A stretch of 64,000 nt of DNA from Candidatus Aenigmatarchaeota archaeon (GTDB lineage: Archaea; Aenigmatarchaeota; Aenigmatarchaeia; Aenigmatarchaeales; Aenigmatarchaeaceae). The notes below the pieces were generated by a model that saw only the letters and a program-made list of their open reading frames with translations, did not search any database and was not told the DNA's origin. Every line of letters begins with the position of its first letter. Within the stretch, counting starts at the first letter, position 1. Positions 1-64,000 of this stretch are shown here, piece after piece. The translations under genes and the position numbers were made by a program. The stretch spans positions 34,369 to 98,368 of the forward strand of contig JBDRJK010000014.1 in the NCBI GenBank assembly GCA_043814985.1. Direction: 5' to 3'.

Positions 1-171
1 TTCGTCCTTGAGATAATCTACAAGTCAAAAGCCAAGGTTGTAGAGGTTCCCATCACCTTCCACAAAAGAGAGGCAGGCGAATCTAAGGTTGGTTTTAATC
101 TAAAAGGTATTAAAGAGTTCTCAAGAATAATAATTTTAATATTTGAGCTGAGGCTGGGTGTGAATAAATGA
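1..171 (+). CDS. 3' fragment of a GT2 polyprenol-phosphate glycosyltransferase (Dpm1/ArnC-like); the gene starts upstream of the window
   Basis: Open frame runs from the window edge to TGA at 169-171. The tail ...ITFHKREAGESKVGFNLKG... resembles the conserved C-terminal R-x-GESK segment of Dpm1-like GT2 synthases. The stop overlaps the next start (ATGA). Confidence 0.4.
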   Translation, partial: FVLEIIYKSKAKVVEVPITFHKREAGESKVGFNLKGIKEFSRIIILIFELRLGVNK

Positions 172-1439
172 GAATAGGAATAATAGGTGGCGGTTTGACT
201 GGTTTGACAGCCGCGTTTATCCTGTCAAAAAAACATAAAGTCACTGTCCTTGAAAAGGAAGATTATCTTGGTGGCATGGCTTCGTCATACACAATCAATT
301 GGGATGGTAAAAAGTATCCCATAACAAAAACATACCATCACATTCTTGATGGCGACAAGACAACTGTTGGCATCATCAAAAAACTTGGTCTTTACAATAA
401 ATACAACAAGAAAAAAGTAAAACAAGGTTTTATCTATAAAAATAAAATAATGGGTTTTTCCACACCTTTGGAAATACTAAAATTTCCTATTCACTTTTCA
501 GACAAAATTAGACTGGTTAAATTTATTATTCTAGATTCGAAAAAGAAAAATTGGGACGACCTTGAGGGTTTAAACACAAAAAAATGGATAACAGAAAAGG
601 CAGGCAAGATTAACTATGATGTTTTTTTCAATCAGCTTGTTAGGAACAAGTTCCATGAGTCACCAGAGAAAATAGCGGCATCATGGTTCGGTACGCGCTT
701 CTTCAAGGAATCCTCATCCTTCCTTAAGAAATTTGGATGGTTAAGAGGAGGGGTTGTACAAATCATAAATAACTTTGAGAAAAACATTCGTAAAAATAAG
801 GGAAGAATAATTACCGGTTCTGAAGTGGTTTCAATTAGAAACAAGAGAATAACATATGTGAAGAATAAGAAAAGAAAAAAGATTCAATTTGATTTGATTG
901 TCAGTACTGTTCCGCCTGAAATATTCCTTAAGATTATGGACAAAGTACCAAAGGAATTGGAAAATTCCTTCAAAAAAATAAAATACCTCAGCTGTATATG
1001 TGCTACCATAGGGCTTAAGAAAAAAATGTTCGATCAGTACTGGTTGAACATACTAGACAAGCTACCTTTTGTGGTCCTGTTCAACCATACCGCATTGTAC
1101 GAGGATGCAGCACCGAAAGGAAAGTCAGTTTGTTATATTTTAACATATCTCAAGAGTAATGAGAAGCTCTGGAAGAAGTCTGAGAAGGAGATAAAAAAGA
1201 TTTATGTTGATGCAATCAAAAGAATAATACCTGATTTCGAAGAAAACATAGAATGGTTTAACATATTCAAAGTAAAAAATGCTGAGGCCGTCTACAAATT
1301 AGGTTTCAAAAACCCACCAACAAGCTATGACGGCATATATTTTGGAGGCATTTATAAAACCTATCCCAAAATAAGAAACATGGCTTCTGCCATGGAAGAG
1401 GGGATAAAGGTTGCCAATGAGATAGAGAGGACGGTTTAA
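168..1439 (+). CDS. FAD/NAD(P)-dependent oxidoreductase (amine-oxidase / CrtI-like family)
   Basis: 423 aa. N-terminal dinucleotide-binding motif MRIGIIGGGLTGLTAAFIL...VLEKEDYLGG. Length and layout are typical of the CrtI/protoporphyrinogen-oxidase-like flavoproteins. Confidence 0.6.
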   Translation: MRIGIIGGGLTGLTAAFILSKKHKVTVLEKEDYLGGMASSYTINWDGKKYPITKTYHHILDGDKTTVGIIKKLGLYNKYNKKKVKQGFIYKNKIMGFSTPLEILKFPIHFSDKIRLVKFIILDSKKKNWDDLEGLNTKKWITEKAGKINYDVFFNQLVRNKFHESPEKIAASWFGTRFFKESSSFLKKFGWLRGGVVQIINNFEKNIRKNKGRIITGSEVVSIRNKRITYVKNKKRKKIQFDLIVSTVPPEIFLKIMDKVPKELENSFKKIKYLSCICATIGLKKKMFDQYWLNILDKLPFVVLFNHTALYEDAAPKGKSVCYILTYLKSNEKLWKKSEKEIKKIYVDAIKRIIPDFEENIEWFNIFKVKNAEAVYKLGFKNPPTSYDGIYFGGIYKTYPKIRNMASAMEEGIKVANEIERTV

Positions 1440-2500
1440 TGTCTAAAGTAGCTTTTTTGAAACTGAATAAAGTCAGTAAAGAAGAGGTCAGGAAGACTGT
1501 CCACAAAGCAATGAAAATGGGAAACTGGAAAAAATACATAAAAGGCAAAAAAATCTTCGTAAAAATAAATGGAATTTCTGATCAAGTCGTTCCAGGCCAA
1601 TGCACATCACCATGGGTCATAGATGCTGTCCTAGAAAAATTAAAGGACACATATCCCAAAACAACCATTTTCATGGGCGATGCCAATCTTGCAGCATCAG
1701 AACAGTTGAACAAGGCAGCCAAACTTTGGGGTTTCTATGAGCTTGCCAATAAATATGATGCAAGATTTGTTAACCTCTCGGAGGAACCTTTGATAAAAAC
1801 AAAGTTTGGAGGCAAAGTCCTCAAGAAAACAGAAGTCCCGAAAATACTTTTAGATGTTGATAGAATTCTCAATATACCTGTTGCAAAGACGCATTGCCTC
1901 ACAACAATAACATGCTGCTTGAAGAACCACTGGGGTCTTCTTCCAAGGTTCAGGCACCAGTACCACCTAGTTGCTGATCAGGCAATACCTGACGTCAATA
2001 ATTTCTTCAGAAAAACAACCTTCAATGTCGTTGATTTCACAATAGGGATGGAAGGAAACGCACCAAGGACAGGCATATCTAAAATATTTAATTTAATTCT
2101 CGCTGGTCATGATAGAGTTGCAATAGATTACACTGTTGCAAGACACATGGGTTTTGATGCAGACAAAATAAAACACATCGAGCTGGCTGAAAAGATGGGT
2201 ATTGGTTCTAGAAAAAATATAAAAATTGCCGGTAGCAGATTTTTTGTTAACAAAGTAAAAGCACCAGAGCCAAACAAACAACCTATTTTCTTCTGGGAGA
2301 TGCATCTAAGAAAGATTCCAGTTGTCAAACCAATTCTTTTTGACACACCAATATTCCCCTGCCTATGCAACATAGCAACTTTTTACAACACTAAAATATG
2401 GTACAACAGGTTCGGTAGAAAATACATCAAGAAAATAATGAGAACCGCCTATGCTGAAGAATTCAGACCACTCTTTAAAAGAAACAACATAAAATATTAG
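1439..2500 (+). CDS. DUF362-family protein
   Basis: 353 aa. The N-terminal pattern MSKVAFLKLNK...EEVRKTVHKAM...KKIFVKINGIS matches the characteristic DUF362 start (kVaiv...v..al.......kpg.kVllKpN). Its start overlaps the previous stop by 1 nt. Confidence 0.45.
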   Translation: MSKVAFLKLNKVSKEEVRKTVHKAMKMGNWKKYIKGKKIFVKINGISDQVVPGQCTSPWVIDAVLEKLKDTYPKTTIFMGDANLAASEQLNKAAKLWGFYELANKYDARFVNLSEEPLIKTKFGGKVLKKTEVPKILLDVDRILNIPVAKTHCLTTITCCLKNHWGLLPRFRHQYHLVADQAIPDVNNFFRKTTFNVVDFTIGMEGNAPRTGISKIFNLILAGHDRVAIDYTVARHMGFDADKIKHIELAEKMGIGSRKNIKIAGSRFFVNKVKAPEPNKQPIFFWEMHLRKIPVVKPILFDTPIFPCLCNIATFYNTKIWYNRFGRKYIKKIMRTAYAEEFRPLFKRNNIKY

Positions 2501-2509
2501 TTGGATTAA

Positions 2510-3451
2510 ATGAAAATCTTTAAAATGAAAAACCTAATTATGTTCCTTGCGTTCTCAGTAATAATTTATTCTGTATTGATTGTTGCTGGCGACTACAACA
2601 AAATTGCAGACAAGTTCAAACTTTTTAATCTGTGGGTCATACCAGTTGTGATGCTTTTCGCGTGGGCGGATGACTTTATACGATTTTTAAAATGGGACTA
2701 CTTCCTAAAGAAAATAAAAATAAGAGTCGAAAAGAAAACATCATTCTTGATTTTCTTTTCTGGGCTTGCTATGTCCATAACACCCGGAAAGGTCGGAGAG
2801 GTTCTCAAGTCCTACCTCCTTAAGAAGACTGTCGGTGTGAAAATGAGGAAAAGTATAATGGTGGTAGTTTTTGAAAGACTAACAGATGTTTTGGCTCTCT
2901 CTATTTTGGCTCTATTGGGAGCATTCAGTTTTTTAAACAACCCTTATTTTATTTTTTTGATAGCATTTTTGATATTTACAATAACCCTAGCATTTGTTTT
3001 GCTTAGCAATAAAAAAGTTTTTTTCAAGTTTTCTAAAGTTCTCGTAAAAATACCAATTGTTAAAAAATATGTGAAGTACATTAATGATATTCACAAAACT
3101 TCACAGCAATTGCTGTCTCCCAAGGTTCTAGCAACAAGCACTCTAATGTCAGTTGCTTCTTGGTTTTTAGAATGCTTGGGTTTCTACATACTGTTGCACG
3201 CTTTAGGTGCACCATTGCCTATACTTACTGTAACCTTCATATTTTCTTTCTCCTCAATATTCGGTTCAATAATATTTTTACCTGGAGGTTTGGGTGCTGC
3301 AGAGAGCAGCTTTGTTGCCTTGCTCCTATTTTCAGGGTTAACAATAACAACAGCAACGCTTGCAACAATCCTAATCAGGCTAACCACGCTGTTTTGGGGC
3401 ATACTAATAGGCTTGGTGTGTTTGTCAATTCTCAGTAGGTGGAAAAAATGA
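2510..3451 (+). CDS. polytopic membrane protein, flippase-like (UPF0104 / lysyl-phosphatidylglycerol-synthase TM-region-like)
   Basis: 313 aa with about 8 predicted hydrophobic helices. A short basic loop sits between helix clusters and the C-terminal half is Gly/Ala-rich (FLPGGLGAAESSFVALLL), as in flippase-like domain proteins. Confidence 0.4.
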   Translation: MKIFKMKNLIMFLAFSVIIYSVLIVAGDYNKIADKFKLFNLWVIPVVMLFAWADDFIRFLKWDYFLKKIKIRVEKKTSFLIFFSGLAMSITPGKVGEVLKSYLLKKTVGVKMRKSIMVVVFERLTDVLALSILALLGAFSFLNNPYFIFLIAFLIFTITLAFVLLSNKKVFFKFSKVLVKIPIVKKYVKYINDIHKTSQQLLSPKVLATSTLMSVASWFLECLGFYILLHALGAPLPILTVTFIFSFSSIFGSIIFLPGGLGAAESSFVALLLFSGLTITTATLATILIRLTTLFWGILIGLVCLSILSRWKK

Positions 3452-4941
3452 AAGTATTGTTGATAAAACCACAGAGAACAATCCCGAACAATTTCAGAGG
3501 CGTTGGCAGAATTTTCCCTTCTGTTGGCTTGTGCTACATAGGGGCTGTCCTAGAGAAAAACGGTTATGATGTAAAGGTTCTGGATGCTGCAATAGAAGGT
3601 TGGAGAAAAATAAACCAGAGAAGCGACGGTCTGAAATACATAGGAATAGACTTCAATGAGATTGGAAAAAGAATAAAGAAAGAGAAGCCTGACATTGTCG
3701 GGATAACTACTTTGTCTGTTGATGCTATCAGTGCAAGGCAAATAGCTCGAACAGTCAAGAATGTTGATAGCAACATAAAGGTCATGATGGGAGGCTGTCA
3801 TGTTTCTGTGACACCGTTTAAGACAATAGCTGACAAGAATGTTGACTTTGTGGTTGTCGGTGAAGGTGAATACACTACCTTGGATTTGGTAAAGACTCTT
3901 GATGAGGACAAAGAATTGTATAATGTAAAAGGTCTGATATACAGGGACAAAGACAAGGTAATTAAGAACAGACCAAGGGAATACATAAAGAATCTAGATG
4001 AGCTGCCCTTTCCTGCGTGGCATCTTACAAACATGAAAGAGTTCTTCAAGCTAACAAAATACCTGCAGGGTTCACATCTTACACCTGAACGCCACCTCAG
4101 CATAATAACCTCAAGAAGCTGCCCTTATGGTTGCATTTTCTGCTCTGTGAGATCTATAATGGGAAGGGGTTTCAGGCCCAGGAGCCCTGAGAACGTTGTT
4201 GCAGAAATGGAATACATGGTAAACAAATATAAGATAAAACTTTTCAGCGTAGAGGATGACAATCTAACATTTGACAAGAAAAGGGCTGAGAAGATATTTG
4301 ACTTGATGATTGAAAAGAGGTTGAACAATAAAATAACATGGGACACGCCAAACGGTGTCAGGGCTGATACGCTTGATGAGAATCTTCTTGGAAAGATGAA
4401 GAAGTCTGGTGCCGTGCACATATTTGTCAGCCCTGAGAGTGGCAGCCAGAGAGTGGTGAAAGATATAATAGGAAAGAAACTTGATCTTGGTACAGTTGAG
4501 AACGCTGTTAGAATCTGCAAAGATATAGGCTTGAAGATAAGCTGCTATTTCATTGTTGGCTTGCCTGGGGAAACCAAAGAAGACTTGGAAAAAACTGTTG
4601 CGTTTGCAAGCAAGATGAGAGAATTTGGAGCCATTACCTTATGCGCTATGGCACGGCCCACCTTTGGTACTGAGTTGTACGATTTGTCAAAGAAGAAAGG
4701 TTACCTTATGGTTGATGGTGAAGAGTTGGAAAGAAGCCTAGTTCAATTTGAGAAACGAGGAGCCCTGAAAACTCCCGAGTTCACTCCTGAAGAATTAGAT
4801 GAATACGCAAAAAGAATAAGAGCTGGCAACGAGTCAGACGAGATGAAGCAAATAATAAAAACAAAACCTTTCCACGCTTTCAAGCTTTTCACACTTCATC
4901 CAAAAATAATATCAAACTATCTTTTGAAGAACAAGTCATAG
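3439..4941 (+). CDS. B12-binding radical SAM protein (paralog 1 of 7)
   Basis: 500 aa. N-terminal Rossmann-like B12-binding region (KVLLIKPQ...GLCYIGAVLEKNGYDVKVLD). Radical SAM cluster motif SRSCPYGCIFCSV (Cx3Cx2C) lies about 215 aa in. Overlaps the upstream gene by 13 nt. Confidence 0.75.
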   Translation: MEKMKVLLIKPQRTIPNNFRGVGRIFPSVGLCYIGAVLEKNGYDVKVLDAAIEGWRKINQRSDGLKYIGIDFNEIGKRIKKEKPDIVGITTLSVDAISARQIARTVKNVDSNIKVMMGGCHVSVTPFKTIADKNVDFVVVGEGEYTTLDLVKTLDEDKELYNVKGLIYRDKDKVIKNRPREYIKNLDELPFPAWHLTNMKEFFKLTKYLQGSHLTPERHLSIITSRSCPYGCIFCSVRSIMGRGFRPRSPENVVAEMEYMVNKYKIKLFSVEDDNLTFDKKRAEKIFDLMIEKRLNNKITWDTPNGVRADTLDENLLGKMKKSGAVHIFVSPESGSQRVVKDIIGKKLDLGTVENAVRICKDIGLKISCYFIVGLPGETKEDLEKTVAFASKMREFGAITLCAMARPTFGTELYDLSKKKGYLMVDGEELERSLVQFEKRGALKTPEFTPEELDEYAKRIRAGNESDEMKQIIKTKPFHAFKLFTLHPKIISNYLLKNKS

Positions 4942-4946
4942 AAATT

Positions 4947-6545
4947 CTAATTCAATCTCGCCTTGAAGAATACGAAAAGCATATCAAAGCCTCGCAAGTG
5001 TTCGTATATGTTTATTCTTTGCTCTATCAGCTCAAGGTTTTCTTTGCCGTCACCAAGACGGTCAACCCAGATATTTTCCTTTAACACATCCACTTCTCTC
5101 CCTTCAAGATAAGCATCAGCAACACTCTGGTTGAAAAGAGAATTCTCTACCCATATAGTAACATTCTCGCTTTTCATGTAGCTAACAACATTTTTATTTT
5201 CTAGAGCTTCTATTGCTTTGAAATTGACGACGCCGTCAATATTCACAACCTTTCTTTCACTGAAATAAATGTAGATGCCTGAATTGAAAGAGCCAACTAT
5301 AGTTGAAGGCGTTGTGTTCCCTTTAATCCATAGGGCATCTTCGTACATCTCGCTTTGCCAGTTATAGTAGCCCTTATCCCACTGCCTAATCCCGTTGTTA
5401 ACCAGAAGTAAAATAAAAAGCACAAAAATTGCAGCCATCAGCACATCATTTTTCTTTATTTTTTTAACAAGATTGTAAAAGCCATAGGATGCCATCATGA
5501 TTATCATCGGCATTATCGGTGTAAGGTACCTTATCTGAACGCCCCAGAAGTAGATGTTATAGAATGAGAGAAGAAGCAATGCGTACAAAATAAAAACATT
5601 CAATCTCTTGAAGCTGCTTAGAGAATACAAAAGTGTTACTGACACAAACAAGGATATTATGATTGTTATGAAGTTTGAATTAAAGTCAATTACCCCGAAC
5701 TGGTGAGCCACTGCACCGGCAGATCTTACAATATTTTCTGTAATCATGCTAAGAGAATCTGAAATGCTTTCTGGCGCCACTGTATTAAGAAAAGGAAATA
5801 TCCCATGCCCCATGTTGTATTTTGCAACAGCGCTGCTCTGGACAATGGAACCAAAGGTGGCATAGTTCCATAGAAACCACGGTGAAACAACAAGACCTGC
5901 CACAATGACTACTAAGGCACCTCTTTTGATACCGGTGATTAATTTCTTCTTGCTTTTCCAGAGCATGTCCGCAAGTATTGCCATTAGCAAGAATATTCCA
6001 TCCAATCTAGACAAGAGAGTCAAGCCTATCAGTGCACCCAAGACTATCAAATTCTTATTCTTCATTTTTTTGTCTAGGTTGCAATAGTAAAAAAGAGTCG
6101 TGATTACAAGAAAGACGTACAGAACCATCTCTATGCCATTCAAACTCTGGAACATTATGAAAGGATTAAGACCATATAATGCAGCGCTCATGAGTCCAAT
6201 CTTTTTACCAAATAACTTTTCAGATAATTTGAACAACATGAAGACTGTCAGTGTATCAAGAATAGTTGCTATTGTCAATATTATGTTGACTGCAAGTTGT
6301 AGATTATCAGTCATCAAGAAAACAGGAGCTAGAATCACTCCCCACAGAGGCTGGAAACCGTTTGTAACATCCGCGCCGTTGTAGGTCACACCATTTCCCA
6401 GAGCTATGTTTCTTGCAACAGAAATGACATAGAAGGAATCGTCCAGGACAATCTTTTCTATGAGTTCAGGAACTTCCTGCCATGATATTGCAAGTCTTAT
6501 TAGAAAGGACAGAAGAATTATGATTACCAGCAATTTCTTCTTCAT
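4947..6545 (-). CDS. GT-C fold membrane glycosyltransferase (GT39 / ArnT / PMT-like, polyprenol-phosphate-sugar dependent)
   Basis: 532 aa with more than 10 hydrophobic helices. An acidic DD motif sits in the first extracytoplasmic loop (VLDDSFYVISVARNIALGNG). The C-terminal soluble domain is typical of ArnT/PMT-like enzymes. Confidence 0.5.
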   Translation of the reverse strand: MKKKLLVIIILLSFLIRLAISWQEVPELIEKIVLDDSFYVISVARNIALGNGVTYNGADVTNGFQPLWGVILAPVFLMTDNLQLAVNIILTIATILDTLTVFMLFKLSEKLFGKKIGLMSAALYGLNPFIMFQSLNGIEMVLYVFLVITTLFYYCNLDKKMKNKNLIVLGALIGLTLLSRLDGIFLLMAILADMLWKSKKKLITGIKRGALVVIVAGLVVSPWFLWNYATFGSIVQSSAVAKYNMGHGIFPFLNTVAPESISDSLSMITENIVRSAGAVAHQFGVIDFNSNFITIIISLFVSVTLLYSLSSFKRLNVFILYALLLLSFYNIYFWGVQIRYLTPIMPMIIMMASYGFYNLVKKIKKNDVLMAAIFVLFILLLVNNGIRQWDKGYYNWQSEMYEDALWIKGNTTPSTIVGSFNSGIYIYFSERKVVNIDGVVNFKAIEALENKNVVSYMKSENVTIWVENSLFNQSVADAYLEGREVDVLKENIWVDRLGDGKENLELIEQRINIYEHLRGFDMLFVFFKARLN

Positions 6546-6597
6546 ACTATTTTATTTACAGAATAATGTTTAAATAAGTCGTGAAGGAACTATAAAA
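6546..6597. promoter_or_regulatory. divergent promoter region between the GT-C gene (-) and B12-rSAM paralog 2 (+)
   Basis: 52-bp AT-rich spacer containing tttaaata and ctataaaaatg TATA-like elements. Confidence 0.25.
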
Positions 6598-7920
6598 ATG
6601 GAAATTCTCCTTGTAATGCCTAAAAACCCTGTTTTTGCAGGTTCCAATACTTTGCCTGTTGGTATGGCTTATCTTGCGTCTTCTTTAGAGAAGGAAGGGC
6701 ATGAGGTTGAATGCCTGGATTTCAGGGTTGAGCAAAACAAAAACATGAGAAATGTTGTCAAAGACTTTGATTTGATCGGCATATCGTCTTGCACACCCAG
6801 CATAAGGGAGGCATGGAAGCTTGCATCAATAGCAAAGAGATATGGAAAGCCTGTTGTGTTAGGCGGACCACACCCCTCAGCTTTGCCCATAGAATCATTG
6901 AAAAATAAATCTGTTGACATTATTGTCAGAGGCGAAGGCGAGGAGACTTTCAAGGAAATATGTAATGGAAAAAAGAAGAAAGACATTTTGGGCATATCCT
7001 ACAAGAAAGGCAAGAGAATAGTTCACAACCCAAACAGGCCTTTCATAAAAGACTTGGATTCACTTCCTTTCCCAGCCAGGCATCTTTTCAAGTTCAGGGA
7101 ATACCGCTCAGAATTCCACAGGCATAATGTTGTTGGAGATATACTGACAAGCAGAGGCTGTCCATTCAATTGTAATTTCTGTTACAAGGCTGTTTTCGGC
7201 AGGCAATACAGGGTCAGGTCTGCCAAGAACGTGGTAAGGGAATGGAAGGATATTATCAACATGGGTTACGAGGAAATAGGAATAATAGACGACAACTTTT
7301 CCGTGGACCAGAAAAGGGCAATTGATATTTGCAATATGATAACAAAACAAAAGCTGAATGTTGACTGGACTGCGACAAACGGTCTTAGGGTTGACAGCGT
7401 GTCTGCAGATTTGTTCAAAGCAATGAAAAAAAGCGGCTGTTACAGGATAGCATTGGGCGTTGAATCAGGATCCCAATACATCCTTGACAAGATAGGCAAG
7501 TGCACTAACTTGAAATTAATAAGAAACGCTGTGAAGCTGGCCAAGAAATTCAATTTTGAAACTTACCTCTTCTTCATGATTGGCAATCTCTATGAGACTG
7601 AGGAGACTGTCAGGAAAACAATTGAATTTGCAAAGGAGTTGGAAGGTGATTATACCCAGTTCACAGTGGCAACCCCATACCCAGGAACTCGCATGTATGA
7701 CATAATAAAGAAAGAGGGGGAGTTCCTTGTGAATGACTGGGAAAAATTCGGGTCTTATGAGAACAGGGCATATTTCGAGCACGGCGGAATAAATGCGGGT
7801 TTCGTGGAAAAGATGTACAAGAAGGCCTACAGGGAATATTACTTAAGACCGAGAATAATGTGGAAATACCTCAAGAAGCACAATTTTGGCATTTTGAAGG
7901 GATTGAGGTTTTTAAAATAG
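6598..7920 (+). CDS. B12-binding radical SAM protein (paralog 2)
   Basis: 440 aa. N-terminal B12-binding-like region (MEILLVMPKNP...GMAYLASSLEKEGHEVECLD). Motif SRGCPFNCNFCYK. Confidence 0.75.
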   Translation: MEILLVMPKNPVFAGSNTLPVGMAYLASSLEKEGHEVECLDFRVEQNKNMRNVVKDFDLIGISSCTPSIREAWKLASIAKRYGKPVVLGGPHPSALPIESLKNKSVDIIVRGEGEETFKEICNGKKKKDILGISYKKGKRIVHNPNRPFIKDLDSLPFPARHLFKFREYRSEFHRHNVVGDILTSRGCPFNCNFCYKAVFGRQYRVRSAKNVVREWKDIINMGYEEIGIIDDNFSVDQKRAIDICNMITKQKLNVDWTATNGLRVDSVSADLFKAMKKSGCYRIALGVESGSQYILDKIGKCTNLKLIRNAVKLAKKFNFETYLFFMIGNLYETEETVRKTIEFAKELEGDYTQFTVATPYPGTRMYDIIKKEGEFLVNDWEKFGSYENRAYFEHGGINAGFVEKMYKKAYREYYLRPRIMWKYLKKHNFGILKGLRFLK

Positions 7921-7921
7921 A

Positions 7922-9313
7922 GTGATAAAAATGAAAATAGCTTTGGTGCAACCGAATTACAACATACAAAGAATGACAGGTGCTTGGGCTGTCAATCCTC
8001 CAATTGGTCTGGCCTATATTGCTGCGGTGTTGATAGAAAATGATTTTGATGTTGAGATAATTGATGCCAATGCCTTGAATCTCAATACCAAACAGACTGC
8101 TAGAAAGCTAAAAAACTTTGACATTGTTGGTTTTAGTTTAATGACTCCTGCCCACAAATTTGCTGTTGACCTTGTTAAGAGTCCGATTCTCAGAAGAAAG
8201 CTAAAGATAGCAGGTGGCCCTCATGCTACGGGTTTTCCTGATGAGTTGCTTAGGGCCGGGTTTGACATAGCTGTGAGAGGAGAAGGCGAACAAACCATGC
8301 TTGAAATTGTCCAAGGTAAAAAACTAAGCAAAATAAAAGGAATATCCTATAGGAAAGGTAGGAAAATAGTTCATAATCCTGATAGAGAACCATCCGATCC
8401 GAATAAAATTCCATTTCCAGCAAGAGACCTCCTTCCATCCAGAGGAGTTGACCAACCATATGTTTCCGCAGTAACCCAGTACAGACCTTGGTCCCCTATA
8501 ATCACAAGCAGGGGCTGCCCGTTTAACTGCAATTTCTGCAACAAGAAAATATTTGGTTATGCCTTTAGGGCGAGGACACCTGAGAATGTTGTTAATGAGA
8601 TAAAACTGCTTGTTAACAAGTATGGTGTTAAGGAAATAGACATCTATGATGACTGTTTTAATTTTGATTTGGAAAGGGCTGAAAAAATACTTGATCTCAT
8701 AATCAAGCGGAAAATCAAAGTGAAAATAAGATGCTCCAATGGACTGAGAGCTGACAGGGTTAATGAGAGGTTCCTGAAAAAACTGAAAAAAGCCGGTTGC
8801 ATTTACATAGCCTATGGCATAGAAACAGGAAATCAGCGTGTTTTGGAAAGAATACCAAAAATGGAGACACTCGATCAGATAAGAAAGGCTGTTGTCCTTA
8901 CAAAGAAAATGGGAATCACTGTCTGCGGCTTCTTCGTGTTTGGGTTATTGGGAGATACCAAGGAAACTATGCAGCAGACCATTGATTTTGCAAAGGAACT
9001 GCCACTTGATTTGGGTAGTTTTAACATAGCGACTCCGTATCCAGGGACTAGGCTTTATGACATAGTGAAGAAAGAGGGCAAGTTTTTAATGAGTGATTGG
9101 GATATATTCCACCACACAAGCGGTAAGATGATTTTTACACATCCTGATGTCGCACCACCAGAAGAAGTGGAGGATGCTTACAGAAGAGCACACAGGGAAT
9201 TCTACATGCGTCCAACATATGTATTGAACAAGTTCCTAAAAATCAGAGGCCTTAAGGATGTAAGAATTATGTGGAGAGGTGTGAGGGGCATAATCAAGGT
9301 TCATTCCACTTAA
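7922..9313 (+). CDS. B12-binding radical SAM protein (paralog 3)
   Basis: 463 aa. Motif SRGCPFNCNFCNK. It is clearly similar to paralog 2 along its length and starts 2 nt after the paralog 2 stop. Confidence 0.75.
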   Translation: MIKMKIALVQPNYNIQRMTGAWAVNPPIGLAYIAAVLIENDFDVEIIDANALNLNTKQTARKLKNFDIVGFSLMTPAHKFAVDLVKSPILRRKLKIAGGPHATGFPDELLRAGFDIAVRGEGEQTMLEIVQGKKLSKIKGISYRKGRKIVHNPDREPSDPNKIPFPARDLLPSRGVDQPYVSAVTQYRPWSPIITSRGCPFNCNFCNKKIFGYAFRARTPENVVNEIKLLVNKYGVKEIDIYDDCFNFDLERAEKILDLIIKRKIKVKIRCSNGLRADRVNERFLKKLKKAGCIYIAYGIETGNQRVLERIPKMETLDQIRKAVVLTKKMGITVCGFFVFGLLGDTKETMQQTIDFAKELPLDLGSFNIATPYPGTRLYDIVKKEGKFLMSDWDIFHHTSGKMIFTHPDVAPPEEVEDAYRRAHREFYMRPTYVLNKFLKIRGLKDVRIMWRGVRGIIKVHST

Positions 9314-9352
9314 AATATCAACTTATTTAAAATCTAGGGAAATAAGATTTTT

Positions 9353-10039
9353 ATGAATAAAGATAGAGAGTTATATGACAGAATGGTTGAAGAATCGCCA
9401 ACAGGTTACCAGTATATCTATTCAAAAGAGACTTTGAAACTGCTGAATAAAATAATACCAAAAAATGTTAAAATTCTCGATGTTGGTTGTGGAACGGGTC
9501 ACATACCTAAAAATCTCAAAAAAAGGAAATGGTATGGTGTGGATATTTCCCCGAAAAGCTTGGAAACAGTAAAAAGGGAAAAAATCTATAAGGAAGTTAA
9601 ATTATCTGACATAACAAAAAAAATACCATACCCAAAAAATTATTTTGATGTTGTTTTTGCTCTAGGAATTTTTCATCACATTCCAGACAATATAAGAGAG
9701 TCCTTAAGAGAAATAAGAAAAGTCTTAAAAAAAGACGGCATTCTCATAGTCGTAGACCATAACCATAATAATTTAATGATAAGAAAAGCGCATGAAGGCA
9801 TATTGAAAATAGTACCATGTGAAAACGAGAGAACTGTAGATGAAAAATATTTAATGAATATAATGATTGAAGAGGGATTCACATCTACAAATGATGTTAA
9901 GTATATTAACATAAGAGGCGTGCAACAAGCTTTAACGCCCCCCCTCTGGAAAAAAATCTTTAAATGCCCGGTTTTGTATTTGTTAGGGTTAGTATCATTT
10001 CAACCAACCGACTATATGTTTAAAGTGAGAAAAAAATGA
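9353..10039 (+). CDS. class I SAM-dependent methyltransferase
   Basis: 228 aa. Motif I ILDVGCGTGH, an acidic residue after beta2 (YGVDIS) and motif-II-like DVVFALG. Confidence 0.65.
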   Translation: MNKDRELYDRMVEESPTGYQYIYSKETLKLLNKIIPKNVKILDVGCGTGHIPKNLKKRKWYGVDISPKSLETVKREKIYKEVKLSDITKKIPYPKNYFDVVFALGIFHHIPDNIRESLREIRKVLKKDGILIVVDHNHNNLMIRKAHEGILKIVPCENERTVDEKYLMNIMIEEGFTSTNDVKYINIRGVQQALTPPLWKKIFKCPVLYLLGLVSFQPTDYMFKVRKK

Positions 10040-11394
10040 AGGTAGCACTAATAAACCCAGGAAAGACAAACAGTCTATTTTCCGCACCTTTGAGTCTGGG
10101 TTATTTGGCATCCTATGCTAGAAAATACGGAAAAGAAAAGCATGATTTTATAATAATAGATGAAACTATAGGTCAAAAGATTGAAAAAAAGCTTTCAGAA
10201 TTCCAGCCTGATGTTGTAGGAGTTAGTACTTTGACAACTGTCTCCAAAAGGGCTTATGAAATAGCAGAATTCGCCAAAAAACAGTTCAATGCTAAAACTA
10301 TAATAGGTGGAATTCATGCCTCTGTTTTGAGAGAAAAAATTCTCAAAGACTCACTGTTCGATGTTGTCGTTGTTGGTGAGGGTGAGCAAACTTTTTTAGA
10401 GTTGTTGGAATCTAAAAATATGGAGAATATAAAGGGAATAATTTATAGAAAAGACAGCAAGATTATCCAAACAGAAAAGAGAGAATTAATTAAAAATATT
10501 GATATGATACCATTTCCAGCCCGTGATCTAATGGATATAGAGTTTTATTTGTCAAGAAAAGACCAGATACAATCTTTGAATAAGAGAAATATAAACATTA
10601 TAACAAGCAGGGGCTGTCCGTATAATTGTGTTTTCTGTTCTGTTAACAAAGTCTTTGGTGGTGTTGTCAGATTCCATTCTCCCGATTATGTTAAAAAAGA
10701 AATTACCGAACTTAAGAAATATAATTTCGAGGCGCTGTTTTTTACAGACGACACATTCACCATAAACATTCCAAGGCTAAAAGAAATATGCGGTTTTATT
10801 AAAAAGAACAATATTCCATTTTTTTGTTTGGGAAGGGCGAATCTGGTTAACAGAGAAATTCTTCAAATGCTTAAAGAATCCGGCTGTGCGGAAATAGGAT
10901 TCGGTTTTGAATCAATGTCTCCAAAGATACTAAAATATTTGAAAAAGAATACTGTTACAGTAGAACAAAACAGAAATGCTGTTAGACTTTGTAAAGAAGT
11001 TGGTTTGAACCTTCAGTCTTATTTCATGATAGGCAGCCCCAATGAAACAAGAGAGGATATACAAAAGACAGTTGATTTTATTGACGAAGAAAAAATAATT
11101 CCAACAATTTTCGTTACAACTCCCTATCCTGGCACAGAACTTTGGGATTGGTGCGAAGAAAACGATTTGATTCCATCAGATATAAACTGGTCAAAGGCCC
11201 TTTTTGATTACAGAAGCCAACTTCATGCATCTAATGTCCTTACTAAAGAGGAAGTAACAAAAATTTTCCTTGATTTATTGGGAAAATACACTAAAAAAAG
11301 AAGTGCACTTAAAACTTTAAGGAAAATAATCCTAAGACCTGAAGTTTCCCTTGAAACTATAAAAGATTACATAAAAAATAAAGTGAATATATGA
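10036..11394 (+). CDS. B12-binding radical SAM protein (paralog 4)
   Basis: 452 aa. Motif SRGCPYNCVFCSV. 4-nt overlap with the upstream methyltransferase gene. Confidence 0.75.
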   Translation: MKVALINPGKTNSLFSAPLSLGYLASYARKYGKEKHDFIIIDETIGQKIEKKLSEFQPDVVGVSTLTTVSKRAYEIAEFAKKQFNAKTIIGGIHASVLREKILKDSLFDVVVVGEGEQTFLELLESKNMENIKGIIYRKDSKIIQTEKRELIKNIDMIPFPARDLMDIEFYLSRKDQIQSLNKRNINIITSRGCPYNCVFCSVNKVFGGVVRFHSPDYVKKEITELKKYNFEALFFTDDTFTINIPRLKEICGFIKKNNIPFFCLGRANLVNREILQMLKESGCAEIGFGFESMSPKILKYLKKNTVTVEQNRNAVRLCKEVGLNLQSYFMIGSPNETREDIQKTVDFIDEEKIIPTIFVTTPYPGTELWDWCEENDLIPSDINWSKALFDYRSQLHASNVLTKEEVTKIFLDLLGKYTKKRSALKTLRKIILRPEVSLETIKDYIKNKVNI

Positions 11395-12692
11395 TCACTC
11401 TTGTCTATCCAAGAACGCCCCAAACAATGAAAAGTGGTGGGAAATCCTGCCCTTTGGGCATTCAATACCTAGCTTCCTATCTGATAGACAATGGAATAAA
11501 AACCAACGTTATTGATTTCACATTTACAGATTGGAATGAATATGAAAACAAATTAAAAGAGCTGAACTCCGAATTCATTGGCTTTTCAATACAAACACCA
11601 ATAGCAGAGGATGGATTAAGGGCTGTAGAGATTGCAAGAAAGGTTTCTCCCAATTCTAAGATAATAGTTGGAGGAGCACATGCTACAGTTGCAACAAAAA
11701 GTTTGCTGGAAAATGAAAATATAGATTTTGTTGTGGTAGGAGAAGGGGAAAAGGCTCTCCTGAAAATAGTTTCTGGGCAAGCAAGTGGGAAAATAGTTCA
11801 GGGGGAGCACATTGAAAATCTGGATGAACTGCCTTTTCCAAAAAGAGAATTGATGAATTATGAAGAATATTTGAAAATAGGCCGTTCTATGGAACTAATG
11901 GTTTCAAGAGGATGTCCCTTTAACTGCATATTTTGCCAGCCAACACAGAGAAAACTATTTGGCAATAAGGTAAGGACAAGAAGCCCTGAGAATGTCATAG
12001 AAGAAATAAAATACATAATAGAAAAATATGGTAAAAACTTTATTTTTTTCTTTCTTGACGACACATTTACATGGAATGAGGAATGGCTTGAAAAATTCTG
12101 CAATATGGTAAAGCCTTTCAAAATAAGTTGGTCATGTTTGACTAGGGTAAACAGCGTGGATGAAAAGAAACTTAAAATGATGAAGGGGTCAGGCTGCATT
12201 TACATAGCCTATGGTATAGAATCTGGCTCCCAAAAAATTTTGAACTTCATGCGTAAAGGTATAACTGTAGAACAAATAAAGGAAGCATTTAAATTGACAC
12301 ATAAGACAGGGATTCTATGTTACGCATTCATTATAATAGGAACTCCTACGGAAACAAAAGAAGACCTTGAAATGACAGTTGATTTGATAAAGGAAATACA
12401 TCCAGACGGTATACAAATAAGCATAATGACCCCCCTAATAGGCACAGACTTGGATAATTATTGCTCTGAAAGGAAAATAGGAAATATAAAAAATCTTTCA
12501 GATTATCATTACTCTATGAACAATTACCCTATAAAGTTGGAAAACCTTACAAAAGAGGACATATCATTTTATAAGAAAAAAATATTTAATGTTTCAAAAT
12601 CAAAAAAATATAAAAACTATCCCAAATATATCAAGATGGCTTTGTTTAATAGGAAAATGTTATTTTTATTTTTAAAGAAGGATAGAATATAA
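11391..12692 (+). CDS. B12-binding radical SAM protein (paralog 5)
   Basis: 433 aa. Motif SRGCPFNCIFCQP. 4-nt overlap with paralog 4. Confidence 0.75.
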   Translation: MITLVYPRTPQTMKSGGKSCPLGIQYLASYLIDNGIKTNVIDFTFTDWNEYENKLKELNSEFIGFSIQTPIAEDGLRAVEIARKVSPNSKIIVGGAHATVATKSLLENENIDFVVVGEGEKALLKIVSGQASGKIVQGEHIENLDELPFPKRELMNYEEYLKIGRSMELMVSRGCPFNCIFCQPTQRKLFGNKVRTRSPENVIEEIKYIIEKYGKNFIFFFLDDTFTWNEEWLEKFCNMVKPFKISWSCLTRVNSVDEKKLKMMKGSGCIYIAYGIESGSQKILNFMRKGITVEQIKEAFKLTHKTGILCYAFIIIGTPTETKEDLEMTVDLIKEIHPDGIQISIMTPLIGTDLDNYCSERKIGNIKNLSDYHYSMNNYPIKLENLTKEDISFYKKKIFNVSKSKKYKNYPKYIKMALFNRKMLFLFLKKDRI

Positions 12693-12744
12693 AAAAGTAT
12701 ATATATAGACTTAAAAGTGCTATTAATAGTTCAAGGCTAGTTAA

Positions 12745-13323
12745 ATGAATGTAAAAGAAAAAGCGAAAATATATTCGACTGATTACTACAAATCATTAAA
12801 TAAACTGTTGAAAGAAAACGTCAAAGGTAATAAGATTTTTATAATGGGAACACATGCTGATAACGATGTCAAACAGTTTTTAGATAAAGATGTTTTGATT
12901 ATAGATCCTTTCAATTCCTTTTTCAAAGAATACAAAGAGGAATTCGAAAAATTCAAAAATATAAAAATTAAGAAAATGCTTTGGGAAGATATTAATGTAA
13001 ATAAGATATTTGATTGTGTAATATGTTGCGATTGTATAGAGCACTCCAAAAAACCTTACAAGATTCTGAACAAGATAACCAAATTATCAAACCGTATAAT
13101 ATTATCATGCCCCAATGGGTTTTGGTGGTTTAGAGACGCACACAGATATGAGGACCATGGGCACGGTGCCCATATTTCACATTTCACTATAGGAGAGCTC
13201 AAAAAATTCTTTAAACAAAGGGGATATAAGGTTGAGATAAGAGGACTATTACATTATCCATGGCTAAGAGGAATTTTTTCTCTAGGTATATTTTTGAAGG
13301 CAGTAAAAAATGAAAAAACCTAA
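12745..13323 (+). CDS. methyltransferase-like protein (degenerate class I fold)
   Basis: 192 aa. Post-motif segment CVICCDCIEHSKKPYKILNKI resembles the Methyltransf_11/23 region, but no clean GxGxG motif I was seen. Confidence 0.35.
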   Translation: MNVKEKAKIYSTDYYKSLNKLLKENVKGNKIFIMGTHADNDVKQFLDKDVLIIDPFNSFFKEYKEEFEKFKNIKIKKMLWEDINVNKIFDCVICCDCIEHSKKPYKILNKITKLSNRIILSCPNGFWWFRDAHRYEDHGHGAHISHFTIGELKKFFKQRGYKVEIRGLLHYPWLRGIFSLGIFLKAVKNEKT

Positions 13324-14065
13324 AGTATCGTTGGTCGTTACAAGCTACAATAGAAAGGACTTAATTAAGAAATGCTTAAACTCATTACTAAACTTAGACT
13401 ACCCAAATAAAGAAATCCTGATAGTAGATTCAGGATCAAAAGACGGAACATTAGAAATGCTAAGAAAGGAATTCTCAAAAATAAGACTCCTAACTACGAA
13501 AAGTGATTCTTTGGTAGAGGCGCACAATCTAGGGATAAAGGAAACTAATGGGGATTATTTCATGAGGGTAGATGATGATCTTGAACTCGATAAAAATTTC
13601 GTGAAAGAACTGGTAAAACTGATGGAGAAAGATAAGAATATTGGGGTTTCTGGAGGAAAAATATATTATCCAAAAACAAACACAATTTGGTGTGTTGGTG
13701 GAAAGATAAACTTCCTAACTGGAATAGTTACGACTCTTGGAATAGGAGAAAAAGACAAGGGTCAATATGATTATACGAGAGAAGTTGATTATATCGGCTC
13801 TTTGATGTTCACAAGAAGAGAGATATTCGATAAGATAGGCGTTCTGGATAAGAGGTTTTCCCCACTTTGCTATGAAGACATAGATTTTTGTGTCAGGGCC
13901 AGGAAAGGGGGTTATAAAGTAGTTTACGTCCCAACTGCTGTTGCTTATCATTATAGAAAGAATAGAAAAATGAATATGATGAGAAGAATTAGAAATGTTT
14001 GGCTGATACAATATCATAAGTTAAAATTTTTAGGGAAACATTTTGGCGGTAAAAGTGTTGTTTAA
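13310..14065 (+). CDS. GT2 family glycosyltransferase
   Basis: 251 aa. GT-A signature VSLVVTSYNRKDLIKKCLNSL...ILIVDSGSKDGT and DxD-like VDDDLE. Confidence 0.65.
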   Translation: MKKPKVSLVVTSYNRKDLIKKCLNSLLNLDYPNKEILIVDSGSKDGTLEMLRKEFSKIRLLTTKSDSLVEAHNLGIKETNGDYFMRVDDDLELDKNFVKELVKLMEKDKNIGVSGGKIYYPKTNTIWCVGGKINFLTGIVTTLGIGEKDKGQYDYTREVDYIGSLMFTRREIFDKIGVLDKRFSPLCYEDIDFCVRARKGGYKVVYVPTAVAYHYRKNRKMNMMRRIRNVWLIQYHKLKFLGKHFGGKSVV

Positions 14066-15092
14066 CTGGCTAAGATACATTTATTGTAAAAACTCTGATA
14101 GACACCATGTTAGGTCTATAACTTTGGAAGTCACGACTAAATGTAACAATAGATGCTTAATGTGCGATATATGGAAATCCAAAGACAAAAATGACATGAA
14201 GCTTGAAGATATAGAGAAATTCTTTAAAAACTCAAAGTTAAGGGATGTCAGAAGTTTTGCCTTCATGGGTGGGGAGACATACCTTTACACCCACTTAGTT
14301 GAAGCAACTAGACTACTCAAAAAATATGTACCACATACACGCCTTTTCACCTCTTCAAACTGTTATGCTACCGATATTGTTGTCAAAAAAGCAGTTGTGA
14401 TGAATGAAATTATGCCATTATATTTCTGTGCATCATTAGACGGTTTGGAAAAGACCCACAATCACATAAGAGGAGTAAAGGATTCCTACAAACATGTGAT
14501 GAAAACAATCAAACTTCTAAAAGAAAACGGAATAGACCCCTTTGTGTCATTTACATTAGTCCCAGAAAATTACAAACAACTAGAAGAAGTTTATAAAAAG
14601 GTGAGAAAAATGGGCATTAAGAGCATGAGCTCAAGACCAGCTTCCTGTGGTGTCTATTTCGATAATTTAGACAAGAAATTTACCTTCACAGATAAACAGA
14701 AGGCAGAAATGCTCAAAGAGATGAAAAGAATAGATTATGGAGGTCATTTCCTGCTTTATGGGTCAGCGGAATTCCTCCAAGGAAGGAGAGTATTGCCTTG
14801 TGGCGCAGGCTACTTTTCTTGCTTCATAACCAAAAATTTCGATGTTTACCCTTGCACACATTGCCCCAAGGATTGGAATATGGGTAATCTAAGAAACTTT
14901 AATTTCAACCTAGAAAAACTTCTTGACTCTAAAAAAGCCAAAAAAATCAGAAGAAAGGTTGATGTATGTAATAGCTGTATTAACGATATGGAATTCTGCG
15001 CAACCTACTCTATGCAACAATTCAAAGTTGCCTCCTGGTTGTTGAGCAGAAAGCCTTTGTCATGGTTCTTTAAACAGCTATTTAAAAAATAA
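14043..15092 (+). CDS. radical SAM protein with C-terminal SPASM/twitch-like Cys-rich domain
   Basis: 349 aa. CNNRCLMCDIW (Cx3Cx2C) near the N-terminus. The C-terminal cysteine cluster CGAGYFSCFITKNFDVYPCTHC...CNSCINDMEFC fits an auxiliary Fe-S (SPASM) domain. Confidence 0.6.
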   Translation: MAVKVLFNWLRYIYCKNSDRHHVRSITLEVTTKCNNRCLMCDIWKSKDKNDMKLEDIEKFFKNSKLRDVRSFAFMGGETYLYTHLVEATRLLKKYVPHTRLFTSSNCYATDIVVKKAVVMNEIMPLYFCASLDGLEKTHNHIRGVKDSYKHVMKTIKLLKENGIDPFVSFTLVPENYKQLEEVYKKVRKMGIKSMSSRPASCGVYFDNLDKKFTFTDKQKAEMLKEMKRIDYGGHFLLYGSAEFLQGRRVLPCGAGYFSCFITKNFDVYPCTHCPKDWNMGNLRNFNFNLEKLLDSKKAKKIRRKVDVCNSCINDMEFCATYSMQQFKVASWLLSRKPLSWFFKQLFKK

Positions 15093-15140
15093 AAATCTGT
15101 TTTAGAAACATATTTAAAATTCGAACTTAAAGATGATTGT

Positions 15141-16550
15141 ATGAAAGTTTTACTCGCTAATCCTCCGGGTCCTTGGATAAGGTGTAGATGGGACATAGAA
15201 CTGCCTGAGAAGAATGTAATAAAATACTTCCCATATCCTGTTAGACTGGCTTATGCTACAGGTGTGCTGAAAAAGCATGGCTATGATGCACTTATGATTG
15301 ACTGCACAGCAGAAGAAATAAACAGAAGAGAGTTTATTAAAAGATTCAAAAAACTCAAGCCTAACATAATCATATGGGAGACCACAGCATCTTCTTTTGA
15401 CTATGATTTGGAAACCATAAAGAAACTAAAGAAAATCAATCCAAAGGTTCTGATAGGGGCCTCTGGTTACCATGCAACACCAACTTACAAGGAATGCCTT
15501 GAAGGCGGTTATGACTTTGTTATTGTGGGAGAATGCGATTACAGCATTCTTGATTTTGTTAAGTGGTTTAACAAGGAAATCAAAAAATTCCCAAGGGGAG
15601 TTGCCATGAAAAGGCACAAGTTTGTTTCCAGACCTTTAATAAAGAACATTAATGAATTGCCTTGGCCTGAGAGGGAATCCCTACCAATGAAGAAATATAA
15701 TGACCCTAAGTTGCATGGTTTCAATCTAGTGATTATATCTAGCAGAGGCTGCCCGTGGGGTTGTAATTTCTGCACCTCTTCTGTCTACTATAGAAATACA
15801 AACTATAGGATGAGAGATCCGTTAAATGTTGTTGATGAGATGGAGTATTTGTGGAACAAATACAAGCCTGACGAACTGTACTTTGACGATGACAACTTTG
15901 CAGTCAATAAGAAACATGTTAGGGATATATGCAATGATATTTTAAAGAGAAAGTTAAAAATCAGTTGGAACTGTATGGTCGATGCGCTTATAGACTTCAA
16001 GTTAATGAAGCTGATGAAGAAGGCTGGTTGTACAGGAATAACAATAGGTGCTGAGTCCGCAGATGATAAAGTCCTAAAACAGATGGAAGGCAAGCCAATA
16101 ACAAGGGCTTACATAAAGAAATTCATCAGCTATTGCAGAAAGCTCAAGTTAAGGTCACATGTTTGTTGGGTACTTGGGATGAAGGGATCTTCAAAAGAAA
16201 GCGACATGGACACTATTAAATTTGCTATTGAATTAAACTCTGATACGCTGCAATTCGCCATTTGCGTGCCGTTTGTTGGCACAAGACTCTATAAGTGGTG
16301 CTCTGATAAGGGCTATCTTGCAGGCTCATGGAGAGACATAAAAGGCAACAGCAGAGGCATTGTGAGCTATCCAAACTATTCCCATGAAGAAATTGAGGAC
16401 ATGCTGAAATACGCCTTCAAGATGTGGCACAGGAAGATGCTCTTCAAAAGGCCGGACATCATAATATTCCATTTTTACAACCTGTACAAATACCAGGGAT
16501 TCGGGGAAGTAATTAAGGTTTCTTTAAAAAACTTAAAGGAAATATTTTAA
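15141..16550 (+). CDS. B12-binding radical SAM protein (paralog 6)
   Basis: 469 aa. MKVLLANPPGP...AYATGVLKKHGYDALMIDC, then SRGCPWGCNFCTS. Confidence 0.75.
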   Translation: MKVLLANPPGPWIRCRWDIELPEKNVIKYFPYPVRLAYATGVLKKHGYDALMIDCTAEEINRREFIKRFKKLKPNIIIWETTASSFDYDLETIKKLKKINPKVLIGASGYHATPTYKECLEGGYDFVIVGECDYSILDFVKWFNKEIKKFPRGVAMKRHKFVSRPLIKNINELPWPERESLPMKKYNDPKLHGFNLVIISSRGCPWGCNFCTSSVYYRNTNYRMRDPLNVVDEMEYLWNKYKPDELYFDDDNFAVNKKHVRDICNDILKRKLKISWNCMVDALIDFKLMKLMKKAGCTGITIGAESADDKVLKQMEGKPITRAYIKKFISYCRKLKLRSHVCWVLGMKGSSKESDMDTIKFAIELNSDTLQFAICVPFVGTRLYKWCSDKGYLAGSWRDIKGNSRGIVSYPNYSHEEIEDMLKYAFKMWHRKMLFKRPDIIIFHFYNLYKYQGFGEVIKVSLKNLKEIF

Positions 16551-16566
16551 TTGGGTTGAGAGGCTT

Positions 16567-17208
16567 ATGCCAAAGGTTTCAGTAGTTTCAATAGCAAAGA
16601 GAGAAAGAGAACTGGACCAATTGAAGAAGGCTCTCAGAAAGCAGACATACAAGAACTTTGAGTTCGTCTTTTCTACAAAAAGGGGCATACCAAATGCCTG
16701 GAACGATGCTATAGGAAGGGCTAAAGGAGATATTATAATCATTACTGAGTCAGACTGCCTTCCTCTCAACAACAAATGGCTTGAAGAAATGGTAAGGGCC
16801 ATTAAGAAAACTGACAAGAAAACACTAATAAGGGGAGTAGAAATACAACCAACTCCCTGGTGCTGGTCTAACATAGGATGCCATGCTTCTGTTCTCAAGG
16901 ACAATCCTCTTGATGAGTGTTATCCTGTTGGTGAGGACACTGAACTGTTCGCAAGGCTCAAGAAGAAAGGCTACAAAAACATCGAGCTTCCAATAGCGCC
17001 TGTGATACACTTCAAGAAATACAAAGGCTTCTCAAGAACAGTGAAGGACTACTATACCTATGGAATTCTGCTTTCTAAGATAAGAAGAAAGTACGGCTTT
17101 GTAGGTTTTGAAAAGAGCACAGACAAGTCATCTTTCTTGAAAAAAGAATTAACCATAATATTTTCTAGGATTTCATATATTATTGGAATAATCAGGGGCA
17201 TGATATGA
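16567..17208 (+). CDS. small GT2-like glycosyltransferase
   Basis: 213 aa. VSVVSIAKRERELDQLKKALRKQTY...DAIGRAKGDIIIITESDC resembles the GT-A core with a DxD-like ESD. Confidence 0.4.
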   Translation: MPKVSVVSIAKRERELDQLKKALRKQTYKNFEFVFSTKRGIPNAWNDAIGRAKGDIIIITESDCLPLNNKWLEEMVRAIKKTDKKTLIRGVEIQPTPWCWSNIGCHASVLKDNPLDECYPVGEDTELFARLKKKGYKNIELPIAPVIHFKKYKGFSRTVKDYYTYGILLSKIRRKYGFVGFEKSTDKSSFLKKELTIIFSRISYIIGIIRGMI

Positions 17209-17238
17209 TAGAAACTACATACTACAAGGGAAAAAATC

Positions 17239-18180
17239 ATGAATAGGGTAAAAATAAGTTTTCTAATTACGGCATTGAACGAGGAAAAGACAATAGGGAA
17301 GGTTCTTGATAATCTGGCAAGATTGAAAAAAGTTGAGCCTAACATAGAAGTTCTGGCTGCTATTGACGGGTCAACAGACAGGACAGAGGAAATAATGAAA
17401 AGATACAGATTTGTCAAGATTCTTATCCGCGGTCCTCGCAGGGGAAAGGACGTTTCAGTTCACAAGTTAACACAGGCTGCAAAGGGTGGAATATTAGTTA
17501 TCCACGATTCAGATTGGATATTTAGGTGGAACAAGAAATCAATCAAAAAAATGATAAAATTCTTCAAGGAAAATCCTGATGTAGGCGGTTATGTCCAAAG
17601 CTTCTTTAACAGGAGAGAGGATTATCTGAATGATCCAGCGCCATTTACTGTGAAGATTGGTTTTATAGGAGAGTCAGTAGCTTCTAACTTGATAAGAGGT
17701 TTTGCCAGAAAGCATCATGAGAAGTGTAAAAGATTGGAGGATTTGATTTTCACACCCCTGGTTTTTATCATGAGGGGTGGGATAATTTCAAAAAAGACAA
17801 GATTAAACAAGAAGGAAATAGGAGACGAAATGAAAAGAACGCATGAAATAATGAAGAAAGGATACAGGATAGTTTACACAGATACTGAATTGCCGTATTT
17901 TGAAATTTTATACAAGAAAACAAGCTTCAATGATTTGGTAAGTCAAAGAACCAGGGGCTTCCTCCTTAACAGCTTCCAACCTAAAATCTACGGTTGGAAT
18001 GTCACAAAATATTATTTTCTGATAGTTACACATTTCATAAAGAATTACTTTAAACTCAGCCCAATAGAAATGATAGGACTAGATGTTTGGATTTTATCGG
18101 CTATGATATCATATATAAAAGTTAAAACAGGATTAGTAAAAGATAAAAAACCCTGGTCATACAGAGTAAAAAGACGATGA
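17239..18180 (+). CDS. GT2 family glycosyltransferase
   Basis: 313 aa. KISFLITALNEEKTIGKVLDNL...AAIDGSTDRT. DxD-like HDSDW. Confidence 0.55.
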   Translation: MNRVKISFLITALNEEKTIGKVLDNLARLKKVEPNIEVLAAIDGSTDRTEEIMKRYRFVKILIRGPRRGKDVSVHKLTQAAKGGILVIHDSDWIFRWNKKSIKKMIKFFKENPDVGGYVQSFFNRREDYLNDPAPFTVKIGFIGESVASNLIRGFARKHHEKCKRLEDLIFTPLVFIMRGGIISKKTRLNKKEIGDEMKRTHEIMKKGYRIVYTDTELPYFEILYKKTSFNDLVSQRTRGFLLNSFQPKIYGWNVTKYYFLIVTHFIKNYFKLSPIEMIGLDVWILSAMISYIKVKTGLVKDKKPWSYRVKRR

Positions 18181-18839
18181 TTACTAAAAAATTAAGTTCT
18201 ATGTCTGATAAAATGAAAAGAAAAAAAACCGTAGAGAAAGAATTTGACGATTTATGGAAGGAAACAAAATCAGTTTCATTTCTGGGAGGAATAATTTTCT
18301 ATATATCTGAGAGGGCAGCAATGAAGTCGATAGGCTTCATCAGCAGAAAATCCAAGGTTGTAGATGTTGGTTGTGCTACAGGAAGAACCCTCCTTCTTTT
18401 TAGAAAATACGGCTTTTCAGACAGCATTGGAATAGACATATCAAAAGAGAGCCTGAAAATATGCAATTCAGAGGGTCTTGAGACAGGCAAGGATGTTTTT
18501 CTCATGGATGCCAAACGCATGAAATTCAAGAAAAGGTCCTTTGACTTGGTATTTGCAGAGGGACTTCTTGAGCACTTTGAAAACTTCCAGCCCTTTGTTG
18601 ACGAGATGTGCAGGATAAGCAAGAAATATGTTATGGTAATACAACCTAATGCGTTCTCTTACTGGCATCATATAGAAAATTTTTACTGGAAATTTTTCCC
18701 AAGGGACCATGTAGAGCAGCTGGCATATAGCTTGGATGATTTCAACAAAGCCTTTATGAAGAACAACTTCAAACTTAAAAAGGTTAAAAACTTAATTTTA
18801 AATTCAGGTTGGTCAATACTTTACGAAAGAAAAAAGTGA
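18177..18839 (+). CDS. class I SAM-dependent methyltransferase
   Basis: 220 aa. Motif I VVDVGCATGRT, plus GIDIS and a motif-II-like DLVFAEG. 4-nt overlap with the upstream GT2 gene. Confidence 0.65.
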   Translation: MITKKLSSMSDKMKRKKTVEKEFDDLWKETKSVSFLGGIIFYISERAAMKSIGFISRKSKVVDVGCATGRTLLLFRKYGFSDSIGIDISKESLKICNSEGLETGKDVFLMDAKRMKFKKRSFDLVFAEGLLEHFENFQPFVDEMCRISKKYVMVIQPNAFSYWHHIENFYWKFFPRDHVEQLAYSLDDFNKAFMKNNFKLKKVKNLILNSGWSILYERKK

Positions 18840-18843
18840 TTTA

Positions 18844-20337
18844 ATGCCAGAAGAACAATACAAAAAATACGAGTTTTTATTCATTCTATCCATTTTTATT
18901 ATTGGATTTTTATTCATTTATCTAGCTTCCAATACACCGATGCTGGGAGAAGACGAAGCCGGTTATGTAAGCTTAGCAAAGGAGTTCATGGGCTTAGAAT
19001 ATGAAAAAAGCATTTATGCAATTGCACCACTGGCTTCACTTCTTTATGTTCCATTTTTCACTATTTTTGGTCCCTCATTAGGCCTTGCAAAGGCTATAAT
19101 AGCCTTTTTCGGAATCTTAACAATAATTATGGTATATCTGTTTTGTAAAAAACTAAACCCAGCATCGTTTTATGGCATCAATATATGCGGTTTGGCATCA
19201 ATAGCAATCCTTTTGACGATATTCTACTTCCCACATTTCATGATGCTATCATATACAGAAATTCCGATAGCATTCTTTTCAATTCTTTTTGTCTATCTTT
19301 TACTGGACTTAAAGACGATTAAGGGTGCCGTCCTTGTAGGAATTATAATGGGTTTATCGTTTTATCTTAAATCTAGTTCTTTAATATTTCCAATTACAAT
19401 ATTTCTATTTTCTTTGATAAAATACATTCTGAAAAAAGACAAAGAATTTTTCAAACTGTCTATAATATCAATTTTCATATTTAGTCTTTTAATGTTACCT
19501 TTCATTATAAGAAACATAATTCTATTCAACTATCCATTTGTAGAAGGTTTTAATATTTTCTTTGAAATGCCCAGAGTTATAGAACCAACTTGGGCTTCAG
19601 CCGAAGCAGCCAAACTTATATCAATTCCAGTAAACCTTTTCAACGTTTTCGGGTTTGTGCCCCTTTTCTTTTGTATTATTGGTATGATTTATTCATGGCA
19701 AACAAAAAATAAGAAAATAATCCCATCCATATTTCTATTTTTACTTTTTATTCTCGTTTTTTATTTTAGAAACATTCTTGGAATCGCCATCGGCGATCCT
19801 AGGTATCTTTCCATCATATTTCCACAAATAGCTGTATTAGGGGGCTTTTACATAAGCCAAGTTGCAAAAATGAAGAAATACATTTCATTACTGGTGGTTG
19901 TGTTTTTCATTTACGCCCTTTCAACTAGCATAACAGTTGCGCTTTCCACATCTCAATCTACAAGATACCCTGATAATTATATACAGGCATTGAGATGGGT
20001 AAAACAAAATACAAATGAAGATGATTTGATATTCACTGCTTATAGTGGTAGTCTAGCATACTATGGGGAAAGACAAAATGTCTGGGCAGTATCAATGGAT
20101 GAGTTTCCGGATTTGATGCATTCTACCAATTCCACTCAAATATACAAGACACTGAAAGAATATGGTATATCTTATATTTTGATATGGAGAGGTATTCTCT
20201 CGGATGACTGGATAATACCGGAAAGCAACATAATAGGTGTTTTCACCTACAACTTCGCTATCCAGGTTGATGGCGACAAAGAAAATTTCGAGATGGTTTA
20301 CTCTAACCAGGATAACTTTATTTATAAATTACTGTAG
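18844..20337 (+). CDS. GT-C fold membrane glycosyltransferase (GT39/ArnT-like), second copy
   Basis: 497 aa with about 11 hydrophobic helices. Acidic DE motif in the first loop (MLGEDEAGYVSLAKEF). C-terminal soluble domain. Confidence 0.45.
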   Translation: MPEEQYKKYEFLFILSIFIIGFLFIYLASNTPMLGEDEAGYVSLAKEFMGLEYEKSIYAIAPLASLLYVPFFTIFGPSLGLAKAIIAFFGILTIIMVYLFCKKLNPASFYGINICGLASIAILLTIFYFPHFMMLSYTEIPIAFFSILFVYLLLDLKTIKGAVLVGIIMGLSFYLKSSSLIFPITIFLFSLIKYILKKDKEFFKLSIISIFIFSLLMLPFIIRNIILFNYPFVEGFNIFFEMPRVIEPTWASAEAAKLISIPVNLFNVFGFVPLFFCIIGMIYSWQTKNKKIIPSIFLFLLFILVFYFRNILGIAIGDPRYLSIIFPQIAVLGGFYISQVAKMKKYISLLVVVFFIYALSTSITVALSTSQSTRYPDNYIQALRWVKQNTNEDDLIFTAYSGSLAYYGERQNVWAVSMDEFPDLMHSTNSTQIYKTLKEYGISYILIWRGILSDDWIIPESNIIGVFTYNFAIQVDGDKENFEMVYSNQDNFIYKLL

Positions 20338-20467
20338 CTATAAAAATTAAATGGTGATTGGTTGAAAGTAATTCTAATAAACCCCCAATATACCCAAGGC
20401 TATATTCACAGTACTGTGTCCAGTGGTAAGAAAATATTATTTTCGGTTAGTATAAGGCATTATCTAA

Positions 20468-21352
20468 GTGAAAAATATGCCTAGAGGAGTTTATTTGAGA
20501 AATGAAAAACATTTGAAACTGTTAGAAGTTGCAAGATCTGAAATAAAAGTTCCACCTTTCTTAGGCAAACATCATTCTGATGAAACTAAATTAAAGATTA
20601 GCCAAAGATTGAAAGGTAGTCAGGTTTGGAACAAAGGCAAAAAATTGCCATACGACGTTTGGAATAAGGGTATGACAAAAGAAACGAATAAGAAGTTAAA
20701 AATTATTGGTCAAAAGATATCAATTTCCAATAAAGGTAGAAAGGTTTGGAATAAAGGAAAGGAAAATAAAGAATTGAAACAAAGATGGCAGAATCCAGAA
20801 TTTAGAAAAATTATGATAGAAATTTCGAAAGATATTATGAAGAAAAACTGGAATAATCCAGTATACATAGAAAAAATGGAGAAATTGAGAACTTTTTTCA
20901 AAAGAAAAAGAAATGTTCAAGAAATAGAGCGATTAAGGAACATTTCAAATAATAGATTAGGAAGTAAAAATTCTGTTGAACAGAATAAGAAGATTAGTGA
21001 AGCACGTTTAAGACAGAAGATACCGCATAAGGATACTTATCCTGAAATGTTAGTTCAAAAATGCCTAGCAGAAAGGAATATTAATTTCACTACTCATTAT
21101 TCAATTCTTGGCCAACCAGATATTTTTATAAAACCGAACATTTGTGTGTTTATTGATGGTTGTTATTGGCATGGATGTCCAGTTCATTTTCCTGAAAAGA
21201 TCAATACTAATGATATAAAGATATCTGAAGCTCTAAGAAAGCAGGGTTATACGGTTATAAGAATTTGGGAACATGAAATCAAAAATAATACTACTAAATG
21301 TATAAATAAAATTATGGAGTCAATCGAAAATGGTCAAGATATTAGCCGTTAA
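20468..21352 (+). CDS. free-standing homing-endonuclease-like protein: NUMOD3 DNA-binding repeats plus a Vsr/DUF559-fold (PD-(D/E)xK) nuclease domain
   Basis: 294 aa. The N-terminus has repeated NUMOD3-like units (GKHHSDETKLKISQRLKG, WNKGK x4). The C-terminus ...PDIFIKPNICVFIDGCYWHGCPVHF...GYTVIRIWEHEI matches the Vsr very-short-patch-repair endonuclease core (FVDGCFWHGH ... vIRiWEcE). Confidence 0.6.
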   Translation: MKNMPRGVYLRNEKHLKLLEVARSEIKVPPFLGKHHSDETKLKISQRLKGSQVWNKGKKLPYDVWNKGMTKETNKKLKIIGQKISISNKGRKVWNKGKENKELKQRWQNPEFRKIMIEISKDIMKKNWNNPVYIEKMEKLRTFFKRKRNVQEIERLRNISNNRLGSKNSVEQNKKISEARLRQKIPHKDTYPEMLVQKCLAERNINFTTHYSILGQPDIFIKPNICVFIDGCYWHGCPVHFPEKINTNDIKISEALRKQGYTVIRIWEHEIKNNTTKCINKIMESIENGQDISR

Positions 21353-22700
21353 TCCTCAATTTACGCCAGATTACATACACTCGGCTCGTTGGGATTCTCT
21401 GTCACTCAGTGGTAGCCACTGGTATCCTGTGTTTTTATCATATATGGTGAGCTTGTTAGAAAAGCACAGCCATGAATGTAGGCTTGTTGATGCCGAGGCG
21501 GAGAACCTTAGCGACAGTCAAGTCCTGAGGATTGCCAAAGAGTTCAAGCCGGATTTTTCCGTGCTGTACATCTCAGAGAGGGGACTAGGCGCCAACATGA
21601 ATCTGGCAAAATCTATAAAGAACAGCACAAAATCCAAAATAATTTTCGTAGGACCTTGGTGTTCTCTGGTAAAGAAGGAGAAAGTCAACAAGAAGATTGT
21701 CGACTTTTTCATAGAAGGCGAGTTTGAGTTCGCGGTCTTGAAAATAGTTGAAGGAAAAGGCAAGAAAGGATGCATCAGGACAGAGAGACTGACCCCAGAA
21801 CAGCTGAAGGATCTTGGCTGGGTGACGAAGATATATCAAAAGCATCTGAACATCAACAACTACAGGATAAGTTCTCTTGAGCATAGGTTTGTGGATTTGC
21901 TGACATCGAGGAAATGCTACTGGGGCAGGTGCTCGTTCTGTCTGTGGCCATCAACAATACTACAAAAGGGTGGCTATGTCGAAAGAGATATTGAAGATTC
22001 TTTGGATGAGATTGAATGGGCTTGGAACAATTTGAATATAAAAGAAATATTCATTCAGGATGATACAATATCGCCAAAAAGGGCGAAAGAGCTTTCAGAA
22101 GGTCTGATAAAGAGATGCTTGAAAATAAGCTGGGCCTGCTATGCCAGAGGCGATTTGGCGTTCACTCAGAAAATAGTCAACATGATGGCAAAGAGCGGCT
22201 GCCGCGTCGTTCACATAGGTTTTGAGAGCGGAAACAATGAAATACTAAAGAGGATGAACAAGGGAACGACTGTCGAGAACCTGACTGAGGTCAGCAGGCG
22301 TTTCAGGAAGGTGGGCATAGATGTTCACGGCGATTTCATGATTGGGAATATCGGGGAAACACGAGAGACCATTCAGCAGACAATGAACTTTATCAAGAAG
22401 CTCGACCTCTCAATAGTCCAGATAGCGCCGCCAAAACTGTATGGTAATTGCAAGATTTACGAGTGGTATGCCCATAACAACGAGGGAGCGTACATAGACA
22501 AGAGAGGATTGCCGAACCTTAAGGACATAACGTACGAGGAGATGGTTGCCTTGGTGAAGAAGGGACTCAGAGACTATTACATGAGCAAGGAGTTCATATC
22601 AAGGACGCTGACCCATCCCTCTCAATTAAAAAGAGTTATCGGTTCTGCTATTCCGGCAATCAAGTTCATGTTCAGCGGAAGAAAAGAGGTACCTGTCTGA
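21330..22700 (+). CDS. B12-binding radical SAM protein (paralog 7, divergent, Cx4Cx2C)
   Basis: 456 aa. Cluster motif SRKCYWGRCSFCLW has Cx4Cx2C spacing instead of Cx3Cx2C. Overlaps the endonuclease gene by 23 nt. Confidence 0.6.
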   Translation: MVKILAVNPQFTPDYIHSARWDSLSLSGSHWYPVFLSYMVSLLEKHSHECRLVDAEAENLSDSQVLRIAKEFKPDFSVLYISERGLGANMNLAKSIKNSTKSKIIFVGPWCSLVKKEKVNKKIVDFFIEGEFEFAVLKIVEGKGKKGCIRTERLTPEQLKDLGWVTKIYQKHLNINNYRISSLEHRFVDLLTSRKCYWGRCSFCLWPSTILQKGGYVERDIEDSLDEIEWAWNNLNIKEIFIQDDTISPKRAKELSEGLIKRCLKISWACYARGDLAFTQKIVNMMAKSGCRVVHIGFESGNNEILKRMNKGTTVENLTEVSRRFRKVGIDVHGDFMIGNIGETRETIQQTMNFIKKLDLSIVQIAPPKLYGNCKIYEWYAHNNEGAYIDKRGLPNLKDITYEEMVALVKKGLRDYYMSKEFISRTLTHPSQLKRVIGSAIPAIKFMFSGRKEVPV

Positions 22701-22709
22701 GATGATTCA

Positions 22710-23657
22710 ATGAAACCCAGCATAACTGTTTTGGTAACAATAAAAAACTCAGCCCGTACAATAAAGAAATGTGTTGACTCGCTTCTGAAACAGAACTACA
22801 ATAACTACAAGGTTTATGTTGTCGATTCCTTTTCCAATGACGGCAGCTATGAGATACTGAAAAGTTATGGAAAGAAAATAAAGTTCGAGCAGTTCAAAAG
22901 CACGCCACCTCAGGCTTACAATCATGCAATCAAGAAGATAAATACAACATTCGTTGCATTCACTGACGGCGACTGTGTGGCTGATAGTAACTGGTTAAAG
23001 AATTTAATTTCAGGATTCAAGACAGAAGATATAGCAGCAGTTGCTGGTTTCTGCAAGACGCCTAGAAACGTTAACTTCCTACAGAAACTAGTTGGCATTG
23101 AGCTGGAGAACAGGTTCAAGAAGTTTCCCAAATACATACCTCGTGCACCTACCATGAACATTTGTGTGAGAACCAAGATTCTAAAGAAACTTATGTTCAA
23201 CAGCAAGCTTTTTGTTGGTTATGACACTGATTTGGGATACAGAGTGATAAGTACAGGGAAGAAAATCCTTTACGAACCAAAAGCAGTGATATATCATTAT
23301 CACAGGGCCACATGGAAAAAAATATTCAAGCAGCAAATGACTTATGCAAGGTACCTACCCCTGATATATTCCAAGCACAAGAAAAGAGTTGGAGGTGATT
23401 ACATATCCAAGCCAACCATGATGTACCACCTAGCTGTATTTTATCTGGCTGCTTTATTTCTATTCTTGAGTATCTTCTCAATAACATCTCTAGATTTTTT
23501 CGGCATATTTGTTTTGATATTCCTACTGATATCCGTATTTGAGTTTCTGAGCTTCAAAACGAAGAAGGAATATTTCCCCTACTTCCTTATGATATTCTTT
23601 GTCAGAACGCTTGCATGGTCAATAGGACTAGTTCTTGGCATACTTGGAAGAGATTAG
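22710..23657 (+). CDS. GT2 glycosyltransferase with C-terminal transmembrane helices
   Basis: 315 aa. ITVLVTIKNSARTIKKCVDSL...VYVVDSFSNDGS and DxD TDGDC. The last ~90 aa are strongly hydrophobic. Confidence 0.6.
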   Translation: MKPSITVLVTIKNSARTIKKCVDSLLKQNYNNYKVYVVDSFSNDGSYEILKSYGKKIKFEQFKSTPPQAYNHAIKKINTTFVAFTDGDCVADSNWLKNLISGFKTEDIAAVAGFCKTPRNVNFLQKLVGIELENRFKKFPKYIPRAPTMNICVRTKILKKLMFNSKLFVGYDTDLGYRVISTGKKILYEPKAVIYHYHRATWKKIFKQQMTYARYLPLIYSKHKKRVGGDYISKPTMMYHLAVFYLAALFLFLSIFSITSLDFFGIFVLIFLLISVFEFLSFKTKKEYFPYFLMIFFVRTLAWSIGLVLGILGRD

Positions 23658-24355
23658 AAAATTCTTCCCAATATTTCCTTCTTGTACTTCATGGCAAACT
23701 TGATGTAACCGTGAGCTAGTTTGGAGAAGTTGCCTTTCTTGCCGCACTGATAGCTGCACCAGACAGAGACAGTTGATATCTTCATCTCTCTCTCCTTGGC
23801 TATCTGCAGGATTTCAAGTTCTATACCGAAGCCCTCCAAGTCAATTCTGGGAAGTATGTACTTGACAGCCTCTCTGGAATAGCACCTGAAGCCTGACGCG
23901 ACATCAGTGAAGAAGCCCCCAGAAGACAAAAGCACTACCATGGTTGAGAATACATTGAAAAATATCCTTAATTTTGGATAGCCCCTCAGTTTCATGTACC
24001 TTGACCCTATGACAATGTCCGAATATTTCTTCTTGACCATCAGCTCGACAACAGGTATGTCCTTGGGATCATGCTGGCCGTCAGCGTCAATAGTTACAAG
24101 CATATTACCCTTTTCCTTGAGAAAACGCTTGAAGCCTTGTATTGTCGCATATCCCTTGCCTCGGTTGTCGGGATAGCTAAGCATTATTACCCTCTTGTTA
24201 TTACCATACTTCTCCATGACAATCTTATATGTATTGTCGCAGCTTCCATCATCAACCAGAATAATCCTGTCAACATATTTCAGTGTCTTGCCTATAATAT
24301 CGTTTATTGTTTTGCTTTCGTTGTAGGCACAAATCAATGCATAGGTCCTCATCAA
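23654..24355 (-). CDS. GT2 polyprenol-phosphate (dolichol-phosphate) sugar synthase, Dpm1-like
   Basis: 233 aa. TYALICAYNESKTINDIIGKTL...ILVDDGSCDNT and DAD(G)QH. Sits immediately downstream of aglB on the same strand, with 4-nt stop/start overlaps on both sides. Confidence 0.65.
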   Translation of the reverse strand: MMRTYALICAYNESKTINDIIGKTLKYVDRIILVDDGSCDNTYKIVMEKYGNNKRVIMLSYPDNRGKGYATIQGFKRFLKEKGNMLVTIDADGQHDPKDIPVVELMVKKKYSDIVIGSRYMKLRGYPKLRIFFNVFSTMVVLLSSGGFFTDVASGFRCYSREAVKYILPRIDLEGFGIELEILQIAKEREMKISTVSVWCSYQCGKKGNFSKLAHGYIKFAMKYKKEILGRIF

Positions 24356-26406
24356 ACGACCTCGTATATCTTTACCTGCTCATTCCTGAACACTTGCTCG
24401 AAATGCTCTAGGCCCTGTCCCTCAAGCATGAACATCTTGGTGAAAACAGAATCTCTCAGGGTTGGCGGTATCAATACAATGTAAGAATAATGCGCTGGTA
24501 ACCATGCTGTCATTTGTATTGTCTCATTTACAAACCTGGCATTTAGCTGTCCCTCAAGAGGCTTGAGCGCTGTTATCATAGAGTTCAATTCCTCTTCAGT
24601 GAATGTTATGGAAATAGCTTCTGTCCCGTTATAAGTTATAATCTCCTTGAATAGGGCAATGTTTATTCCTTGGACAAGCATTGGTATTGGTGGCTGGGTA
24701 TTGTACACTAATATCTGTGTCTGCTGTCCCATGTCGTAATTTCTAAACATCAAGTTTCCGTTGTTATCAGTGGACCTGGAACTTTCACCAAGCTGTATGT
24801 ACAAAGGACATGATTCATCTGACACGCCGTCACAGCCAGTACCGAAGTATTGCAGCCATCTGAATTTTCCAATCAAGTCATCAGATGCTATCCAATAGAC
24901 TTTTGGAGAGGTGCCCTGGTATTTTCTTATCAATTCCAGTGACTCGTTCTCGTTGCTGGTAACCATTATCTTTCCCAAATCCGTTATCCTGTCGTTGATT
25001 GTGTACAGGCAAGTCAACGTACAGTGAGCACCGTCTGCAAAGTTTCTACGTTCTGCAAGACCGTTGATCATATGTCCCGGATCCCACCACGTGCCGACAA
25101 TAGAATTTTCCGGAGTTTCAGTCTTTAGGAAATTCCAGGCAGCATCCCAGTTAGGGCTCATGTCAGGCCCAAGGCCTTTACCCATCTCCAAACCCATGTT
25201 TGCTATAATAAGAACTAGGAATATACTGCCACCGATGAAAAACGATTTAACGACTTTTTCATGGTTTTTAATCCTTTCCATTAACATGCCAAAACCATAT
25301 CCTATCATAGAAATAAAAATCACGCTTGTGAACTCTGTAAATCTTATGCCCCTGACTGTCGTGTACAATCCTACAACAAACAGAGTCATAAGAAAAGCCA
25401 GGTTAAAGAATTTATTCTTTTTGTAACTGCTGTAAAAACCAAATGATATTAACAAAATAAATACCAGAAATATCAGGGAGTCAATCAAGCCATCTCCCAT
25501 TGAAAACCTTCCCATTGCCAAAATCCACCCACCCAATTCAAATATGCTGAAGGGTTGAAGTTCTGCAATGGAAATATTCACTATCCACGTTTCAGGGTTC
25601 TGTGAAAATACCATCAAAGACCTGAACGACTTTAGCGGCTCAACTCCTGTTAAAAATCCTATGACAATCAAGCCTATTAAGAGGGCAACCAGAACCTTGC
25701 TCAAGCCCTTAATTTCCTTGAAGATGTCAATATCGGTTTTTCCAAGATTTTTCAGAACCAGACTTAAAATAATGAAAATCACTGCAGCTATCACCATTAT
25801 GGCATAGGTATAGGAAAACAGTGTCCATGTCAGCATGAAGCATGAGAATGATATCAATGCCAGGCAAATGCTGCTTATAGTCTTCCTTTTCAAGGCATAA
25901 ACGCCAGCGAACATTGTAAGCAGGATGAAGAAGAGAACCAATTGGTCCGTATCATAGGAACTGCCGAATGTTCTGACCAAGACCTGAGGCGCAGAAGCTA
26001 CTAGGATCGCGCTAAAAAGGCCTCCATATTCGTTTGACAATTCTTTAACCAATAGAAATGCAGGAATTGCTATTATGGCACCATAAAAGGCAGATGCAAG
26101 GGCTGATGTTGTCAAAAGGCTCATGCCAAAATTCTGCAGCAGCCAATAGAGCATGGTGGTTATATAGAACATGAGAGGGGCTGTGTAATCGTAATCAACA
26201 ATTTTCCCCACATAATATGAAATTTCGTCCCATACTGGCAGATGCCCCCAGTTTGCCATGTAATAGGTCTGCCTGTACATGAAAACAGGGTCGAATGACA
26301 ATATCCTATCAGGGACTATGTTGAACGATCTTATGTAAAAACTGAAGGCAACTATGCCTAACAGCACGAATACATACCAGTATTTTTTCAAAATATTTAC
26401 TTTCAT
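24352..26406 (-). CDS. aglB: archaeal oligosaccharyltransferase AglB (STT3 family)
   Basis: 684 aa polytopic protein. First-loop motif SFDPVFMYRQTYY matches the STT3 EL1 motif (hefDPwFnYR). The WWDYG-type catalytic motif is present as GTWWDPGHMING. The C-terminal half is soluble. Confidence 0.8.
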   Translation of the reverse strand: MKVNILKKYWYVFVLLGIVAFSFYIRSFNIVPDRILSFDPVFMYRQTYYMANWGHLPVWDEISYYVGKIVDYDYTAPLMFYITTMLYWLLQNFGMSLLTTSALASAFYGAIIAIPAFLLVKELSNEYGGLFSAILVASAPQVLVRTFGSSYDTDQLVLFFILLTMFAGVYALKRKTISSICLALISFSCFMLTWTLFSYTYAIMVIAAVIFIILSLVLKNLGKTDIDIFKEIKGLSKVLVALLIGLIVIGFLTGVEPLKSFRSLMVFSQNPETWIVNISIAELQPFSIFELGGWILAMGRFSMGDGLIDSLIFLVFILLISFGFYSSYKKNKFFNLAFLMTLFVVGLYTTVRGIRFTEFTSVIFISMIGYGFGMLMERIKNHEKVVKSFFIGGSIFLVLIIANMGLEMGKGLGPDMSPNWDAAWNFLKTETPENSIVGTWWDPGHMINGLAERRNFADGAHCTLTCLYTINDRITDLGKIMVTSNENESLELIRKYQGTSPKVYWIASDDLIGKFRWLQYFGTGCDGVSDESCPLYIQLGESSRSTDNNGNLMFRNYDMGQQTQILVYNTQPPIPMLVQGINIALFKEIITYNGTEAISITFTEEELNSMITALKPLEGQLNARFVNETIQMTAWLPAHYSYIVLIPPTLRDSVFTKMFMLEGQGLEHFEQVFRNEQVKIYEVV

Positions 26407-26459
26407 AATTACTAAGAAAAATTAGAAAACAAAGTATAAAAAGGTTCAGTCTTACCGTT

Positions 26460-27629
26460 CTACAACATGCCCAACAAGACAAAACTGACAGCAAATAGCA
26501 CAATATTCTGCAGCAGAATCAGCAAGGCGAACAGCTTGACCCTTCCCAGCCCCTGCAAGTAGTTGGTGTATATCATGTTAAAACCGAAAACCAGCCCAAA
26601 AGAGACTAGAGCCTTGAATATTAGCAGGCTTGGCAGATAGCTTTCGAAGAATGAGGCAAAGAGCCAGTCCGAAAACAGAATAACAAACAATATTCCAATC
26701 AAGAATACAGGTGTGTAGAGCAGGAATCCCTTCTTCAGGATATTTTTTGCATCCCCATGCCTCTTAAAGCCGTTGAGCTCTGATACTTTCGGGAACACCA
26801 CAGAAGATATTGCTGTTGGAACTAGCAGTGTTGCAAAATAAAAGAGGAAGGCGAATGAAAAGTAACCGATTGCCTCCGGGGAGAAGAAGAGATTCAAGAC
26901 AGGGATGATGATTGTAAACAGATTGATGATTATCCATGTGAAATACACAGGCAAGCTGAACTTCATGAATATTTTTTTGACATCAAATTCCTCTGTTTTT
27001 TTAATCACCCCTTCTTTGAAAAAGAACTTCAAATTGAATATGTTTCCGATTAAAAACCCGAAACTCCAGCCTAGAACTGCATAGGAGATTCCAAAGGAGC
27101 TCAGCAAGACACTAAGAACAGCAGAGCTTGTTAGCGTCAGGAACTGGGACAAGGCAAAAAGTTTGAACTTATGGAAGCCAAGGACAATGTTCTGGAAAAC
27201 AATAAAGAATGTCATGCCTGCCATCAGAACCCCTGGAAACACCAGATAGTTGAGTGAGGCGTCCTTCAGGAATACTGAGGCTATTTGCTCGTTGAAAACT
27301 AGGATCAGGGCTATCAGGACTGAATAGCTGAAAATCCTTATTTTCAAGAACCATTTGATCAGGTAGCCGGCTTTTTCTCTGCTTGTACTCTTGAATTCAG
27401 AGATATATTTTGTTAAAGTTGCGTAAGCGCCGAACTCTATTAGAATAGGGAAGAACGTGAAAAGATAAGAGATGACCTTGAAGACGCCAAAATCTACAGC
27501 TCCCAGCTGGTTTGCAAGAAGCAGGTTACCAAAAAACAGGATTATGTTAGCGGAAAGGCTTGCTAAAAGTATTAAACCGCCGCTCCTTGCCAAGTCCCCT
27601 TTCAGAAGGGAAAGAATAGCCACTTTCAT
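26460..27629 (-). CDS. Wzx-like polysaccharide/oligosaccharide flippase (MOP superfamily)
   Basis: 389 aa with about 12 hydrophobic helices. Wzx-like N-terminus MKVAILSLLKGDLARSGGLILLASLSANIILFFGNLLLANQLGAVDFGVF. First gene of the minus-strand flippase-aglB-GT2 operon. Confidence 0.55.
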   Translation of the reverse strand: MKVAILSLLKGDLARSGGLILLASLSANIILFFGNLLLANQLGAVDFGVFKVISYLFTFFPILIEFGAYATLTKYISEFKSTSREKAGYLIKWFLKIRIFSYSVLIALILVFNEQIASVFLKDASLNYLVFPGVLMAGMTFFIVFQNIVLGFHKFKLFALSQFLTLTSSAVLSVLLSSFGISYAVLGWSFGFLIGNIFNLKFFFKEGVIKKTEEFDVKKIFMKFSLPVYFTWIIINLFTIIIPVLNLFFSPEAIGYFSFAFLFYFATLLVPTAISSVVFPKVSELNGFKRHGDAKNILKKGFLLYTPVFLIGILFVILFSDWLFASFFESYLPSLLIFKALVSFGLVFGFNMIYTNYLQGLGRVKLFALLILLQNIVLFAVSFVLLGML

Positions 27630-27639
27630 TTAATTAAAT

Positions 27640-27660
27640 AACCTCTTTTTAAAGATAAAA
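27640..27660 (+). promoter_or_regulatory. candidate archaeal TATA box/BRE for the 27678 surface-protein gene, in a 48-bp divergent region shared with the flippase operon
   Basis: cctctttttaaagataaaag, AT-rich TATA-like, centred about 28 nt upstream of the annotated start. Confidence 0.25.
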
Positions 27661-27677
27661 GTTACTTCCTAAAAACC

Positions 27678-30600
27678 TTGAAAATTATAGTAATGTTTAT
27701 ATGGTGGGCTATAATAATATTTTTAGGTGTTGTATTGAATAAAAAGGGTTTTATTAAGTTTAGTCTGCTTTCTATGGTATTTTTATCAATTATTGCAGTC
27801 ATGGTCCTCTGGGTTCTACCAGCATTCGCTGATGTTGATCCAGGAGAACTGCAGGGTTATGACTTTTGTGGTGGGTATCCTTGCCCTTCTTGGGTTAATT
27901 TGACAAGAGGAGACATGTTCTTTGCAGACGGAAATGATGTTTATATAATTGCCAACATCAGCTGTGCAAATCCCCCAGGAGAAAATATTTGTAATTCAAG
28001 CATGACTGTTGATGCCGATTTTTCCCAAATAGGAGGAAGCGATGTCCAGCCCGGTGTATTCAAGCAAAACGGAACAGATGCCAGCTGGGCTATTTTCGAG
28101 TTTAATGATACAGTAGACTTCACATCATTGTCAGTAGAACAGATTCAACCTAATAACATTACCATGAACGCAACAATTTTTAACACTACTTCTGATTCAT
28201 ACGAAACATATGACTTGCCCAGTTTTTTTGCTCCAGTATTGCTGGTTAACATGTCAACTTTCGGTTGCCCTTCAGAAGGTCAGCCGGGAGTCTTTTTCCC
28301 CGAGGTTCCGGGGTGGAATGCGTCAAATTCGTCTCCGGTATTTAGTCCTATACAGGCAGTGGGATGTACGCAAAACGTTTCATTGTGCTCTTATATGGAC
28401 ACATACGGTCCTGGGACATGGAACGGCACGCACTGGTTGGTATGCGCACCCAACTTTGGAGGGTCAACAACAAACTTTACGGAGATAGCGGATGCAGGCA
28501 ATTTCTCTGCCATACAAAACTTCACCATAGAAGTTCCGGGAAAAGCCAAAATCATTTTCCAGACAAATGTTAGTTTCGATTCCCAGCAAGAATCTCAGGC
28601 CATAATGGAATTCGCTATGAAAAGTGTTATGGGAGGAGGAAGAGTGGGAATCAATGACACGGAGTTCTGTGGAGACAGTTGCGGTCAGCCCGATAAACCT
28701 AACCTAAATCTGTCTGCAAGGTTAACAATCTACAATGTTTCCGGCCAGTTAGGAATAACAGGAAATCCACAAATAATAAGGATGGGCTACGACGGTTCGA
28801 ATCCACAATCATGCCCACCGAGCATATGTTCTGACATTATCTGGGACGGAGAGAATCTAACATTTACAGTTTCAAGCTTTTCCAGCTATCAGGCCACTGA
28901 TGGTATAAACGTATCTCTTGTTTCGCCTGGAAACACCAATTGGACGAACAACAGAACTATTAATTTTAATTACATGCCTGTTTGGAACGATTCTATGACA
29001 ATGAGCAACTGCACACTTTTTGGAAACTTTACAGGCAGCTGGGAGGCAAATGAGACCAACAGCACTCCACTTTCAAATGGCGCTACAAATATCATTTCAA
29101 ACACTGTGAACGATGATGTCGCATACTTGTGGAACGTGGAATGTTATGATAACACAGGATTGGGTGATACAGGAACAACTAATTATACTGTCATGGTGGA
29201 TAGCATAGCTCCAACATGGTCTAATCAAAGCTACAATACAACACCCAATTACTCGTCATCGACACCTTCCTACTTCAACATAAGCTGGTCAGATGCCAAT
29301 GGAATATCAAAAGTCATTCTGGTTGGCAACTGGTCGGGCGGTCAAGAGTATGAGATGAACAACTTGGGCGGCGACGTTTACGGCTTCAATATCACTCTAC
29401 CAGCTGGTATTTATTATTGGCTGTCTTATGCAAACGACTCTTCAAACTATACAAATACATCAAACGGTTGGGCATTCATAATAGGTCAGGCATCTAATCC
29501 TGTTAGTCTTTATTTCAATGGAACCCAGAACTTAAACAAGACATACACTTATCCAGAAGCTGTTAACGCTACTGGAACATCAACCGTGTTAACACCATCT
29601 CTGTACAGAGATGGTGCATCAGTAGGAACTGATGAGCAAGTATTGCTTGGGAATGGGACGTATGCTTACAAGATAAATGCAACCGGTAACGCTAACTATT
29701 CAGACAATGTAACCGGTCTGACCTATTACGCACTTGTGAATATGGGAATGCCTTCAACAATTTTGGAATGGAATGAGAGCACGCCAGTTGATTTTGGATT
29801 CATAATAAATTTCACATCATACTCTTCAGATACAACTCTTGCAACAACATTTTACGCCAACTACTCTGGTGTTTTGGCTAACATATCTCCAGCAACTACT
29901 GGTCTTAACACAAACATAACCGATACATCTAATCTTGGTTTGGGTGTGTATCAAGTTGCTGCCAACACTACAGGCAATGCTAACTATTCAGACAACTCAA
30001 CCTTGGAGACCATAGTGTTTACAGTTTCTGATATCTCTTCACCTACATGGTCTGTCAACCAGAGCTCCAACCCGACGAACTATTCTTCAACTCTCAGTAC
30101 ATTCAACGTGACATGGAACGACAATACAGATATTTCCGACGTACTGATAACAATCAGGAATTCTACGGGCGTTTTAATCAACAACGCTTCCATGACCAAT
30201 GACACCTTTAATGGTTCTATCTATAATTATTCTATAATATTGCCAGCTGACACATACAACTGGACAGCATATGCCAACGATACTTCTGGAACTTGGAACG
30301 CAACAGACACTTGGATATTTACGATTAGCCAAGCCAATAACCCAGTCAGCCTTTATTTCAACGGCACAGAGAACGCAAACAAAACATACACCTACCCAGC
30401 AGCAATCAACGCAACAGCAACATCTGGAGGAACTGTTTATCTTTATAGGAACGGAACCCACATAGCCAATGGAACTTCTCCACAAGCAGAAAATATCCTA
30501 TTGGGAAACAACACCTACCCGTACAAAGTCAATGCAACTGGAAATGCAAACTATACTAGCAATTCAACAGGCCTGACTTATTATGCTTCTGTCAACAAAG

Positions 30601-31679
30601 GGACATTGGTTCTGATGATTAATGCAACACCTTCAACCTCGGTCACATATCCTGCCGAGACAACAGTCACTGGAACAGAAAACAACATTAATGATACGAA
30701 TGTCACATACAGGCTTTGGAGAGACGCTACCTTGGTCGACAACACAACCCCTTACCAGGAAGTTACAACCCTAGGCGGAGGCACATACGTCTACAGGTTC
30801 AATACAACAGGCAATGGGAACTGGACTGCCGACCCAGTTGGCGTTACACTAACAATGACTGTCGCAGGAGCTGCCTTCACGCCTGGTGGCGGAAGCGGTA
30901 CTGTACCAATTCCCACAAAAATGACAAGAACGCCCGGAAAAGTCAATATCACTGTTCCGTCCATATCAGCAGGCAGGACATTGAATATTACAATACAGAA
31001 AACAGAGGACATAGCATTCAGAAAGCTAAGCGTCACTATGATCAACACTGCGAGCAAGATAGGGATAATCATAACCAAGCTGTCAAGAATGCCCTCAACC
31101 ATATCTCATGATATAGAAGGAAAGGTTTACCATTACATCAATGTAGAAAAGGATAACATCACTGACGCGGACATCAACAGGACAATAATAAGGCTTGCTG
31201 TCAACAATACCTGGCTGTCTGACAACAACATCAACTCTTTGAATATCAGTCTCTACAGGTGGGAAGACACCAACTGGAACGAACTGCCGACCTACTATTC
31301 TTTTAATGATTCCTTTGAGTATTATTACGAGGCCATATCACCCGGGTTTTCCGTGTTCGCGATTGGAGAATCGGGTAGCGCGCCTGAAATAGAGGAGACA
31401 GCATGCTCAGAGAGCTGGTCATGCACTGAATGGTCAGAATGCTCTAATACAACACAAACAAGAACATGCACTGACTCCAATTCCTGCGGTACAACTGCCA
31501 GCAAGCCCACTGAAACACAGGAATGTGGAACAGTTGAGGCAGATATCACAGTCGAAGAATTGCCAACAGCAACAATTGTGGCAGTCGCGCTGCTAATCGT
31601 GATAGTTATTGCCGTACTTCTTTTCCTCAAGAGCAGGGGAAAAATCACTGTTGGATCTCCAAAAGAGGACTATTATTAG
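27678..31679 (+). CDS. giant N-glycosylation-sequon-rich cell-surface protein, type I membrane topology
   Basis: 1333 aa. N-terminal hydrophobic signal sequence, N-x-S/T sequons about every 10-12 residues, internal tandem domain repeats, a conserved C-terminal module, and a C-terminal TM helix with a short basic tail (LLFLKSRGKI...). The annotated start is TTG; ATG at 27693 is an alternative. Confidence 0.6.
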   Translation: MKIIVMFIWWAIIIFLGVVLNKKGFIKFSLLSMVFLSIIAVMVLWVLPAFADVDPGELQGYDFCGGYPCPSWVNLTRGDMFFADGNDVYIIANISCANPPGENICNSSMTVDADFSQIGGSDVQPGVFKQNGTDASWAIFEFNDTVDFTSLSVEQIQPNNITMNATIFNTTSDSYETYDLPSFFAPVLLVNMSTFGCPSEGQPGVFFPEVPGWNASNSSPVFSPIQAVGCTQNVSLCSYMDTYGPGTWNGTHWLVCAPNFGGSTTNFTEIADAGNFSAIQNFTIEVPGKAKIIFQTNVSFDSQQESQAIMEFAMKSVMGGGRVGINDTEFCGDSCGQPDKPNLNLSARLTIYNVSGQLGITGNPQIIRMGYDGSNPQSCPPSICSDIIWDGENLTFTVSSFSSYQATDGINVSLVSPGNTNWTNNRTINFNYMPVWNDSMTMSNCTLFGNFTGSWEANETNSTPLSNGATNIISNTVNDDVAYLWNVECYDNTGLGDTGTTNYTVMVDSIAPTWSNQSYNTTPNYSSSTPSYFNISWSDANGISKVILVGNWSGGQEYEMNNLGGDVYGFNITLPAGIYYWLSYANDSSNYTNTSNGWAFIIGQASNPVSLYFNGTQNLNKTYTYPEAVNATGTSTVLTPSLYRDGASVGTDEQVLLGNGTYAYKINATGNANYSDNVTGLTYYALVNMGMPSTILEWNESTPVDFGFIINFTSYSSDTTLATTFYANYSGVLANISPATTGLNTNITDTSNLGLGVYQVAANTTGNANYSDNSTLETIVFTVSDISSPTWSVNQSSNPTNYSSTLSTFNVTWNDNTDISDVLITIRNSTGVLINNASMTNDTFNGSIYNYSIILPADTYNWTAYANDTSGTWNATDTWIFTISQANNPVSLYFNGTENANKTYTYPAAINATATSGGTVYLYRNGTHIANGTSPQAENILLGNNTYPYKVNATGNANYTSNSTGLTYYASVNKGTLVLMINATPSTSVTYPAETTVTGTENNINDTNVTYRLWRDATLVDNTTPYQEVTTLGGGTYVYRFNTTGNGNWTADPVGVTLTMTVAGAAFTPGGGSGTVPIPTKMTRTPGKVNITVPSISAGRTLNITIQKTEDIAFRKLSVTMINTASKIGIIITKLSRMPSTISHDIEGKVYHYINVEKDNITDADINRTIIRLAVNNTWLSDNNINSLNISLYRWEDTNWNELPTYYSFNDSFEYYYEAISPGFSVFAIGESGSAPEIEETACSESWSCTEWSECSNTTQTRTCTDSNSCGTTASKPTETQECGTVEADITVEELPTATIVAVALLIVIVIAVLLFLKSRGKITVGSPKEDYY
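29200..30600 (+). repeat. tandem intragenic domain repeats, about 550 nt each, inside the 27678 gene
   Basis: Units at about 29200-29745 and 30030-30600 both encode ..APTWS(N/V)NQS..NYSS..(F)N(I/V)(S/T)W.D... followed by ..SNPVSLYFNGT.N.NKTYTYP.A(V/I)NAT...NATGNANY(S/T).N.TGLTYYA... Roughly 70-75% nt identity in sampled stretches. Confidence 0.5.
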
Positions 31680-31712
31680 ACTTAAATTCTTTACATTTCA
31701 AATTATAAGATA

Positions 31713-31721
31713 AGTTTTTTA
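31713..31721 (+). terminator. oligo-T tract after the 1333-aa surface-protein gene
   Basis: agtttttta sits about 35 nt after the stop. Confidence 0.25.
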
Positions 31722-31725
31722 AAAC

Positions 31726-32067
31726 GTGTTTATTATGCCACAAGATTGCGAAACAAAAATGGGACTGTTTTTTTACCGTTTGGACGACCACTCACCTCTA
31801 ACAAAGGATGAGGTTGTTGACGTGAAAGGGAACACTATATATGAATCTAAAACACTTCAGAAAATGATAAGCCAAATGAGAGAAAAAGTAGACATGATAA
31901 GAAAAAACAACGGATGCAGCAGAAAAAATATAAATTTAGGATTGGCGCCATGCTATGTCGCAGAAGAAAAATTGTTAAAATGCGCTAATCCGACAGCCTC
32001 CTTCGAAGTAATACCTGAATTAAATCCTGTTAATATGTCAGATTACAACTTCTTTGAATTGTGTTAG
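31726..32067 (+). CDS. hypothetical small protein
   Basis: 113-aa ORF with no recognizable motifs. Sits between a T-tract following the upstream gene and the repeat scar region. Confidence 0.25.
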   Translation: MFIMPQDCETKMGLFFYRLDDHSPLTKDEVVDVKGNTIYESKTLQKMISQMREKVDMIRKNNGCSRKNINLGLAPCYVAEEKLLKCANPTASFEVIPELNPVNMSDYNFFELC

Positions 32068-32081
32068 AAACAGAAAAAAAA

Positions 32082-32177
32082 TTAAGAAAAGTTCACTACG
32101 TCTCCATTCTCAGGAGCGATCGCGTCAAAGCCTCTACCTCTCAACTCAGTTGCAAACCTTTCAAAAAAAGTTCTGCA
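32082..32177 (-). pseudogene. relic 3' end (~30 codons) of a beta-CASP/MBL nuclease gene paralogous to 39174-40415
   Basis: Translation ...FFERFATELRGRGFDAIAPENGDVVNFS* parallels the intact gene's C-terminus ...CERFATELRGRGFDTIAPKNGDVVNI*. The nucleotide core 32124-32163 is nearly identical to 39213-39252, while the flanks differ mostly at synonymous positions. The rest of the 159-aa ORF is antisense overlap with the 32287 gene and shows no similarity. Confidence 0.5.
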
Positions 32178-32222
32178 GGAAAAACCAGCGTTTTTCATTA
32201 TTTCTTGCTGTTTTTGTAATAA
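32163..32222 (+). repeat. relic copy of the 5' end (start/signal-peptide region) of the 32287 surface-protein gene; start codon lost
   Basis: 32163-32222 (tcaaaaaaagttctgcaggaaaaaccagcgtttttcattatttcttgctgtttttgtaata) is about 90% identical to 32305-32367, which encodes MKKGREGKTSGFSLLLAVFVIF. In the copy, ATG is replaced by TCA. Confidence 0.5.
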
Positions 32223-32286
32223 GATATAATACAAAAATATATAAGGCACCTTTATCAAATAATCCTTATAAATTTTGGTGTAGTGT

Positions 32287-35200
32287 TTGCGTGAAGGTGT
32301 GAAAATGAAAAAAGGTCGTGAAGGAAAAACCAGCGGTTTTTCATTATTACTTGCGGTTTTTGTAATATTCTTACTTTCCTTTAACGTATTGACTTTTGCG
32401 GAACCAGAAGAAAATCCATGCGAATTGAAGTTCTGCCTAGTTGATGCTTTTGGCACGGAGGATAATGAGAGTATTGTTGTTTGTGCCGGCACATCAGAAG
32501 AAGTTAACTGGTTTAACATATGGTATAATGGAACAATGCTAAACACCACAAACGGTGGCATAATAAGCGCCCGATACTATGATTACAGCCTTGGCGCTAC
32601 AAACGGAACTGACTACAACAACGAGCCAATGAGCAATTTGTCTGATCCGTCATGCGTGTTGCTTGTTTTGAATGGGACCGATGCGCCGTTTACCAATCAG
32701 ACCATGCAAATCAATGCCACGGTTGGCAACAAGACAGACTATGCTGTTGCGGCCTATTCAGAATGCGGTCTTTCAGGATGTAACGGCACCATGTTCACGA
32801 TAAATTATGTTTCTCTGCAGGCTAATGACGCCTCAGGTGCGGCAGGTCTGCCGAACACAGCATTCATGGTCTTTGACAACAGCACCAAGTCGTTTTTGTT
32901 GGAAGGGCCTGCTCTCTCAGATACAGACGGCTATTGGGCCGAGCATTGTATGGGCGTTGTGACTGGAGGCGATTGTGTCAACCTGACACCGTTGATAGAG
33001 CCTAACATGTGCTTTTACCACGGGATAAGTTTTCCTCTTAACGATACAGACTCTCTATGCACTATAAACCAGACAACTACAATCATTGCCCTGGACTTTA
33101 TATCCTCGAACAAGTCCGAGCAAAACGTTACGCCAGGCACACCGCTTTCGCTAAACCTTGGCACACCCGCGTCCATGGCCATGGTAATGGTTTCTCTATG
33201 GTCCCCAAATTCATTCCAGCAAGAGAACATACCAAACCAGCTAAACGTCCATGACAATGCGACTGACGAGCTTTTGTTTATTGTCACGGGCCAGGACAAG
33301 ACAATGCCCGCCTTCCTGGAGCCATTCAAACACTATAAAATAAAGTTTAACTATGGCGGGAGAAACTATAGTTTCCCATTCATGACGCCTGTTTCAGGCA
33401 TGACAGGAGCTCAAATATTCCTGGCAAACAACACCACGCACACAGATTCCGACTACAGAACGATTGTCGGAAAGGTGGTAAACCAGACATCCGACTCTTC
33501 AGGCAACAAGTATCCTGTGCCGAATGCCACTGTCTATGCCCAGTTCTTCAAGGGCCCGAGCGGCGCGTTCGGAATACAGTTCTTCAACTCTTCCGTGACC
33601 GACGAGAACGGCATGTTCTCCATGAGGATTCCGAAATCGCTGCCCCCGAGCGAGCATTCGCAAGGCGACATGTACTTCCCGCAATACCAGTTCTTCATAG
33701 TCAGCGACAAGACAAGCGATGGCGTGCCTGTCTACTACCCCACGATAGACAACAACAATAACAGAGGGTATTTTGCAATAGGCGACACTGTCGTGCTCCC
33801 GCCACTGACTCTCAAGGCCGGTGGGCTTGTCGATGCCAGACTTACGCTCAACAGCGCAAGAATGATCATAAGCGAGCTCAGCAAGTTCTCCTCCACGGGG
33901 ACAGGCATCCAAAGGGACGATGTCACAGGGAAATTCTCGATGACGTCAATGTTCGAGAATGTGAACCCGCCATCAAGCATGAACATGTCATTCCTTTCCC
34001 CTGTCGGAAACAATATGGTCATTGACTTTTTCGGCAAGAACACGACAATGGGGGATCCGATGTCCGGCTCGATAATGAGGGCATGCTTCAACATTTCCGC
34101 GAACGTCACGCAGGGCATCATATCTTCAATAAGGTGCAATCTCACAGAGCCTGGTTATCTGAACCTTACTGTTTACACGTGCAATGACATATTCGACTAT
34201 AATATTTCTGACGAGTCCAAATGCTCAAACCTGCAGAACACGATGAACAGGAACAAGGCAGGCTCCTTTGACTTCTGGTTCGAGACAAGCGGCATTATCC
34301 GCAACAGCAACGGCCAAGTTGTTGTCTTGATAAATCCCGAAGGCGTGCTGCTTGAGAACCTTGTCGGTTTCGGGAGCCAGTCACCGACGCTTAGCGTGCC
34401 GCTGCCAGCGGGAAACTACACGCTAGAACTAACCTCATCATTCGATTTCAGCCAGTACCTTAGTGTTTACAACAAGACAAACATCTCAATAGCGCCAGGA
34501 GCAACTGTTGTTATGAACCTTGCTAGGGCTGAGAACTGGAACATACAGCCGATGTTCAATCCGTCCATGGCGCTTTCAGACAACAACAATATCAACGTTT
34601 CTATAATGACAAAGCAGGGCACGATGCTAAACGGTACGAGAGTCGCCTTGACAGCCAGAATACTTTTCCTAAACAAAACTGTGGCAAATGCAACAACAAT
34701 AACATTCAGCTACGACTCTAACAGGAATACGTTCTACAACCTTACTTTTAGGCCGGCCTCCTTTAACCTCGATGCAGGCAAGTACATAATGCTTCTCAAT
34801 GCAAGCAACTTCAGCGGAAACACCCTTTACACTTCCACCAATACCATGCAGTTCAATGCGTACGATTTCCAGGTCGGTATGGACCTGGGCGGCTTCACCT
34901 TCGGCACGAACCAGACCGTGAACGGAAAGATATTCGTCTTCAACACGAGCACCAATCCGCCGACAGGAATCAACTCAACCAGCATAGGCGCCGACAAGAA
35001 CGTGACAGTCAAGATGTACGACTCTACTGGCACAGAGGTTTCTGTTGCCTATAGCGCATCCAACATAACAGACGGCCAGGGATACGTGAACTTGACAATG
35101 CCTACTACTTTAGGATTCTACCAGGTAGTGACTTCTGTGACAGCCGACAACTGCTTCTCGGAAGGCTGCACAAACGGCACTGTAGGAGTGTCTGACAACT

Positions 35201-37665
35201 GGGTCCAGATAAGCAACATAAATATCAAGACCACGACAGACAGGCAGAGATACCAGCCATCGGACAATGTCGCTTTGACCATTCAGGTTTCCAACTCAAC
35301 TACAGGTGCGGCAATCAGCGGCGCGTCGGTCGAGGTTGTGGCTGACAGCAGCGACACGCCTGCAATAGGAACGACGGGCTCCGACGGCAAGGCCACTATA
35401 ACGCTTAACTCTTCCACGCACTCTGGGAGCACTTCGTGGTCATACGGATGGCACAACCTCAGGATAAAAATATCCAAGAACATCGGAAGCAATGTTGTCA
35501 AGCTGGAGACGTGGTTCGGCTTTGACGTCAGGGGAACAGACCTGTTTGTCAGGCCAGAAAGGCCCTCGTACCAGACTACTGACAACGTGACAATACTTAT
35601 GTACGGTCCTTTGGAAAGTTTCACAATACCACCGTCAGGCGTCAAGGTGGACGGCACAACGCTTTCGCAAGGATCGCTTGACAACTGCGACCCGACGCCG
35701 AATGTGACATTCTGCATAAACGACGCCTGGAGCAGCGGCTCAAAGGAGGTAAAGATCGGGAACTGGTCTGTCGGGCACCACAATGTCGAGATAACGTCCT
35801 CCACAGGCGGCGGCCAGCAGAAATTCTATGTAGGCTTTGATGTGAACTCATTCAACATCATGACGTCGACAGACAAGTTCAGCTACGACCTCAATGAGAA
35901 CATAACGCTGAGCGTCAAGGCAACAGCAATAAACGGCACCGCATTATCAGGACAGAACTTTACTGCCACTCTTTACAAGGCACAGCCGCCAAACGACATA
36001 CTTGTCGCCGGGGCAAACGGCACCACGAACTCCACGGGGCAGGCCACTGTCACATTGAACGCAACAAAGCCCGGCTTCAACTATATAATGATAAACATGG
36101 GAGGGCAGAAACAGTTCATGGGCGTGCAGGTTTCAACACTCAAGGTAACTCTTCTATCAGGTGAGCCTGGGCCGAGTGCATCTATAGTAGATAACTATGA
36201 CGTCTCGCCTGGCAGCACTGTTATAATCTATGTCAATGCCACGAGAGGTGGCGCCAGCGTGCCTGACGGGACAGCGGTTTCAGCAAAGCTCTGGTCATTT
36301 GGAAACTACATCGAGATACCGTTCAACACCACTACCAACGGAAACGCGACAATTTCCTTGGATATACCGGCGTTCTCGCCGCTTCAAAAGTACGGATTAG
36401 AAATTAGGCTAACGTCTCCAGACGGCGAGCAAGGATTTGCGCCGCCAGCGACAGTCACAGTTACGGGCGGGGCAGCGCTCCAACTGAGCGCCATATCAGA
36501 CAGGTCTTTCAACAGCCCCTACAAGTCAGGAGACAATGCGACCCTGACGGCAAAGCTGACTTACACGAACGGCACCGGAGTGAGCGGCTATATTGTAACC
36601 TTTGAAGTCGGATCAGATGGAACAACCCCGCGCGTTGTCGGAACAGCCACTACCGGAAGCGACGGCACTGCAAGAAAGACCATGACAATAACGAGCAACT
36701 ATACTGACGGCCCTTACTTTTTGCATGCATACATTACAAACAGCAGCGATGTACAGTCCTACTCAGGCTTCATTGTGAGCAGTCTCAGGGTAGTTGCAAG
36801 CGCAAACAGCAACACATATTCTCCGGGAGATAATGTGATGCTGAATATATCTGTTTACAACAGGACATCCGGATTGCGAATAAACGCGACAAGCGGATTC
36901 CTTTTCATCTTCAACAAGGATAAGGGAGAGATACAGCAGTATGTCGACACCTCTGGACAGGCGCAGCCGTACCGGGTGAACATCTCGATACCCAACGAAA
37001 TTAGTGCCATAGGCACTTATCCGATTGCTGTCGACATGTTCGTTAACCAGTCACACGGCTTCGGATTCGTGATGGTCAACGTCAAAAACGCCTCGCAAAG
37101 CCTGAACATGACAATGCCCGATTCAATAGATGCGGGAACATACTTCCTTGTCAACATAAGCTCGAGCCTCAACGGCACGGTCACTCTGAGGGCCTTCTCG
37201 CCAGCGGCATCAAGTCTGGTTTACGAAAACACAAGCATAGCCCTGAGCTCAGGATCCCTGCCAAACGCCACGATAAACATGTCAATAACAGACCCGGGCG
37301 TGTACGTGTTTAATGCGTTTGTCAGCGGCATAGGCATGACAACGCAAGTTGTCACAGTGTCCCCGCCAACAAGCGGGACTGTACCCGCGATATGGACAGG
37401 CTCTGCCTTGGCAACAAACGCGACAACGTTCGATGCAACGAGCAGCGTCTACATACTTTGCAACATACCGAATGCAATAGCATCGGTTCTTACTTTAGAT
37501 GAGAACACGACAATAACCATGCAGGTGCCCCTGTCCTTAACAACAGGAAGCAATTACTATAGCATACTGAACAGCACGGCGCTCGTCAGCGGGAGAAAGT
37601 ATTTTGTGCGCCTCGATACTAACACGTCCACGGGAGTCTACAACACGATGTTTACGGTGAACTGA
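32287..37665 (+). CDS. giant sequon-rich cell-surface protein (1792 aa), compositionally foreign (GC-rich)
   Basis: Signal peptide FSLLLAVFVIFLLSFNVLTFA, very dense N-x-S/T, Thr/Ser/Asn/Gly-rich beta-type composition. Sampled GC is about 50-57% against about 35-42% in flanking genes, with frequent GCG/CCG/ACG/TCG codons that are rare elsewhere in the window. Confidence 0.6.
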   Translation: MREGVKMKKGREGKTSGFSLLLAVFVIFLLSFNVLTFAEPEENPCELKFCLVDAFGTEDNESIVVCAGTSEEVNWFNIWYNGTMLNTTNGGIISARYYDYSLGATNGTDYNNEPMSNLSDPSCVLLVLNGTDAPFTNQTMQINATVGNKTDYAVAAYSECGLSGCNGTMFTINYVSLQANDASGAAGLPNTAFMVFDNSTKSFLLEGPALSDTDGYWAEHCMGVVTGGDCVNLTPLIEPNMCFYHGISFPLNDTDSLCTINQTTTIIALDFISSNKSEQNVTPGTPLSLNLGTPASMAMVMVSLWSPNSFQQENIPNQLNVHDNATDELLFIVTGQDKTMPAFLEPFKHYKIKFNYGGRNYSFPFMTPVSGMTGAQIFLANNTTHTDSDYRTIVGKVVNQTSDSSGNKYPVPNATVYAQFFKGPSGAFGIQFFNSSVTDENGMFSMRIPKSLPPSEHSQGDMYFPQYQFFIVSDKTSDGVPVYYPTIDNNNNRGYFAIGDTVVLPPLTLKAGGLVDARLTLNSARMIISELSKFSSTGTGIQRDDVTGKFSMTSMFENVNPPSSMNMSFLSPVGNNMVIDFFGKNTTMGDPMSGSIMRACFNISANVTQGIISSIRCNLTEPGYLNLTVYTCNDIFDYNISDESKCSNLQNTMNRNKAGSFDFWFETSGIIRNSNGQVVVLINPEGVLLENLVGFGSQSPTLSVPLPAGNYTLELTSSFDFSQYLSVYNKTNISIAPGATVVMNLARAENWNIQPMFNPSMALSDNNNINVSIMTKQGTMLNGTRVALTARILFLNKTVANATTITFSYDSNRNTFYNLTFRPASFNLDAGKYIMLLNASNFSGNTLYTSTNTMQFNAYDFQVGMDLGGFTFGTNQTVNGKIFVFNTSTNPPTGINSTSIGADKNVTVKMYDSTGTEVSVAYSASNITDGQGYVNLTMPTTLGFYQVVTSVTADNCFSEGCTNGTVGVSDNWVQISNINIKTTTDRQRYQPSDNVALTIQVSNSTTGAAISGASVEVVADSSDTPAIGTTGSDGKATITLNSSTHSGSTSWSYGWHNLRIKISKNIGSNVVKLETWFGFDVRGTDLFVRPERPSYQTTDNVTILMYGPLESFTIPPSGVKVDGTTLSQGSLDNCDPTPNVTFCINDAWSSGSKEVKIGNWSVGHHNVEITSSTGGGQQKFYVGFDVNSFNIMTSTDKFSYDLNENITLSVKATAINGTALSGQNFTATLYKAQPPNDILVAGANGTTNSTGQATVTLNATKPGFNYIMINMGGQKQFMGVQVSTLKVTLLSGEPGPSASIVDNYDVSPGSTVIIYVNATRGGASVPDGTAVSAKLWSFGNYIEIPFNTTTNGNATISLDIPAFSPLQKYGLEIRLTSPDGEQGFAPPATVTVTGGAALQLSAISDRSFNSPYKSGDNATLTAKLTYTNGTGVSGYIVTFEVGSDGTTPRVVGTATTGSDGTARKTMTITSNYTDGPYFLHAYITNSSDVQSYSGFIVSSLRVVASANSNTYSPGDNVMLNISVYNRTSGLRINATSGFLFIFNKDKGEIQQYVDTSGQAQPYRVNISIPNEISAIGTYPIAVDMFVNQSHGFGFVMVNVKNASQSLNMTMPDSIDAGTYFLVNISSSLNGTVTLRAFSPAASSLVYENTSIALSSGSLPNATINMSITDPGVYVFNAFVSGIGMTTQVVTVSPPTSGTVPAIWTGSALATNATTFDATSSVYILCNIPNAIASVLTLDENTTITMQVPLSLTTGSNYYSILNSTALVSGRKYFVRLDTNTSTGVYNTMFTVN

Positions 37666-37667
37666 AA

Positions 37668-39155
37668 ATGAAAGCAGCGATATTATTACTTGCGTTTTTG
37701 GTTGCGATGGCCTGCCCTGCGCTCGCGACAGGCTCAATATCAATATCGAGCGTAAGCATGCCTTCCAGCGTGACTACGGGGGACACCTTTACAATTACAA
37801 TGTCTGTCACAGGCTCTGAGGTCAGCGATGTAAGCGGTTCGTTGACTTTGCCGACAGGACTTAGCTGCACACCGTCTGGTTCGCAGTCCATATCAATGTC
37901 AGGCGGTTCTGGAAGCACAAGCTGGTCGTGCACTGCGTCGGTTGCAGGAGACTATACAAACCAGATAACTGCGAGCGTGGCTGCATTGGATTCCGGGACA
38001 GGCCAGCCGCTTTCTGACAGCTCACAGACAGGCCTGCAGGTGATGACGCCTGCATCTCTAACGTCATCATCATCAATAGCGTCTTCAAGCATAGTCGCGG
38101 GCGGTTCGACTACACTCACGGTAGGCGTGAACAACGCGGGCGGAACGACCACGACATATAACATATCCATGTCTTGCACAGGGCTTTCATGCTCACCTTC
38201 ATCTGTCTCGAGCAATAGCATAGATGGGAACACCATAGCTTACCACACGTTTACCATAACCTCGACAAGTGCTGGCGCCTTTACAGCGACTGCTACCATA
38301 AGCGGGAACGGCCAGACACTAACAACATCCAAATCATTAACAGTAAGCTCTTCCGATTCCCAGCTTCCTGGAGGCGGAGGCTCTCCCGGAGGTGGCGGTG
38401 CATCTACCAGAACTTTTACAATGAGGTACAAAAAGGGAAACTGTAACATAACCGTGCCATCAATGGTTGCCAACAGCATAATGAACTTTACAATAGCAAA
38501 GACAGAGGACATAGCATTCAGGCAGATCAACGTTTCTGTTGCAAGGACTGCCAACAACACAAAAATAATTATCAACAGGATTATGGCATTGCCGGACTCA
38601 GTAGGCCACGACATACAAGGCAAGGTTTATCATTACATACAGATAGACAATATTAACATAACCGATGGCGACTTAAGCAGGGTTTACATAAAATTCGCTT
38701 TAAACAGATTATGGTTTGATGAAAACGGCATAGGAATGCAAAACATCAGCCTCTACAGGTGGGAAGGTGATGGATGGAACGAATTGCCCACAACATACAT
38801 GAGCGAAGACGCTTCCGAAGTTATTTATCAAGCAGAGTCGCCGGGCTTCTCGATTTTTGCAATAGGGTCTGGCGGTGCAGAAACAATAACCGAAGAAGGG
38901 CAGGCAGGCTGTACAGAGAGCTGGTCGTGCACTGAGTGGTCCGAGTGCGCAGACAACCTTCAGACAAGAGGGTGCACAGACTTCGGCGCCTGCGGCACAT
39001 ACGCAAGCAAACCGTTCGAGTCACAAGAGTGCCAGGTTGTTGCAGAGACACAGTTCCCGATGGTTGAGGTCTCTATAGTAGTTCTTGTAGCAATAATCCT
39101 GATAATCGGTTTTCTCGCAGCAAAAGGGAAAATAAATCTTAATAAAAACAAGTGA
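37668..39155 (+). CDS. cell-surface protein (495 aa) with a Ser/Thr-rich N-terminal region, a conserved C-terminal module and a TM anchor
   Basis: Signal peptide MKAAILLLAFLVAMACPALA. C-terminal ~230 aa are homologous to the C-terminus of the 27678 gene product (KTEDIAFR...GKVYHYI...ISLYRWE..WNELPT...SPGFS.FAIG...C.ESWSCTEWSEC...). TM helix IVVLVAIILIIGFLAA. GC-rich like its upstream neighbour, 2 nt away. Confidence 0.6.
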   Translation: MKAAILLLAFLVAMACPALATGSISISSVSMPSSVTTGDTFTITMSVTGSEVSDVSGSLTLPTGLSCTPSGSQSISMSGGSGSTSWSCTASVAGDYTNQITASVAALDSGTGQPLSDSSQTGLQVMTPASLTSSSSIASSSIVAGGSTTLTVGVNNAGGTTTTYNISMSCTGLSCSPSSVSSNSIDGNTIAYHTFTITSTSAGAFTATATISGNGQTLTTSKSLTVSSSDSQLPGGGGSPGGGGASTRTFTMRYKKGNCNITVPSMVANSIMNFTIAKTEDIAFRQINVSVARTANNTKIIINRIMALPDSVGHDIQGKVYHYIQIDNINITDGDLSRVYIKFALNRLWFDENGIGMQNISLYRWEGDGWNELPTTYMSEDASEVIYQAESPGFSIFAIGSGGAETITEEGQAGCTESWSCTEWSECADNLQTRGCTDFGACGTYASKPFESQECQVVAETQFPMVEVSIVVLVAIILIIGFLAAKGKINLNKNK

Positions 39156-39173
39156 ATTTTTCTTAGTTTAGAA

Positions 39174-40415
39174 TCAGATATTGACAACATCCCCGTTCTT
39201 GGGAGCTATTGTGTCAAAGCCCCTACCTCTCAGCTCAGTTGCAAACCTTTCACAGTAGTCTCCGTGCAGGCACATGACCTTCTCCGGGTTTATATTGTTG
39301 ACAAACTTGAACAGGTCGGCCCTTCCCACATGAGCTGAAAAGTCCATCCTTTGTATGTTCATCTTTATCTTCAAATCAAAACCTTCTGTGACAAACCTTC
39401 CCGTGTCAACAAGGTATCTTCCGGCTGTCTTCGGTATAAGGAAGCCAGTGAATATTATGGAGCTTTCAGGACTGTTGTACAATGACTTGACATAGCCTAC
39501 AGAAGGCCCTCCTTCCAGGAGCCCTGATGTCGTTATAATCGCGCAGGGCTTCTTTGTTATGGCCCTCCTCTGCTCTGCAGATTCTATTGTCCTGACATTC
39601 TTGAAAGCCTTTCTCAAAGCCTTGGCATCTCTAATAAATTCTGGATAGCTCAGTGATATTTCAGTTGCTTTTCTTGCCATGCCATCCAGATAAACAGGAA
39701 AATCATGCTTGAAGGAATCAACAACCATCAGAACTTCTGCTGCTCTTCCAATGGCAAATGATGGAATGATAGCAACCCCCTCGTTGGCGATTGTTCCCTC
39801 AATGGCTTCGAAAAAATCCTTTTCCACCTCCTTTCTAGGTGGATGGTCCCTGTTGGAGTAGGTGCTTTCCATTATAAGCAGGTCAACATCCTTGACATCT
39901 ATCTTGGCGCCCTTGAGCAATCTTGTATCATTTGTGTTGAAGTCGGAAGTGTAAAGGATTCTCTTGCCTCCCATTTCCAATAAGCAGCAGAAGCTTCCTG
40001 GTATGTGCCCGGCATTGTAGAATTCCATTGAATAGTCATTGGTCTCAAACCTCTGGCCATATGTTATCCTGGTTTCATTCTTTTTCATCTTTGCAACGCC
40101 CACTTTGGTGAAAGGCAATTTCTTGTTCTCATATCTGGCTATTTTCATACTGTCTCTCAGGAGAAGATGTGTAAGTTCAAAGGTAGTGATTGTTGACAGC
40201 ACATTAGGCTTCATCTTCCCGAACAGCTTGGGAGCAGAACCAATATGGTCCAGGTGGCCATGATTTAATACAAGCGTATCAACTTTACTTGGGCTCAATG
40301 GAGACTCACCAGTTTCAACCTTGACCCCATAGTCAAAAAGTATGCTTTTCTTCCCTTCAATAAGGACAGCATTCTTGCCGACTTCCCTGAAGCCTCCTAG
40401 GCATCTTATCTTCAT
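39174..40415 (-). CDS. metallo-beta-lactamase/beta-CASP ribonuclease (aCPSF2-like, no KH domains)
   Basis: 413 aa. MBL motif 2 LVLNHGHLDHIGSAP. Beta-CASP-sized C-terminal half. Lacks the N-terminal KH domains of aCPSF1. Confidence 0.7.
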   Translation of the reverse strand: MKIRCLGGFREVGKNAVLIEGKKSILFDYGVKVETGESPLSPSKVDTLVLNHGHLDHIGSAPKLFGKMKPNVLSTITTFELTHLLLRDSMKIARYENKKLPFTKVGVAKMKKNETRITYGQRFETNDYSMEFYNAGHIPGSFCCLLEMGGKRILYTSDFNTNDTRLLKGAKIDVKDVDLLIMESTYSNRDHPPRKEVEKDFFEAIEGTIANEGVAIIPSFAIGRAAEVLMVVDSFKHDFPVYLDGMARKATEISLSYPEFIRDAKALRKAFKNVRTIESAEQRRAITKKPCAIITTSGLLEGGPSVGYVKSLYNSPESSIIFTGFLIPKTAGRYLVDTGRFVTEGFDLKIKMNIQRMDFSAHVGRADLFKFVNNINPEKVMCLHGDYCERFATELRGRGFDTIAPKNGDVVNI

Positions 40416-40464
40416 AGTATTCCTAATTCTTTTCGTACTTTATTAAGGTTATTAAAGAATAGTG

Positions 40465-40986
40465 CTACTTGCCTTTCTTTTTTCTATATTTATATTCAGC
40501 TAACCTGCATAGTTGATGAGCGGGATTATTCTCGCTTTTTATTTCCTTGTATTTAATGTTATAGCTCCTTCTTATGTCTTGAACATCTTTTATTTTTTTC
40601 TCCAATATTTCTAATTCAGCTTCTGTAAGTCCATTATTTTCTTTGTTCAGGGACTTTGCAACATTCTTGGACCTTCCCATTAAATCAACTAATTGTCTGC
40701 AGTCAGAAGATATAGAAACACGATTGTCTCCGTTTCCATATTTTTTGCAATAAATTTTATTGCAATAATGAGGTATAGTTATTATAGCATCAAAGTTCGC
40801 CGTTGCCTCGGCCATAAAAGTAGTGTGCGGAGAAACAGTTTTTACATCATAAATCTCCTGGATTTTAACCCTGTCGTTATCCTCTACAAGAATGCCTAAT
40901 GACACTTTACTATCATTTAGCAAATGCCCGTCAACATAAAGACTGAAAGGATACTCGTATGAGGGATAATGTAAAATCGAGTTCAT
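40465..40986 (-). CDS. hypothetical protein, possibly RNase H-like fold
   Basis: 173 aa. The ordered motifs SLYVDG ... FMAEATA ... VSISSDC loosely parallel the RNase HI D/E/D catalytic segments (FTDGS ... NNRMELMA ... LSTDSQY). Confidence 0.3.
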   Translation of the reverse strand: MNSILHYPSYEYPFSLYVDGHLLNDSKVSLGILVEDNDRVKIQEIYDVKTVSPHTTFMAEATANFDAIITIPHYCNKIYCKKYGNGDNRVSISSDCRQLVDLMGRSKNVAKSLNKENNGLTEAELEILEKKIKDVQDIRRSYNIKYKEIKSENNPAHQLCRLAEYKYRKKKGK

Positions 40987-41137
40987 AATCTAAATGAAAG
41001 AACAAGCTTTAAATCCTCATCCCAAAAAACAACCTTTGTTCCAAAGGAACGAAAGTATTAAATTTGTATTTGAACAATTTTATTAAACTGTTTCTTGTAA
41101 CAGATAAGTTAATATTTTTCTCCGCTTCATTAGTTTT

Positions 41138-41914
41138 ATGGAAAAGGCAGAAATCGGGTTTATTGGTGGCACTGGTCTTTACGATTCTTCAATGCTAAAG
41201 GACTCGTCCAAGATTGAAATAGATACAGACTATGGGAAAACTTCTGATGCATTTAATATCGGAACAATGAATGGAAAGAAGATTGCATTTCTTGCAAGGC
41301 ACGGTCAAGGCCACAGAATACCTCCTCACGAGCTGAACTTCAAGGCCAACATTAATGGCTTTGAGAAACTGGGAGCAAAAAGAATTGTCGCATGTTGCGC
41401 TGTTGGCTCTCTGAAGGAAGAGTACAAGCCAGGAGACATTGTGATACCTGACCAGTTCATTGACTGGAAAAAGACAATGGCAACATTTTACAACACGGGA
41501 AATGTTAAGCATGTTTCTTTGGCTGATCCGTTCTGTTCAGAGATAAGAGAGGCGCTGATAATAACCTGCAAGGACTTGGGAATAAGATTTCATGATAGGG
41601 GAACCTATCTCTGTGTTGAGGGTCCGAGGTTCTCGACAAGGGCTGAGAGCAGGATGTTCAGGAAATTCGCAGAGATAATTGGGATGACTGGTATACCAGA
41701 AGCAATTTTGGCAAGGGAAAGGGAAATCTGTCTTGGTATATTGGCAACAGTAAGTGATTATGATGTGTGGGCAGACAAGCCTGTTACATTCGAAGAGATT
41801 AAGAAAACAATGAAAGAAAACAACGAAAAGGTAAAGCAAATAATAAAGGAAGTTGTGAAAAACATTCCTGATGAGAGAAACTGTGTTTGTAAGGATGCTT
41901 TGAAATCCGCTTAG
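41138..41914 (+). CDS. S-methyl-5'-thioadenosine phosphorylase (MTAP, PNP/MTAP family)
   Basis: 258 aa. N-terminus AEIGFIGGTGLYD matches the MTAP glycine-rich phosphate loop. Length and motifs fit PNP family I. Confidence 0.7.
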   Translation: MEKAEIGFIGGTGLYDSSMLKDSSKIEIDTDYGKTSDAFNIGTMNGKKIAFLARHGQGHRIPPHELNFKANINGFEKLGAKRIVACCAVGSLKEEYKPGDIVIPDQFIDWKKTMATFYNTGNVKHVSLADPFCSEIREALIITCKDLGIRFHDRGTYLCVEGPRFSTRAESRMFRKFAEIIGMTGIPEAILAREREICLGILATVSDYDVWADKPVTFEEIKKTMKENNEKVKQIIKEVVKNIPDERNCVCKDALKSA

Positions 41915-41961
41915 GGCAACTGTTATATAAACAATTATATTAAAATTAAAATAGTGATTTT

Positions 41962-42990
41962 ATGAAAGCCTACAAGAATTTAGAAGAACGTGTAAATCTT
42001 GTCAAGCGTAATACTGTTGAAGTTCTCACTGACGAAGAATTGGTTGAGCTGTTAAAAACCAAAAAGCAACCAACAGTATATCACGGACGGGCAATTACTG
42101 GTCCTTTGCATATTGGACATTTGATTCCTTTGGGTAAGCTTTTTGATTTTAATAGAGCAGACATAAAAGTTAAAATTTTGTTGGCTGACATTCATGCAGC
42201 TCTTGATGATTTAAAGTCAAAATGGGAGGACCTTGACAAAAGAGCCGAATATACTCGTAAATGCATTGAGTTGTCATTTGACTGGCCAAAGAAACTTAAT
42301 TTCGTAAAAGGTTCTGACTTCCAGCTTGAAAAGAACTATGTTATGGATATTTGGAAGATTGCTACAATTGCTACAGTTGTCAGAACCACAAGGGCTGCAT
42401 CAGAGGTCACTAGGATGAAGAACCCTAAGACAAGCGAGTTGGTCTATCCAATAATGCAGGCTTTGGATGAGCAATATCTTGATGCTGACATACAGCTTGG
42501 GGGAACTGATCAGAGACATATAATGGCTTTTGCTAGGGAATACCTGCCTAAGATAGGATATAAAAAGAGGGTTGAGATTATGACTCCCTTATCTGCTTCA
42601 TTACTTGGTTCTGGGACCAAGATGAGTTCGTCCATACCTGCCAGTGTCATAAAAGTCTATGATTCTGAGGAGTCAATAAAAAAGAAAATAAACAAGTCAT
42701 ACTGTCCTGCCAAGATAGTTGAGAACAATCCTATAATCCAGATAGCTTCAATGCTGATAATTCCTATAGATGGAAAGTTATCCATAAAGAGGGACAAGAA
42801 GTTCGGTGGTGATATTGACATCACATCTTCAGAACAACTTGAAAAACTTTTTGTTAATGGAGAACTTCATCCAGCTGATTTGAAAAATGCAGTTACAACA
42901 TATCTGATAAACAAATTCAAACCAGTAAGGAATTATTTTGAAAAAAATACTGATATCTTGAAAGATTTGGGAAATGAATTCTTGCCTTAG
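41962..42990 (+). CDS. tyrS: tyrosyl-tRNA synthetase, archaeal type
   Basis: 342 aa. Class I HIGH motif present as GPLHIGHLIPL and KMSKS as KMSSS. The short form without a C-terminal S4 domain is typical of archaea. Confidence 0.8.
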   Translation: MKAYKNLEERVNLVKRNTVEVLTDEELVELLKTKKQPTVYHGRAITGPLHIGHLIPLGKLFDFNRADIKVKILLADIHAALDDLKSKWEDLDKRAEYTRKCIELSFDWPKKLNFVKGSDFQLEKNYVMDIWKIATIATVVRTTRAASEVTRMKNPKTSELVYPIMQALDEQYLDADIQLGGTDQRHIMAFAREYLPKIGYKKRVEIMTPLSASLLGSGTKMSSSIPASVIKVYDSEESIKKKINKSYCPAKIVENNPIIQIASMLIIPIDGKLSIKRDKKFGGDIDITSSEQLEKLFVNGELHPADLKNAVTTYLINKFKPVRNYFEKNTDILKDLGNEFLP

Positions 42991-43014
42991 AAGTTACAAG
43001 ATGATTGTAAACAA

Positions 43015-43980
43015 TTATATCTCAATAATACGTTCTTTTATTGCCTGACCGAAATGCGTTGCAACTGGTTCTGAAACATAAGCCTTAACCGAGTCTCCAG
43101 GCTTTATTTTGGTTACTGGTATTGAGCCATCAGGAGAAACGATTCTTACAGTTTCTGCGTTCTGTGAGCATATGGTGCCTGTCTTATCTCCGTATTGTGC
43201 TTTTATGAATATCATTGGCCTCATCTCCTTTTTCAGAACCGCCGCATAGGCCTTTCTAGTCTTGCCCTCATAGTTTACAGCTAAGACATCTTCGCAGATT
43301 TGGTCCATGGACTTTAAGTCGTCCAGATATTTTGGGGAGAAGCCATTACCTGAAAATACCTGCGTATACATTCTAGCAGCTCCAGCATTCACCCTCCAAT
43401 CCCTTTTGTTGACAAAGGGGTTTTCATCAGTCTCAGCATCAGGCAAGAACATAAAATCAGTTTTGAAACCAACCAATAATCCTTCCCTCTTCTCAAAAGA
43501 TGCGATTGTGTCCACACAAACCCTCTTACCTATGTCCGCTCTTTTGGTTTCAACAACCTCAGCGTTAACCAAGTTAAGTTTAGGAGGGGATTGATAATAA
43601 GAACAGAAATCTTCTATCTTTTCTGGGTCGCTCACAACAAAACCGTCAACGCCCATTTCAAGAGCATTTGCGAGGGCCTTTGAGCCTTCTATATCATTGG
43701 TCTTGACTAAAACCTTTGTATTGCTTTTCTGTGTTAGGGCAATCAGATTTTCAGTTGGTATGGCCTCCCAATCCGTGAAGTTAGCAATTAGATAATTCAC
43801 ACCTTTCAATTTTCTTCCAACAGCCTCTATATCCTCCTGAGAACTTATTTTAACTTCCTTGTAACCTTTTGGTAAAGTTGGCAGGTTTCCTTTGCTCTGT
43901 CCTAGTATTCCAGTGGCATTATATTTTATTACATCATCTTCCAAGTCTTCTTTTCTACAATCAACCCATATTTCTTTCAT
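43015..43980 (-). CDS. 3-dehydroquinate synthase II (archaeal aroB', DKFP/ADH-pathway type)
   Basis: 321 aa. N-terminal MKEIWVD...VVSDPEKIEDF and overall pattern resemble the MJ1249-type DHQ synthase II family. Adjacent to the aroA'-type aldolase, as is common in archaea. Confidence 0.65.
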   Translation of the reverse strand: MKEIWVDCRKEDLEDDVIKYNATGILGQSKGNLPTLPKGYKEVKISSQEDIEAVGRKLKGVNYLIANFTDWEAIPTENLIALTQKSNTKVLVKTNDIEGSKALANALEMGVDGFVVSDPEKIEDFCSYYQSPPKLNLVNAEVVETKRADIGKRVCVDTIASFEKREGLLVGFKTDFMFLPDAETDENPFVNKRDWRVNAGAARMYTQVFSGNGFSPKYLDDLKSMDQICEDVLAVNYEGKTRKAYAAVLKKEMRPMIFIKAQYGDKTGTICSQNAETVRIVSPDGSIPVTKIKPGDSVKAYVSEPVATHFGQAIKERIIEI

Positions 43981-44012
43981 ACAACCACTGAATGAAATTT
44001 TAAGAAAAATAA

Positions 44013-44876
44013 TTATCTCATATATTTTACTAGGGCCTTTTCAACAGTCAATCCCTCATGAACAATCCCACACATTGTTCTTACCATGGCAGTTGGATTT
44101 TCATGTTGGAATGTATTCCTTCCTATTGAGAGACCAGCACCACCGGCCTGTATTGAACCGTAGACAATATCCAAAAATTCTTTTTCTGAATCTGTTTTTG
44201 GACCGCCTGCTATCACAACTGGAACAGGACAACCTTCAGTAACTTCTCTGAATGAATCTACAGAACCAGTATAGTTGGTTTTAATTATGTTCGCACCCAA
44301 TTCAGCCCCAAGACGTGCAGCATGGCTGACAGCTTCAACAATAAATTGATAATCTTTCTTACCTTTTAATTCATATCTCTTATCTAAATCTTCCTTTAAT
44401 TTTAGCCCCCTTGGATACATCATTGCAAGTAAAGGCATTTCCCATTCATTACATATTTTTGATGTTTCACCAAGATATTTTAATTGCTGTGCCTCAGTCT
44501 CAGAGCCCATATTCACATGAACAGAAACAGCATCAGCCCCATATTTTATGGCTTCTTCCACAGTTGCTACTGGCACTTTATTATCTGGATCTGGCCCCCA
44601 TTTAGTACTTGCTGACATATGCATTATAAGCCCGATATCTTTTCCAGAGCCTTCAGAACCTCTGTAGCCAGCTTCTATAATACCTTTATGTGTTATTACA
44701 GCATTCGCCCCTCCCATTGCAGCTGCATCAATTGCTTGTGACATATTCTTGAGACCTTTTATAGGTCCTTCTGACACTCCATGATCCATAGGAACTATTA
44801 CAGTCTTTCCGCTCTTCCTATCAAATATCCTGTCCATTCTGATTTGTTTTCCAATACCCATAAGATTACCTATCAA
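44013..44876 (-). CDS. 2-amino-3,7-dideoxy-D-threo-hept-6-ulosonate synthase / DhnA-type class I aldolase (aroA')
   Basis: 287 aa. DhnA-family pattern [18 protein letters not shown] ... [10 protein letters not shown] ... IIKTNYTG (Schiff-base Lys region) ... VVIAGGPK. Confidence 0.65.
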
Positions 44877-45031
44877 ACAATTGAACAGAAAGCTTTAAAT
44901 CCCTTTTTTTCCAATTAATTTTGTTGGTTAAATGAGAAGCAGACTCTACTTCAAGTATACACAGTATTTCTTTACATTTATGTAGAGTCAACACTTTTCT
45001 TCTCAACTCTTCTGAAAAAAGGTGTTGAATA

Positions 45032-46327
45032 ATGACAATAGTTCATAAATTCGGTGGCGGCATAATAAGAGACGGAAGCGGTCTTGCAGACATAGAAATG
45101 GTTACTAGAAGCTATGATGTTCCGCAACTAATTGTTGTTTCTGCCCTGAAAGGTGTTACAAATGAATTAAGAGAATATTTGGAAAGAGACGAACCCAACA
45201 TTGCCAGAAGCACTATAGTAAATTATGCCCTTACTGGAAGAGACTGGATTAAAGGCAATAATGAACGCGATTCATTTCTCAGAAAATTAAAAGATTTACA
45301 AGAAGAATTGCTAGACCCAGAGTTAAAAGTTGATGAAGTCCTATCTTTCGGAGAAAGGCTCTCCACAGAATTTTGTTATCATGCCCTAAAATCTAGGGGA
45401 ATAGATGTAGGTAAAGTCAATTATGATAGATACCATCCTCTCGATTTCTCAATCATCTGTTCTGAACATAAAGAGGATGCTGATCCAATACTTGAAAAAA
45501 CAAAAAACAATTTTGGCTTAGTAAAAGAAAAGATGGAAGAGCATGATGTAGTTGTTTTGCCAGGCTTTATTGGGGTAACTGAACTAGGTGAATTGAGAAC
45601 ATTGGGTAGGGGCGGTTCGGATACCACTGCTCTAGCTTCTGCTTATGCATTAGATGTAAATGAAGTTAATCTATGGAAAGATACAAAGGGAGTAAGAACA
45701 GCTGACCCGGGAATAGTTAAAAATACTAGATTAATACCTCACATTTCATATTCGGAAGCAAACAATATGACCAAGTCTGGGGCAAAGATAGTGCAGCACA
45801 AATCATCCAAACTTGCTGAAGAAACCGGAATCAAAATGAGAATACCTTATATTAAGGATTCAAGTATTTTCACTGTTATTAATGGTGAAAGGAGAGCAGA
45901 AGAGCCTCTGGTAAAGTATGTTGGAGGGACCGACAGTGCAAAAATGATATCATGTAGTTTTGACGAATTTCTTGAAATAAGAGAAGAATGCCAAAAGCAA
46001 AACCAACAGGACGATTTTTTTATACTTCATGGAAACTACAACAATTTAAGAGTCTTGATTTTGAATAATAAAAATAATATCCACAAAGGCAAAAAAGTTG
46101 GTGTGGCTACTTTGGTTGGTGACAGATTAAAAGAAACAAAGGGTGTATTAGAAAGAGCTTCTCACCAATTGAGGGAACAGAAAATAAATATTATTGACTA
46201 TGGTAGTGGTGGTGAGGAAGAATTGTACATGTCTTTTATATTGAAAGATACTCTTACAAAACCCTCAATAAGAGCATTACACAAGAAATTCATAGAGGAA
46301 GACACATTCTGGAAGAACAGAAATTAA
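45032..46327 (+). CDS. aspartate kinase
   Basis: 431 aa. N-terminal KFGGG and the hallmark TLGRGGSDTTALASAYALDVNEVNLWKDTKGVRTADP match aspartokinase (TLGRGGSDy.A..lA.aL.a..v.iWTDV.GvyTaDP). The C-terminal ~130 aa are ACT-like. Confidence 0.7.
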   Translation: MTIVHKFGGGIIRDGSGLADIEMVTRSYDVPQLIVVSALKGVTNELREYLERDEPNIARSTIVNYALTGRDWIKGNNERDSFLRKLKDLQEELLDPELKVDEVLSFGERLSTEFCYHALKSRGIDVGKVNYDRYHPLDFSIICSEHKEDADPILEKTKNNFGLVKEKMEEHDVVVLPGFIGVTELGELRTLGRGGSDTTALASAYALDVNEVNLWKDTKGVRTADPGIVKNTRLIPHISYSEANNMTKSGAKIVQHKSSKLAEETGIKMRIPYIKDSSIFTVINGERRAEEPLVKYVGGTDSAKMISCSFDEFLEIREECQKQNQQDDFFILHGNYNNLRVLILNNKNNIHKGKKVGVATLVGDRLKETKGVLERASHQLREQKINIIDYGSGGEEELYMSFILKDTLTKPSIRALHKKFIEEDTFWKNRN

Positions 46328-46477
46328 TCAAGCTTAAATAATTTACTTTTCATAAAAGCTTATATGTTGGGCACACTTGAAAAACTTTCAATCAAGATTT
46401 CTCTATCTTCATCTGGCTCATGCTGTTCAGAATAATTCCATTGGAATAATTCTTCTTTAAATTATGAGGGGATAAAA

Positions 46478-47374
46478 ATGACAAAAATATATGTTGCTGG
46501 CGGGCTGGATGGAAACAGGATAGCAGAATCCTGTGGTGTAGACCTGGCACCAAAAATCGAGGACGCCGAGATACTGGTTACAAGGAGCAAAACAAAAGTC
46601 AACAAGGAGCTAGTAGACAAAATGCCATACTTGAAGTACGTAATAACCGCCACTCACGGCATTGACAATCTCGATACTGAATACTTAACAAGAAAAGGAA
46701 TAGAATTTCACCCTGTTCCTGCCCAATCCTATGATGTCGCGCAGGGTGTTATAGGTTATATTTTAGCTCATGCCACAAACCTTGTAGAAGGAGACAGGTC
46801 AATGAAACGCGGTGAGTGGAAAAAGAAAGAATTCTTTGGTCACAGAATAAATGAGAAGACCTTGGGAATAATCGGTTGTGGGAAGATAGGTAGAAATATT
46901 AAGAAAATGGCTTCTGCTCTAGGTATGGATGTTGTTACTTTTGATGCGTGTGTTGAGACTGAGGAATCAGTGTCTTTTGAAGAACTCTTAAGAAAGTCAG
47001 ACTATGTGACTGTCAATGTTCCTCGAACCAAAGACACTATAAATTTGATAGGAAAGGAAGAGATTGAAATAATGAAAGAGGGGGCCTACATAATAAACAC
47101 AGCAAGGGGTGGAATAGTTGATGAGAAAGCCCTTCTTGAGGCAATAGATAGTGAGAAACTGTCTGGTGCTGCCTTGGATGTTTTTAAAAATAACTCTGAA
47201 AATAATCTACCATTTGGAGACAACAGTTCTGGAAGGCTAATAGCTCATGAAAAGGTAATAGCTACGCCGCATAGCATTGGTCAAAGCCAAGAGGCTGTTG
47301 ACGACAAGCATGAAGGAGTAATAAGAATCATTAAGAATTATATAAGTAATAATAACAAAATAGAAAGTGAGTAA
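46478..47374 (+). CDS. D-isomer-specific 2-hydroxyacid dehydrogenase (phosphoglycerate-dehydrogenase-like)
   Basis: 298 aa. NAD-binding GIIGCGKIGRNIKKMASALGMDV. A catalytic His-containing segment near the C-terminus (IATPHSIGQS). Confidence 0.6.
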   Translation: MTKIYVAGGLDGNRIAESCGVDLAPKIEDAEILVTRSKTKVNKELVDKMPYLKYVITATHGIDNLDTEYLTRKGIEFHPVPAQSYDVAQGVIGYILAHATNLVEGDRSMKRGEWKKKEFFGHRINEKTLGIIGCGKIGRNIKKMASALGMDVVTFDACVETEESVSFEELLRKSDYVTVNVPRTKDTINLIGKEEIEIMKEGAYIINTARGGIVDEKALLEAIDSEKLSGAALDVFKNNSENNLPFGDNSSGRLIAHEKVIATPHSIGQSQEAVDDKHEGVIRIIKNYISNNNKIESE

Positions 47375-48665
47375 AATGCTTGATATAAAAGTTATAAGGG
47401 AGAATCCGACCATTGTAGAAACTGACTTGGATAAAAGGGGAGACAATGAAAGGAAGAAAATCCTGAAGAAACTTGTTGAAGACGATAAGAAATACAGGGA
47501 ACTTCTCCAAGAGGTGGAAGACTTAAAACACAAGAGAAACGTTCTTTCCAAGGAAATAGCTTTATTGAAAAAGGACAACAAGGATGCTGCTTCAAAACTA
47601 AAGGAAGCTGCAGAAATTCCAGAAAAAATTAAGAAACTGGAAGAAGAAATTTCAAAATTAAAAGAAAATATTGATTTGGCCTTATACAGGATACCCAACC
47701 TTCTCCATGAGTCTGTTCCTGTTGGCAAGGACGAGTCCGAGAATGTTGAGATAAGGAGATGGGGGAAACCTCCTAAATTTGATTTCGAGCCAAAAAGCCA
47801 TTTTGAAATATTGAATGACCTTGGGATGATAGATGCTGAGGCAGCTGCAAGGGTTTCAGGCAGCCTGTTCTTCTTTTACAAGGGTCCAATTGTTTTGTTA
47901 GACCTTGCATTGCAAAGATTTGCTCTGGATATCATGGCCAAAGAGGGATTCCAGATTATTTATCCACCATTCATGGTCAATAAGAAAGTCTACGAAGGAA
48001 TGATAGGAGACCCTACTGACTTTGCTGAAGCGAGCTACAAGATAGAAGGAGAAGAGCTGTATCTGATACCAACAGCAGAATATCCACTTGGGGGAATGTA
48101 CATAGACCAAACCATCAATCAAAAAGACCTGCCCTTGAAGTTATGCGGTGTAAGCTCCTGTTTCAGAAAAGAGGTTGGCACGCACGGCAAGTTCTCTAAG
48201 GGCTTGTACAGGATGCACCAGTTCAACAAGGTTGAGATGATTGTGATGTGTTTGCCTGAAGAGTCTTGGGACTTCCATGAAAAAATGCAGAAAATTTGCG
48301 AAAGTGTCTACCAACAATTGGGTTTGCATTACAGGGTCGTTAATGTTTGCACTGGCGACATAGGAACCAAGGCATCCAAGAAGTATGATACAGAGATATG
48401 GATGGCTGATGGAAATTTCAGAGAGGTCGGTTCCAATTCAAATGTTCTGGATTATCAGGCAAGAAACTTGAACACAAAATACAGAGAAAAAGAGGGTCAA
48501 GCCCCAAAGGGATTTGTACACATTCTTAACAATACAGTTCTAGCAACCTCAAGAACAATGCTTGCTATTCTAGAGCAATACCAACAAAAGGACGGAACAG
48601 TACTAATACCAAAAGTTCTGCTGCCCTACATGGGTGGAATCAAAAAACTTGAAAAGCTCAAGTAA
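47367..48665 (+). CDS. serS: seryl-tRNA synthetase (standard bacterial/archaeal type)
   Basis: 432 aa. N-terminal coiled-coil tRNA-binding arm (MLDIKVIRENP...), class II motifs, e.g. motif 2 region FRKEVGTHGKFSKGLYRMHQFNKVE. Not the methanogen-type SerRS. Confidence 0.8.
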   Translation: MSKMLDIKVIRENPTIVETDLDKRGDNERKKILKKLVEDDKKYRELLQEVEDLKHKRNVLSKEIALLKKDNKDAASKLKEAAEIPEKIKKLEEEISKLKENIDLALYRIPNLLHESVPVGKDESENVEIRRWGKPPKFDFEPKSHFEILNDLGMIDAEAAARVSGSLFFFYKGPIVLLDLALQRFALDIMAKEGFQIIYPPFMVNKKVYEGMIGDPTDFAEASYKIEGEELYLIPTAEYPLGGMYIDQTINQKDLPLKLCGVSSCFRKEVGTHGKFSKGLYRMHQFNKVEMIVMCLPEESWDFHEKMQKICESVYQQLGLHYRVVNVCTGDIGTKASKKYDTEIWMADGNFREVGSNSNVLDYQARNLNTKYREKEGQAPKGFVHILNNTVLATSRTMLAILEQYQQKDGTVLIPKVLLPYMGGIKKLEKLK

Positions 48666-48667
48666 GA

Positions 48668-48976
48668 CTACCATCTGTCTCTAGGGTTTCTGGGTATTAT
48701 GATCCATGCTATCAGGTATGCCAACAGACCACTTCCGTATGCCAATCCGAAAATAATCCAGAGTATTCTGACTATGGTCGGGTCAACGTTGAAATAGTCT
48801 GCCAAACCACCGCAGACACCGCCGAGTATCTTGTTCTTTCCAGATCTATACAGTCTTTTTATTTCAGCTCTTCTGCTAGTTGTTCTACTAGTCCTTCTGC
48901 TGGCTGTTCTCCTGCTTTTCACTTCGCGCTTTTTTGCCATAGAAATAGTATATAGAAACAGGGATTTAAAATACAA
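48668..48976 (-). CDS. PspC-domain membrane protein
   Basis: About 100 aa. Arg/Ser/Thr-rich basic N-terminus, then LYRSGKNKILGGVCGGLADYFNVDPTIVRILWIIF, the PspC signature, and one TM helix. Confidence 0.55.
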   Translation of the reverse strand: MYFKSLFLYTISMAKKREVKSRRTASRRTSRTTSRRAEIKRLYRSGKNKILGGVCGGLADYFNVDPTIVRILWIIFGLAYGSGLLAYLIAWIIIPRNPRDRW

Positions 48977-49381
48977 CTACATTTTATTATTTTCTATATT
49001 TTTAAGAAAATCCATGATTTCAGTCATGACAGATGTTGTGAAATAATTACAAACAGAAGTTGCAGGAACCCACTTCAATTCCTTTAAACCACCGCCAGCC
49101 CTTTCAATTCCCTTGCCAGTACATTCAAAATATACTATAACAGCATTGATACTGGACTCAGGCATTATTCTAGCAGCAATAATTCTCTTTACATCAATAT
49201 CCAAACCAGTCTCCCTTTTAGCAATTTCTTTAATCTCCCTTTCGAAATCCAAGCTTTCCAGCTTTCCTCCTGGGAAGACCCATGTCAAGTGCTCGACAAA
49301 CTTGTCCTTCTCCTTTCTATTTCCAATCAACACATTTCCATTCTTATGAATTATTGCCAAGCCAACAACCATAAACTCCAT
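48977..49381 (-). CDS. NUDIX-family hydrolase (degenerate Nudix box)
   Basis: 134 aa. FPGGKLESLDFEREIKEIAKRETGLDI resembles but shortens the Nudix box (Gx5Ex7REUxEExGU). Confidence 0.4.
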   Translation of the reverse strand: MEFMVVGLAIIHKNGNVLIGNRKEKDKFVEHLTWVFPGGKLESLDFEREIKEIAKRETGLDIDVKRIIAARIMPESSINAVIVYFECTGKGIERAGGGLKELKWVPATSVCNYFTTSVMTEIMDFLKNIENNKM

Positions 49382-49443
49382 GAATAAAGTTCAATTATGA
49401 AAATATTTAAATATTAGTCTATATTATATGATAAACGATTTTC

Positions 49444-50562
49444 ATGGAACTAAACATATGGGACTTGCCAATAAACAAGTTTTATGTTAAGTTGAATAAG
49501 GATTTTGTAGAAGAGGCTTTGAGTAAAATAAAATCTAAATATGGCAGTTACAAAAAATTTTATAATAAATACAACATAGTAGAAAGCACCTTTTTTGGTT
49601 GGCGTAGAAACTGCCTTTACCCCTTACCAATTGTTATTAAACTTTGTAAACTGCTGGGCATACCCTTGGATTATATGCAAAAAAGCGTAACAGAATTAAA
49701 AAGCAAGCCATACCCTTCCAAGGGTGGAGATATAAGTTCTCCCATATTTCCAAATTTTCCCTTGAAACTATCCTTAGAACTTGTTAGACTAATAGCCCAC
49801 ATGTTGGGCGATGGTTGCATAACTCTCAATAAAAAGGGGCATTACAATTTTCAATATTACAATAAAAGTGAACATCTCAGAGAAATGTTTAAAGCCGACT
49901 CAAGAAAAGTTTTTGGAAATTTGTATATACATGAAGCTGTCAACAAAGGAACGCCATACATATTTTTACCTGCACCCGTTGCTATAATATTTCTCCATTT
50001 AGTGAAGGATTTTCACAGCAAGAAAAGTAGAGTGCCCAAATTCATAAAAACATCCTCTTCCAAAGTAAAGAGAGAGTTCATTAAGTCTATCTTTGACGAT
50101 GAAGGCTCTGTCAAATTTAGGAAGAATGAAAGAAATATAGAATTTGCACTGTCAAACAAGCCATTTGTAAATGATGTAAAAATATTATTGAATGAATTTG
50201 GAATAAAGACTTCTAAGATTTCAGAAAGAACTGATAAAAAAGGATATTACAAGGCTTATTTTTACATAAGAAACTACCATAACATTTCTAAGTTTTATAA
50301 ATCCATAGGATTTTATCATCCGAAAAAACAGAAAAAACTAGAGGAAATTATTAAGTTTCCGGGAAGAAAGAGCTATGCTCGCGGTGAGACGAAGAAACTC
50401 ATTATAAACTTGTTAGAAGAAAGACCTTTTAGTACCTTTGAACTTTCCAAGAAACTTGAAAGAAGTATAGTTAATGTAGATATTTTTGCCAGAAGACTTA
50501 AGAACGATGGAAAGATAGAGCGTTTTAAGACTGGTAAACAACTATTATGGAGAGTGAAATAA
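49444..50562 (+). CDS. free-standing double-motif LAGLIDADG homing endonuclease with an N-terminal helix-turn-helix-like region
   Basis: 372 aa. Two LAGLIDADG motifs: LIAHMLGDGCIT and FIKSIFDDEGSV, about 100 aa apart. Basic C-terminal tail. Stop TAA 50560-50562 directly abuts the topA ATG at 50563. Confidence 0.6.
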   Translation: MELNIWDLPINKFYVKLNKDFVEEALSKIKSKYGSYKKFYNKYNIVESTFFGWRRNCLYPLPIVIKLCKLLGIPLDYMQKSVTELKSKPYPSKGGDISSPIFPNFPLKLSLELVRLIAHMLGDGCITLNKKGHYNFQYYNKSEHLREMFKADSRKVFGNLYIHEAVNKGTPYIFLPAPVAIIFLHLVKDFHSKKSRVPKFIKTSSSKVKREFIKSIFDDEGSVKFRKNERNIEFALSNKPFVNDVKILLNEFGIKTSKISERTDKKGYYKAYFYIRNYHNISKFYKSIGFYHPKKQKKLEEIIKFPGRKSYARGETKKLIINLLEERPFSTFELSKKLERSIVNVDIFARRLKNDGKIERFKTGKQLLWRVK

Positions 50563-52833
50563 ATGGTTATAATAATTATTTGTGAAAAACCTGATGCGGC
50601 AATGAGGATGTCTAGAGCATTGGCAGAGAAGGACCTGAAGAAGAAGACGAGCAAGTACGGCGTTGACTACTACGAATTCATGAGGAACGGCAAGAAGCAC
50701 ATTGTTGTTGCAGCTGTTGGCCACCTCTTCAACCTAAAACAAAACGGCAAGGGTTGGGACTATCCTGTTTTTGACGCTGACTGGGTGCCTTCTTTCAAGG
50801 CCATCAAAACATCAGCCTTCTCGGAGAAATACTTCAGGACAATAGAGCAAATAGCAAATGAAAACAAGAACAGCAAACTAATCAGTGCGGCTGACTATGA
50901 CAACGAAGGGTCTGTGATAGCCGCAAACATAATCAAGTTTATTTTCAATCAGGACGACGCCAAGCGTATGAAGTTCTCCACCCTAACCAAGCCTGACCTG
51001 ATAAAGTCCTACGATGAGATGATGCCACATTTAGATACAGGAAATATCGAGTCGGGAGTTGCAAGGCACTATCTTGATTATTTCTACGGAGTATCAACAA
51101 CAAGAGCATTGACACTTGCTGTCAAGAAGAACTCAAAAAGATTCTCAATAGTTTCAACTGGCAGAGTCCAGGGACCTGTGCTGACAATGCTTGCCAACAA
51201 GGAGCTTGAGATAAACAGGTTCAAGCCAAAGCCCTACTGGCAATTACAAATGATTTTGCTAATTAATGGAAACGAGGTTATTGCCCTTTATGAAAAGGAG
51301 AAGATGTGGGACGAGAAAGAGGCTACAAAAATATTCAAGGCGGTAAAGGGAAAGGCAGCTGTTGTCGATGATGTCAACAAGAGAGAATACAAGCAAGCAC
51401 CACCAAAGCCTTTCAACATAACCTCCTTGCAAACAGAAGCTTACAGACTGTTCGGCTATTCACCGCAAATGACCTTGGGAATAGCGCAGAAGCTCTACAC
51501 AAGCGCTTTCATTTCTTATCCGAGAACATCATCAGAGAAGTTGCTGCCTCAGATTGGTTATAAGGAAATCTTGAAGGCCTTGTCAAACATCAAGAAGTAC
51601 AAGAAATTGTGCGATGAACTTTTGAAGGAAAAGGATTTGACGCCAACCGAGGGCAAGAGAACAGATCCAGCCCACGAGGCAATACACCCGACAGTCGAGC
51701 CGCCCAAGTCAGTAGCAAGACTGAGGGCATCGTCCCAAAGGATTTACGATTTGATATGCAGGAGATACCTTACCTGCTTTGGCAAGCCTGCGACAAGGGA
51801 GAGCATGAAAGTCACTATCAAAGTTAATGGTAATAAATTCATAACAACTGGAAGAAGGACACTTGAAAAAGGCTGGATGCAGTACTACGGACCTTATGCG
51901 AAGTTCGACGAGATTGTTCTGCCTGACTTGAAGAAAGGCGACAAGCTGAAGATTAAAACATTAGATATGTTGAGCAAGGAGACATCACCACCCCCAAGGT
52001 TTTCCCAGGCAGCCATGATCAAGGAAATGGAAAAAAGAGGCTTGGGAACAAGGGCTACCAGGGCAGCCATCATGCAGACTTTGTACAACAGGAGCTATGT
52101 CATGGGTAAGAGCATTAAGGTCACTACACTGGGATTAAAGGTTGCAATGAACCTGAAGAAGTATGTTCCTGATTTTGTTGACGAGAAGCTCACAAGAAGG
52201 TTTGAGAAGGACCTGGAAAAAATAATGCAGGAAAAAGTGAAGAAGGAGAAGATACTGAGCAAGGCCAAGAAGGTTGTTACAAAGATATGCGACGAGTTCA
52301 GGAAGAACGAGGACGAGATTGGTAAGGGACTTGGCGAAGCCATTATAGAGACGCAGAACAAAAAGGCAACACTTGGTCCATGCCCCAACTGTGACGGGAC
52401 CTTGAAGATAATGTTCAGCCCGTTTTCCAAGAAAATGTTTGTGGGATGCACCAGCTATTCAAGGTGCAAGAAGTGCGGCTTCACTAAAAAGGCCTGCAAG
52501 TGCAAGTGTCCCATTTGCAAAGGTCAGAAAGGGAAATGTAAATGTAGCTGGAAGGAGAAAGTATGGATGCCATCATGCCAGACAGGCTTCCCGTTGCCGC
52601 ATAATGCTTCCTTCACGAGTCTGGAGAAGCTCTGCGACAAGTGCAACACGCCAATTATCAGGGTCATGAGAAAGGGCAAGAGGCCCTTCAAGATGTGTCT
52701 TGATCCCAATTGTGTAACAAAGGCTGATTGGGGCAAGAAAAAAGAGAAGAAAGGCAAGACAACTAAGGCAGTGAAGAAAGCAATCAAGAAGACTGTTAAG
52801 AAAAAGGCTTCTAAGAATCCCAAAAAGAAGTGA
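50563..52833 (+). CDS. topA: type IA DNA topoisomerase (Topo I/III) with C-terminal zinc ribbons and a Lys-rich tail
   Basis: 756 aa. Toprim N-terminus (IIICEKPDAA ... ADYDNEGSVIA), active-site Tyr segment AFISYPRTSSEKL, and C-terminal Cys4-type clusters (CPNCDG..., CKCKCPICKG...). Confidence 0.8.
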   Translation: MVIIIICEKPDAAMRMSRALAEKDLKKKTSKYGVDYYEFMRNGKKHIVVAAVGHLFNLKQNGKGWDYPVFDADWVPSFKAIKTSAFSEKYFRTIEQIANENKNSKLISAADYDNEGSVIAANIIKFIFNQDDAKRMKFSTLTKPDLIKSYDEMMPHLDTGNIESGVARHYLDYFYGVSTTRALTLAVKKNSKRFSIVSTGRVQGPVLTMLANKELEINRFKPKPYWQLQMILLINGNEVIALYEKEKMWDEKEATKIFKAVKGKAAVVDDVNKREYKQAPPKPFNITSLQTEAYRLFGYSPQMTLGIAQKLYTSAFISYPRTSSEKLLPQIGYKEILKALSNIKKYKKLCDELLKEKDLTPTEGKRTDPAHEAIHPTVEPPKSVARLRASSQRIYDLICRRYLTCFGKPATRESMKVTIKVNGNKFITTGRRTLEKGWMQYYGPYAKFDEIVLPDLKKGDKLKIKTLDMLSKETSPPPRFSQAAMIKEMEKRGLGTRATRAAIMQTLYNRSYVMGKSIKVTTLGLKVAMNLKKYVPDFVDEKLTRRFEKDLEKIMQEKVKKEKILSKAKKVVTKICDEFRKNEDEIGKGLGEAIIETQNKKATLGPCPNCDGTLKIMFSPFSKKMFVGCTSYSRCKKCGFTKKACKCKCPICKGQKGKCKCSWKEKVWMPSCQTGFPLPHNASFTSLEKLCDKCNTPIIRVMRKGKRPFKMCLDPNCVTKADWGKKKEKKGKTTKAVKKAIKKTVKKKASKNPKKK

Positions 52834-52842
52834 GCTTAAATC

Positions 52843-52856
52843 GTTTTTTGTTCTTA
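52843..52856 (+). terminator. oligo-T tract, candidate archaeal terminator after topA
   Basis: cgttttttgttctt begins 10 nt after the stop codon. Confidence 0.3.
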
Positions 52857-52872
52857 GTAATTAGGGGGTATT

Positions 52873-53649
52873 ATGAGAAGATACATGACAAAAGAAGATG
52901 TTGTTGAAAAAACAAATGAAAATGTAGACTTATTTTTCTTTGATCTTAATAATTCAACTGTCAAAAGAAATAGAGTTAGAAACTTTCATTCCTTCAAGGA
53001 GTTTTTCAAAAATACTACAAGACCTCCTATCTACAAAAATTTGAAGATGGGAAAGATATACTTTTCAGAAAATTTGAAGGACTGGAGAAGTGATGATAAG
53101 ATTGGCAGTTTCATGCCAGCGGCATGCCATGTTTTTCTTTTTGATGTGACAAAAGAAGATTTCTACGAGGCAGGAACAGATTATTGTAAGAATAATGAGA
53201 TTCCTTACATCAAGAGATTTCAAAATAATGTTAGAAATCTCAACATAGAGACCATCTTGATAACTAGACATGTCTTTCCAGAGCCATATGTGAAGTATTT
53301 TGAATTTGGTGACAAGGTTTCAAATTATACTAAATTTGACAGCAAAGGCAGGTTCAAGCGCTTCGATATTCCCATCAGGACTGGGGAAGACAAGCTAAAG
53401 GCTGCAAAGCTAAAAGTCAGGGAAAAGAACCTGACGCTTGATAGATGTGCTGCTATGGTTGACGGAATCAATGACATTCCATTGGTTGAGGCGTTGACTG
53501 AGGAAGGTGGTTTAACTTTGGCAAGCCCGCTTGCAAAACCAGAACTGGCAAAAAAAGTAGACTATCATATAAAGAGTTTTGAAGATCTTGGTGTTCTGGC
53601 AAGGATGCTGGAAAAAGAAATGCCACAATTTAAACCTTTGAGTATCTAG
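52873..53649 (+). CDS. HAD-superfamily-like hydrolase (motif I degenerate)
   Basis: 258 aa. FFFDLNNST resembles HAD motif I but reads D-L-N rather than DxD. The motif IV-like MVDGINDIP is present. Confidence 0.35.
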   Translation: MRRYMTKEDVVEKTNENVDLFFFDLNNSTVKRNRVRNFHSFKEFFKNTTRPPIYKNLKMGKIYFSENLKDWRSDDKIGSFMPAACHVFLFDVTKEDFYEAGTDYCKNNEIPYIKRFQNNVRNLNIETILITRHVFPEPYVKYFEFGDKVSNYTKFDSKGRFKRFDIPIRTGEDKLKAAKLKVREKNLTLDRCAAMVDGINDIPLVEALTEEGGLTLASPLAKPELAKKVDYHIKSFEDLGVLARMLEKEMPQFKPLSI

Positions 53650-53918
53650 CCACTTCCTAATCCAATCACAAAGCTGTACACACCTTTTATAATAAGAATC
53701 ACCCACAGCCATGGAAGGCTGAAATTGAATACCAGCATCAGGCCTGCTATCATGTCAATGACACCCAATACAAGGAACATCTTTGAAGAAATGCCCCCTA
53801 AAGCAGAGGTCAATCCCTTGAACAATAAGATTATCCCCAGATAAAACCCTAGGAAATTGGGAAACAGTAAGCTTATGCCTGCAAGTATGTCTATCAGGCC
53901 AACAATAGCTAAGAGCAT
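53646..53918 (-). CDS. small integral membrane protein
   Basis: 90 aa with three hydrophobic helices. Overlaps the upstream stop by 4 nt. Confidence 0.35.
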   Translation of the reverse strand: MLLAIVGLIDILAGISLLFPNFLGFYLGIILLFKGLTSALGGISSKMFLVLGVIDMIAGLMLVFNFSLPWLWVILIIKGVYSFVIGLGSG

Positions 53919-53980
53919 AATAACAATTCTAACATAGAATTTAAATCCTTTTATAATTCATAATAGAATGAAGTGATAAC

Positions 53981-54823
53981 ATGGATTTTGCATGTCTAGA
54001 ATTGAGGAATCCCACAACGAACGCTCCTGGAGTTAATTCTTCAACACCTGATTTATTGAAGAGCTGGGAGGATGCTGGAATAGGAGCAGTTGTAACAAAA
54101 CCCATTGGAATGGTAGCAAGGACTGGCAATCCTAATCCGACTCTGATAAATCCCTATCCTGGAGTCTACATTAATTGCATGGGCCTTCCAGGGCCAGGTT
54201 ACAAGTATTTTCTAAATGAATTAAGTGAATATAATTTTGAAGTACCTGTTATAATTCAGATACACGGCAAAGACGAGAAAGAATTCAACCATCTGATAAG
54301 CTATGCGCATGATTACGGGGATGGTTTCGAGGTGAATGTTTCCTGTCCCCATGCAAAGTTAGGAGGTTTTCACATAGGCTTTGACTCATATGTCTTGAGA
54401 AGGGTTTTGAAGGAGTCAAGGAAAGCAACTGACAAGCCAATTGGTGTCAAACTTCCCTATTATTCTTCTGACGACAGGAAGCTGGAGAAGGTTGTCAGAG
54501 TTATAGAAGAGACTGGTATGGATTGGATAACAGAGATTAACACACTTAGGGCAATGGACTATGATCCAATAGTTGGAAAACCTCGATTATCGAATACATT
54601 TGGTGGGCAGTCTGGAAAATCAATTCATTTCTGCGCTTTGGCTCAGGTCAAAAAAACAAGAGAGCTTACATATTTGCCTATAGCTGGTAGTGGTGGTGTT
54701 GAGAATTCCTATGATGCTAAGAGATTCTTTGGTGTGGGTGCGAATGTCGTCCAGCTTGGTACTGGTTTGGAAATCTATAAGAATGTGGAAGAGTTTGTTA
54801 AAGCAGTATTAAAAGATTTGTAA
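53981..54823 (+). CDS. pyrD: dihydroorotate dehydrogenase catalytic subunit (class 1)
   Basis: 280 aa. DHOD signatures FEVNVSCPHAKLGG and the FMN-binding C-terminal PIAGSGGVENSYDAKRFFGVGANVVQLGTG. Located next to the pyrF/pyrE-like genes. Confidence 0.65.
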   Translation: MDFACLELRNPTTNAPGVNSSTPDLLKSWEDAGIGAVVTKPIGMVARTGNPNPTLINPYPGVYINCMGLPGPGYKYFLNELSEYNFEVPVIIQIHGKDEKEFNHLISYAHDYGDGFEVNVSCPHAKLGGFHIGFDSYVLRRVLKESRKATDKPIGVKLPYYSSDDRKLEKVVRVIEETGMDWITEINTLRAMDYDPIVGKPRLSNTFGGQSGKSIHFCALAQVKKTRELTYLPIAGSGGVENSYDAKRFFGVGANVVQLGTGLEIYKNVEEFVKAVLKDL

Positions 54824-54833
54824 ATCATTCGTA

Positions 54834-55649
54834 ATGCCAGTTACGTATAAATATTTTCTTTGTTTAATAAGAAATGATAAAATGGGATTCTCCAGTCTAA
54901 ACCATGGAATTATTCCAGCGCTTGATGTGAACACCCTTGAAGAGGCCACAAGAATTATTATTGAAGTGGATGATGTAAAGGGTATTGTAGGCTATAAAGC
55001 AGGAAAAATATTACAGACCAATTATATTCTAAAAGATGTTCTTGATGCGACTAGCAGGGCTACAAATAAACCAGTAATACTGGACCCACAGAAAGAGGGA
55101 AATGATGTAGAATTTACAGAACCAAACTTTATAGCCAATTACGCCAATGCAGGGGTAAAGACAATGATAATGTTTCCATTTTCTAGTCCTAGAGTACAAG
55201 CAACATGTGTCAAAGCATGCCGTAATAATAACGTATTGCCTATCGGAGGTTTTAGGTTAACACAAAAAGGGTTTGATGAAACAAATGAAGTGGAGATGGG
55301 AGACATTGATCCCGTTTTTGAAGGTATGAAATTCAGAGGTTATATTTCTAGTGATGCAGAGAAAAGGGCTTTACAAGTTTATGCTTTAATGGGTGTAGAA
55401 CATTACATAGGGCCTGGAAACAAAATAGATGAGTTAACAAATATGAAAAATATGCTTAAAGATTATGGAGCCAATCCGAGCTTCTTAATGCCTGGGATAG
55501 GAAGGCAAGGAGGAGATATTTATTCTGCTTTCAAGGCTGTTGAAGATTGTCCTGGAGCATACGGCATAGTAGGCTCTGGTATACACAAAGCCAAAGATAA
55601 AGTCGAAGCAGCAGAAAAACTCTGTGAAGAAGCCTTGAAGTTCGAGTGA
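54834..55649 (+). CDS. OMP-decarboxylase-suprafamily protein, probably orotidine 5'-phosphate decarboxylase (atypical motif spacing)
   Basis: 271 aa (a start at MGFSS, 54879, is possible). IPALDV and YKAGK motifs, and C-terminal PGIGRQGG. The expected DxKxxD reads ILDPQKEGND. Sits between pyrD and pyrE. Confidence 0.45.
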   Translation: MPVTYKYFLCLIRNDKMGFSSLNHGIIPALDVNTLEEATRIIIEVDDVKGIVGYKAGKILQTNYILKDVLDATSRATNKPVILDPQKEGNDVEFTEPNFIANYANAGVKTMIMFPFSSPRVQATCVKACRNNNVLPIGGFRLTQKGFDETNEVEMGDIDPVFEGMKFRGYISSDAEKRALQVYALMGVEHYIGPGNKIDELTNMKNMLKDYGANPSFLMPGIGRQGGDIYSAFKAVEDCPGAYGIVGSGIHKAKDKVEAAEKLCEEALKFE

Positions 55650-55655
55650 TTTTAT

Positions 55656-56342
55656 ATGGAATTAACCAAATCTAAAATGAAACTGCTTGAGGCGGCAATA
55701 CCATCTGGAACACTAAAGTTTGGTGAGTTCAAGTTGAAATCTGGTAGAATATCCCCTTACTTCTGGAATGCTGCTGCGATGAGTGATGGAAATTCTTGCT
55801 CTCTTGAAGGCATAGCTTACGCGACAAAATTAACCGAGATAGGAACTGATAAGTTTGATGTGGTGTTTGGTCCCGCGTACAAAGCCATACCAATTTCTGT
55901 CTCAACAGCAATCTCCCTGAAAAGAGACTATGATATAAATAAGATGTTTGCATACGACAGGAAACTACCCAAGGACCATGGTGACCCTATGGACAGGCTA
56001 ATCAATGGCAGGCTTGATACAGGTGACAGGATAATGATTCTTGATGATGTTATAACAACCGGGAAGACAAAGAAAGATGAAATTAAACTGTTGGATGATC
56101 TTAACAAGGAACTGGAAGTTGTTGGAATTTTAATTGGTTTGAACAGGAAGGAAACAGACAAGGAAGGCAACGATCCTGTTAAGGTTTTGCAAGATGAGGT
56201 AGGCGTTCCAGTTTATAGTATTTTGAATTCTGTGGACATATTTGAATTGTTGCACAACAAAGAAATTCTAGGTAATGTTTGGGTAGACGATGAGAAATAT
56301 AATCAATTTCAAGAATACAAAGCAAAATACGGCGTAAACTAA
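55656..56342 (+). CDS. pyrE: orotate phosphoribosyltransferase
   Basis: 228 aa. PRPP-binding motif IMILDDVITTGKT. N-terminal hood region typical of type I PRTases. Confidence 0.7.
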   Translation: MELTKSKMKLLEAAIPSGTLKFGEFKLKSGRISPYFWNAAAMSDGNSCSLEGIAYATKLTEIGTDKFDVVFGPAYKAIPISVSTAISLKRDYDINKMFAYDRKLPKDHGDPMDRLINGRLDTGDRIMILDDVITTGKTKKDEIKLLDDLNKELEVVGILIGLNRKETDKEGNDPVKVLQDEVGVPVYSILNSVDIFELLHNKEILGNVWVDDEKYNQFQEYKAKYGVN

Positions 56343-56408
56343 TTTAAGAAACACTTTCTTTATTTAAGATTTTCAGTCTAAACTGATATCTTTAAATAGT
56401 TTTTATGT

Positions 56409-56765
56409 ATGTATATACTAACTATGAAAATAGAGATACACAAAAAAGACGAGAAGACAGCGATCCTGATAAGCTTTGACACGGTCAGGGAAAAGTTCGA
56501 ATCGCCTTCAGAACGAAACAGATTCTACTGGGAGTTACATGGAAGGAAGCAGGTTGTAATAAAGAAATCTAAAAGGTACAAATATCATAGAGAAGGACTT
56601 CTAGAGGAAATACCTAATATCAAGGTCTCTGACTCTGTTTTCATAATTGCTATGGAGCACATGAAGAGGATGATGAATTTTTTTGACGAGTGGGATGACA
56701 AGGTTGAACTGAAGACATTCCCAGTATTGCTTGATAAAGAAGAGATGAGAGAGGTTGAAGAATGA
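56409..56765 (+). CDS. hypothetical protein
   Basis: 118-aa ORF with a 4-nt overlap with the downstream NUDIX gene. No motifs recognised. Confidence 0.3.
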   Translation: MYILTMKIEIHKKDEKTAILISFDTVREKFESPSERNRFYWELHGRKQVVIKKSKRYKYHREGLLEEIPNIKVSDSVFIIAMEHMKRMMNFFDEWDDKVELKTFPVLLDKEEMREVEE

Positions 56766-57196
56766 AAGTTGTGAGAGCTGGAGCCGGCATAATTGTTTTA
56801 AAGGATGGAAAAGTCCTATTGGGAAAGAGGAACGATGATCCTGAAAAGGCTGATACGGAATTGCACACTGAAGGCATGTGGACCTGCCCAGGAGGCAAGA
56901 TAGACTTTGGTGAAAAGGCAATTGATGCAGCCAAGAGAGAACTCATGGAGGAGACAGGAATAAGGGGAAATGACCTGAAGGTAGTGGCTGTCACAGACCA
57001 CATTGTCCCTGACGCGCATTTTGTCACATTAGGTTTCCTATGCAAGGAATTCGAAGGCGAACCAAAAGTGATGGAGCCTGAAGAGATAACAGAATGGAGA
57101 TGGTTCCCCATAAACAAACTACCAGAACCCATCAATTATGCGAGCTTAAAGGTAATAGATAATTATTTGAAAGGTAAAATCTATAATGGTGATTAA
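56762..57196 (+). CDS. NUDIX hydrolase
   Basis: 144 aa. Canonical Nudix box GKIDFGEKAIDAAKRELMEETGI (Gx5Ex7REUxEExGU). Confidence 0.65.
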   Translation: MKVVRAGAGIIVLKDGKVLLGKRNDDPEKADTELHTEGMWTCPGGKIDFGEKAIDAAKRELMEETGIRGNDLKVVAVTDHIVPDAHFVTLGFLCKEFEGEPKVMEPEEITEWRWFPINKLPEPINYASLKVIDNYLKGKIYNGD

Positions 57197-59461
57197 ATGG
57201 CTGACGAAGTAAAATTAAAGGTTGGAGAATTAACAGGAAGGGAAGACTTCGGTAGAGGCATTGCAAGACTTGACGGCAACATGATGAAAAAGATAGGGGC
57301 AAAGGAAGGCGACATTCTTGAGATCGAGGGCAAGAGGAAGACAGGCGTTGTTGCAATCAGGAGCTATCCAGCAGACGTAGGGATGAACATATTAAGGGTC
57401 GATGGTCTGGTAAGAAAGAACTGCGATGCTTCAATAGGAGAATCTGTAAAAGTTAGAAAGTCAAATGCCAAGGAAGCAAAGAAAGTCACATTGGCACCTG
57501 CACAGAAAGGATTCATGCTTCACATCTCACCAAACCTGCTAAGGCAGAACCTGTTCATGAGGCCCATGTCAAAGGGAGACATAATAACCACGTCACCTGT
57601 TTTCAAGACCAAGACAAGGAACAGCGACATGTTCTCACAACTCTTAGGAATAAACATAGAGGAAGTCTTCATGCCAATGGGAACTGAGATGAAACTGGTT
57701 GTTGTAAGTACCAGTCCAAACGAGATAACCCAGATAACTGACATGACCGAGGTCGAGTTAAAGCCAGAGGCTGTCGAGGTCGAGGAGACAAAGCTCCCTT
57801 CTGTCACATACGAGGACATAGGAGGCTTGGGGGAGATAGTTCCCAAGATAAGGGAAATGATTGAAGTTCCATTGAGAAGGCCTGAAGTGTTTGAGAGGTT
57901 GGGAATCGAGCCGCCCAAGGGAGTTCTGTTGCACGGACCGCCTGGTACCGGAAAAACTCTGATAGCAAAGGCAGTTGCCAATGAATCAGGTGCGCATTTC
58001 GTATCATTGGCAGGACCCGAGATATTCTCGAAATGGTACGGCCAGACAGAGCAGAACCTGAGAAAGGTCTTTGACGATGCTGAGAAGAATGCTCCTGCAA
58101 TTATTTTTATTGACGAGATTGATGCAATTGCTCCTAAGAGAGAGCAGGTAACAGGAGAGGTTGAGAGGAGAACTGTTTCACAATTGCTAACATTGATGGA
58201 TGGTTTGAAATCAAGGGGAAAAGTAGTTGTTATAGCTGCAACCAACCGTGTCAATGCATTGGATCCTGCCTTGAGAAGGTCAGGAAGGTTTGACAGGGAG
58301 ATAGAGGTTCCTGTTCCAGACAAGAAGGGAAGAAAGGAGATACTGCAGATACACAGTCGTTACATGCCAATGGAAAAGGATGTTGACCTTGATAAACTGG
58401 CAGAAGTTACCTATGGTTATGTAGGTGCAGACATTGCTGGTTTGGCTAGGGAGGCTGCAATGCATGCCTTGAGAAGGGTCATACCTACCATTTCTTCTTT
58501 GAAGGAGGACGAGCCAATACCAAAGGAGATTCTGGAAAAACTAAAAATCAAGAAAGAGGACTTTGATTATGCTTTGAGAATGGTTCAGCCATCCGCAATG
58601 AGGGAAGTCATGATTGAGATTCCGAAAGTCAAGTGGGAGGAGGTCGGCGGCTTGGATGATGTCAAGCAAGCTTTGAAGGAGGCTGTGCAGTTGCCTTTGG
58701 AGAATCCTCAGTGTTTCAAGACATTGGGAATAAAGCCTCCAAGAGGAGTCCTTCTATATGGTCCACCTGGGTGCGGCAAGACTTATGTTGTGAAAGCACT
58801 GGCAAACGAGGCTGGAGTTAATTTTGTTTCAGTCAAGGGGCCTGAACTTTTGTCAAAATGGGTAGGGGAGTCAGAGCAGCATGTCAGGGACGTATTCAGG
58901 AGGGCAAAGCAGGTTGCGCCGTCAATAGTTCTGTTTGATGAGATAGATTCCCTAGCTCCCAGAAGAGGGACAAGTAGTGGTTCAAAAGTCATGGAGCAGG
59001 TCGTATCACAATTATTAACGGAAATGTCTGGAATAGAAGACATGGAAGGGGTTTCTGTTATAGCAACGACCAACAGGCCGGACATTATGGATCCTGCATT
59101 ATTGAGGCCTGGAAGATTTGACAGGTTAATCTATGTCCCAGCTCCTGACGAGAAGACAAGACTGGAGATATTCAAGATACACACCAAGAACATGCCTTTG
59201 AAAGGTGTCAAGCTGGATAAGATGGCCAAGCTGACAGAGGGATACTCTGGTGCAGACATCGAGGCATTGGCAAGGGAGGCAGCCATGTTCGCTCTAAGGG
59301 AGAGCCAGAAGGCAAAGGAAGTAACAATGAAGCACTTTGAAGAGGCATTGAAGAAGATAAAGCCTTCAATAACAGATGAGATTTTCAAGCAGTATCAGAA
59401 GGCTGTTGATAACCTCAGGAAAACAGAGATAAAGGGAGACAACGCAAGGTACATTGGGTGA
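57197..59461 (+). CDS. cdc48: Cdc48/VCP-like AAA+ ATPase (two AAA domains)
   Basis: 754 aa. N-domain, two Walker A motifs GPPGTGKT and GPPGCGKT, Walker B DEID, and the second-region motifs. Classic archaeal Cdc48 architecture. Confidence 0.85.
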   Translation: MADEVKLKVGELTGREDFGRGIARLDGNMMKKIGAKEGDILEIEGKRKTGVVAIRSYPADVGMNILRVDGLVRKNCDASIGESVKVRKSNAKEAKKVTLAPAQKGFMLHISPNLLRQNLFMRPMSKGDIITTSPVFKTKTRNSDMFSQLLGINIEEVFMPMGTEMKLVVVSTSPNEITQITDMTEVELKPEAVEVEETKLPSVTYEDIGGLGEIVPKIREMIEVPLRRPEVFERLGIEPPKGVLLHGPPGTGKTLIAKAVANESGAHFVSLAGPEIFSKWYGQTEQNLRKVFDDAEKNAPAIIFIDEIDAIAPKREQVTGEVERRTVSQLLTLMDGLKSRGKVVVIAATNRVNALDPALRRSGRFDREIEVPVPDKKGRKEILQIHSRYMPMEKDVDLDKLAEVTYGYVGADIAGLAREAAMHALRRVIPTISSLKEDEPIPKEILEKLKIKKEDFDYALRMVQPSAMREVMIEIPKVKWEEVGGLDDVKQALKEAVQLPLENPQCFKTLGIKPPRGVLLYGPPGCGKTYVVKALANEAGVNFVSVKGPELLSKWVGESEQHVRDVFRRAKQVAPSIVLFDEIDSLAPRRGTSSGSKVMEQVVSQLLTEMSGIEDMEGVSVIATTNRPDIMDPALLRPGRFDRLIYVPAPDEKTRLEIFKIHTKNMPLKGVKLDKMAKLTEGYSGADIEALAREAAMFALRESQKAKEVTMKHFEEALKKIKPSITDEIFKQYQKAVDNLRKTEIKGDNARYIG

Positions 59462-59804
59462 TTTAATGGAGAAAAAGAAGAGAGTTGATGTAAAAATAGA
59501 CCACGGCGATCAGGCGTTCTTTACAGACAATGTCACGGTCCTGCACAGTCCGAGCAAGTTCATAATAGACTTTTCCCAGACAGTGCCGAGGATTGACAAC
59601 ATCGACGGCAAGATGAGGCAGACCTTCACGATAAAGCACAACACAGTGCTTCTTGACCCGCCTTTTGCAAAGTCTTTGTTGGACGTATTAAAAAAGAACG
59701 TCAAGACCTTTGAGAAGAAGTTCGGGGACATAAAGCTCGCCAAGAAAATACCTACAGAGAAAAAGCCTATAGAAGCTGAGAGCACTACAAGATATATTGG
59801 TTAG
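59454..59804 (+). CDS. DUF3467-family protein
   Basis: 116 aa. FFTDNVTVLHSPSKFIIDFSQ matches the conserved DUF3467 core (ya.nvrvshtpeEfvlDFg). 8-nt overlap with the cdc48 end. Confidence 0.5.
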   Translation: MGDLMEKKKRVDVKIDHGDQAFFTDNVTVLHSPSKFIIDFSQTVPRIDNIDGKMRQTFTIKHNTVLLDPPFAKSLLDVLKKNVKTFEKKFGDIKLAKKIPTEKKPIEAESTTRYIG

Positions 59805-60019
59805 ACCCTTTTTCTGGCCAGTTCAATATCTTCCCTTTTAACAGTCTTTCTTCCAGCATGCTTTGCGAACTTTACCGCATCTTTGGCTATCTCGAAGGTA
59901 AAGTCCTTGACCACATCTGCCAAGGCTCTGGCAGCTGGTTCTGAGACCCTTTCTGCTCCTGCCTGCCTTAGAATATCAGCCATGGGGGCAGATGCTATAA
60001 TTGACCTCTTTCTGGGCAT
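59801..60019 (-). CDS. archaeal histone (HMfA/B family)
   Basis: 72 aa. MADILRQAGAERVSEPAARALADVVKDFTFEIAKDAVKFAKHAGRKTVKREDIELA is a complete histone fold with RKTV and Arg-Asp loop features. Confidence 0.75.
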   Translation of the reverse strand: MPRKRSIIASAPMADILRQAGAERVSEPAARALADVVKDFTFEIAKDAVKFAKHAGRKTVKREDIELARKRV

Positions 60020-60109
60020 ACATGATTAATGAGTAGAGAAATATTTATAAGTATGCATATAATTAATAAATTTAAATAGCTTTTCACTAAACAATTAAAT
60101 GCTGATGAT
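60020..60109. promoter_or_regulatory. divergent promoter region, histone (-) / surface protein (+)
   Basis: 90-bp, very AT-rich (tatttataag, atataattaataaatttaaatag), with several TATA-like hexamers. Confidence 0.25.
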
Positions 60110-62470
60110 ATGGTCAAGGGATTAATCAAGTACGTGTGTATCTTCTTGGTATTGCTATCCATACAGGGAGTTGTGTTTGCTCAAAATACTATATTTAATG
60201 AACCTTTCTCTGATTCTACTATAAACGGAACTATAGTTTTTAATGCAACTACTGATTATGATTGTGAAAATGCCACGTTCTTTTATTCTGATAATCCTAT
60301 AAATCCTTGGCAGGAAATAGGAAGCAACACAACCAATGGAATAGAATTTACTTTAATTTTTAATACAAATAGTTTGTCAGACGGAATTTACAATTTTACA
60401 GTCAATTCTACTAATTCAACTCATGAAACCTTTGATACAAGTACAAACGTAGCTATTGATAATCCACCAAAATGGTTTAATGAAACTACTTCTCTTACTT
60501 CAGGTTTAGAGTATTCTCCAAATCAAAATTATCAATTCAATATAACTTGGACTGATGGTTCTTTAGACCAAGTCTTTTTCGAGTCCAATTATACTTTAAA
60601 TGCTAGTGAAGCTGGGACCATGACAAATTATACAAATCCCACTATTACCAATTCTTCCGGAGTATTTTCAATAGTTCTAAGTGATATACCAGCACAATCT
60701 TTTCTTTACAGATGGATTGGTAATGATTCTTCATCTAGTGAAAATTCCACAGAAGAATCAACTTATATAATTAGTGAAAACTCTTCAATACCAATTATTT
60801 TAACTCTTGATGGAGCTGAAGAAGATAAATCTTATAATTTAAATCAAAATGCTACATTTGAAGCAAGTCTTAATATTCCCAATAAAAATATTTATTTAAA
60901 TTCCAGCTCCCCTTGTTGGACAAATTTAACCAGTGCAACTTCTCTTGCTTCTAATACAACTAATTTGACATGTTCTGGTTTTTATAGCCTCACTGCCTAT
61001 TGGAATGGTGATGAGAACTATACATCATCTGAAGTAACCTATTATTTTGACACAATAGCACCGCAGTATAGTAATATGTTTCCTTCACTCCAATCAGGAG
61101 AATATGCATCAAACAAGACATATTGGTTTAATATAACTTGGACAGCAGCAACCATAGAAGATGTTCAGTTTGGATTTAAAGATAATTCATCAGAATTTTC
61201 ATTGTATAATTCATCAGATATTCAGAGCTCTTCAGGAATTTATTCAGTTAATATAACAGATTTGCTCGTAGGAGATTACACTTATTTTTGGTGTGCAAAT
61301 AGAAGCAGCACAGAGAACATAACAAGCTGCACTAATAACACAATGTTCAATGTGACTAAGAAAGCTGGTAGTCTTCTTATGTTTTTTGATAATAATCCAA
61401 TAACCGATGGCGCATCAACAACTGTCACATGTTCAAAATTAAATGGAGATAGTTCATCTATCATAACTTTATACAAAGATAGCGTTTCCGTTGATACTAA
61501 TACAATTTCTGTAGTTAAAACTTATTCTGGTACGTTAACAGAAGGGACATACAGCTTTACATGTACAATGAATGAAAGTCAAAACTATACATTATACACT
61601 TACCCACCGACAAATTTAGTTGTAGATCCAGCAACATTTATTATAGAAGGAGGTCAAGCCGGTACAGATAACACACCAGCTTCTACTTCTGGTGCATTCA
61701 CAATCACACCTTCAGAATCAAAAATAACAGTTGGGGTTGGCTCAAGCAAGGAAATGACATTTGTTTTGAAGAATACCCGTACTCTCGATGATGTTTTAAA
61801 TATAGTAATTACTGTTTCAGGCATATCACCAGACTGGTACTCTTTGGACAAAGAAACAATAGCTAAATTAAGGCATGGCGGCGGTTCTGAAACTATTAAA
61901 ATGATCTTGAACATTCCAGAGAATGCTAGTAAGGCAACATACAGCATGAGAGTAAAGGCTAGTGGAGAAGATATAGATGGAAGCAGTTCAATGGTACAAA
62001 CTTCTCCAGTCCAATTGGTTGTAGGCGAGCCGTCAGAAGAAGTGGTTGAAGCTGTTTTAGCAACTCAGGAGGCTGCTCCTGAAAACGAGACAGAAGAAGG
62101 CGCTCCAACAGGCTTCTTGCCATTCAGTTCAGAATACGTTCCGTACATGGTTCTTTTGGTGGGAGCAATAGTTTCAATAATGGTTTTCCTTAAGAGGGAT
62201 GACATAACTGCTGGCCTTATGGGCATTAGCGGTGTCAAGGCCCCTAAAAGACAAACACGTAAAAAGGTAGAGAAGAAAGCTAAAAAACCTTCTTTCAGAG
62301 ATTTTGACTGGAAGCTTTCCGTTGGTCTCAAAAAGGAAAAGAAGCCAAAGACCCTTGAGATACCATCTGCAGAAAGAGAAGAGGTGCTTGAAAGGGAGAT
62401 CAGCAAAGACATAAAGGAACTGAAGAACATCATGGAAGCTGAAAAGAGAATAAAGAAGCGCAAGAAATAA
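60110..62470 (+). CDS. sequon-rich cell-surface protein (786 aa) with a C-terminal TM helix and a Lys-rich cytoplasmic tail
   Basis: Signal peptide VCIFLVLLSIQGVVFA, dense N-x-S/T. TM helix YMVLLVGAIVSIMVFL followed by a ~90-aa K/E-rich tail. Confidence 0.55.
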   Translation: MVKGLIKYVCIFLVLLSIQGVVFAQNTIFNEPFSDSTINGTIVFNATTDYDCENATFFYSDNPINPWQEIGSNTTNGIEFTLIFNTNSLSDGIYNFTVNSTNSTHETFDTSTNVAIDNPPKWFNETTSLTSGLEYSPNQNYQFNITWTDGSLDQVFFESNYTLNASEAGTMTNYTNPTITNSSGVFSIVLSDIPAQSFLYRWIGNDSSSSENSTEESTYIISENSSIPIILTLDGAEEDKSYNLNQNATFEASLNIPNKNIYLNSSSPCWTNLTSATSLASNTTNLTCSGFYSLTAYWNGDENYTSSEVTYYFDTIAPQYSNMFPSLQSGEYASNKTYWFNITWTAATIEDVQFGFKDNSSEFSLYNSSDIQSSSGIYSVNITDLLVGDYTYFWCANRSSTENITSCTNNTMFNVTKKAGSLLMFFDNNPITDGASTTVTCSKLNGDSSSIITLYKDSVSVDTNTISVVKTYSGTLTEGTYSFTCTMNESQNYTLYTYPPTNLVVDPATFIIEGGQAGTDNTPASTSGAFTITPSESKITVGVGSSKEMTFVLKNTRTLDDVLNIVITVSGISPDWYSLDKETIAKLRHGGGSETIKMILNIPENASKATYSMRVKASGEDIDGSSSMVQTSPVQLVVGEPSEEVVEAVLATQEAAPENETEEGAPTGFLPFSSEYVPYMVLLVGAIVSIMVFLKRDDITAGLMGISGVKAPKRQTRKKVEKKAKKPSFRDFDWKLSVGLKKEKKPKTLEIPSAEREEVLEREISKDIKELKNIMEAEKRIKKRKK

Positions 62471-62502
62471 AACAATTAAAATCTTGGATTCTAAATATAT
62501 TC

Positions 62503-62673
62503 ATGAAGAAAGCCATTATTCTGTGCTTGGTAGTATTCATTATATTAGTGGCAACATTGGACCTGCCACCGAGCATAACAGGTTTTGCAGTAAAGGTTAC
62601 ATCAACAGTGGTGACAATAGTCAAGCAAATACTGAAGTCAGTTCTTTTAGCTATTGCAAACATGTTGTGATAA
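62503..62673 (+). CDS. possible small membrane/secreted peptide (56 aa), not in the ORF track
   Basis: ATG at 62503. Translation MKKAIILCLVVFIILVATLDLPPSITGFAVKVTSTVVTIVKQILKSVLLAIANML with a strongly hydrophobic N-terminus. Its end overlaps the convergent MetAP 3' end. Confidence 0.2.
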
Positions 62674-63544
62674 CAGGTTTTTCATCTACAATTACTGTGT
62701 GTTCTGACTGCGCAACAGGCTTCCCAGAAACTTCTTTCAACGGGTCGTAACCATACAAGGCATTGGAATTAGTCAATTCTCTCAAGGCAAGTTCAACCTT
62801 CAGAGGTGAGAACTTTTTCTGTATCCATCTCTTGGCAAAAGGCAGTCTCTCGAACTCGGTTCTTGCAAGCTCTAGAATTTTCCTCGCTTCCAACATTCTC
62901 ATTGGTCTGTCAACAATCCACCTGAATATCATGGGCTTCCCAGAATCCTTCACAACCCCGTTGCCAGCAGTGCAGAATGGTTCGACACCATACACCTCTC
63001 CCTCTCTCAGCTGGTATTTAGAATCGTTCTTGATATTGGGTATGATTGTTCCAGCATGGATGTCGTACCTGTCTATGCTGTGGCCTGTCAGGTTCCTTAT
63101 TGCCTTGAAGCCGAACTCACTGCAGACATTCTCGACTGCCTCTCCAATATCTCCTATGGTCGTCCCGGGCTTGAACATTAACATGGCTTTCTCAAGCATC
63201 TTCTCAGAACATATTATCAAATCATCCTTGCCGGCAACCCTTACTGTTCTTGCAGTATCACCGATGTAACCGTCAATATGAACGCCCACGTCGATTTTTA
63301 CATAGTCCTCCTCGTTGATGACAGTCTTGTCATTCATTTGTGGATGCCAGTGAGCTGCAATGTCATTGATGGAAATGTTAACGGGGAATGCAGGCTTGCC
63401 TCCAAGCTCCTCTATCTTCTTGTCAATCTTTTCTGCAATCTCAACAGTAAGGACATCCTTCTTCACAAGGCCACAACCGAAATCCAGGACATGGGCTGCT
63501 ATTTTCCCTGCTTTAATGTAGTTATCTAAAATTTCTTTTTCCAT
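62651..63544 (-). CDS. map: methionine aminopeptidase, type 2 (archaeal MAP)
   Basis: The probable start is the internal Met (MEKEILDNYIKAGKIAAHV...), giving about 297 aa. Pita-bread-fold metal ligands are in the expected order (D..D...H...E...E). The 314-aa ORF-track start would overlap the upstream gene. Confidence 0.75.
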   Translation of the reverse strand: MEKEILDNYIKAGKIAAHVLDFGCGLVKKDVLTVEIAEKIDKKIEELGGKPAFPVNISINDIAAHWHPQMNDKTVINEEDYVKIDVGVHIDGYIGDTARTVRVAGKDDLIICSEKMLEKAMLMFKPGTTIGDIGEAVENVCSEFGFKAIRNLTGHSIDRYDIHAGTIIPNIKNDSKYQLREGEVYGVEPFCTAGNGVVKDSGKPMIFRWIVDRPMRMLEARKILELARTEFERLPFAKRWIQKKFSPLKVELALRELTNSNALYGYDPLKEVSGKPVAQSEHTVIVDEKPVITTCLQ

Positions 63545-63548
63545 AATA

Positions 63549-64000
63549 TCATTCCTTTGTGGCCTCAACACCAAGACTTTCAAGAGCCATTCCATTGTAT
63601 TGTTCCTTGCTTATACTCTTGTTTTCTTTTATTATTTTCGTGTTGAAACCAGCTTCCTTGATTTTCTTAATGTAATCATCCCTCATAAGAGCTCCTGCAA
63701 CACAGCTTGTGAGAAGGTCAATGTCATTCTTCTGCTCTTCCTTCAACGCTTCAAGCAGGACTATGTCAGACACGAACAATTTGCCACCTTTTCTGAGAAC
63801 CCTAAAAGCCTCTTTGAAAACTTTGGACTTGTCTGGGGAGAGGTTTATTACGCAGTTGCTTATTATCACGTCAACTGAGCTATCATCTATTGGAAGATTC
63901 TCTATCTCCCCCAACCTGAACTCAACGTTTTTGAATCCATACTTTTCAGCATTTCTGCGAGACATCTCTATCATTTTCTCTGTCATGTCAATCCCTATTA
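63549..64000 (-). CDS. ArsM/UbiE-like SAM-dependent methyltransferase, partial (5' end beyond the window)
   Basis: The frame stays open to the window edge (...[57 protein letters not shown]...). This matches the ArsM-like region downstream of motif I, so the true start lies past 64000. Confidence 0.55.

Follow-up and report, generated by a model that had tools for sequence, protein, structure and literature searches.

Integrase-mediated elements of archaea and bacteria, such as the proviruses and plasmids that use tRNA genes as targets, enter a gene at its 3' end and leave it restored. In the Sulfolobales, SlaA and SlaB make up a two-component archaeal S-layer. Exposed cell structures are encoded on replacement flexible genomic islands (Lopez-Perez, Martin-Cuadrado and Rodriguez-Valera 2014, PMC4033161), and a cell-wall island has been described in Haloquadratum walsbyi (PMC4535781). 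On such islands non-homologous genes for surface glycoproteins or S-layer-type proteins occupy a fixed position between conserved genes and beside glycosylation genes. Recombination between diverged lineages is seen there as discordant synonymous divergence, and a mobile element is not needed. The Rhs, CDI and T6SS effector loci contain displaced ('orphan') 3' ends. In the model summarised in PMC5361080, the previous 3' end is pushed downstream as a fragment beginning with a piece of conserved sequence. In homology-facilitated illegitimate recombination, HFIR (PMC3240628), incoming DNA is anchored at one end by a short piece of conserved sequence in a resident gene, and its other end is attached where homology is lacking. 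The locus described here shares features with each of these systems and differs from each of them.

The locus belongs to an uncultivated DPANN archaeon (Aenigmatarchaeota). The window, that is the whole stretch of 64,000 nucleotides that was analysed, comes from a metagenome-assembled genome (MAG), and the loci from relatives are labelled L002 to L027. A polysaccharide flippase gene (389 aa, 26460..27629, minus strand, Pfam Polysacc_synt), adjoined by STT3 (24352-26406, Pfam STT3), is the conserved left border of a variable interval. The conserved right border is an intact gene for a beta-CASP/RMMBL ribonuclease (413 aa, 39174..40415, minus strand; Pfam Beta-Casp, RMMBL and Lactamase_B) whose orthologues in 25 loci have 37-86% amino acid identity. 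The first gene in the interval, S1333 (27678..31679, plus strand), encodes a 1333-aa PGF-pre-PGF surface protein with a TIGR04213 match and a C-terminal membrane anchor. S1333 is a resident gene, and its codon usage cannot be told apart from that of the other window genes (chi2 p=0.6). It is followed by o113 (31726..32067, plus strand), a 113-aa orphan ORF without a Pfam or PHROG match, without a homologue except itself among 5.8 billion proteins and absent from all fetched loci. The ORF is convergent with a displaced beta-CASP 3' end, ERFATELRGRGFDAIAPENGDVVNFS followed by a stop codon (32082..32163, minus strand), from which it is separated by 14 nt. Beyond this fragment lie a degenerate, frameshifted remnant of the 5' end of a signal-peptide gene (32164..32221, plus strand), an AT-rich spacer (32222..32304, plus strand) and two surface-protein genes, S1792 (32305..37665, plus strand) and S495 (37668..39155, plus strand). 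In the closest genome found, L002 (beta-CASP 86% amino acid identity, dS about 1.2), an S1333 orthologue (70% amino acid identity) lies directly beside beta-CASP in tail-to-tail orientation; the comparison covers this junction, on an L002 contig of 3.6 kb.

The original prediction, made from the sequence of the window alone, was that the 7 kb between the two beta-CASP ends holds only two surface-protein genes, and this was found to be so. The large protein has 1786 aa, the true ATG being at 32305; the count of 1792 aa starts at an upstream TTG. It has a signal peptide, MG2/Ig-like matches and 81 N-glycosylation sequons, and is without a membrane anchor. S495 starts 2 nt after the S1792 stop codon and encodes a 495-aa PGF-pre-PGF surface protein that has a signal peptide and is anchored by a C-terminal transmembrane segment. 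Gene pairs of the S1792-S495 type are kept in syntenic positions in five other Aenigmatarchaeota genomes. From these features the cassette is predicted to be a conserved two-gene surface module of a large secreted subunit and a smaller membrane-anchored subunit. The order of a large sequon-rich subunit gene and a smaller gene for a C-terminally anchored subunit, conserved as a pair, would be comparable to SlaA/SlaB. Unlike SlaA/SlaB, the domains here are MG2/Ig-like and PGF-pre-PGF, and the likeness would be a functional analogy for the cargo only, not one of sequence. S1792 has no similarity to S1333. The C-terminal module of S495 is common to island genes and is 48% identical in amino acids to that of S1333 (pS 0.84).

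The composition of the cassette fits L027, a related MAG (GCA_043802485.1), and not the studied genome. GC in 500-nt windows was 0.46-0.54 at 32.5-38.5 kb against 0.34-0.46 in the flanks. The predicted distinctness of the segment thus stands but its predicted 57% GC does not, the peak being 0.538. The predicted enrichment of NCG codons was also observed (Pro CCG 0.43 vs 0.11, Ala GCG 0.28 vs 0.09). GC3 was 0.60 (0.603) in S1792 and 0.51 in S495 with a mean of 0.39 (sd 0.08) in the 44 other genes of the window, and CpG observed/expected was 0.99 and 0.89 with a mean of 0.49 (sd 0.14) in the same 44 genes. The L027 genes have GC3 of 0.49-0.63 and CpG observed/expected of 0.7-0.96. S1333 has the same amino acid make-up as S1792, yet native codon usage, and the island surface genes of relatives are not GC3-rich compared with their own flanks.

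The horizontal exchange that had been predicted was borne out by the comparison with L027. Using blastn, 32337-38999 was 87.2% identical to L027 over 6674 nt, while the flanks were 68-71% identical. pS was 0.36-0.37 in S1792 and S495 but saturated, at 0.75-0.78, in STT3, the flippase, S1333 and beta-CASP. Amino acid identity was 88.6% for S1792 and 81.4% for S495 (against a 524-aa gene), with 56-74% for flanking genes. These values strongly support the view that 32337-38999 is foreign to the studied genome and was laterally acquired, and the pattern is best explained by transfer into it from a lineage that is related to GCA_043802485.1 and has higher GC3 and CpG. The shared tract ends inside the surface genes. 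At its left end, the AT-rich spacer is absent from L027, S1792 is unrelated to L027 in its upstream region and over its first ~10 codons, and similarity starts only at about 32336-32337. At its right end, at about 38.9-39.0 kb, pS in S495, which is 0.27-0.36 as far as about codon 360, climbs to 0.75 over the final ~75 codons. Between the tract and the two beta-CASP copies, which had been proposed as boundaries, there remain about 170 nt on the left and about 180-300 nt on the right. The 524-aa gene of L027 differs at its C-terminus, which is longer, and four extra genes come after it. Since it is not adjacent to beta-CASP, there is no known genome with the donor arrangement.

The repeat of the beta-CASP gene end is real. 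It is a 72-nt direct repeat of 83% identity (32092-32163 and 39181-39252), and tblastn with the beta-CASP protein against the window and 26 related loci found a single extra copy, at 32091-32168 (E=3e-8), and no second copy in any relative. Homology runs from codon E389 through the stop codon, the last 25 codons. A near-identical 39-nt core, as predicted, was observed at 32124-32162 and 39213-39251 (codons 389-401 of the intact gene) with 2 mismatches, and it occurred twice in the window and in none of 100 shuffles. Diverged homologous sequence was predicted on both sides of the core. It is present only on one, as the 3' tail (32085-32123 in the fragment; 39177-39212, codons 402-413, in the intact gene), and the other side is the signal-peptide remnant. 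Core and tail differ at 2/39 and 13/36 nt, and at third positions by 1/13 and 10/12 (Fisher p=2e-4). Among functional beta-CASP orthologues the core has no unusual conservation at third positions (0.50 in the core vs 0.58 in the tail).

The two ends have 15 differences in 75 nt, of which 11 are at third and 0 at second positions. By the Nei-Gojobori method 12 were synonymous and 3 non-synonymous (pS 0.70, pN 0.05, pN/pS ~0.07), in agreement with the claim that the differences are mainly at synonymous sites. Given that nearly all of the differences are synonymous, the two ends are two functional alleles which diverged as such, not an in-place duplication followed by decay. It had also been predicted that the present beta-CASP end is the imported one. 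The characters of the 36-nt tail conflict on this point. Against L002, 6 differences were counted in the intact tail and 11 in the fragment, but the fragment and L002 both have an extra 'Ser-stop' (TCT TAA) and a GCG codon, and the intact end has 'VVNI-stop' as in L027. Along beta-CASP no breakpoint was visible against L002, L003 or L027, and the near-identity of the core with saturation in the tail after it would fit a crossover at the core.

At position 32163, beta-CASP codon 389 and codon 2 of the signal-peptide remnant are joined with at most one shared base, and this left junction is illegitimate. The remnant (32164-32221) is 85-94% identical to 32308-32367; its sole match is the 5' end of the window's own S1792 (one gap, 93.5% over 46 nt). 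Another signal peptide, this one intact and preceded by an upstream region of its own, follows 146 nt after the remnant, and the spacer at 32222..32304 is presumed to be the S1792 promoter region. The presence of this second copy is not predicted by a single simple event.

The interval between the flippase and beta-CASP is a hotspot, since its length varies and its genes are unrelated in relatives; the predicted fixed chromosomal hotspot was thus confirmed. The flippase (with STT3) and beta-CASP flank it in L003, L004, L010, L011, L013-L017, L027 and the window. It ranges from 276 nt, with no genes, in L017 to 16.9 kb in L027, with unrelated genes across the ten relatives. The 1039-, 1409- and 1486-aa island proteins of relatives have no similarity to the genes of the window, and no S1792 homologue was found in the beta-CASP-anchored loci L003-L025. 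The fixed position, the unrelated surface genes beside glycosylation genes and the discordant synonymous divergence between lineages are all as on replacement flexible islands. Unlike those islands, where strains of one species are compared and both crossovers lie in conserved flanks, donor and recipient flanks here are saturated at synonymous sites, one junction is illegitimate and a displaced gene end is left as a scar.

We consider it somewhat more probable than an even chance that a single import inserted the two-gene surface module without an integrase and left the displaced beta-CASP end as its scar. In Aenigmatarchaeota the flippase/STT3-to-beta-CASP interval would be a variable island of the replacement type that encodes proteins of the cell surface, and in the ancestral state S1333 (then o113) would have stood tail to tail with beta-CASP. 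The recombination machinery of the host would have inserted, between o113 and beta-CASP, a conserved two-gene module whose source was the lineage with higher GC3 and CpG that is related to GCA_043802485.1. One exchange may have used homology in the beta-CASP 3' end, marked by the 39-nt core, while the other end would have been joined illegitimately, codon 389 to codon 2 of the surface-gene signal peptide. The route may have been HFIR acting on linear DNA, or a fragment that had been circularised may have undergone Campbell-type integration. One allele would then supply the 25 codons that complete the gene, and those of the other would be a non-functional scar 7 kb away. Scar formation and import would be the same event; this, the direction of the 3'-end replacement and the type of recombination intermediate are inferred. 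The link between import and scar is circumstantial because the L027 tract stops inside the surface genes.

Such an event would resemble HFIR in its short anchor within a resident gene and its end joined without homology, and would resemble the orphan ends in the downstream displacement of a previous 3' end that begins with conserved sequence. Unlike the Rhs, CDI and T6SS loci, where the variable 3' end is toxin-domain cargo and displacement is repeated, only one displaced end is present here, the anchor gene codes for a housekeeping ribonuclease, the peptides specified by its two ends are nearly identical, and the cargo consists of the convergent surface genes next to it. We know of no demonstration of HFIR in archaea of the present kind.

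A possible though less probable course is that of two events, an older one which left the fragment and the remnant as a scar and a later one in which an L027-like allele replaced the body of a resident surface-gene pair by homologous recombination. The crossovers would lie in the conserved signal-peptide coding region (about 32337) and in the likewise conserved PGF-pre-PGF/anchor module of S495 (about 38.9-39.0 kb). The high-identity tract does begin in the signal peptide and decay in the C-terminal module, not at the beta-CASP copies, and the unrelated start of S1792 agrees with this. The C-terminal module shared by island genes could be a recombination substrate, and the remnant shows that an earlier gene start was once at the same position. 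However, the L027 boundaries may reflect rearrangements in the L027 lineage, with its different C-terminus and four extra genes. The scar is young, since the fragment has few non-synonymous changes (3 in 58 sites) and its core differs at only two sites, and this is compatible with the age of the import. Two alleles of the beta-CASP end themselves need lateral DNA, for which the cassette is the obvious carrier.

It is very improbable that the locus is what remains of a site-specific integrative element, a virus or plasmid whose attP carried the replacement 3' end and whose integrase was later lost, and the original claim of a classic signature of this kind is not upheld. As with integrase-mediated elements, direct repeats of the target 3' end bound the insert and the gene is intact after insertion, and the core with its diverged tail is like an att core with an arm. 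Unlike such elements, Pfam, NCBIfam and PHROG scans of 20-50 kb found no integrase (as had been noted), transposase, recombinase or other element gene, and the locus had no tRNA target, Rfam match or viral-gene match. Two intact genes take up the 7 kb and leave no room for element genes, and in five other genomes they recur on the chromosome as a conserved pair. The left end, a fusion to a gene-start remnant, is not att-like, the core is imperfect and not specially conserved among relatives, no relative has an extra fragment, and the cassette has no relative in viral contigs. We are just as doubtful that the 39-nt stretch of codons 389-401 is a dedicated attachment site at which an unrecognised trans-acting or host-encoded recombinase shuttles promoter-bearing surface modules between Aenigmatarchaeota lineages. 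If this were true, DPANN archaea would have an integron-like surface-variation system, and the contig breaks inside both cassette ends would represent co-existing alternative cassettes in the population. A gene cassette array like that of integrons would be expected to have an integrase and a recombination site repeated at the cassette boundaries; no integrase was found, and no further repeated boundary element at 27-41 kb.

A metagenome assembly chimera joining two strains is highly unlikely. The window does come from a MAG, and short-read contigs from the same samples break at 32718 and 38851. These breaks are no more than a hint of strain variation. The structure is not an assembly artefact, because the junction was assembled independently from two sequencing runs: contigs in the Logan assemblies SRR27458547 and SRR27458548 are 100% identical to 29419-32718 and 31223-32718, each across the junction, reproducing exactly the series from S1333 and o113 through fragment and remnant to the S1792 5' end. 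Positions 38851-43281 are covered by a third assembly, and the longest exact match between the repeat copies, 18 nt, is below the usual assembly k-mers. In-place tandem duplication of a segment ending inside beta-CASP, followed by divergence, hardly deserves credence, for although the junction of such a duplication would also be expected to join the fragment of a gene end to a gene start and the S1333 and S495 C-terminal modules lie at matching distances from their stop codons, it is refuted by the dN/dS pattern (a neutral fragment would be expected, the tail third positions are near-saturated and an equal-time duplicate-and-decay model gave the observed pattern in 0/4000 simulations at any rate tried, P<1/4000) unless the fragment is a translated peptide under purifying selection, and the low identity of S1333 and S495 in their common module and the lack of similarity between S1792 and S1333 also speak against it. 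The foreign composition and the L027 affinity are left unexplained.

Returning to the single import, the locus is a clean example of an already known exchange of surface-gene islands, and involves no new mechanism or principle. An illegitimate junction with a short homologous anchor would suffice for it and a mobile element would not be needed. The case is well delimited: a complete two-gene module appears to have passed between lineages whose own divergence is much greater than that of the module (module dS about 0.5, flanks saturated), landing at a hotspot beside N-glycosylation genes and leaving a datable scar. The displaced gene end is a usable marker. A life attached to other cells is assumed for DPANN archaea, so that their surface proteins likely govern both host contact and exposure to viruses. 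The case indicates that the replacement-island dynamics known from free-living aquatic bacteria and haloarchaea also operate in Aenigmatarchaeota.

The beta-CASP gene of the window's host, a DPANN archaeon of Aenigmatarchaeota, lies intact at 39174-40415 on the minus strand and encodes a protein with orthologues at 37-86% identity in MAGs of Aenigmatarchaeota, Nanoarchaeia, Woesearchaeota and Micrarchaeota. Three proteins of the window recur unchanged in the annotation of an Aenigmatarchaeota MAG at NCBI. Its 3' end is repeated in direct orientation over 72 nt at 83% identity. The displaced fragment (32082-32163, minus) was the sole extra copy found by tblastn with the beta-CASP protein (E=3e-8), and the same search found no extra copy in 26 of 26 related loci. 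A near-identical core of 39 nt (codons 389-401) occurs twice in the window and was not seen in 100 shuffles, so the duplicated gene end described in the original prediction is real. Homology between the copies runs from codon E389 through the stop. Its upstream side abuts a frameshifted copy of roughly the first 20 codons of the neighbouring surface-protein gene S1792, fused at a point where no more than one base is shared. This remnant, a degenerate signal-peptide start (32164-32221, plus), begins at codon 2, is 85-94% identical to 32308-32367 and is directly followed by an AT-rich spacer of 83 nt before S1792. An origin of the remnant by a 146-nt tandem duplication was rejected, as the two copies match over 59 nt only and the sequences 3' of each are unrelated.

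Between the repeats lie S1792 (ATG at 32305, end 37665; 1786 aa) and S495, encoding a 495-aa PGF-pre-PGF protein (37668-39155) and convergent with the intact beta-CASP gene; together they form the cassette. Outside it are STT3 (24352-26406, minus), a polysaccharide flippase (26460-27629, minus), S1333, a 1333-aa PGF-pre-PGF surface protein (27678-31679, plus), and o113, an orphan ORF of 113 aa between S1333 and the fragment (31726-32067, plus). Neither o113 nor the fusion of fragment to remnant formed part of the original account. A homologue search of 5.8 billion proteins matched o113 to itself only, and neither it nor a 173-aa ORF upstream of beta-CASP (40465-40986), the ORFs flanking the two beta-CASP copies, belongs to a Pfam or PHROG family. 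Among the fetched relatives the 173-aa ORF was detected only in L001, which carries an identical copy of the region. A 159-aa ORF at 32082-32561 (minus), for which gene callers give only 38 aa, is an artefact: the reading frame of the fragment simply continues antisense to the S1792 5' end.

The two beta-CASP ends were compared over 25 aligned codons. Of 15 differences, 11 fall at third and none at second positions; 12 are synonymous and 3 non-synonymous (pS 0.70, pN 0.05, Nei-Gojobori). Equal-time simulations reached at least 12 synonymous with at most 3 non-synonymous changes in 0 of 4000 trials at each rate tried. In-place duplication followed by neutral drift never reproduced these counts; the ends therefore diverged inside working genes of different lineages and were united recently. 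The differences are unevenly spread, affecting 2 of 39 sites in the core and 13 of 36 in the tail (codons 402-413), or 1 of 13 third positions in the core versus 10 of 12 in the tail (p=2e-4). Third-position conservation among functional orthologues (core 0.50 versus 0.58) does not single out the core. This mosaic agrees with a crossover or heteroduplex repair within the core; alternatively, recombination could have been possible only where both alleles happened to be nearly identical. The intact tail differs from that of L002, a 3.6-kb contig, at 6 positions and the fragment at 11. The fragment shares with L002 a GCG codon and an extra Ser-stop ending, and the intact end encodes the same 'VVNI-stop' peptide as L027, a locus from a related MAG. 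A test of which tail is native, using distances to L002, L003 and L027 over 36 nt, gave conflicting characters, and sliding identity along beta-CASP against the same three loci gave no breakpoint signal. Two beta-CASP orthologues are interrupted in frame by what look like inteins, that of L004 (5301-7853) by ~1.3 kb after residue 57 and that of L025 (3600-7796) twice, after residues 224 (~1.6 kb) and 360 (~1.3 kb).

In 500-nt windows GC was 0.46-0.54 across 32.5-38.5 kb versus 0.34-0.46 outside. The cassette is therefore distinct, as had been predicted, with a peak of 0.54 and not the 0.57 originally claimed. S1792 and S1333 are nearly equal in amino-acid composition and in GC2 (0.45 and 0.46), whereas GC3 is 0.60 in S1792 versus 0.42 in S1333. 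Four-fold codon usage of S1333 agrees with the rest of the window (p=0.6) and that of S1792 (p=7e-49) and S495 (p=9e-9) deviates from it, with NCG, GGC and GTC codons in excess in both. Against 44 other window genes (GC3 0.39, sd 0.08, maximum 0.56; CpG o/e 0.49, sd 0.14) S1792 has the highest GC3 (z=2.5) and an outlying CpG o/e of 0.99 (z=3.7); S495 has values of 0.51 and 0.89. In nine relatives the GC3 of island genes is equal to or below that of their own flanks, and high GC3 is not intrinsic to surface genes. Elsewhere in the window, at 20468-22700, a low-GC gene (0.30) carrying NUMOD3 plus Vsr-like endonuclease domains overlaps a B12-binding radical SAM gene at its start; the latter is itself a GC3/NCG outlier (GC3 0.55). 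In L028 (1789-4259) intein-splicing domains, with a NUMOD3 ORF between them, interrupt the orthologous radical SAM gene.

A search with S1792 gave one close relative (89% identity), in MAG GCA_043802485.1 (L027), and a family of full-length homologues at 43-60% identity. The order in L027 is STT3, flippase, a 1420-aa S1333-like gene, the S1792 orthologue, a 524-aa S495 orthologue, four more genes and beta-CASP. Amino-acid identity between the window and L027 is 59% for STT3 (pS 0.78), 56% for the flippase (pS 0.75), 56% for S1333 (pS 0.76) and 74% for beta-CASP (pS 0.78), versus 88.6% for S1792 (pS 0.36, dS about 0.5) and 81.4% for S495 (pS 0.37). Synonymous sites are thus saturated in the four flanking genes and unsaturated in both cassette genes. 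At the DNA level 32337-38999 aligns to L027 at 87.2% over 6674 nt, with flanks at 68-71%. In L028 and L029 STT3 and the flippase are as distant as those of L027, yet S1792 is only 60% identical. The cassettes of the window and L027 therefore have a common ancestor far more recent than that of the two genomes. The cassette composition, odd in the window, agrees with the genes of L027 (GC3 0.49-0.63, CpG o/e 0.7-0.96) and points to transfer from an L027-like lineage to the window lineage. The L027 island looks likewise mosaic, its methyltransferase (GC3 0.25) and acetyltransferase (GC3 0.34) at 21174-22429 lying among neighbours at 0.49-0.63.

Two Logan assemblies from separate runs match the arrangement exactly, over 29419-32718 and 31223-32718, and a third Logan contig spans 38851-43281; an assembly chimera is therefore an unlikely source of the structure. 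Exact-sequence look-ups with S1333, S1792 and S495 returned no contigs. Independent short-read contigs of the same samples end at 32718 (two runs) and 38851. Both breaks lie within the L027-like tract, ~380 nt from its left end and ~150 nt from its right end; alternative cassettes living side by side in the population may explain them, or else nothing more than repeats or coverage.

L002, whose beta-CASP is the closest of any relative (86% aa), carries an S1333 orthologue (70% aa) that is orthologous to its last residue and overlaps beta-CASP stop to stop, leaving no room between the two genes. Searching with S1333 turned up no long contig from a close relative on which the empty site could be seen. 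Synonymous difference between S1333 and this orthologue falls to 0.30-0.40 in the PGF-pre-PGF domain (about 30990-31170, codons about 1106-1165) versus 0.6-0.8 elsewhere, and the dip may be a local recombination tract in a shared C-terminal module. Among ten relatives the interval from flippase to beta-CASP ranges from 276 nt with no gene (L017), through 4.3 kb (L014, L015) and 6.1-8.6 kb (L003, L004, L010, L011, L013, L016), to 16.9 kb in L027, and it is 11.5 kb in the window; the large proteins within it are mostly unrelated between these genomes. This variable interval and the discordance with L027 support the original proposal that entire surface-protein genes are exchanged laterally at a fixed hotspot. 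One slot in the synteny near beta-CASP appears to hold two divergent TrpRS types (window, L003-L027): the window TrpRS (41962-42990) shares 77% identity with its L025 counterpart and 40-46% with the enzymes of L005, L007 and L019, but only 32-36% with the TrpRS that most other relatives, L027 among them, carry in this position.

S1792-type genes are always paired with a partner of ~490-520 aa. The pair, a ~1780-aa secreted protein and a ~500-aa anchored PGF-pre-PGF protein, is adjacent, co-oriented and 2-40 nt apart in six genomes (window, L027, L028, L029, L032 and L033). It directly follows the flippase, beside STT3, in L028, L029 and L033 and occupies another genomic location in L032. Both S1792 and S495 have a signal peptide; S1792 has 81 sequons and no anchor, and S495 carries a transmembrane helix at its C terminus. 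These predicted features suggest that the larger protein is a secreted subunit which the smaller one tethers to the membrane, an architecture of large secreted and small anchored proteins that recalls two-component S-layers.

Pfam, NCBIfam, PHROG, Rfam and tRNA scans revealed neither integrase nor transposase in or near the segment, and likewise no tRNA, known RNA or gene of viral or plasmid type. Viral contigs gave nothing related, and a viral search with the core pattern was also empty. Since there is no mobile-element gene and the space between the repeats is wholly taken up by two conserved genes, integrase-free recombination is favoured. Incoming DNA would pair with the beta-CASP end through a short homologous anchor, and its other end would be joined illegitimately; an equivalent product would result if a circularised fragment integrated by a Campbell-type single crossover. 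The same logic underlies homology-facilitated illegitimate recombination, by which displaced 3' ends of Rhs and T6SS loci have been proposed to arise (PMC5361080, PMC3240628). The integrated element with a replacement 3' end of the original prediction is plausible only in such a recombination-based form, in which either gene end may be the imported one.

On balance we lean towards a single event that brought in the cassette and left the beta-CASP scar. The weak point of this reading is that neither end of the L027-like tract reaches beyond the surface genes: one lies in the signal peptide near 32337, the other at about codon 400-430 of S495. Either the ends of L027 itself were remodelled, as its different C-terminus in the 524-aa protein and its extra genes would suggest, or there were two events. 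The latter, an older scar followed by allele replacement through crossovers in the conserved signal-peptide and PGF-pre-PGF/anchor modules, would account for these ends and seems to us the less likely of the two readings. Lateral origin and hotspot hold whether the cassette and scar arose in one event or in two.

In the features that were tested, the locus agrees with replacement flexible genomic islands for exposed structures, described in PMC4033161 and, for an archaeon, in PMC4535781. It lacks the integrase and the cargo that mark an integrase-borne element, as well as what defines integron-like arrays and tandem duplications. A deeper divergence of donor and recipient, one illegitimate junction and a retained gene-end scar set the locus apart from published islands of this type.
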